In this document: positions 1-30,400 of the stretch, in pieces
Layout of the letters: every line of letters begins with the position of its first letter
Numbering within the stretch: the stretch's first letter is position 1
NCBI GenBank assembly: GCA_963755025.1
Contig: CAVWIH010000035.1
Location: 1-30,400, forward strand
Source: an uncultured Actinomycetes bacterium
GTDB taxonomy: Bacteria; Actinomycetota; Thermoleophilia; UBA2241
Direction of reading: 5' to 3'
Length of the DNA: 30,400 nt
Notes under the pieces: generated by a model
The model's input: only the letters and a program-made list of their open reading frames with translations
The model's database searches: none
Told to the model about the DNA's origin: nothing
Position numbers and translations under genes: made by a program

Positions 1-787
1 TGAAGCCCTCGCTCGGCGTCTGCGCGCCGAGCGGCGTCTCGCCCGGCAGCGACTCGCCGGGAGCCGGTACCCCGACGCCCGCCGCCCCGACGGGAGGCGG
101 CGACCCGACGGCCGGGAGCCCGACGGCTGCGGCCCCGACCGTAGCCGGCGCACCGACGGGCCGGCCCTGCGCCGCGCGCGACAGGCCGACCGGCGCGTCG
201 TTGGTGTAGACCCAGTGAGCCACCTTCGTCGTGGCGCTGTCGGGCTCGTCGGCCTGGGGCGTGACGCGCATGGTGGTGAGTCCCTCGTCGTCGCCCACGA
301 ACAGGGTGGCCGACGTGGCGCCCAGCAGGTCGACGATCTCGCCCAGGATCGTCTCGGCCATCTCGCCCGTCGAAGCCTGCGAGACAAGGCCGGCCGAGAG
401 CCGGTTCAGGGCGGCCGTCTCGTGCTCGCGGGCCAGCGCCTGAGCCTCGCGGTCGCGCATGCGGCCGGTCTGCAGACCCATCACCACGCCGATCACGAGA
501 AAGGCGAAGAGCGACAGATAGTCCTTCGGCTCGCGCACGAGCAGGGTGTGGTAGGGCGGCAGAAAGAAGAAGTCCCAGGCGAAGAAGGCCAGCACCGCGG
601 CCACGATCGCCGGCCCGGCGCCGCTGGCGCCGGCCACCAGCACTACGAGCAGCAGGTAAAGCAGGGCCCACTGGCCGTTGGCGAAGGTGCCGCGCCCCGG
701 CAAGAACAGCGCCGTCGACACGGCGATTGCCAGGACGGCCAGCAGGTAACCGTGGCGGGCGAACCAGGAGATCAGTCGACGCGGCAT
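1..787 (-). CDS. KdpD-like membrane sensor (DUF4118 4-TM domain + GAF), probably a histidine kinase; 3' part lies outside the window
   Basis: Manual translation from ATG 787: MPRRLISWFARHGYLLAVLAIAVSTALF...ALLYLLLVVLVA...AAVLAFFAWDFFFLPPYHTLLV...AREHETAALNRLSAGL. The 'WDFFFLPPYHTL' motif is typical of DUF4118. The frame is open to the window edge, so it is absent from the ORF track. It lacks the N-terminal KdpD/USP domains. Confidence 0.8.
   Translation of the reverse strand, partial: MPRRLISWFARHGYLLAVLAIAVSTALFLPGRGTFANGQWALLYLLLVVLVAGASGAGPAIVAAVLAFFAWDFFFLPPYHTLLVREPKDYLSLFAFLVIGVVMGLQTGRMRDREAQALAREHETAALNRLSAGLVSQASTGEMAETILGEIVDLLGATSATLFVGDDEGLTTMRVTPQADEPDSATTKVAHWVYTNDAPVGLSRAAQGRPVGAPATVGAAAVGLPAVGSPPPVGAAGVGVPAPGESLPGETPLGAQTPSEGF
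60..165 (-). repeat. Degenerate ~15-bp coding repeat (xVGxx pentapeptides) inside the sensor GAF region
   Basis: Recurrent CCGAC on the + strand at 15-18 nt spacing; translation PVGAP-ATVGA-AAVGL-PAVGS-PPPVG-AAGVG-VP. Confidence 0.65.
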
Positions 788-924
788 GAGACCTCGATCG
801 TGGACCGGTATCGAGACGCGATTCTACGCTGGTCGCGACGGCGCGCCAGCGGCGGCGCTTGCGACGGCGGCGGGCACGCTCGTCGTGAAGTAGCGGCCTG
901 CAAACGGGGCGCACTCCCAGCGCC

Positions 925-1025
925 GGCCGGGGCCGGCCTATGCGGGCGCCGACGGTGGTCACCAGGCCCGGCGCCAGCGGCGAGGCACGATGAAGGTGTC
1001 GAGCAGCACACCGATGGCCACGCCC
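925..1025 (-). pseudogene. Remnant of the last TM segment of an MMPL/RND-family transporter
   Basis: Reads GVAIGVLLDTFIV, then after a frameshift SPLAPGLVTTVGARIGRP. This resembles the MMPL C-terminal consensus GVLLDTFIVRxxLVPAL...G...WWP. No start and no rest of the gene. Confidence 0.55.
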
Positions 1026-1098
1026 GGGCCGGCCTCGACCCGGTACTCGACCGGCTCGGCGGCCAAGATGAGCTCTGACCCCGAGTCGTCCGTATCCT

Positions 1099-1899
1099 TC
1101 AGGCGCCCCGCACCCGACGCTCGACGCTGCCGTCGGCGTGCCCCACCACGACCTCGTCGGCCATGCCGAAGAAGAGGCCGTGCTCGACGACGCCCGGCAG
1201 CGCCTTGAGCGCGGCGGCGAGGGCCGGCAGGCCCTCGCCGCCGCGCTCCGCAAGGCTGCAGTCGACGACGTAGTGACCCTCGTCGCTCACGAACGGGCGT
1301 CCGTCGGCGCCGTTGCGTACCACGGCCGTGGGCGCCAGCTCGAGCAGCGCCCGGCGCGTCTCGCGCCAGCCGAAGCGCACGACCTCGACGGGCAGCGCGT
1401 GGCGCTCGCCCAGGTAGGCGGTGAGCTTGTCGTCCTCGACGACGATGAGGCGCCGCGCGGCGGCGCGCGCCAGAAGCTTCTCGCGCAGCAGGGCGCCGCC
1501 GCCGCCCTTGAGCAGGTCGAGCCGCGGGTCGACCTCGTCGGCGCCGTCGACCACCAGGTCGAGGAGTGGAGCGGCCGGACCGGCGCCGTCTGCGCGAGTC
1601 GCGGCGGGCGCGCTCACGGCGACCGCGCTGTCCGCGAGCCCGCGCCGCTTGAGGTCGAGATCGTCGAGCGCGACGACGGGAAAGCCGGCGATGCGGGCCA
1701 GGCGGTCGGTCTCCGACGAAGCGGCCACGCAGAGCAGCGGTGGACCGGCCGGCCAGCGCCGGGCGGCGAGCTCGATCACCGCCACGACCGCGCGCCCCGA
1801 GCCAAGGCCGATCGTCGCGCCCTCTGTCAGGATCTCGACCGCGGCCGCGGCCGCAGCGTACCGCGCTACCGTCGCCGCCCGCTCATCGACTGCCGTCAT
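1099..1899 (-). CDS. rpiA: Ribose-5-phosphate isomerase A
   Basis: Motifs IGLGSG, DGADEVD, KGGGGALLREK, LPVEVV, PGVVEHGLF. GGAG lies 6 nt before ATG 1899. An Ala/Pro-rich insertion precedes DGADEVD. Confidence 0.93.
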   Translation of the reverse strand: MTAVDERAATVARYAAAAAAVEILTEGATIGLGSGRAVVAVIELAARRWPAGPPLLCVAASSETDRLARIAGFPVVALDDLDLKRRGLADSAVAVSAPAATRADGAGPAAPLLDLVVDGADEVDPRLDLLKGGGGALLREKLLARAAARRLIVVEDDKLTAYLGERHALPVEVVRFGWRETRRALLELAPTAVVRNGADGRPFVSDEGHYVVDCSLAERGGEGLPALAAALKALPGVVEHGLFFGMADEVVVGHADGSVERRVRGA

Positions 1900-1962
1900 C
1901 GTCATCTCCGGGTACAAGGCTCACCGGTCACCTCTGACAGCATTCCCGTGATGGGGCTAGTG

Positions 1963-2066
1963 CTACTGCCCTCCGCTCTCGGCCGAGGCGGTGACCGACG
2001 GCCGGGTCAGCGACAGCAGCGCCGCGGCGAGCGCCATGCCGGCCGCCACGACTGAAGATCGCCAGG
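1963..2066 (-). pseudogene. Possible remnant C-terminal TM helix of a deleted membrane transporter
   Basis: The intergenic DNA reads LAIF/VVAAGMALAAALLSLTRPSVTASAESGGQ* with host-like codon usage and one frameshift; no start. Confidence 0.3.
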
Positions 2067-2067
2067 G

Positions 2068-3561
2068 CTACGCCTGTTCTGCCGGGGCAAGCGACGCCCG
2101 CAGGGCCAGCAAGGCGCGCTCGTGGCGCTCCCAGAGCGCATCCCAGACGAGCGACCGGTCTTCGCGGGGCGCGAGGGTGTCGAGGGCCGCGGGCGCGGCG
2201 GCGGGCATGCGGCCGTGGCCGACGGCCATGGCCGCCAGCGCCGCCGCGCCGATCGCCGAATGGCCGGTCTCGCCGTCGGCGGCGTAGACCACGTGGCGTC
2301 GCGCGGCGTCGGCGAGCTGCCGGCGGAACGCGGGGTCGGCCCCGCTGCCGCCGGCCACGCGCACCGTGCCGTGCGGCAGCCCAGCCTGGTCGAGCACGGC
2401 CAGGCAGCGGCGCGATTCGATCACGACGCCGTCGACCAGCGCCCGCGCCACGTCGGCGGCGCCGTGGCCCAGGGTAAGGCCAAAGATCGTGCCCGAGACC
2501 GTGGGGTCCCACAGGGCGCCCTGCTCGCCGGGCGCCAGATACGGCAGAAACGAGATGCCGCCGGAGCCCGGCCCGACGCCTGCAGCGAGCGCCATCAGCG
2601 CCGCCTCGTCGCCACCGGCCTCGCGCAGCAGGCCCGCCAGCCAGCGAAAAGCGCTGCCCGTGGTGAGCAGGTCCATCTCGAAGCCCCAGCCGTCGATACC
2701 GGCGAGCGGTGTGATCAGGTAGCGATGTCCGGGATCGATCACGAGACGATCGGCGATGCCCAGGTAGACGGTGCTCGTGCCGGCCACGCAGGCGACGTCG
2801 CCGGGGTGCGTGACCCCCAGGCCAAGGCAGCCCAGCACCGAGTCGGCGCCGCCCAGGCACACAGGCAGACCGGCGGGCAGGCCAAGGCGCGCCGCCGCGG
2901 CGGCCGTCAGGGGCCGGGTCGCCGTCGAGGGCAGCACCGCGGGCAGGGCCGGCAGCGCCCCCGCGGCGGCCACGACGTCGTCGAGCCACGCGCCCTCCTC
3001 GAGCCCGTAGCAGCCGAAGCCGCTGGCGGTGCTCGGGTCGGTGGCGAACTCGCCGGCCAGGCGGTGGAACAGCCAGTCCTTGGCGCCGAGCAGGCGGCGC
3101 GCGCGGCGCGCCGCCTCGGGCGCCGCGTGCGCCAGGCGCTGGTACATGGGCAGCAGGTATCGGCCGTCGATCCATTGGCCGGTGCGCGCGTACAGGCGCT
3201 CGCCGTCGAGGCGGCCGCGCAGGGCCTCGCCTTCGGGCTCGGCGCGCCCGTCCTCCCAGGTGATCGCCGGGGCGACCGGGGCGCCGTCGCCGTCGGCGAC
3301 CACCAGCGTGGGGATCATGCCCGACAGACCTATGGCCGCCCAACGTTCGGGCGGCGCGCCGCCGGCGCGCAGCTCACCCACGACCGCCTCGACCGCCAGC
3401 CACCAGTCGGCGGGCGACTGCTCGGCGGCGCCGGTTTCGGGGCGCGCGGTCGGGTAGCCGGCGTGGGCGCGGGCGGCGATCTCGCCGCCCGCGCCCACCG
3501 CCACCGCTTTCAGGCTCGAGGTACCGAGGTCGAGCCCTATGTACAGGGGAGTGTCGGTCAC
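2068..3561 (-). CDS. FGGY-family carbohydrate kinase (xylulokinase-like)
   Basis: IGLDLGTSSLKAV, GAAEQSPADWW, PAITWEDGRA, GGADS, AGTS, FLPYLAPGE, VAGG. The start overlaps the permease stop (GTGA). Confidence 0.9.
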   Translation of the reverse strand: MTDTPLYIGLDLGTSSLKAVAVGAGGEIAARAHAGYPTARPETGAAEQSPADWWLAVEAVVGELRAGGAPPERWAAIGLSGMIPTLVVADGDGAPVAPAITWEDGRAEPEGEALRGRLDGERLYARTGQWIDGRYLLPMYQRLAHAAPEAARRARRLLGAKDWLFHRLAGEFATDPSTASGFGCYGLEEGAWLDDVVAAAGALPALPAVLPSTATRPLTAAAAARLGLPAGLPVCLGGADSVLGCLGLGVTHPGDVACVAGTSTVYLGIADRLVIDPGHRYLITPLAGIDGWGFEMDLLTTGSAFRWLAGLLREAGGDEAALMALAAGVGPGSGGISFLPYLAPGEQGALWDPTVSGTIFGLTLGHGAADVARALVDGVVIESRRCLAVLDQAGLPHGTVRVAGGSGADPAFRRQLADAARRHVVYAADGETGHSAIGAAALAAMAVGHGRMPAAAPAALDTLAPREDRSLVWDALWERHERALLALRASLAPAEQA

Positions 3562-5062
3562 AGGCCGAAGCCCTCGCTCGGCGGCTCGGGGTTGTCGAAG
3601 GCAGCCTCGACCTTGTCGCCGAAGCTCGTGGTCGGGTCAGAGTAGAACTTGGCGTGGCCGACGCCTTTGGCGATGAACGACAGCGGGATGCCGGCGAGCG
3701 CCAGCCCGAACCCGAGCCCGATCTCGGCGCCGGACAGCGCGTGGGTCGCCAGCTCGTAGACGATCACGAAGAGCATGAAGGCGGCGCCGAAGCCCGGCAG
3801 GATGCCGCCGAGCACGAAGTTGCCGACACTCCGCGCGATCGCCCTGCGGTAGTACCAGACGGCCGTGCTCGCGGTGAGAAAGTAGAAGGTCGCCGCCATC
3901 AGCCCGAGAGTGTTGACGATGTTGATGAGGGCCTTGCCGACCGTGCCTGAGAGCAGCATGACGGCGGCCAGAAAGACGACGTTGAGAAGACCGAGCAGGA
4001 TCGTGGCGTTCCACGGGGTCCGATAGCGCTTATGGATGCTGTCGAAGAACTTCGGGAACACGCGGTCGCGACCCATGGCGAACGAGATGCGCCCCGAGCT
4101 GACGATCGCGGCCTGCAGGCTGGCCAGCGTGCCGCCTAGCACCGCCACGATCATCACGTTCTTCCAGAAACCGCCGCCGATCTTATCGCCCACGAAGGCC
4201 AGGATGTTGGCCTGGTTGTTGACCATCGTGCCGAACGGGGCGACGCCCTGGAAGGCGAAGATCACGAACGAGTAGATGAAGAAGAGGATGACGACGGACA
4301 GGATGGCGGCCGGTCCGGCCTGCTTGCCCTTTGCCTCCTCACCCACATAGGCAGCGGTGTCCCAGCCCGAGTACAGGAAGATGGCGATGAGGATACCGCC
4401 GACGAGGCCTGTCTTGGGCAGCGTGAAGAGCGAGCTCACGGTGTGCACCGAGCCGGACAGGCCGGTGGAGTAGATCATGATGATCGCCGCCACGGCGAAG
4501 CCGATCATCAGCGTGTACTCGAAGATCGCCCAGGCCCAGTTGAAGCGTGCCGAGAGCTTGATGCCGAGGGCGGCGACGATGAGCACAAGGATGTCGAAGG
4601 CGCTGCCGACAAGGACCACCCAGTACTTGTTGTTGGCGGCGCTGTTCGAGAAGAAGCTCAAGAAGTAGGAGCCCAGGGGAACGGTCAGACTGACCGTGCC
4701 CACCGTGTAGTACATGAGCATGATCCAGCCGGCGAAGAAGCCGGCGTGCGGGTTGATCGCGCGCCCGACCCAGGAGTACGTGGCGCCGGCGCTGGGCTGC
4801 CAGGCGTTCAGGCGCTGATAGCCGATGGCGATGCCGATCATGGGGATGAAGCAGATGAGGATCGCCATGAAGGTGTGGTAGTACACGGCGATCATGAGGC
4901 CGACGATGCCGACGGCGATGCTCTGCGTCGGCCCCGAGCTCGCCAGGGCCATGATCACTACATCGCCTATGCGGAGGGCGCCGGCCTTGAGGCCCCCCCG
5001 CTGCCGGCGGCGCCTTCTCCTGTGGCCTGCGGGCTCGGTGGCTTGATCGTCACATCAGACAT
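3558..5062 (-). CDS. APC-superfamily amino acid/amine permease (1-nt frameshift in the G7 run at 4993-4999)
   Basis: About 12 hydrophobic segments; PSAGATYSW, FLYSGWDTAAYVGEEAK, RISFAMGRDRVFPKFF..H..YRTP. Strong RBS GGGGGAGG before ATG 5062. Adding one G joins MSDVTIK...GSGGGLKAGALRIGDVVIMALAS to the 3558..4958 ORF. Confidence 0.88.
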
Positions 5063-6095
5063 TGCCTCCCCCTTTCAGGGACCTGCGGGGACGAGTGCGC
5101 TTGGCGGGATCGGTGCGGGCCGACTTGGCCTGGCTGGTGGCGCGCGCCGGTTTAGCCTGGGCCGCGACGCGGGCCGGTTTGGCGGACGCAGCCCCGACCG
5201 GCGCGACGCTCCAGTCGCGCACGTCGGTGCCGCGGAACACGTGGCGGGCGGTCTGGCCCGAGATCGAGAAGACGATCTCGGCGGCCGGGTAGACCTGCTG
5301 AAAGCAGTCGAAGGGGCGGCTGCGCTTGTCGAAGCTCACGCCGCGCAGGCGCACGACCTGGTCGCCGCGCCCGAGCTCGAGGAGCCGACGTTCGTCGGCG
5401 CTCGGGGCGACGACCTCGAGGAACTGCTCCTCGTAGTCGTCGTCGAGCCCATAGCGGCGGGCGAGCAGGCGGTACAGCGAATCGGCGACCTCGGCGGTAC
5501 GCGCGTCGAGGCCGGGCGCCAGGTTCACGGGAATGACGGCCTGCTCGGCGATCATGGGGCGGCCGTCGATGACGCGCAGGCGCCGCACCTGCCAGACCTC
5601 GTCGCCGGCGCCGAGCTGCAGCGCGTGGGCGAGCGTGGGCGACGGCAGCCCGCGCAGCACGGCGAGCACGCGGGTCGTGATCTCGTGGGCGCCGTGCTCC
5701 TCGGCCAGCGTGCCGAGCAGCCCGCCGGCGCGCGCCGGTTCGCTCACCAGGCGCGGTCGCGCCACGAACGTGCCGACGCCCTGATGGCTGTGCACGCGGC
5801 CCTGCTGTTCGAGCTCGGCGAGCGCGCGGCGCACCGTGATCAGGCTCACGCCGGCGCTCGCGGCGAGCTCGGCACGACTGGGCAGCAGGTCGCCCGGGCC
5901 CAGCCGTTCGTCGGCGATCAGGCGCTCGACCCTGGCCATGACGTCTTCGTAGCGCAGGCGCCGGGGCGCCGCGCTCGCCGACGGCGCCGGTCGTGCCGGC
6001 TGCCTCGCGGTCGCTCTCGCGACCTCCGCCGGCCGCGCCGGCGCCTTGCGACGCGCCGGCCGTCGTTCAGGCCGCTCCCCAGGCGAGCCCGCCAT
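5055..6095 (-). CDS. GntR-family (HutC/UTRA) transcriptional regulator
   Basis: wHTH PGDLLPSRAELAASAGVSLITVRRALAELEQQGRVHSHQGVGTFV followed by a UTRA-like domain (VRRLRVIDGRPM..E, SLYRLLARRYG). Only the 3' part of the 832-aa track ORF is real; the start could be further downstream. Confidence 0.9.
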   Translation of the reverse strand: MAGSPGERPERRPARRKAPARPAEVARATARQPARPAPSASAAPRRLRYEDVMARVERLIADERLGPGDLLPSRAELAASAGVSLITVRRALAELEQQGRVHSHQGVGTFVARPRLVSEPARAGGLLGTLAEEHGAHEITTRVLAVLRGLPSPTLAHALQLGAGDEVWQVRRLRVIDGRPMIAEQAVIPVNLAPGLDARTAEVADSLYRLLARRYGLDDDYEEQFLEVVAPSADERRLLELGRGDQVVRLRGVSFDKRSRPFDCFQQVYPAAEIVFSISGQTARHVFRGTDVRDWSVAPVGAASAKPARVAAQAKPARATSQAKSARTDPAKRTRPRRSLKGGGNV

Positions 6096-6106
6096 CTGCG
6101 CCGCCC

Positions 6107-7468
6107 TTACCTGGCGCCGCTCTCGGCGGCGAGTATGGGGAAGACCTCGGCGGCGGCGGTGAGGGTCTGGTCGATGTCGGCGTTGGTGTGCACCAGGCTG
6201 ACGAAGAGGTTCTCGAACTGGCTGGGGTGGAAGATCACGCCGCGCAGCAGCATCTCCTGCCACCAGCGCGTGAAGCGCGCCTCGTCGGCGTTGGCGCGGG
6301 CCTCGCGCCAGTCGTGGATGGGGCGCTCGCTGAACCAGAGCTGAAAGACGGTGCCCAGACCCTCGACCTGCACGGGGATGCCGTGTTGGCCGGCCAGGTC
6401 GCGCAGGCCCTGCGCCAGGCGGTCGCCGACGGCGCGCTGGCGCTCGTAGAGCCCGGGCTCGGCCAGCACGTCCATGGTGGCCGACACCGCGGCGCACTGC
6501 ACCACGTTGGCGTTGTAGGTACCCGAGTGCGAGTAGCGGCCGTCGTCGATCATGCCCATGACTGCGCGCGTGCCGCCGATGGCGGCCACCGGGAACCCGC
6601 CGCCCAGACCCTTGGCCATGGTCGTCAGGTCGGGCATGACGCCGTACCACTCCTGGGCGCCGCCCCGGCTGAAGCGAAAACCGGTGATGACCTCGTCGAA
6701 GATGAGGATGGCGCCGTGTTTGGTGGTCTCGGCGCGCAGCAGCTCGAGGTAGCCCGGTCGCGGCAGGATGCAGCCGGTGTTGAACATGGCCGGCTCGGTG
6801 ATGACCGCGGCGATCTCGTCGCCGCGCTCGTCCATGAGGCGCTGAAAGCCGTCGAGGTCGTTCCACGAGAGCACGACGAGCGTGTCGGCCAGCTCCTGCG
6901 GCACGCCGGGGCCCGAGGCCACCGGGCGCGGGTGGTCGGCCGGGCCGGCTTCGGCGGGGTCGACGTGGTTGCTCCAGTACACGACGTCCTGCCAGCCGTG
7001 ATAGTGGCCCTCGAAGCGCACCAGCAGGCGGCGGCCGGTGACGGCGCGCGCCAGGCGCACCGCGGTGCCCACGGCCTCGCTGCCCGAGTTGGTGAAGCGC
7101 ACCATCTCGAGGCTGGGCACGGCGTCGACGACCTTCTGGGCGGCCTCGATCTCGAGCTCGTAGGGCACGCCGAAGCAGGTGCCCAGCTCGGCGACCGCGT
7201 CTTGCACGGCCTTGGTGACCGCCGGGTGACGATGGCCCAGGATCATGGGCCCGAGGCCGAGCAGGTAGTCGAGGTATTCGTGGCCGTCGACGTCGGTCAT
7301 GCGCGCGCCTTGGCCCTGGGCGATGAACGGCGGGTAGGGCGTCCAGCCGAATTTGAAGGTGCGGGCGCTGCTGCCGGCGCCGGCGGGCACGATGCGCCGC
7401 GCCCGTTCGAACAGCTCGCGCGACCGCGGCATGCGTTCTTCGTAGCGCGCTGGAAAGTCCATGGGCAT
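6107..7468 (-). CDS. Class III PLP aminotransferase, glutamate-1-semialdehyde aminomutase-like paralogue
   Basis: DVDGHEYLDY, GPMILGH, VRFTNSGSEA, FEGHYHG, LIFDEVITGFR, PDLTTMAKGLGGGFP (PLP lysine), HSGTYNAN. AGGAG RBS; start at 7468 or 7462. Confidence 0.9.
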   Translation of the reverse strand: MPMDFPARYEERMPRSRELFERARRIVPAGAGSSARTFKFGWTPYPPFIAQGQGARMTDVDGHEYLDYLLGLGPMILGHRHPAVTKAVQDAVAELGTCFGVPYELEIEAAQKVVDAVPSLEMVRFTNSGSEAVGTAVRLARAVTGRRLLVRFEGHYHGWQDVVYWSNHVDPAEAGPADHPRPVASGPGVPQELADTLVVLSWNDLDGFQRLMDERGDEIAAVITEPAMFNTGCILPRPGYLELLRAETTKHGAILIFDEVITGFRFSRGGAQEWYGVMPDLTTMAKGLGGGFPVAAIGGTRAVMGMIDDGRYSHSGTYNANVVQCAAVSATMDVLAEPGLYERQRAVGDRLAQGLRDLAGQHGIPVQVEGLGTVFQLWFSERPIHDWREARANADEARFTRWWQEMLLRGVIFHPSQFENLFVSLVHTNADIDQTLTAAAEVFPILAAESGAR

Positions 7469-7522
7469 CTGCTCCTGACCGTTCGCCGGCGAGCGCGCCA
7501 ACGACTCGTCGGCGCACCCACT

Positions 7523-7582
7523 TGGTATACTCTGTATGCTCAGTGTGACGCACATCCTAGCCAGTTGCGTACCGACCGACAA
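7523..7582. promoter_or_regulatory. Face-to-face sigma70-type promoters for the aminotransferase operon (-) and the SIS gene (+)
   Basis: Minus strand: TTGTCG(7582-7577)-N17-TAGGAT(7559-7554). Plus strand: extended -10 TG-G-TATACT (7523-7531). A tandem GTATACT/GTATGCT lies at 7525-7540. Confidence 0.55.
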
Positions 7583-7695
7583 GCGATGACGGCCGGCGCG
7601 GCGCACGGCACGTCAGGCGACGGTCGGTCGGCGCGAACGGCCCCGGCGGCGCGAGCGCTCACGGCACCGATACCGGCGGCGAAAGCGAGAAGCCG

Positions 7696-8766
7696 ATGCC
7701 CTTCATGCGCGACGAGATCTTCGAACAGCCCGACATCGTGGCCCGCCTGGCCGCCGACCTGACGCCTTACCGCCACGCGGTGGCCGCGGCGCGGGCGGCC
7801 GGGGCGCGCTTCGTGCTCTACGCGGCGCGCGGCACCAGCGACAACGCCGCCGTCTACGGCAAGTACCTCGCCACCATCCACGCGGGGCTGCCGGCCGGCC
7901 TCGCCGTGCCCAGCTCGGCCACCGTCTACGACACGCCCCTCGACCTGCGCGACTGCCTGGTGATAGGCATCAGCCAGAGCGGCGAGACGCCCGACGTGGC
8001 CGAGTATGTCGCCCACGCGCGCCGCGCGGGCGCTTTCACGATCGCTATCACCAACGACGACGACAGCCTGCTGGCGCGCCAGGCCGACACCGTGCTCGCC
8101 ACCCACGCCGGCCACGAACGCGCGGTGGCCGCGACAAAGACCTTCACCAGCCAGCTCGCAGTGCTCGCCCTGTTCTGGGCGACCTGGTGCGACAACGCGG
8201 CGCTGCTCGGTGCGCTGCGCGACGACGTGCCCGACGCCATGCGAGCCGCGCTGTCGCTCGATGCCGAGATCGCCGAGATCGCCCAGTGGCTGCGCTTCAG
8301 CGAGCGCCTGCTGGTGGCCGCCCGCGGCTACAACTTCGCCACGGCGCTCGAGGCCGCGCTCAAGTTCAAAGAGACCTCGTACATCGCCGCCATGCCCTAC
8401 TCGGCCGCCGACCTCATGCACGGCCCCATCGCCATGGTCGAGCCGGGCTACCCGGCGCTGCTGTTCGCCCTGCCCGGCCCGGCGCTCGCCGCCATGCGGA
8501 CACTCGAAGACGACCTGCTGGCGCGCGGCGCCGAACCGGTCGTCGTGGAGAACGGCGGGCGGCCGCAGGCCGCCCGCACCGCCGGCGGCGCCGTCACGGC
8601 CGCGCCGGGCGCGCGCCGCCTCGTGCTGCTCCGCGAGGTGCCCGAAGCGCTCTCGCCGCTGGCCGCGATCGTGCCCGCGCAGTTGCTGGCGGCGCACCTG
8701 GCCGCGGCCCGCGGCCTCGACCCCGACAAGCCGCGCGGCCTGCACAAGATCACGAGGACGTTGTAG
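7696..8766 (+). CDS. Double-SIS sugar-phosphate deaminase/isomerase (GlmS isomerase domain without glutaminase; NagB-II/GlmD-like)
   Basis: ARGTSDNAA, ISQSGETPD, ERAVAATKTF, ALEAALKFKE, HGPIAMV, C-terminal RGLDPDKPRGLHKIT. Confidence 0.88.
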   Translation: MPFMRDEIFEQPDIVARLAADLTPYRHAVAAARAAGARFVLYAARGTSDNAAVYGKYLATIHAGLPAGLAVPSSATVYDTPLDLRDCLVIGISQSGETPDVAEYVAHARRAGAFTIAITNDDDSLLARQADTVLATHAGHERAVAATKTFTSQLAVLALFWATWCDNAALLGALRDDVPDAMRAALSLDAEIAEIAQWLRFSERLLVAARGYNFATALEAALKFKETSYIAAMPYSAADLMHGPIAMVEPGYPALLFALPGPALAAMRTLEDDLLARGAEPVVVENGGRPQAARTAGGAVTAAPGARRLVLLREVPEALSPLAAIVPAQLLAAHLAAARGLDPDKPRGLHKITRTL

Positions 8767-8787
8767 CGCACCGCGCACCTGCGCTCC

Positions 8788-8841
8788 GAGACGCGAAGGG
8801 CGGCCCGGCGGGCCGCCCTTCGCGTCTCTTCTTTGTCTTTT
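8788..8841 (+). terminator. Intrinsic terminator between convergent genes
   Basis: Perfect 19-bp inverted repeat GAGACGCGAAGGGCGGCCC / GGGCCGCCCTTCGCGTCTC (8788-8806 and 8810-8828) followed by TTCTTTGTCTTTT. Confidence 0.9.
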
Positions 8842-8877
8842 GACCGTCGGCTCGCGCGCCGCGGGCCGTCGGTCGCG

Positions 8878-10572
8878 CTACTTGTTGATCCAGTAGTGCT
8901 CGAAATCGAAGATCCACACCGGGTGCAGGTAGATGCCGCCGGTGCGCTTGGAGTGCAGCGTGGTGACCGTTTCCTGGTACAGCGGCAAGCCCGGCGCCTG
9001 ACTCATGATGTAGGCCTGCATCTGCTGGAACTTCACGAGGCGCGCGGCTGGGTCGGTCATGACCTGGGCGTTCACCAACGCGGTCTCGACCTTGGGGTCC
9101 CACCAGAAGCTCGGGTTGGTGCCCTCGTCGATCGCCGAGCTCTTGCTGAACAGGCTGATGACGTAGTCGAACGGGTCGGGGTAGTCCATCCACCAGTCGT
9201 TCAGCCCGATGCCGACGGCGCCCTTCTTGCCGATCAGCGTCCAGTACGACGGCTCGTCGAGCAGCTTGATGTTCGCCTTGACGCCGATCTGCGAGAGGTC
9301 GTACTGGATCGACTGGATCACCGTCGGCCAGGGCGCGACGTTGTGCGAGTACAGCGTCGTCGTGAAGCCGTTGGGGAAGCCCGCTGCGGCCAGCATCTGC
9401 TTGGCCTTGGCTGGGTTGTAGCCGTAGAAGTCGCCGGCCGCGCCGTCGACGTGGCCGGGCAGGCCGGCCGGGTAGATCTGGTTGAGCGGCAGACCGGTGC
9501 CCGACAGCAGCTTGACGATCTTGGCGCGGTCGATGGCCCACGACAGCGCCTGGCGCACGGCCACGTTGTCGAACGGCTTGACCGTGTCGTTGAAGAACAG
9601 GTAGTCGAGCGCGATGGCGGGTTCAGCCACCACCTGGCTCTTCCACGTCGGGTTGACGGTCAGGCTCGGGTAACTGGCAGGGGGGATGTAGTTGCCGAGC
9701 AGGTCGGCATCGCCGCTCTGCACCTTGAGCACGGCGGTCGTCGGCGTGATCGAGAACTGAAAGTCGATAGCGTCGAGGTAGCCCGCCGTGGTGCCCGTAT
9801 AGTTGGTGTTGCGCTTGAGCAGCAGGTCCTGGCTGGGCGTCCAGTGGTCGGCGACGTAGGGGCCGGTGCCCAGCGGGTGCCGCCCCACCTGCTTGCCCCA
9901 CTTGGCGACCCACTCCTTGGCCACCGGCGCGCTGAAGGGCATCTCCATGATGTTCAGGAAGGTGGCGATCGGCTTTTGCAGGTCGACCTCGAGCGTGTAC
10001 GTGCCGGTCGCCTTGTAGCCGGCGATCGTCTTGGCCTTGCCGTTCAGGAAGGCCTGCAGGCCGACGATGCCGGTGTAGTAGCCCTTGGCCGGCGCCGTGG
10101 GCAGGCTCATCATGCGCTGGAAGCTGTAGACGAAGTCGGCGGCGGTGACCTCGCGGTTCACGGGAGGGGCGAACTTGATGCCCGGCCTGATGTGGAAGAT
10201 GTAGGTCTTGCCGCCGTTGGTGATGCCGCCGTTGGCCACGGTCGGCACCACGGTAGCCATGTCGGGGACGATCGTCGTGCCGGCGGCGCCGGCGCCCGTG
10301 CTGTAGTTCAGCAGGTTGCCGAAGATGGCATGCTCGATGGCCCAGCCGTTGCCCTCGAAGTCGATCGCCGGGTCGAGCGTCTGGGGCTCGTTCTGGAAGG
10401 CGACGACCAAGGTGCCGCCGCGCTGCGGCGTGGTGGTCTGGGCGCCGCTCGTGGCGCCGGCGCCCGACGAGCTGCCGCACGCGGCCAGCAGCAGCGCGCA
10501 GGCGGCCACGGCGAGCACGCCGCATGCCGCGTAGCGCGCGCGCCCACGCCACGGCCTGAAGATCTCGGTCAT
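8878..10572 (-). CDS. ABC transporter substrate-binding lipoprotein, family 5 (DppA/OppA-like)
   Basis: Lipobox LLLAAC, RGGTL, EPQTLDPA, VTAADFVYSFQR, PLGTGPY, PFDNVAVRQALSWAIDR, YNPAKAKQMLAAAG; RBS AAAGGAG. Confidence 0.92.
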   Translation of the reverse strand: MTEIFRPWRGRARYAACGVLAVAACALLLAACGSSSGAGATSGAQTTTPQRGGTLVVAFQNEPQTLDPAIDFEGNGWAIEHAIFGNLLNYSTGAGAAGTTIVPDMATVVPTVANGGITNGGKTYIFHIRPGIKFAPPVNREVTAADFVYSFQRMMSLPTAPAKGYYTGIVGLQAFLNGKAKTIAGYKATGTYTLEVDLQKPIATFLNIMEMPFSAPVAKEWVAKWGKQVGRHPLGTGPYVADHWTPSQDLLLKRNTNYTGTTAGYLDAIDFQFSITPTTAVLKVQSGDADLLGNYIPPASYPSLTVNPTWKSQVVAEPAIALDYLFFNDTVKPFDNVAVRQALSWAIDRAKIVKLLSGTGLPLNQIYPAGLPGHVDGAAGDFYGYNPAKAKQMLAAAGFPNGFTTTLYSHNVAPWPTVIQSIQYDLSQIGVKANIKLLDEPSYWTLIGKKGAVGIGLNDWWMDYPDPFDYVISLFSKSSAIDEGTNPSFWWDPKVETALVNAQVMTDPAARLVKFQQMQAYIMSQAPGLPLYQETVTTLHSKRTGGIYLHPVWIFDFEHYWINK

Positions 10573-10612
10573 GAAGGCTCCTTTCGTACCCCTCCCGGCC
10601 CCTCATGACCGG

Positions 10613-10630
10613 TATGCTAACGTTAGCATA
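10613..10630. promoter_or_regulatory. Perfect 18-bp palindrome TATGCTAACGTTAGCATA between divergent genes (operator and/or twin -10 boxes)
   Basis: Exact self-reverse-complement and AT-rich in a GC-rich background. The central AACGTT resembles LacI-family operators, and each arm contains TATGCT (TANNNT). Confidence 0.75.
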
Positions 10631-10664
10631 GGGGCGAAGGTACGACTGCCACAGGAGTTGCCGC

Positions 10665-11832
10665 GTGCGACCGTCCGACGAAGACCTGATCAGACTGCTC
10701 TGCGACCTTGTCGCGATCGACTCGACCAACCCCGGCCTCGTGCCCGGAGCGGCGGGCGAGGAAGCGCTCGTGCGCTTCCTCGCCCGCCGCCTCAGCGCCG
10801 CCGGGCTCGTCGTCGACGTCTGGGAGCCGCGGCCCGGGCGGCCGAACTTCGTGGCCACGCTGCCCGGCCACGACGGGCGCGACGCGCCCACCCTCATGCT
10901 GGTGGGCCACCTCGACGTGGTCGGCGGCGCTCCCGAGATGTTCACCCCGCAGCTGCGCGACGGACGTCTCTACGGGCGCGGCAGCAACGACATGAAGGCC
11001 GGACTCGCCGCCGCCGTGACCGTCGCCGAGCGCCTCGCCGCCGAGGCCCGCGCGGCCGGCGGCAGGTCGCCGCTGCGCGGCGACCTGCTCGTGGCCGGCT
11101 GCGCCGACGAGGAGTGGGAGAGCTTCGGGGCCGAAGATATGGTGACCGCGCTACCACCCCGCCGCGGCCATCCTGCCCGAGCGCACCGACTTGGACGTCA
11201 CGGTCGAGCACGGCGGCTTCACCTGGTTCGAGCTCGAGAGCCGCGGCGTCGAAGCGGCCGGCGCCGAGCCCGAGAAGGGCGTCGACGCCATCGCCTTGCT
11301 GGGGCCCGCGCTGGCCGGCATCGCCGCGCTCGACCGCGAGCTCGACGCGCGGCCGCACGCCTCGTACGGGCGCGGCTCCATCCACGCCGCGACCATCGCC
11401 GGCGGCACGCAGCTGCCCGCCTACCCCGCCCTCTGCCGCCTGGGCGTCGAGCGCTGCCTCATCGCCGGCGAGACGGTGGCGCAATCGTGCGCCGAGATCG
11501 ACGCGCTGCTCGCCGCCGCCCACGGCGCCGACCCGCGCTTTGCCGCCAGCAGCCGCCTGGTCGTGGGCCGCGAGCCCGTCGCCCTGCACCGCGACGACCC
11601 CGTGGTGCTGGCGCTCGCCGGCGCGGCCGCGGACGAGCTCGGTCACCCGCCGCTCGTGCGCGGCGACATCGGCTGGGCCGACTCGGGCATCTTCGCCGAA
11701 GCCGGCATACCGTGCGCCCAGTTCGGTCCCATCGGCGACGGCGAGCATACCGCCGCCGAGTGGGTCGACGTGGCCTCGGTCGCGCTCGTGGCGCGCGTGC
11801 TCGAAGCCGCCGCCCGCCGCTACTGCGCGTAG
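10665..11832 (+). CDS. M20 family ArgE/DapE-like deacylase/peptidase (1-nt insertion near 11148)
   Basis: LVAIDSTNP, GHLDVV, GRLYGRGSNDMKAG, ADEE in the first frame; then AAAILPERTD, SIHAATIAGG, GWADSG, FGPIGDGEHT..EWV in the next frame. AGGAG before GTG 10665. Confidence 0.87.
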
Positions 11833-11890
11833 GCCCCCGCCGGGCCGCAGCTCGGCGTACTACGGTAATCGGTTCAAGCCGCCCCTCTGC

Positions 11891-11902
11891 GTGGGGTATC
11901 GT
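11891..11902 (+). promoter_or_regulatory. Putative -10 of a leaderless transcript (HAD gene)
   Basis: GTGGGG-TATCGT-N6-ATG with no SD sequence. Confidence 0.5.
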
Positions 11903-11908
11903 TGGCCC

Positions 11909-12631
11909 ATGATCCGCGCCGTCACACTCGATTTCTGGAACACCCTCATGGACGACTTTCACCTGCCCGGCCGCGAGACGCTGCGCGCCGTCAGGCTGGC
12001 CGAGCTCGTGGCGCCCTACGGCTACCGTCTCGACCCGGCGCAGATCGCCGCCGGCTTCGACGACGTCTGGCGCCACTTCGACAAGATCTGGTACAAGAAG
12101 AAGCGGACGCCCACGACCGCCGAGTCGGCCGGCGTGCTGCTGCACGCCCTGCACGTCAAGCTGCCCGGCGAGGCCGTTGCGCGCGTGACCGCCATGCTCG
12201 AAGAGGTCGTTCTCGAGAGCCCGCCGCAGACGGTCGCCGGAGTGCCCGAGACGCTGCCGTTGCTGGCCGAGCGCTACGCCCTGGCGGTGGTCTGCGACGC
12301 GGCTCTCACTCCTGGGCGGGTCCTGCGCCAGGTGCTGGGCCTGCACGGACTCGAGCGCTACTTCTCGGCGTTCTTCTTTTCCGACGAGCACGGCTTCTCA
12401 AAGCCCGATCGCCGCGCCTTTCTCACGCCCCTCGCCGAGCTCGGGATCGCGCCCCACGAGGCGGTCCACGTGGGCGACATCCAGCGCACCGACATCGACG
12501 GCGCCCAAGAAGCCGGGCTGCGCGCGGTGCACTTCGTAGGGGTCAACTCGTCCGACCTGCAGGTCTCCACGGGCGACGCGGTCGCCTTTCGGTTCGGCGA
12601 CCTTCCGGCCCTGATCGCCGGCCTGCGCTGA
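11909..12631 (+). CDS. HAD-superfamily hydrolase
   Basis: MIRAVTLDFWNTL (motif I variant), FSDEHGFSKPD, HVGDIQRTDIDGAQEAG. It is the C-terminal part of the 10571..12631 track ORF. Confidence 0.87.
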   Translation: MIRAVTLDFWNTLMDDFHLPGRETLRAVRLAELVAPYGYRLDPAQIAAGFDDVWRHFDKIWYKKKRTPTTAESAGVLLHALHVKLPGEAVARVTAMLEEVVLESPPQTVAGVPETLPLLAERYALAVVCDAALTPGRVLRQVLGLHGLERYFSAFFFSDEHGFSKPDRRAFLTPLAELGIAPHEAVHVGDIQRTDIDGAQEAGLRAVHFVGVNSSDLQVSTGDAVAFRFGDLPALIAGLR

Positions 12632-12656
12632 CCGGCGCCGCCGTGACGCCGCCGGC

Positions 12657-13439
12657 GTGACTCCGTCCGCCGTGAGCTCGCCGCCCGCCGCCGGGCGCCG
12701 CTTCTGGCCGACGCTGCTCCTGTTCGTCGTCGTCCCGGTCGCGGTGTTCGCGGCGGTCGCCGTCGTCGTGTTCGTGGGGGGCACGCCCTCCTGGGACATC
12801 TCGCTGCTGCAGCTCGCGGCGCGCCATCAGCAGGCCACGGCGCGCACGCTCGTCGACATCTACACCACGCTCGGCGCGCTGTGGCTGGTGCTCGTCCTGC
12901 TGGGCTGCGCGCTCGCGCTCCTGTTGCACGCCCGGCTCTACCGGCAAGCTGCTTTCGTCGCTACGGCGACGGTCCTCAGCATGTCGACCGCCGGCATCTT
13001 GAAGCTCGTCTTCGCCCGGGCGCGGCCCGAGGTGATACCCCAGCCGCTCGGCAGCTACTCGTTTCCGAGCGGCCACACGATGAGCGCGACGGGCCTGGCG
13101 GTGTCGCTCGTCGTGGTGCTGTGGCCCACACGCTGGCGCGTGCCCGCGCTCGTGGTAGGCGTGGTCTGGGCGGTGGGGGTCGGTGTGTCGCGGGTCTACC
13201 TCGGCTACCACTTTCCCTCAGACGTGGTGGCCGGCTGGGCGCTCTCGCTGGCGGTGGTGGGCGCCACGCTGCTGGGGTTCGGCGGGCGAGTGGGTATTCC
13301 GCGCAGTCCCGGCGCCGGGACCGGCTCTGAGGGCGACCCGCGCCATCCGGCCGGGGAGACGAGTGTCGCGGCGGAGCCGCCGCGGCCGGCCGGCGACGCA
13401 AGCGTCGCGGCCGATCCGCGCCCGCCGGATGGCGACTAG
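12657..13439 (+). CDS. PAP2-family membrane phosphatase
   Basis: K..FARARP, SFPSGH, SRVYLGYHFPSDVVAG; multiple TM helices; duplicated 13-aa C-terminal unit (PAGETSVAAEPPR / PAGDASVAADPRP). Confidence 0.9.
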   Translation: MTPSAVSSPPAAGRRFWPTLLLFVVVPVAVFAAVAVVVFVGGTPSWDISLLQLAARHQQATARTLVDIYTTLGALWLVLVLLGCALALLLHARLYRQAAFVATATVLSMSTAGILKLVFARARPEVIPQPLGSYSFPSGHTMSATGLAVSLVVVLWPTRWRVPALVVGVVWAVGVGVSRVYLGYHFPSDVVAGWALSLAVVGATLLGFGGRVGIPRSPGAGTGSEGDPRHPAGETSVAAEPPRPAGDASVAADPRPPDGD

Positions 13440-13493
13440 GCACGCAACGAAGTCACGCACGTCTGAGCGGCGACGACGCAGTCGATCGACGGC

Positions 13494-15030
13494 CTAGAGC
13501 AGCGCGGCCGCCGCGGCCAGCCTGCCGGCCGCCTCGTTGCGGCCGAGGGCCCAGAGCGACTCGAACAACCCCGGCGTGACGGCCTGGCCGCTCATGCCCA
13601 GGCGCAGCGCCGCGAAGACGGCCTTAGGCTTCACCCCGAGCAACTCGGGCAGGGCCCGCACGGCGGCCTCGATCTGCTCGATCTCGTAGCGCTCGAGTCC
13701 GGCGAGCGACACGGCGGCCTCGGCGAGGATGCGCTGCGCCTCGGGAATCGCGGCCAGGCGCTCGCGGGCCTCGCCGGAGATCGCCAGCGGCGTGAAGATC
13801 CAGCCGGCCATGCGCACGAAATCGGCGAGCACCTCCATCTTCTCCTGCACGAAGGGCGCCATGAGCGCGGTCAGTCGTTCCTGCTCGTCGCCGGGCGGCA
13901 TGGCCACGAGCTCACCCAGCTCGACCGCCTCGGAGAGCGCCGCGTCGCCCTGGTCCGCGAGCAGCCGCAGCGCCGGCGGCTGGCCGTAGAAACCGATGCG
14001 CTCGAGGTAGTTCTGCAGGCGAGCCGCCAGGTCGGCGGGCGCCAGGGAGCGGATGAAGCGGCCGTTCATCCAGCGCAGCTTCTCGGGGTCGAAGATGCTG
14101 GCGCTCGTGCCCAGCTTCTCGACTTCGACGCGCTCGACCAAGTCGGCGAGGGTCCAGGTGATCATCGACTCGTCGAACTCGGTCGACAGGAAACAGAGGT
14201 AGTTGCGCACGACCTCGACCAGAAAGCCCATGGCGGTGAGCTGCTCTAGGTTGGTGGCGCCGTGGCGCTTGGAGAGCTTCTTGCGGTCGGTGCCGAAGAG
14301 CAGCGGCATGTGCAGGAACTGCGGCAGCGGCGCGCCCAGCGCCTCGTAGATCAGGATCTGCTTGGGCGTGTTGGAGAGGTGGTCGTCGCCGCGGATGACG
14401 TGGCGTGATGGCCATCGTGACGTCGTCGACGACGACCGCCAGGTTGTAGATGATGGTGCCGTCGGAGCGCTGCACGATGAAGTCGCCGATGGTCTCGTTG
14501 GCCACCTCGACCGGGCCGCGCAGCAGGTCGTCGAAGACGGTCGCTCCGGGGCGCACCTTGAAGCGCAGCGTCCAGGGCTCGCCGGCGGCCTTGCGGCGGG
14601 CGACCTCGTCGGGGCTGAGGTCGCGGCAGGCGCCGCCGTAGACCCAGGCGCGCTTGTCGGCCTGGGCGGCGCGGCGCTCGGCTTCGAGCTCGTCGGGGGT
14701 GTGAAAACAGGTGTAGAGGTGGCCCGAGGCCACGAGCTTGTCGATGTGCTCGCGGTAGATCGCCTGGCGTTCGGTCTGGCGGTAGGGCGCGTGCGGGCCA
14801 GGCTTCTCGGGGCCCTCGTCCCAGTCGAGCTGCATCTCGCGCAGGGAGCGCAGGATCTGGGCGATGGCCTCGTCGGTCGAGCGCGACGGGTCGGTGTCTT
14901 CGATGCGCAGCACGAAGTCGCCGCCGCGCTTGCGCGCGAAGAGGTAGTTGTACAACGCGGTGCGCGCGCCGCCCAGGTGCAGGTAGCCGGTGGGAGACGG
15001 GGCGAAGCGGACGCGGACGGGTGCGGTCAT
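13494..15030 (-). CDS. gltX: Glutamate--tRNA ligase (1-nt insertion near 14403)
   Basis: VRVRFAPSPTGYLHLGGARTALYN, LRIEDTD, YNLAVVVDD. After removing one base it continues ITHVIRGDDHLSNTPKQ...KKLSKRHGA...FDPEKLRWMN. Confidence 0.95.
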
Positions 15031-15036
15031 GGGACG

Positions 15037-15048
15037 ATTGTACCCCAC
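15037..15048 (-). promoter_or_regulatory. Putative -10 of a leaderless gltX transcript
   Basis: GTGGGG-TACAAT-N6-ATG(15030) with no SD sequence. Confidence 0.6.
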
Positions 15049-15140
15049 GGGTACGGGCGGAGACCCCGGCGGCGCATCAGGACGCTACCGCTCGCCGCGT
15101 GCCTCTGAGCGCGACGGGCGTCCGGGCCCCCGGCGGAGCT

Positions 15141-17650
15141 TCAGGGCACGACGATCGCCGGCAACGCCCGCGTGGCGGCGGCGTTGTCGGCGTCGCCGGC
15201 GAAGCGTACGCGCAGCACCACGGTGCCTTTGCCCGCCGAGTAGGCCAGACTGAAGCTCGAAGCCGCCGTCGTATGCCCCCGGGCGACGGTCTGCCAGGCG
15301 CCGGCGCTACGCAGCTGCAGCACGAGCGGCACGCCGCCGCGCCGCGGCCGGAACGTGCCGGTCACGCGGATGACGCGCGCCGGCGAGGGCGCGCCGGCGC
15401 GCGCCGCGAGCAGGGCGCGCACGGCCACGGTGACGGTCGCGGGGGTCGCCTCCGGCGAGGCCGCGAACGGCTTCTGCGGTGACGGCAGCGTCGCCGCAAA
15501 CGTGGTGCTGAAGCGCGGCGCGACGGTCACCACGGCGCTGCCGCCGGCCGCCGTGGTGACGGCGTGCTGCGTCGCCGCGGCGCCCGCTTGCGGGCCGACG
15601 ACGACGCCCGGCAAGAAGCCGATGCCGTAGACGGGGGCGTCGGCGTCGGCGGCGTGCACGGTGAGCTTGACCTTGCCGCCAAAGGCGATCGTGGCGGCGT
15701 TGCTCGCCAGGCTGAGGACGACCGGCGTGGGATAGGTCCAGGCGACCACGGTGCTCGTGGCCGTGGTGCCGGTCGTCGCCTGCACGGCGATGACGTGGCG
15801 CGTGGTGGCCGGCGCCGCGGCGGGCGCGAGCGCGCCGGTGGCGAAGCTGAAGGTCTGGTTCGCGCCGCTGCCCGTCGGGTTCACGGAGGTCCAGGCGCCG
15901 CCGTCGACGCTGTACTGCAGGTCGTGCGGCACGAAGATGCTGATGCCCGTGGCGAAGGCGCGCCCCTTGGCGTTGTGGCCGGGCGCCCAGGGGTGCTCGG
16001 CCACAACGCCCGAGACCGTCGCCCCGCTGCCGTCGAGGGCCGGTTTGGCGAGGGTCACCGTCGGCGTCGTGTCGACGACGTCGGGCAGACCGTTGCGCGT
16101 GACGCGCCAGCCGATCTGGCCGGCGGTCGAGGGGCAGATGCCGCCGTCAGGCGTGTCTGTCCCGTAGGTCTCTCCTTTGTAGGCGGCCAGACCCTCGAGT
16201 CCGCCGCGCATGATGCAGACGTCGTGGCTCGTGCCGCCCTGAGTGGCGTTGCCGTTCTTCACCCACAGGTAGCCCGAGAACAGGCTACCCAGCTCGGGTA
16301 GCCTGCGGGGGCTGCGTACTCGTCGAGGGCGCCGAACTCGTGGCCGATCTCGTGGGCGAGCACGCCGTCGAAATTGGCCGGCGTGTAGGTGGCGTTGTCG
16401 TACGTGGTCACCGTGTACGGCCCGAACAGGGAGTACGTGTAGGCGAAGGCGCCGTCGGGGAACTCGCCGGGTGTCTTGTCCTTGAGCTTCGCGTCTTTCA
16501 GGCTGTCGACGACGTACAACGTGAAGGCCCAGTCGGTGCCGTCGGCCTTGCGCACGGCGTTGTCGTAGGCGCGCTCAGGGGGAGGGGAGTCGGCCGCGGC
16601 GACCACCCTCTTCAGCAGCTTCGCCATGATCGGGTGGCGCCACGCCTTGTCGTTGCTCGAGGCGATGGTGATGGGCTCGCGCGCGACCTTGACCTCCTGC
16701 GGAGCTCCGGCCTCGTCGGCCGCCGGAATGACGAAGGTGAGGTGGGCGGCGGTGGGCGCCTCTGCCTGCCACCAGAGCAGCGCCTTTGAGACCTCGGCGA
16801 CGATGTAGCCCTGGCGCGCCGTGAGGCTCGGGTAGGCAGGGTCGGGCTGGTCGTACTGCTTGTCGGGGTCGGGCTTCTCCCAGTTCTCACTGTGGTTGGG
16901 CGCCGCCGCCGTGCTCTGCGGGAAGATGATGCTGACCGCCACCGAGCCGGCGGCGTAGGCCATAGGCGCGGTCGCGGTCTGCACGGTCGCGAAGCTCCCG
17001 AGGATGGCCGGCGCGACCAGTCCCTGGGCCGGCTGGCCCGTCGGAGTCGCGCTGGCGGCAGCGCTCGCGAGCGCGGTCGTCGAGAGCTTGAGGTCGGCGG
17101 CGAGCGAGGGCAGGTCGGCCGGAATGTCGGCGGCGTGCCCGCCGGCCGCCGCGGCACCGGCGGTGACGGCGTCCAAAGCGGCCAGCGCGGCGCCGGCGCC
17201 CGATGCGCCGGCGGGCGCGGCGTCGTGTGCCCGCCACACGGTGTAACCCAGGGCGCGCAGCCGCACCGCCTCGGCGGCGGAGACGCGCGCCAGGGCGGCG
17301 CGCGGCAAGTAGACGATCGCGGGGGGCGCGCCTGCGTGCGTGAGAGCGGCGATGAGCGGGTCGGCGCCGGCGTAGCTGCGCGGCGCGACGACCACGGCGT
17401 CGGGCGCAGCGCTCGCCGACGCCGCGGCGTCGGTCGATACCGCGGTGGACGACGACGCGGCGCCAGCCGACGACACCGATGCGGCGCGCGCGGCGGGCGC
17501 CCACCGGGCGGTCGCGACCACGACGGCGACAAGAGCGACGGCGAGCAGCACGACGAGCAGAGCGGACGGCGCGCCCGCGCGCAGGCGGCGGCGCGGCGTC
17601 GGAGCGACCAGACGCGGCTTGCGCGCGAGCTGTGCGATGAGCGGGTCCAT
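15141..17650 (-). CDS. Large exported/membrane-anchored zinc metalloprotease-like protein (metzincin HExxHxxGxxD) with C-terminal beta-rich domains; 1-nt deletion near 16289
   Basis: Basic N-terminus followed by a hydrophobic helix; AHEIGHEFGALDEY. Adding one G gives PSWGSLFSGYLWVKNGN...DVCIMRGG (candidate Met-turn), joining ORFs 16259..17722 and 15141..16262 into about 836 aa. Confidence 0.72.
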
Positions 17651-17666
17651 GGTCGGGCTGACGCCC

Positions 17667-17695
17667 ATGCTAGGGTCGCCATCTGGCAAGGTCAA
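17667..17695 (-). promoter_or_regulatory. Sigma70-type promoter for the metalloprotease gene
   Basis: TTGACC(17695-17690)-N17-TAGCAT(17672-17667); supports ATG 17650 as the start. Confidence 0.65.
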
Positions 17696-17775
17696 ACGCG
17701 CCATATTTCGCGGGCCTCTCACTTTCTGGTACCGTACCGGCTCGGTCCGTTATAGAGAGAACGTCTGAGGGAGCA

Positions 17776-18714
17776 TTGTCCGAACAGGCCCTTCGCATCG
17801 TCGTCCTGGTCAAGCAGGTCCCTGACACCGCCAACGTGACCGGCGACGCCATGAAAGACGACGGCACCGTCAATCGCGCGGCGCTGCCGGCGATCTTCAA
17901 TCCCGAAGACCTCAACGCCCTCGAACTGGGTCTGCGCCTCAGGGAGCGCTGCGGCGGCCGCGTGACCGTGCTCACCATGGGGCCGCCCTCGGCCGCCCAG
18001 GTGCTGCGCGAGTCGCTGTTTCGCGGCGCCGACGAGGTCGTGCTGCTCTCCGACCGCGCCTTCGCCGGCGCCGACACGCTGGCTACCAGCTACGCGCTCG
18101 CGCGGGCGATCGAGCATCTGGGCGAGACCGACCTCCTGCTCTGCGGCCGCCAGGCCATCGACGGCGACACGGCCCAGGTCGGCCCGCAGATCGCCGAAAA
18201 GCTCGCCCTGCCGCAGATCACCGGCGTGAGTCGCGTCGATGCGATCGTGCCCCCGGGCTCACCGCCGGGCGACCCCGGCTCGATCACCGCGACCCGCACG
18301 ATCGAAGACGGCACCGAGACGCTGCAGGCCCCGTTGCCCGCCCTGCTCACCGTCACCGGCGAAGCAGGCGAGCCGCGCCCGCCCAGCGTGAAGCTCGTCA
18401 TGACCTACAAGAACGCGGTCGCCGAGGCCATGCCCGGCTACGACGACAGCTACCTCGACCCCGACGCCGACGAAGCCGAGGTCTGCATGATCGGCGGCGA
18501 CGGCCGGCCCGTGTGCCGCGCCAGGATCGTGCTCTGGGACGCCGCCGCAATCGAAGCCGAGCGCGAGATGGTCGGCCTGCGCGGCTCGCCGACGCGCGTC
18601 AAGAAGATCGAGAGCGTGGTGCTGGCCGCCGGCGAGGCGCGCCTGATCGAACCCTCCGACGAGGGCGTGCGCGCCCTCGTGCGCGAGCTGATCGAGGAGC
18701 ACATCCTTGGCTAG
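17776..18714 (+). CDS. etfB: Electron transfer flavoprotein beta subunit
   Basis: IVVLVKQVPDT, NPEDLNALE, TMGPPSA, DRAFAGADTLATSY, CGRQAIDGDTAQVGPQ, GSPTRV; TTG start with GAGGGAG RBS. Confidence 0.93.
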   Translation: MSEQALRIVVLVKQVPDTANVTGDAMKDDGTVNRAALPAIFNPEDLNALELGLRLRERCGGRVTVLTMGPPSAAQVLRESLFRGADEVVLLSDRAFAGADTLATSYALARAIEHLGETDLLLCGRQAIDGDTAQVGPQIAEKLALPQITGVSRVDAIVPPGSPPGDPGSITATRTIEDGTETLQAPLPALLTVTGEAGEPRPPSVKLVMTYKNAVAEAMPGYDDSYLDPDADEAEVCMIGGDGRPVCRARIVLWDAAAIEAEREMVGLRGSPTRVKKIESVVLAAGEARLIEPSDEGVRALVRELIEEHILG

Positions 18715-19852
18715 CGCTCTGGGCGACGTCTGGGTCTTCGTCGAGACGACGCGCGGCGCGACGCGCGGCGAGGGCGAGGCCGTGCTCACGCGCAACGGCT
18801 CTTCCGAGGGCGCCAGCCTGCGCGCCGCCGAGGTCAGCCTCGAGCTGCTGGGCCAGGCCCGCGAGCTGGCCGCGCGGCTCGGCGCGCGCGTGGGCGCCGT
18901 GGTGGCCGGCGACGAGGCCGCGCGGGCGCTCGCGCCCGCGCTCGTCGCCGCCGGCGCCGACACCGTCTACCTCGCCGTGCACGACCTGCTGGGCGAGTAC
19001 CTGGCGCAGCCCTACACGCGCGTCGTGACCGAGGCCGTGCGCCACTTCCAGCCGCAGATCGTGCTCTACGGGGCGACCACCACCGGCCGCGACCTGGCGC
19101 CGCGCGTGGCCTCGGCGCTGCGCACCGGCCTGACCGCCGACTGCACCGACCTGCGCATCGGCGACCACGAAGCCAAGGGTGTCGTCTACCACGACCTGCT
19201 CTACCAGATCAGGCCCGCCTTCGGGGGCAACATCGTGGCCACCATCGTGAGCCCCGAGCACCGCCCCCAGATGGCGACCGTGCGCGAGGGCGTGTTCCGC
19301 CTGCCGCTGCCCGACCCGAGCCGCAGCGGTGACGTGGTCGAACTGAACGTCGAGCGCGTCGCCGGCCCGCACACGGGCCGCAACGGCAAGCCGACCTCCG
19401 CCGGCGGGCCCATAGCCCTCGACGACCTCGACTTCGCCACCACCCTCGTGCGCCGCACGCGGCAGGAGAAGTCGGTCGACCTGAAGGGCGCCCGGGTGAT
19501 CGTCGCGGGCGGCGTGGGCGTGGGCTCGCGCGCCGGCTTCGACCTGTTGCGCGACCTGGCCAACACCCTGGGCGGCGTGGTGGGCGCCTCGCGCGCCGCC
19601 GTCGACGCCGGCTGGATCGGCCGCGAGCACCAGGTCGGCCAGACGGGCACCACCGTGCGCCCCAAGCTCTACATCGCGGCCGGCATCTCGGGCTCTATCC
19701 AGCACCGCGCCGGCATGGACCAGTCGGCCCGCATCCTGGCGATCAACTCCGACCCGGGCGCGCCGATCTTCGCCGTGGCCCACTACGGCATCGTCGGCGA
19801 CCTGCACGAGGTCGTGCCAAGGCTCATCACGGCCTATCGCGAGAAGCGATGA
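18707..19852 (+). CDS. etfA: Electron transfer flavoprotein alpha subunit
   Basis: GRDLAPRVA, GLTADCTDL, RPAFGGNIVATI, RPQMATVR, QVGQTGTTVRPKLYIAAGISGSIQHRAGM, AINSDPGAPIF. Confidence 0.93.
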   Translation: MASALGDVWVFVETTRGATRGEGEAVLTRNGSSEGASLRAAEVSLELLGQARELAARLGARVGAVVAGDEAARALAPALVAAGADTVYLAVHDLLGEYLAQPYTRVVTEAVRHFQPQIVLYGATTTGRDLAPRVASALRTGLTADCTDLRIGDHEAKGVVYHDLLYQIRPAFGGNIVATIVSPEHRPQMATVREGVFRLPLPDPSRSGDVVELNVERVAGPHTGRNGKPTSAGGPIALDDLDFATTLVRRTRQEKSVDLKGARVIVAGGVGVGSRAGFDLLRDLANTLGGVVGASRAAVDAGWIGREHQVGQTGTTVRPKLYIAAGISGSIQHRAGMDQSARILAINSDPGAPIFAVAHYGIVGDLHEVVPRLITAYREKR

Positions 19853-19907
19853 CGGCGACGGCCACGACCTGGGGTCCGTGCGGCGACGCGCCCCGACCGG
19901 GAGCAGC

Positions 19908-21647
19908 GTGAGCAACTTCTATACAGACGACCCCGACCTGCAGCGCCAGCTCGAAGCGCTCGACCTGCGGCGCATCGTGGCGCTGCGCGAAGACGACTTC
20001 GAGCAGGCCCACGAGTTCGCCTACGCCCCCAGCGACCACGACGACGCGCTCGACTCGTACCGCCGCACGCTCGAGATCGTGGGCGACATCGCCGGCGAGT
20101 TTGTGGCGCCGCGCGCCGAAGAGGTCGACCGCGCCGGCGCCACCCTGGTCGACGGCGAGGTCTGCTACGCGCCCGGCATGCAAGAAGCGCTCGACCGCCT
20201 CACGCAGGCCGACCTCATGGGCATCACGCTGCCGCGCCGCTACGGCGGGCTGAACTTTCCCATCACCGTGTCGGTCATGATCGTCGAGATGATCTCGCGC
20301 GCCGACCCAGCGCTCATGAACGTCTTCGGCCTGCAGGACATCGCCGAGACCGTCAACAAGTTCGCCACCGACGAGCTCAAGCAGGCCTACCTGCCGCGCT
20401 TCGCGTCGGGCGAGGTCACGGGCTCCATGGCGCTCACCGAGCCAGAGGCCGGCAGCGACCTGCAGAACGTGCAGCTCAAGGCCGCCCTGGGCGACGACGG
20501 CGTCTGGCGCCTGTCGGGCGTGAAGCGCTTCATCACCAACGGCTGTGGCGCCGTCGCCCTCGTGCTGGCGCGCTCCGAAGAGGGCACCACCGACGCCCGT
20601 GGCCTGTCGCTGTTCCTCTACGAACGCGACGAGCACATGAAGATCCGCCGCCTCGAAGACAAGCTCGGCATCCACGGCTCACCCACCTGCGAGCTGCAGT
20701 TCACAGACGCGCCGGCGCTCCTCATAGGCGAACGCCGGCGCGGCCTGACGACCTACGTCATGAGCCTCATGAACGGCGCCCGCATAGCCATCGCCGCCCA
20801 GGCGCAGGGCATCGCCGAGGCCGCCTACCGGGCCGCCTCCAAGTACGCCGACGAACGCGTGCAGTTCGGCGGGCCCATCCGCAACCTCACGGCCGTGTCG
20901 GCCATGCTGGCCGACATGAAGGTGTCGCTCGAAGCCTCGCGCGCGCTGCTCTACGAGACGGCCATGATCGTCGACGAAAAAGAGGGACTCGAGCGCCGCA
21001 TCGAGCAGGTGCAGTCGGGCGCCCGTCTGGCTGCTGCAGACGACGAGGTGAAGACGCTGCGCGCCGAGCTCAAGACCTTCACGCGCCTCGCCGCGCTGTT
21101 CACGCCGCTCGCCAAGGCCTGCTCGACCGAGATGGCCAACCGCGTGGCCTACGAGTCGCTGCAGATCCACGGCGGCTCGGGCTACATGCGCGACTTCGCC
21201 GTCGAGCGCCACGCCCGCGACGCCCGCATCACCAACATCTACGAGGGCACGACGCAGCTCCAGGTCGTGGCCGCCCTGGGCGGCGTGCTGTCGGGCACCC
21301 TCGCCGCGCGCCTCGCCGACTACGACGCGCTCGACTACGCGGCCACCCCCGAGCTGCTCGGCGCCGTGCGCGCCGCCGTCGGGCGCTGGAGCGCCGCGGT
21401 GGCCCACGTGCGCGCTTTGGACGACGCCGCCTTCCGCGACTTTCACGGCCGCCGCATGGTCGACACCGCGATCGACCTGATCTGCGCCTACCTGCTGCTG
21501 CGCGCCGCCCAGCGCGACGCCCGCAAGCTGCTCGTCGCGCGCTACTTCATCGAGCAGATGAGCGCCCGCGTCGAGGGCGCCGCCCAAGCCGTGCTCGGCA
21601 GCACAGCGGCGGCCATCGACGCCCTGCAGACCCTGGGGCGCGACTAA
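19908..21647 (+). CDS. Acyl-CoA dehydrogenase (long form with C-terminal extension)
   Basis: MALTEPEAGSDL, GVKRFITNG, KLGIHGSPTCEL, LMNGARI, LQIHGGSGYMRDF..ER..RDARITNIYEGTTQLQ; GGGAG RBS before GTG 19908. Confidence 0.92.
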   Translation: MSNFYTDDPDLQRQLEALDLRRIVALREDDFEQAHEFAYAPSDHDDALDSYRRTLEIVGDIAGEFVAPRAEEVDRAGATLVDGEVCYAPGMQEALDRLTQADLMGITLPRRYGGLNFPITVSVMIVEMISRADPALMNVFGLQDIAETVNKFATDELKQAYLPRFASGEVTGSMALTEPEAGSDLQNVQLKAALGDDGVWRLSGVKRFITNGCGAVALVLARSEEGTTDARGLSLFLYERDEHMKIRRLEDKLGIHGSPTCELQFTDAPALLIGERRRGLTTYVMSLMNGARIAIAAQAQGIAEAAYRAASKYADERVQFGGPIRNLTAVSAMLADMKVSLEASRALLYETAMIVDEKEGLERRIEQVQSGARLAAADDEVKTLRAELKTFTRLAALFTPLAKACSTEMANRVAYESLQIHGGSGYMRDFAVERHARDARITNIYEGTTQLQVVAALGGVLSGTLAARLADYDALDYAATPELLGAVRAAVGRWSAAVAHVRALDDAAFRDFHGRRMVDTAIDLICAYLLLRAAQRDARKLLVARYFIEQMSARVEGAAQAVLGSTAAAIDALQTLGRD

Positions 21648-21673
21648 GCCTGCAGACCCTGGGGCGCGAGTAG
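21623..21673 (+). repeat. Tandem duplication of the acyl-CoA dehydrogenase 3' end including its stop codon
   Basis: CCTGCAGACCCTGGGGCGCGA at 21623-21643 (+C-TAA) and 21649-21669 (+G-TAG); 26-bp period. Confidence 0.9.
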
Positions 21674-21742
21674 ACCCGAAGTCGCGCTGGGGTCCGCGCA
21701 CCGCGAGAGCCCCCGGGTCCGCTCGACTCGTTCGAGGTCCCG

Positions 21743-22241
21743 CTATCGCCCCCGGAAGTGCTTCTCGCCGCCGAGCAGCCGCAGGGTGACCTCGTCGGGC
21801 CAGCCCGGACCGAGCGGACCGACGGGTGTGCGGCTCAGCTCGACTTGATTCGCCGAGCAGATCGACCAGCGGTTCGCGCCGCCACATTAGCATCTGCGCG
21901 AACTCGTTCAGCGACCCCAGGTGCGACCGGCTGTTCGTCTTTGCGACCACGACGTCGGCGGCGGCGTCGAGCTCGGGCACGAGGTGGGTGGCCGGCACGT
22001 CGAGCTCGATGAGCACGGCGGCAAGCGCCTTGGAAAAGGTCTCCGGGAGCCGTTTGAGGTCGCGCGCGGGCATGAGCACCGGCAGGCGCGACCGCTCGCT
22101 CATGAGCAGCACGAGTCGTTGGTGACCGATGTTGAGCGGCCGCGCGTACCAGTCGCCCAGGGCGGTCGTTGAGGGCGGTGGGTCGTCGACCGGCGGACCC
22201 AACCGCGAGAGAAGTTTCTGCGTGCAGCGCAGCACGAGCAT
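21743..22241 (-). CDS. DUF6933-like hypothetical protein (1-nt insertion near 21845)
   Basis: MLVLRCTQKLL...LGDWYA...KTNSRSHLGSLNEF matches my recollection of DUF6933. Removing one base gives ESVELSRTPVGPLGPGWPDEVTLRLLGGEKHFRGR* (stop at 21743). Confidence 0.65.
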
Positions 22242-22245
22242 GCGG

Positions 22246-23838
22246 TCAGGCCTCCTGGGGCCCTTGGGCCGTACCGCCCCTCAGGCTCTCGCGGAGCTCG
22301 GCCATCGCCTCGGCGATGATGCGCTGCTGAGCTGCGATCTCGTCGAGCAACTCTTCGGGCGTGCGGGTGTCTTCGTCGACGACGCGATGCGGGTTGACCG
22401 CCTTGAGGTCGTAGCCGCGCGCCTCGATCTCGTCGCGCGACACGGTCCACGAACGCTCCGAGTCGGGCCGCTCGACCGCTCCACCGGCGCGGCCGTCGCC
22501 GACCAGCTCGAAGAAGTCGCCCATGCGCGCCAGCGTGAACGCCGTCTTCTTGCCCACCTTCAAGTCGCTGAGGTCGTAGTACCAGATGCGCTCCGTCGGG
22601 CGGCCCTTGTTGAAGAACAGGAGGTTGGTCTTCACGCCGGCGCCGGCCTGCGAGAACACGCCGGGCGGCATGCTGACAATGCACCACAGATCGCAGTCGT
22701 CGAGCAGCTTGCGCTTGGTCTGCACGAAGGCGGTCTCGTTGGTGCGAAACAGTACTCCCTCGTCGATGACCAGGCCGCAGCGCCCGCCCGGTCTGTCGCT
22801 TTTTGCGGGGCGCAGGCTGTCGATCACGTGCTGCAAGAAGAGCACCTGAGTGGCTCCGGTCTTGTAGGCGAAGCGCGTCTGGGCGTCTTTGCCCTCCTTG
22901 CCGCCAAAAGGCGGGTTCATGAGGATGACGTCGTAGAGCTGCGGCGCGCCGGTGAAGAGGCCGTCGTAGGCAGCCGTCTGGGTGAGCGTGTTGCCGTGCC
23001 AGATGTGGGGCGCGTCGATGCCGTGCAGCACAAGGTTGGCGAGCGCGATGGGGTAAATGGCGTTGTCCTTCTCGCGGCCGTAGAAGGTACGCCGCTGCAG
23101 GGTCTCGAACTGGCCGCCCGAGTCGAGGTTGACGTTGGCGACCCCGGCCATGTGCTCAAACGACTGCGCCAGAAAGCCGCCGGTGCCGCAGCCCGGGTCG
23201 TAGACGGTCTCGCCGAGGCGCGGGTCGACCACGCGCACCATCGCCCGAATGATCTCGCGCGGCGTGAAGAACTGCCCACCGTCGTTGCCCTTCTCGCCCA
23301 TCTTGAGCAGCAGGCCCTCGTAGATCTGCGACAGGGTGAACACGTGGGTCGTGTCGACCGACTGGCCGTCGATGTCGTGCACGCGGTCGATCACGTCGAG
23401 GAAGTTGCGTTCGGTATCGATGCGCGTGCGCTCCACCGAGCTCATGATCTGGCTGATGACCTTTTGGCGCGACGTCGCGTGCGGCTGCTCACCGAGCGCG
23501 CGCAGGTGTGGCAGCAGCTCGGTGTGGACGAAGTCGAACATCGCGCCCAGGGTGCCGCCCTCCTGGAGCTCCGTCCGCTTCGGTCCGCCCGGCGCCGCCC
23601 AGTCGCGCCAGCGATAGGGCGGAGCCAGCGACGCCTTGAACTCGACGCCGACCGCCGCCGACTCTGCCGCCTCTTGCTCTTCGCGCTCGTCGAGGATGCG
23701 CAGGAAGAGGATCCAGGTGAGCTCGGGCACGTACTGCAACGCGCCGGCGCAGTTGGAGCGCCGCATGATGTCGCAGATCTGTTTGACGGCGGTGTTGACC
23801 GACTGCTGGGTGGCGAGCTTCTTGCCGTTGACTGCCAT
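22246..23838 (-). CDS. hsdM: Type I restriction-modification N6-adenine methyltransferase subunit
   Basis: CDIMRR, YVPELTWILFLR, GQFFTPR, YDPGCGTGGFL (motif I), NPPFGG (motif IV), VKTNLLFF, helical C-terminal tail. Confidence 0.93.
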   Translation of the reverse strand: MAVNGKKLATQQSVNTAVKQICDIMRRSNCAGALQYVPELTWILFLRILDEREEQEAAESAAVGVEFKASLAPPYRWRDWAAPGGPKRTELQEGGTLGAMFDFVHTELLPHLRALGEQPHATSRQKVISQIMSSVERTRIDTERNFLDVIDRVHDIDGQSVDTTHVFTLSQIYEGLLLKMGEKGNDGGQFFTPREIIRAMVRVVDPRLGETVYDPGCGTGGFLAQSFEHMAGVANVNLDSGGQFETLQRRTFYGREKDNAIYPIALANLVLHGIDAPHIWHGNTLTQTAAYDGLFTGAPQLYDVILMNPPFGGKEGKDAQTRFAYKTGATQVLFLQHVIDSLRPAKSDRPGGRCGLVIDEGVLFRTNETAFVQTKRKLLDDCDLWCIVSMPPGVFSQAGAGVKTNLLFFNKGRPTERIWYYDLSDLKVGKKTAFTLARMGDFFELVGDGRAGGAVERPDSERSWTVSRDEIEARGYDLKAVNPHRVVDEDTRTPEELLDEIAAQQRIIAEAMAELRESLRGGTAQGPQEA

Positions 23839-23844
23839 GGTCGC

Positions 23845-23850
23845 AGTCTA
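23845..23850 (-). promoter_or_regulatory. Putative -10 of a leaderless hsdM transcript
   Basis: TAGACT-N6-ATG(23838) with no SD; same geometry as gltX. Confidence 0.5.
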
Positions 23851-23903
23851 TCGGGTTGAGGGAGCCCGGACACCGCGGCGTGACCCCGGCCGAAGGGGTC
23901 GCC

Positions 23904-23955
23904 ATTTTCAAAGTCAGCGGAGCTTTGGAAAATATCGGCCCTGATTCTTTCAAAG
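23904..23955. repeat. Three alternating-orientation copies of an AT-rich TTT(C)CAAAG motif
   Basis: ATTTTCAAAG (23904-23913), CTTTGGAAAAT (23923-23933, inverted), ATTCTTTCAAAG (23944-23955). Confidence 0.6.
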
Positions 23956-23978
23956 CCGGCCGACGTTGTGGCCGCACG

Positions 23979-24371
23979 TCACTCCACTCTCTTGATCGAC
24001 CCGTCCTTCGCGACGCGATAGATGAATGGCGCGGTCTCCGACTCGGCCGCGCGCTCGATGCGCTTCCGCGCCTTTGCCAGAATGGCCGCCGTTTGTTCCG
24101 CCGTCAGGTTGCCGGAGGCGACCACAAACGCCTTCAGGCCGGCCTTGCGCAGCGCCTCGGCTTCTCTTGTGCGGTAGCGGATCCGAGCGTCTTGCGTAAG
24201 GAACACCCAGCCGCGCGAGGCCACGGAGGGCAGCAGCTCGACGTCCTTCGTGGTCTGTTCGAAGTGGTCGTCGTGCACCTCGATGACCCAGCCGGCAGCA
24301 CGCAGAGCGGCGGGCACCCTGTGACCGAGGTTCCGGTCGCAGAAGAAGACTAGGCCGCGGGCCTCAGCCAG
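23979..24371 (-). CDS. VapC45-like PIN-domain ribonuclease toxin; start uncertain
   Basis: LVFFCDRNLGHRVPAALRAAGW..EVHDDHF...KDVELL...GWVFLTQDARIRYR..E. The catalytic N-terminal FFxDxxLG lies upstream of the track's GTG 24317. Confidence 0.8.
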   Translation of the reverse strand: MAEARGLVFFCDRNLGHRVPAALRAAGWVIEVHDDHFEQTTKDVELLPSVASRGWVFLTQDARIRYRTREAEALRKAGLKAFVVASGNLTAEQTAAILAKARKRIERAAESETAPFIYRVAKDGSIKRVE

Positions 24372-25018
24372 AGCTCGTATCTGAGGGCGTTCTCGACATC
24401 GTCGACGGTCAAGCCGAAGTCGTCTGCGATGACGCCGATGCGCTCATCAGCCTCGAAGCGTCCACGAATGATCTCGGTGCGCACGCCGCGCACCTGGGGC
24501 AGACCGAACTCGACCTCGGGGTTCTGACGCACGACGCCGCCTTTTGGCCGCCACTCGACCGGCCACTTGTCCTGCCAGTCGATTTGGTGCAGATACTCCC
24601 CCAGGACCTTCTCGAGAGCGCGCTGTCCGCCCTTGGTAAGCGACGCCAACTGCTCCGAGCCGTCGGCGGACACCTCGCTCGTCCGCATGAAGACCTCGTT
24701 GCCGGCGATCATGATGCCGCGCCTGGCGAAGGGGTGGTCGGGCTCCTCACCCGTGGCTACGCGGTGCGCCGCACGTATTGCCTGGAGGGACACACCGTTG
24801 GACCGCAGCTCAGCGACGACGGCCGTTTCGATGAGGTCGTCGAATGAGAACGGGGCCGGCTTGCGCGGATCGACCGAGCTGCGCAGCAGCGGGGGCCGTT
24901 CGGTCTCGTCGTCGCGGTACCCCAGGTAGAGGCGATGGACGAGCTGTGCCTGGGCACGAGCGTACCGCGAGACATCGCTCAGCGAATACAGCGGGATCGT
25001 GGATGGTCTGACCGTCAT
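24350..25018 (-). CDS. VapB45-like antitoxin (N-terminal HTH + C-terminal DUF433)
   Basis: PLYSLSDVSRY, FSFDDLIE...ELRSNGVSLQAIRAA, DHPFA, NPEVEFGLPQVRGVRTE...IADDFGLTVDDVENALRYE; RBS GAGGAGG; TAGAAT -10 at 25049-25044. Confidence 0.82.
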   Translation of the reverse strand: MTVRPSTIPLYSLSDVSRYARAQAQLVHRLYLGYRDDETERPPLLRSSVDPRKPAPFSFDDLIETAVVAELRSNGVSLQAIRAAHRVATGEEPDHPFARRGIMIAGNEVFMRTSEVSADGSEQLASLTKGGQRALEKVLGEYLHQIDWQDKWPVEWRPKGGVVRQNPEVEFGLPQVRGVRTEIIRGRFEADERIGVIADDFGLTVDDVENALRYELWLRPAA

Positions 25019-25100
25019 GCCTCCTCAGTTCGACCGGTGACCGATTCTACCCTGCAAATCGCGCGCCACCACGGAGCGGTGCCAACGTCAACCTTGTCGA

Positions 25101-25551
25101 CTAGGAACCGTGCGTTCTGTACCACGCGTGGGCCTTTTTGACGTGATCGACCCAGAGCGCCACCGCGTAGTCGTCCCGCTTTGAGGCCACGAGGCCCAAG
25201 TCCTTCAACAACTGGTAGAAGCCGTCGCCCGGCGTGCCATCGTTGGCGCTCACTACGATGGCGCTTGCGAAGAACTCGCCCTTGTCGTAGCTGCGCTGAC
25301 TGATGTGGCCGAGGAAGTCGCCGACGATCGAGCGGTCCAAGTCCCGCCAGTCGGCGACGTCGATGAAGCGAGGCGACTCCTTCAGGTTGGGGAGATCGAA
25401 CGGGACGCCTTCGACGAGTTCCGAATAGGTGAGCGTCCTCCCGGCGCGCCCGCGAGCGGCGATGCGTGTCTCGAGCTTCCGCGAGCGCCTTCGGATCGCG
25501 CTCGGCATACAACCAGCGGATCTTGTCGAATGCGAGGGAGATCTCAGCCAT
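25101..25551 (-). CDS. Hypothetical ~149-aa protein, possible winged-helix fold (1-nt insertion near 25480)
   Basis: MAEISLAFDKIRWLYAERDPKALA joined to KLETRIAARGRAGRTLTYSELV...IVGDFLGHIS...FASAIVVS..DGTPGDGFY. GAGGAG RBS; starts 2 nt after the upstream stop. Confidence 0.7.
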
Positions 25552-25553
25552 AC

Positions 25554-25853
25554 TCACTCCTCCCCACTGTGAATGGCGACGTGTTCCATGTCAGGGAAAT
25601 CGACAGCAACCTTCTCGCCCTGCCGAATGTGGGACTGAAACCAGCGAGTCAGAGCAGCTCCGCCATGAATCCTGGGTGTCCCGTTCTGATTGGCCTGCCG
25701 ATCGACCCTTCCGTCGATCTCGTCGCCTTCGCGCCCGAGTTGCAGGCGGACCGGCCCGCTCGTTGGTCGGACGTGCCGATCGAAGCCCATACCGACGTTG
25801 AGGAACCCCTTCTCGTAGTAGGTCTTGTGCACCGTCAGCAAATAGCGCGGCAT
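25554..25853 (-). CDS. Hypothetical 99-aa protein, possible stand-alone B3/pseudobarrel-like DNA-binding domain
   Basis: GGAGG RBS; beta-rich sequence KTYYEKGFLNV...IDGRVDRQANQNGTPRIHGGAALTRWFQ...GEKVAV. Confidence 0.7.
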   Translation of the reverse strand: MPRYLLTVHKTYYEKGFLNVGMGFDRHVRPTSGPVRLQLGREGDEIDGRVDRQANQNGTPRIHGGAALTRWFQSHIRQGEKVAVDFPDMEHVAIHSGEE

Positions 25854-25936
25854 GTTGCCTCCAGTCTCGCTCGGTCCAGCCCGCTACAGCCCGGGAGTGA
25901 GCGCGTTAGTTCCTTCGGCGCTGGGTCCTCCAACAG

Positions 25937-27158
25937 TCAACCAAAAGAGGGTGAGAATGCAGCTCGCAGGATGGCCGCCGGTAGGCAGTCGATCCCAGAT
26001 GCTCCTCGACCCGCAGCCCGCGAAGTGGCATCAAGTTGACGCGCCAAGGCCGCCCATGACTCGACAGCGGCGTCTTGCTGTGAAAGCGTCGGGACGGGAA
26101 TCTCGAGCGATTCGATCTTCCTGACACTGAGCGTGTGCAGGCCGGTCGTTGTCATCGCCCGTTGAAGCATCTGCTCCATGCCTTGGCGACTGTTCAGATA
26201 GAGACTCAGGTACTCGGGGTTCAGGAGGTCGCGGCGTGGGCGAACGCGGATAACGTGGTTCTGATGGACGCACTCGTCGATCTCACCGCGGAACAGCGCA
26301 TTGCGGCCAATCTGGTCGCGACTTCCGTTGCCCTCCACTACGAGCAGGTCGCCTGAGTGAAGCCGGAGGCGATCAAGTTCGGCGGGCGTCACTTCCATGC
26401 GCTCGACGTCGGACAGGTCCAGATACCCGCGCATGACGTTGCGCACAGTGAGAAACGGCCGATGGAACAACTGGGGAGCCCGAGCCGGAGACTTCTGAAT
26501 TCCGCCCGTCACCGTGGCGACATCGCCACATCTCCGCGGAGCGGATCCGGACCGACAGAGTCTGGCCAAGAGACCTTCGAGCGTCGTCGTCGCCAGACCA
26601 CGGAGCAACTCCGCCTCGGCATCCATGGCGGCACGCATGCGCGCTGCCGCATCCAGCTGCTCACGTAACGATGCGGCGACTCGCTTCTGCTCGGGAAGCC
26701 GTGGGAGGTCAAGTGGAACGCGCGCAATCTCGTCGAGTCTGATGCGGGGAAGCTGTCCAGGCCCCGAGTCGACGGGGGCACGGCTGAGGAACAGAGGGCT
26801 CCTCATGAACCAGGCGATGAACTCGACGTCGGCTCTGCGCTCATCCACGCGGTAGACGTACTGGGTCGACCGAACAGAGCCCGTCGAAGTCGGCTAGCCA
26901 CACCTTGTTGAGGTAGGGGCGCAGATACCCGTAGACGATATCGCCTGCCTTGAAGCGGGCCTTGCGACCGGTCATGGTCGACTTCTCCATCGGCTCGCTG
27001 CCAAGCCGCCGTCCGGTTCCAGGCTCGATGTGCTCGAGGCCAACAAAGACGTCGGGGCCAGTCGGATTGTCACGGGGGTGGACGATCTCATTGCGGGGAG
27101 TGAGGACCTCGCCGAGGGTGACGGTAGCAGCACCCAGCCTTCTGGCAGCCGCGCTCAC
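25937..27158 (-). CDS. hsdS: Type I R-M specificity subunit with two TRDs (1-nt insertion near 26863)
   Basis: TRD1 LGEV...VGLEHIE...FKAGDIVYGYLRPYLNKV; spacer LPRLPEQKRVA + coiled coil; TRD2 GGIQK...EGNGSRDQIGR...HQNHVIRVR; IPVPTLSQQ; AILRAAF. Removing one base gives CSVDQYVYRVDERRADVEF. Confidence 0.9.
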
Positions 27159-29571
27159 GCCGCGAACATCCGCGCCTTGGTGTCGAGCAGCACAGCAGCG
27201 GGGTCGCCGAGCGCTGACAGCGCCCCGAGCCCGCCGGCGCGCACGACGGCGGGCACCCGGAAGATCTGCGGGCTCTCCAGTCCTTTGGTGCCGTCATGGG
27301 CAAACTGCAGGGCCAGGGCGCGCATGGTGGCGGCGGTCCTCGCCGGCAGCCCGGCGAGCCAGGCCGCGTGCTTGTAGGTAAACGCCTCGGCGCGCTCGGC
27401 TCGGGTGCGCGGGGCGAGGCCGTAGCCGAGCTCGGCGAGCACGTCGTAGAGGTCGTACTCGGCCATGTGCTCGACGGCCTGCACGATGATCGGCGAGCGG
27501 CCGGCGTCGGGCAGGTGGGCGAGCAGCGACTCGCGCTGCGGCGGCACGATCCAGCGCTGGCGGAAGGCGTCGAGCGTCAGCGCCTCGGTCACGAGTCGCT
27601 CGGCGAGACGCTCCTTGTACTCCTCGACCGGCACCGGCATGGTGCGGCCGTCGTGGTCCACGGTGAGAATCGCGGTGCCGTTGTGGACGAGGCGCACCTG
27701 AAAGCCCTCGACGAGGTAGATCGGTTCGGGCTCGGGCGCCGGCTCGGGTGGCTCGGGGCCGTCGTCTGGGCGCTTCGTGCGCGACTTGCGGTACTTCGTC
27801 GCGAAGTCCTCGCCGAAGAGGCGCGTTGCGTTGGTGTAGTCGTAGATGCGGAACATGAGCTTGTCGGTCGCCGGGTCCAGCCGGGTGCCGCGGCCGACCA
27901 TCTGGTAGAAGCTGATCGGCGAGCGCACGTACTTGAAGAAGACGATGTTGCGCACTGGCGGCACGTCGACACCGGTGCTCAGCAGGTCGACAGTGGTGGC
28001 CATGAAGTGCGAGCGCGAGGCCGCCTTCAGGTCGGCGATGTACTGGGCGCCGCCCACGCTGGCGGTGCACTTGAAGGCGTAGGGCTCGGCGCGTTTGCAG
28101 GCGTGAGCCTGACACCAGGCGGCGTAGAGGTTGTTCATCTCGTTGGCGACACGGTCGGCGTGGTGGTCACGGGCGCAGAAGACGATCGTCTTCTGCTCCG
28201 GGCCGCCGGTCTCGACCAGGTGGGCGAACAGATCGACGCACATGGCGTGAACGCGCTCGGGCATGAGCAGCAGCGCCTCGAAGCTCTCGGCGCCGTAGTG
28301 CTCGCGGGTCTCGGTCAGATCGACGGGCTCGCCGGTGAGGGCGTCGAGCAGCGACTTGCCGGCCAGGTCCTCGCGGTCGATGCCGGTGATCTCCTCCGAC
28401 TCGTGCTCACGGTCCAGGAAGACCGCCTGCCTGACCACCTCGCAGGCCGCCAGATAGCCGTCTTCGATGCCCTGGCTGATGTCGTACTCGTAGACCGGCT
28501 CACCGAAGTAGGCGAGGTTGTCGGCGTTGAGCTTCTGGTCGGCGAGCGCCTCCGCGGTCTTCTCGGCGACGGTGAAGGTGCGCGGCGTGGCCGTCAGGCC
28601 GACCTGCACGGCGTTTGGGTTGCGGGTGAGGACTTGCGACCACTTGCCCCAGGCCGAACGGTGGCACTCGTCGATGACGATGTGGCTGAAGCAGTCCTCG
28701 GGGTAGTTGGCGAGCAGGAAGTTGGCCTCGGCGTCGTCGGTGGCGACGTCGAGGGTCTGGTAGGTAGCGACAAGTATGCGGGCGTTCTTCTGGGGATCGC
28801 CGCCGCCCACGGCGGCGGCGTCGGCGCCGAACACGTTCTGCAGCGCGCCGGTGCCCTGGATGCGCAGTTCGTCGCGGTCGCAGAGGAACAGGGCGCGCTT
28901 GAGCTGGCCGGCATCGGCGATGCGCTTGAGCAGGTTGACTGCGATGAAGGTCTTGCCCGAGCCGGTGGCGAGCGAGAGCAGGGCCCTCTTGGGCCGGCCC
29001 TCTCGCTCGCAGCGCGCCACCTTCTCCAGGACAGCCCTGATGGCGGCGTCCTGGTAGTAGCGGCGGTTGCCTTCGCCGTTGTGGTAGCGCCGAAGAAGCG
29101 GCGCAGCGGAGGGGTCGGCCAGCGCGAAGCCCATGCCCTGCTCGTAGCGCGCCTGCAGGTCTTGCGGTGTGGGGAACTCGGTAAGTTTGCGAGGGGCGTG
29201 CGTCAGCCCAGAGAAGCGGTCGTACTCGACGAACTGGTGGCCGTTGCTGGCAAACACGAATTGCACGTTGAGGCGCTTGGAGGCGGCGTAGAGCTTGGCC
29301 TGTTCGAGCCCGTGGCCGGGCGGCTTGCTCTCGGGCTTTGCCTCGATCAGCGCCACGGCGACTGGCTGGTCGTCGGGCGCAGGCTTGATGCGCAGGGTGT
29401 AGTCGATACGGCCCTGAGCCTGCTTGAACGGCCGGCCGTTGATGATCTCGATGGCGCCGGCCGTCTCCTCACGCCGGATCAGTCTTCGGTCCAGCCTCTG
29501 GCGTGGATGGCCGGGTCGATGAGCTTGGCGCGCGTATCCGACTCGCTGAGTCCCGTGTGCGTGAGCGCCAC
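27155..29571 (-). CDS. hsdR: Type I restriction endonuclease/translocase subunit, EcoAI/EcoEI-like (1-nt deletion near 29482)
   Basis: From GTG 29571: LSESDTRAKLIDPAIHARGW; nuclease motif IDY...LIEAK; RYYQ, LATGSGKT, DECHRS, GLTATP, LLSTGVD, QMVGRGTR. RBS GGGGGAG; TAGAAT -10 at 29607-29602. Confidence 0.93.
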
Positions 29572-29702
29572 CAGTCTCCCCCCGTGAACGACCTCGTGGT
29601 CATTCTATCGGCTGTGGCGACTGCAAACATGCGGCCGAAGTCAGCGTGCGAAGCGAGGCGCTCTGGGGCGAGGCGCAGCGCGCCGGCGCGCCGCCGCCGC
29701 GC

Positions 29703-30363
29703 TTAGCGGTAGCTCACCGTGTCGGCCAGGTGGCAGTAGCGGATCAGCGAGAAGTGCGCCGGGTACCACTTGCTCATGGGCAGGTGCCTGTGGGCCACCG
29801 TGTGGCTGTCGTAGAGCCACTGCCCGTGCCTTTGGCGACGCAGATGATGACGTGCTCCCAGGCGGCGACGCCGGCGGTCATGTTCCCCAGGTAGACCACG
29901 TCGCCGACGGCCCAGTCGCGCGGCCGCTTTGTCGTGCTGCTCACGATGACGGGCGAGCTCAGGTCGCCGGTCGCCGTGCTCCAGGCGCGCTGCTGCGCGG
30001 TGCAGTTGACCCAGCCGAGGCTGGGAAACCGCGTGCCGGCCGGCCGCCACGTGCCGGCGCCGTCGAAGGCGCGCAGGCCGCCGGCCGCGACGCACTGCGA
30101 CACGAAGTTCGCGCAGTCGTCGGTGCGCGAGTGCCAGTAGACCGGGTTCGTGCCGAGCGCCCACCTGTCGGCGTAGGCGGCGGCTGCGGCGCGGTCGTAG
30201 ACCACGCGGCCGCCGCCGCTCCCGCCGCCGTGCGCCACGACTGCAGCGATCGCATCGCCGCGAGCACCACCAGCACCGCGAAGAGGCGCCGGCGCCGGCG
30301 GCGCCGGCGCCGGCTCACCCGGTGGGCGTGGTCAACCCACCGGACCGGCCGCTCACTCGCCAT
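29703..30363 (-). CDS. Membrane-anchored Amidase_6-like (papain/NlpC-P60-fold) protein; two 1-nt deletions near 30253 and 29830
   Basis: Poly-Arg then a hydrophobic helix; YDRAAAAAYADRWA, DCANFVSQCVAAGG, GDVVY, WEHVII, YDSHT distributed over three frames. Confidence 0.75.
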
Positions 30364-30400
30364 CGCCGGAAGGGTCGACGACGACCGCAGAGGGTTCCTT

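Follow-up and report, generated by a model that had tools for sequence, protein, structure and literature searches.

Passenger genes, including a DUF433/PIN_10 toxin-antitoxin pair, nested in a type I restriction-modification operon of an uncultured Thermoleophilia bacterium

Introduction

Type I restriction-modification (R-M) enzymes act in two assemblies: HsdM2S1 methylates the target sequence, while HsdR2M2S1 restricts unmodified DNA. Pairs of vapBC genes in Mycobacterium tuberculosis sit, we presume, between two of the subunit genes, hsdS and hsdM. Loci for type I R-M, BREX and DISARM often hold embedded genes, for which the preprint of Payne, Hughes, Fineran et al. (10.1101/2024.01.29.577857) uses the term 'guilt-by-embedding' and reports 3,231 embedded families. 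In EPEC, DarTG2 lies between hsdS and hsdR, a site proposed as a recombination hotspot for defence genes (PMC12255303). The class of toxin-antitoxin (TA) pairs that joins PIN to COG2442/DUF433 is described in PMC2701414, and the naming of VapBC45 (Rv2018-Rv2019) and VapBC49 of M. tuberculosis in PMC3968373.

Here we analyse a type I locus in a window of 30,400 nucleotides (contig CAVWIH010000035.1, assembly GCA_963755025.1) from an uncultured bacterium of the Thermoleophilia. An initial annotation had read eight of its genes as a candidate 'guarded R-M' system for which no described counterpart was known to it.

Results

The locus comprises eight genes, all on the minus strand, in the order hsdR-hsdS, then orf99, orf149, a DUF433 antitoxin and a PIN_10 toxin, then hsdM-DUF6933 (Table 1). 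Gene calls, Pfam and PADLOC bear out the one-strand order and the nesting of passengers in a type I R-M system that the initial annotation had described; gene positions agree with that first reading, except that orf149 and the end at 21743 exist only after indel correction. The GTGA coupling it had noted is present, the GTG of hsdS sharing 4 nt with the TGA of hsdR. PADLOC, proposed at the time as a check on which genes are unassigned, recognises the three hsd genes and, in DUF6933, the candidate PDC-S63 (E 5.5e-11); orf99, orf149, antitoxin and toxin have zero PADLOC matches. The GC content of the island is 66.4% (genome: 70.7%), and a 26-nt tandem duplication marks its right edge. A promoter scan of the locus gave 0 sites, and neither operator nor promoter was found; a consensus scan for terminators gave five sites where 3.9 are expected in shuffles, which lends weak support to the hairpin at 23936..23958.

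Table 1. Features of the locus and its right edge (window coordinates).
Feature	Position	Strand	Basis or remark
26-nt tandem duplication, 3' end of acyl-CoA dehydrogenase gene	21623..21674	+	repeat search, family D5, 88% identity
DUF6933 gene (PADLOC candidate PDC-S63)	21743..22241	-	165 codons in relatives; frame-broken here; 4 nt after hsdM
hsdM, methyltransferase subunit, 530 aa, intact	22246..23838	-	N6_Mtase, HsdM_N, MTase_I
Terminator-like hairpin, then T-rich tail	23936..23958	-	between PIN stop and hsdM start; consensus scan
Toxin, PIN_10 (PIN-like RNase), 130 aa from inferred CTG	23979..24371	-	PIN_10 profile; 112 aa from GTG 24317
Antitoxin, HTH_66-like N-terminus and DUF433 C-terminus (VapB45/49-like), 222 aa, intact	24350..25018	-	Pfam, PDB 5af3_A
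orf149, helical protein, weakly winged-helix-like	25101..25557	-	149 aa from ATG 25551 after removing base 25477
orf99, predicted stand-alone B3/EcoRII-N-fold (DNA-binding pseudobarrel) protein, intact	25554..25853	-	AF2, Foldseek, VIA
hsdS, specificity subunit	25937..27158	-	two frames (105 + 303 aa); Methylase_S, Specificity_I
hsdR, restriction subunit, EcoAI/EcoEI-like	27155..29571	-	ResIII, Helicase_C, EcoEI_R_C; 805 codons after correction

HsdR combines a helicase/translocase core with the C-terminal domain of its family (Pfam ResIII 2.8e-30, Helicase_C 1.7e-5, EcoEI_R_C 3.9e-6; PADLOC REase_I 8e-77); against the NCBIfam EcoAI/FtnUII equivalog it reaches 390 bits (cut-off 550), the scored piece being 733 aa long and lacking the first 72 codons. 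HsdM is an N6-adenine methyltransferase (Pfam N6_Mtase 2e-53, HsdM_N 4e-8; PADLOC MTase_I 9e-186). Two target-recognition halves are evident in HsdS: Specificity_I of PADLOC matches both pieces (2e-14 and 1e-49), alongside Methylase_S of Pfam. At the nucleotide level the second half shares 86% identity with hsdS from the metagenome locus L080.

Four genes – hsdR, hsdS, orf149 and DUF6933 – are frame-broken as assembled; hsdM, orf99 and the antitoxin have intact frames, and the PIN_10 match of the toxin is full length. The MAG as a whole is rich in indels: orthologous ORFs outside the locus show 17 frame changes over 77.4 kb (~0.22 per kb), a rate at which the locus would be expected to have 1.7. 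The four observed do not exceed this significantly (Poisson P about 0.1). The hsdR break lies near 29481 and, as written, the frame is lost after codon 30; independent short-read contigs carry an extra base (contig X1 a G after 29481, contig X2 an A after 29482) that gives an 805-aa ORF, and the hsdR orthologues of two relatives (G003 and G004) are intact. In orf149 the break is an extra base, 25477, absent from an otherwise identical short-read contig (X1 record 6); without it the ORF is of 151/149 aa. Because short-read contigs restore both frames, the hsdR and orf149 breaks are assembly errors, and serve as a warning that the many frameshifts of this MAG are mostly of this kind. For hsdS, deleting any one base within 26841-26871 gives 406 aa; none of the short-read contigs is informative at this break. 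The DUF6933 break (21844-21846) falls at the T/A run 21845-21846: with one base fewer at 21845 the gene has 165 codons and ends at 21743, and with one base more, as in the otherwise identical short-read contig X4, it stops after 135 codons. DUF6933 may be truly truncated.

The antitoxin matches DUF433 (9.4e-6; 25.8 bits, cut-off 23.6) and HTH_66 (0.003) in Pfam and aligns over residues 7-212 with PDB 5af3_A, 'VAPBC49' (E 1.1e-8). Read from CTG 24371, the toxin covers positions 2-83 of the 84 in the PIN_10 profile (E 3.1e-23; 82 bits, cut-off 26.2) and overlaps the 3' end of the antitoxin gene by 22 nt; the 112-aa reading from GTG 24317 covers positions 15-83 only. The frame is open upstream of this GTG, and the upstream part is conserved in two relatives (G004 and G009). 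In an alignment of 22 relatives, residues D48, D66 and E75 (printed frame) are conserved in 20 or more and, judging from the PIN fold, are probably catalytic. The pair is VapBC45/49-like: adjacent, overlapping genes, antitoxin then toxin, with DUF433 and PIN-like domains.

If the toxin were a guard of the PrrC type, then it should be found almost only inside type I loci and, as an ABC-ATPase joined to an anticodon nuclease, should have no antitoxin. Among 30 surveyed PIN_10 loci, however, three (four counting G004) have an hsd gene within 1.5 kb and 26 have none, and the toxin has a dedicated DUF433 antitoxin; indeed, DUF433 adjoins PIN in 22 of the 30. Free copies of DUF433-PIN occur elsewhere (G005, G037), and in G009 the hsd genes have gone but the pair remains in the same chromosomal position. 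None of nine proteins matched PrrC or another guard model in PADLOC. With an antitoxin of its own and free-living relatives, the pair appears to be autonomous and unlike a guard of the PrrC type.

A second, unrelated type I lineage (G128, G781, G845; hsdM 27.5% identical) also carries DUF433-PIN at the hsdS-hsdM junction, in a compact operon with overlapping genes; in G128 the PIN stop touches the hsdM start. The presence of one TA family in this junction twice, and the compactness of the G128 operon, run counter to a simple hotspot. In the antitoxin tree the two hsd-embedded groups are set apart by starred branches: on the evidence of these sequences DUF433/PIN_10 has entered the hsdS-hsdM junction independently at least two times.

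No match to orf99 was found in Pfam (E<=0.01), NCBIfam, PHROG or PADLOC; the models for B3 (PF02362) and EcoRII-N (PF09217) were among those unmatched. Its AF2 model (pLDDT 91) retrieves B3 domains, LlaJI.R1-N, EcoRII-N and BfiI-C in Foldseek at probability 1.00. The 28 best VIA entries are without exception of the B3 type (Z 6.3-9.8, rmsd 2.4-3.0) and align 88-97 of the 99 residues, and the next entry falls to Z 4.4; among named ESM Atlas clusters the nearest are EcoRII-N (0.86), which is a lead only. By its structural model, then, orf99 has a predicted B3/EcoRII-N fold. The family numbers 596 representatives at E<=1e-3, and elsewhere the domain is fused to HEPN_Swt1 (7 of 60 examined), PIN, HNH, NERD and GIY-YIG. 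Five variants of this hsd lineage, from two genera, contain relatives of orf99, whereas none was found in the 400 other genomes of the phylum sample – a distribution that likewise sits uneasily with a simple hotspot.

The start of orf149 overlaps the stop of orf99 by 4 nt, and the N-termini of its homologues P0004-P0009 (147-153 aa) correspond to sequence that lies in the other frame of the window. The AF2 model of one homologue (P0004) has a pLDDT of 92; the structure finds no match in Foldseek, and the best VIA entries (Z 5.2) are an MGMT C-domain and winged helices. Relatives of orf149 occur in eight loci from six phyla-level groups, none with orf99 and one with hsd within 10 kb; one relative belongs to a variant of the same hsd lineage (L080) and one lies near an unrelated hsd locus. 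The orf99 and orf149 families both lack a family model yet have confidently predicted structures, and are candidates for phage-defence screens.

DUF6933 matches its Pfam profile at 7.8e-28 (positions 2-123 of 157) and PDC-S63, a candidate phage-defence model, over positions 2-135 of 190. The orthologue in G004 is intact and covers profile positions 1-156. DUF6933 adjoins hsdM in two of 30 loci, these two being orthologous to each other; G003 lacks it, and its homology to the window resumes at 21648.

Comparison with relatives (hsdR or hsdM 84-97% identical in protein) shows that what lies between hsdS and hsdM varies. The slot holds an orf99 relative (48%), Fic, a BrnT-like gene and DUF6941 in G003 and L087; DUF433-PIN with an MqsR-like gene in G004, where 1.55 kb of inserted sequence separates window positions 23976 and 23957; DUF433-PIN-Fic in G344; HARE-HTH, DUF429, relatives of orf149 and orf99, MqsA/Panacea, an Mrr fragment and DUF6941 in L080; and an orf99 relative, a DUF433 pseudogene, Gp49 and Fic in L086. 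In G003 homology resumes 18 nt upstream of the hsdM start codon. In the outgroup G190 (hsdM 51%, hsdR 48%) hsdR-hsdS-hsdM are contiguous and the slot is empty. Decay is also evident: G283, G253, G340 and L086 contain remnants of hsdR or hsdM, and at the same site beside the acyl-CoA dehydrogenase gene G009 retains only DUF433-PIN and a 3' remnant of DUF6933.

Among close relatives the occurrence of one passenger is independent of that of the others; judged from these comparisons the four inserted genes are not conserved as a unit, and a single 'guarded R-M' system of eight genes with fixed composition is not supported. A survey of gene neighbourhoods had been suggested, and complete absence of the inserts from other hsd loci was to count against the idea. 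Such absence is not what is seen: orf99, orf149 and DUF433-PIN do recur beside hsd genes, orf99 in the five variants and DUF433-PIN at the junction of the second lineage, but not as a fixed set.

Discussion

The locus exemplifies a known class – cargo embedded in type I R-M – and is not a new defence system. The reading we prefer, with a probability for the whole of about two-thirds, is that of a type IB-like type I R-M system (EcoAI/EcoEI-like) with nested passengers and the unusual order hsdR-hsdS-hsdM, whose hsdS-hsdM junction serves as a hotspot for the uptake and exchange of small mobile conflict genes, each module most likely acting alone. Mosaic slots, a contiguous outgroup, a series of decay stages and an autonomous TA pair together point to a hotspot with independent modules. 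The DUF433/HTH antitoxin would bind the PIN_10 RNase and probably repress its own promoter; upon loss of the antitoxin, through loss of the locus or phage-induced shut-off, the RNase would arrest growth, an outcome that may amount to addiction, to a second abortive layer, or to both. The passengers orf99, with its B3 fold, and orf149 are most plausibly DNA-binding regulators or sensors, and DUF6933 would be a further single-gene passenger downstream of hsdM.

Repeated capture of the TA pair and recurrence of orf99 could, on this comparative evidence, reflect functional coupling and not mere insertion preference. That R-S-M type I systems of this bacterial class repeatedly and independently recruit DUF433/PIN_10 to the hsdS-hsdM junction, with orf99 alongside, as a second layer tied to R-M seems to us unlikely; if true, the passengers would be an abortive back-up that senses failed restriction by binding DNA, or else would act as a switch for the expression of hsdM. 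It is also improbable that the DUF433/HTH antitoxin and orf99 mainly control hsdM transcription, and with it the ratio of methylase to nuclease, in the manner of controller proteins, RptR or pneumococcal TvrAT. Deletion of vapC21 in M. tuberculosis is reported to have raised hsdS.1 and hsdM transcripts (PMC7517352), TvrAT in the pneumococcal type I tvr locus is described as chiefly a regulator (PMC6265443), and RptR as a small repressor acting on a type I island (PMC12255303); here hsdM lies downstream of the cargo, apart from hsdS (with the PIN stop touching its start in G128), and the predicted fold of orf99 is DNA-binding. However, homology between variants starts only 18 nt upstream of hsdM, which must therefore function behind many different neighbours; the scan for promoters gave 0 sites in the locus, no operator was found, and the terminator-like hairpin after PIN, although weak evidence, speaks against such control too.

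A guarded R-M system, in which inhibition of the type I enzyme by phage proteins would set off the PIN RNase as a back-up in the manner of PrrC, with orf99 and orf149 perhaps serving as sensors, is very unlikely, even if the nested position resembles that of prrC in EcoprrI (PMC12707154), two type I lineages independently took up DUF433-PIN at this junction, compactly so in G128, and the orf99 domain family is fused to nuclease effectors as a sensor module would be. The dedicated antitoxin means that no Hsd complex is needed for silence, most PIN_10 loci (26 of 30) have no hsd gene within 1.5 kb, the pair stands alone in G009, G005 and G037, and PADLOC matched no guard model; moreover PrrC is described as almost exclusively embedded in type I loci (10.1101/2024.01.29.577857), which this pair is not. 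Least probable of all is a decaying, non-functional remnant retained solely through a TA pair that is hard to lose. At four in 7.8 kb, frame breaks exceed twice the genome-wide rate, clear remnants exist in G009, G283, G253, G340 and L086, a window-identical short-read contig gives DUF6933 a premature stop, and no reads settle the hsdS break; but the excess over 1.7 is not significant, short-read contigs lack the breaks in hsdR and orf149, and hsdM, orf99 and both TA genes are intact, with full-length matches to catalytic domains.

With the hotspot as the preferred reading, one type I scaffold with at least seven slot contents, an empty-slot outgroup and several stages of decay forms a natural series: it shows directly how cargo turns over in a restriction operon, and that a TA pair can outlive the system around it. 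As a class, the arrangement has been described before (10.1101/2024.01.29.577857; DarTG2, PMC12255303); the TA pair, orf99 and orf149 are without a PADLOC model.

As with the embedded genes described by Payne et al. (10.1101/2024.01.29.577857), the passengers nest among type I subunit genes, many are of unknown function, and one, DUF6933, matches PADLOC PDC-S63; the differences are that orf99, orf149 and DUF433-PIN_10 lack a PADLOC model and that the slot here is hsdS-hsdM in an R-S-M operon. The EPEC RRDM island with DarTG2 (PMC12255303) likewise has a self-contained TA pair beside hsdS in a type I operon, but its toxin is a DNA ADP-ribosyltransferase and not a PIN RNase, its slot is hsdS-hsdR, the island is headed by the repressor RptR, and its defence activity was shown experimentally. 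EcoprrI shares an RNase gene nested in a type I locus, in that case type IC; PrrC is described as an ABC-ATPase with a nuclease, without antitoxin and held latent by the R-M enzyme (PMC12707154), whereas the PIN_10 toxin comes with an antitoxin, is free-living in most loci and has no sequence relationship to PrrC. The M. tuberculosis vapBC pairs (PMC7517352) and tvrAT (PMC6265443) are type II TA genes beside or inside hsd genes with measured effects on expression of their neighbours, but classical VapBC and the Phd-Doc-like tvrAT are TA families other than DUF433/PIN_10. The putative TA pair itself resembles VapBC45 and VapBC49 of M. tuberculosis, in which an HTH-DUF433 antitoxin is likewise followed by a PIN-like toxin (residues 7-212 of the present antitoxin align with 5af3_A, E 1e-8), although sequence identity to them is low.

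Gene content and setting of the island

The source genome (G000: 3.37 Mb, 39 contigs, 70.7% GC; completeness 84%, contamination 5%) carries the island on a 30.4-kb contig (C35), the whole of which is the window and whose remainder encodes metabolic genes, among them ETF alpha and beta and an acyl-CoA dehydrogenase. GC content of the island is 66.4%, compared to 71.9% for the remainder of the contig. Domain and PADLOC assignments confirm the gene content, order and strand reported in the initial annotation (see table). PADLOC assigned the three hsd genes, and the DUF6933 gene as candidate PDC-S63 (E 5.5e-11), and returned no match for orf99, orf149 or either gene of the toxin-antitoxin (TA) pair. 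No second copy of hsdR, hsdS, hsdM, orf99, orf149, DUF433 or PIN was found in the G000 assembly; for DUF6933 there is another copy, 61% identical and close to the end of its contig. With tools not tuned to high-GC actinobacteria, a promoter scan gave 0 sigma-70-like sites, and terminator-like sites numbered 5 against 3.9 expected.

Repeats bordering the cargo (the passenger genes held in the slot, that is, the hsdS-hsdM junction) are just short matches at chance level, save for one duplication of 26 nt at the edge of the island, where the 3'-terminal 26 nt of the acyl-CoA dehydrogenase gene, whose stop is at 21647, occur twice in tandem with 88% identity. This looks like a target duplication from insertion of the DUF6933 segment. 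In the congener G003, which is without DUF6933, homology to the window restarts at 21648. At the other edge, homology to the relative G004 ends at 29754, and an Amidase_6 gene stands where relatives carry GAF-GGDEF genes: either the island has a different left flank in this genome, or the contig joins elsewhere.

Coordinates and order of features in the window and in related loci
Locus	Feature	Position	Content or remark
Window, minus strand	island	29571-21743	hsdR to DUF6933
Window, minus strand	hsdR	first gene of island	ResIII, Helicase_C, EcoEI_R_C
Window, minus strand	hsdS	after hsdR	GTG start, 4-nt overlap with hsdR stop
Window, minus strand	orf99	after hsdS	
Window, minus strand	orf149	after orf99	4-nt overlap with orf99
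Window, minus strand	antitoxin	after orf149	222 aa, HTH_66/DUF433
Window, minus strand	toxin	after antitoxin	PIN_10
Window, minus strand	hsdM	after PIN	N6_Mtase, HsdM_N
Window, minus strand	DUF6933 gene	4 nt downstream of hsdM	
Window	tandem repeat	21623-21674	island edge
Window	Amidase_6 gene	29774-30238	
G000, C22	second DUF6933 copy	26184-26534	
G003 and metagenome locus L087	slot		orf99' (48% identical), Fic, BrnT-like gene on other strand, DUF6941; without DUF6933
G004	slot		DUF433-PIN, then 1.55-kb insertion with MqsR-like gene; DUF6933 after hsdM
G344	slot		DUF433-PIN-Fic
L080	slot		HARE-HTH, DUF429, orf149' (62%), orf99' (52%), MqsA/Panacea, Mrr fragment, DUF6941
L086	locus		first 313 nt only of hsdR, orf99', DUF433 gene with internal stop, Gp49, Fic, hsdM
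G086	locus		Fic-hsdM; hsdR/hsdS absent within 12 kb upstream
L009 (G003:C156)	short N stretch	2740-2790	5' end of hsdR
L009	Fic gene	7694-8923	
L086	Fic gene	7969-9198	
L177	Fic gene	7189-8475	
L178	Fic gene	1511-2704	
L138	Fic gene	8920-10098	
L036 (Burkholderiales MAG)	orf149 homologue and adjoining gene	9569-9997 and 11030-14473	1147-aa SNF2/NOV_C helicase
L038 (Gemmatimonadaceae MAG)	orf149 homologue and adjoining gene	10802-13075	GmrSD+RAMA gene

Frame breaks

Four genes of the island do not read through in the window sequence: hsdR loses its frame after codon 30, hsdS falls into two pieces (105 + 303 aa), orf149 shifts frame some 26 codons in, and DUF6933 leaves its frame about 123 profile positions in. 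Two comparisons served to tell decay from assembly error. For the first, the rate of such indels was sampled using 150 long ORFs taken from 20 pieces of G003 contigs; 81 of them match an orthologue in G000 at 80% identity or more (77.4 kb). Ten of these 81 orthologues are spread over more than one frame and together show 17 frame changes (0.22 per kb): 1.7 breaks are thus expected in the 7.8-kb locus versus 4 seen, an excess that is not significant (Poisson P about 0.1).

For the second, the locus was compared with Logan short-read contigs from four public metagenome runs. For orf149, a short-read contig otherwise identical to the window is without base 25477, the removal of which restores 149/151 aa; for hsdR, short-read contigs have one added base after 29481 or 29482, and its insertion restores 805 aa. 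No indel row was found among these contigs for the hsdS break, where coverage is thin. Intact orthologues occur in G004 (hsdR and DUF6933) and G003 (hsdR, as compared beyond a short N stretch, withheld or masked, at the 5' end of the gene). Two of the locus breaks fall in 2-base runs that short reads read differently. The G000 assembly is rich in single-base indels, and pseudogene calls in it need read support. In the case of DUF6933, the gene of intact relatives lacks one base of the window sequence, giving 165 codons that end at 21743, and an otherwise identical short-read contig has one more base in a T/A run, leading to a stop after 135 codons: given this extra base, DUF6933 may be truly truncated in this strain.

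The slot holds different cargo in related loci

The four genes between hsdS and hsdM had been viewed as one insert in a candidate guarded R-M system. They do not behave as one unit: slot contents differ among relatives within hsd1, the type I lineage of the window locus, where variants are those with an hsdR or hsdM 84–97% identical in protein to that of the window (see table). Three genomes (G283, G253 and G340) retain fragments of hsdR, hsdM or both, while a fourth remnant (G009), at the same site by the acyl-CoA dehydrogenase gene, consists only of DUF433-PIN and the last ~125 nt of DUF6933. In the nearest outgroup (G190: hsdM 51%, hsdR 48%) hsdR, hsdS and hsdM are contiguous, with hsdS and hsdM overlapping. 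Together, the variants and the contiguous outgroup indicate that the slot is a hotspot, and that the scaffold around it was ancestrally uninterrupted.

Five hsd1 variants carry, upstream of hsdM, a gene for a ~400-aa Fic protein (Fic_N, Fic and a C-terminal winged helix) that is absent from the window; the gene directly abuts hsdM in four of the five.

The toxin-antitoxin pair and its second capture

The antitoxin has an HTH_66-like N-terminal domain and DUF433 at its C-terminus, and residues 7–212 align with PDB 5af3_A, deposited as 'VAPBC49' (E 1e-8). PIN proteins paired with COG2442/DUF433 have been described as a predicted TA class, with Rv2018/Rv2019 as an HTH-fused example (PMC2701414), a pair elsewhere named VapBC45 (PMC3968373). 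Upstream of the first GTG the PIN frame stays open: read from CTG 24371 it encodes 130 aa and covers PIN_10 positions 2–83 of 84 (E 3e-23). G004 and G009 share this upstream stretch; in both, a stop codon immediately before it makes CTG the sole candidate start. Three acidic residues of the toxin are kept by 20 or more of 22 relatives; PHROGs gave only matches of E>3e-4 for the TA genes. PIN_10 occurs in 41 of 401 genomes of the class. Among 30 PIN_10 loci surveyed, DUF433 is adjacent in 22, and an hsd gene lies within 1.5 kb in three (four including G004).

One of these 30 loci belongs to G128, a member of another bacterial family, whose type I system is 27–28% identical to that of the window and represents an unrelated lineage (hsd2). 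Its order, hsdR-hsdS-DUF433-PIN-hsdM, is that of the window, packed with overlapping genes. Among 12 distinct hsd2 hsdM genes, the slot holds DUF433-PIN at three and a distant DUF433-like gene at one; hsdS and hsdM are contiguous or nearly so at four, and other or unrecognised content is present at the remaining four. A maximum-likelihood tree was built from 28 antitoxins, leaving out three duplicate places and L086, which has an internal stop. Pairs embedded in hsd1 and pairs embedded in hsd2 form separate, well-supported clades with free-living pairs between them, where "free" means no hsd match within 1.5 kb and nothing more. Embedding of DUF433-PIN has therefore arisen at least twice. The recurrence of the window's gene order in the type I lineage of G128 speaks in favour of the tie first proposed between the TA pair and R-M.

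orf99, orf149 and DUF6933

orf99 is without a match in Pfam, NCBIfam, PHROG or PADLOC. Its AlphaFold model (pLDDT 91) predicts a B3-type DNA-binding pseudobarrel: on VIA re-alignment the top 28 PDB entries are all B3 domains (Z 6.3–9.8; next entry Z 4.4), from plant factors and from the restriction enzymes LlaJI, BfiI, EcoRII, NgoAVII and UbaLAI. A profile search returned 596 representatives (E<=1e-3). Scanning 60 proteins out of the 150 listed family members for fusions, we found an additional Pfam domain in 19 and none in 41: HEPN_Swt1 in seven (one below cut-off), DnaJ in two, and PIN, HNH, NERD+kinase, HSDR_N_2, DUF4145, NOV_C, GNAT, DUF6494, TPR and CoA-ligase in one protein each. Fusion of the orf99-type B3 domain to DUF6884, described as a YaaA-like DNA-binding family (PMC11701544), recurs at loci L076, L077, L079, L093 and L105, and one protein of G024 combines the B3 domain, DUF6884 and GIY-YIG; at L076 and L077 an AbiEi-like regulator follows the B3-DUF6884 gene, and at L076 an NTP_transf_8 gene comes next.

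With a 4-row alignment as query, orf99 was found at 25 metagenome loci, three of them in the hsd1 lineage; the others all adjoin AbiEi/nucleotidyltransferase pairs, integrases, a permease/amidohydrolase pair, a replicase or an AAA_15/21 ATPase. It is present in 5 of 89 genomes of the family and in none of 400 other genomes of the phylum sample.

Homologues of orf149 are 147–153 aa in length. The model, built for an 88%-identical homologue (P0004), is confident (pLDDT 92). Foldseek found nothing in the PDB at E<=0.001, and the highest Z in a wide VIA search was 5.2, to winged-helix-containing domains, within noise for a helical protein; as modelled, orf149 is without a convincing structural relative. 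ESM Atlas returned unnamed clusters only, and hmmsearch detected no orf149-like domain among the 150 listed orf99-family proteins. Eight orf149 loci in genome_contigs range from Burkholderiales to Binatia: none has orf99, and at one (L038) hsd genes lie no more than 10 kb away, separated from orf149 by a GmrSD gene. At L036 the homologue adjoins a helicase gene, and at L038 a GmrSD+RAMA gene that a type I operon follows downstream (see table), a loose association with defence islands.

DUF6933 occurs in 24 of 401 genomes of the class and adjoins hsdM at 2 of 30 loci, both orthologous to the window locus. PHROGs gave no match for orf99, orf149 or DUF6933, and a literature search found no mention of DUF6933, PDC-S63 or DUF6941.

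Interpretation

The simplest reading is one of autonomous modules in a cargo hotspot. One module would be a classical type I enzyme; another would be a PIN RNase TA pair that neutralises itself and serves for addiction, as an abortive second layer, or in both capacities; the remainder would be two DNA-binding-like passengers and DUF6933. G009, which has kept the TA pair and lost the flanking hsd genes on both sides, fits an addiction module outliving its neighbors. A PrrC-type guard, the back-up role originally suggested as one option for the PIN RNase with the small proteins as sensors or accessories, is unlikely because this toxin comes with a dedicated antitoxin and is found mostly free-living, whereas the Payne et al. 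preprint labels PrrC as confined almost wholly to type I loci.

Other arrangements of the passengers were considered. orf99 and orf149 overlap by 4 nt and occur together on one other contig at 88% identity, as might a TA-like pair of their own; at L080 their order is reversed and they lie 800 nt apart. The DNA-binding passengers may also regulate the downstream hsdM: precedents are reported for vapC21 and hsdM of M. tuberculosis, for TvrAT of the pneumococcal tvr locus, and for RptR of EPEC.

Comparison with known systems

Passenger genes inside type I loci are already on record: for BREX, DISARM and type I R-M together, Payne et al. give a preprint total of 17,432 non-redundant embedded genes, which fall into 3,231 families, and 145 candidates were entered in PADLOC. 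New in this locus are the cargo itself, the resolved series of slot variants, the unmodelled B3-fold family, and the fact that the S-M junction captured DUF433-PIN_10 twice independently, with the proviso that the families may already figure in that preprint. DarTG2 of EPEC, as reported, is likewise a TA pair, but is situated between hsdS and hsdR.
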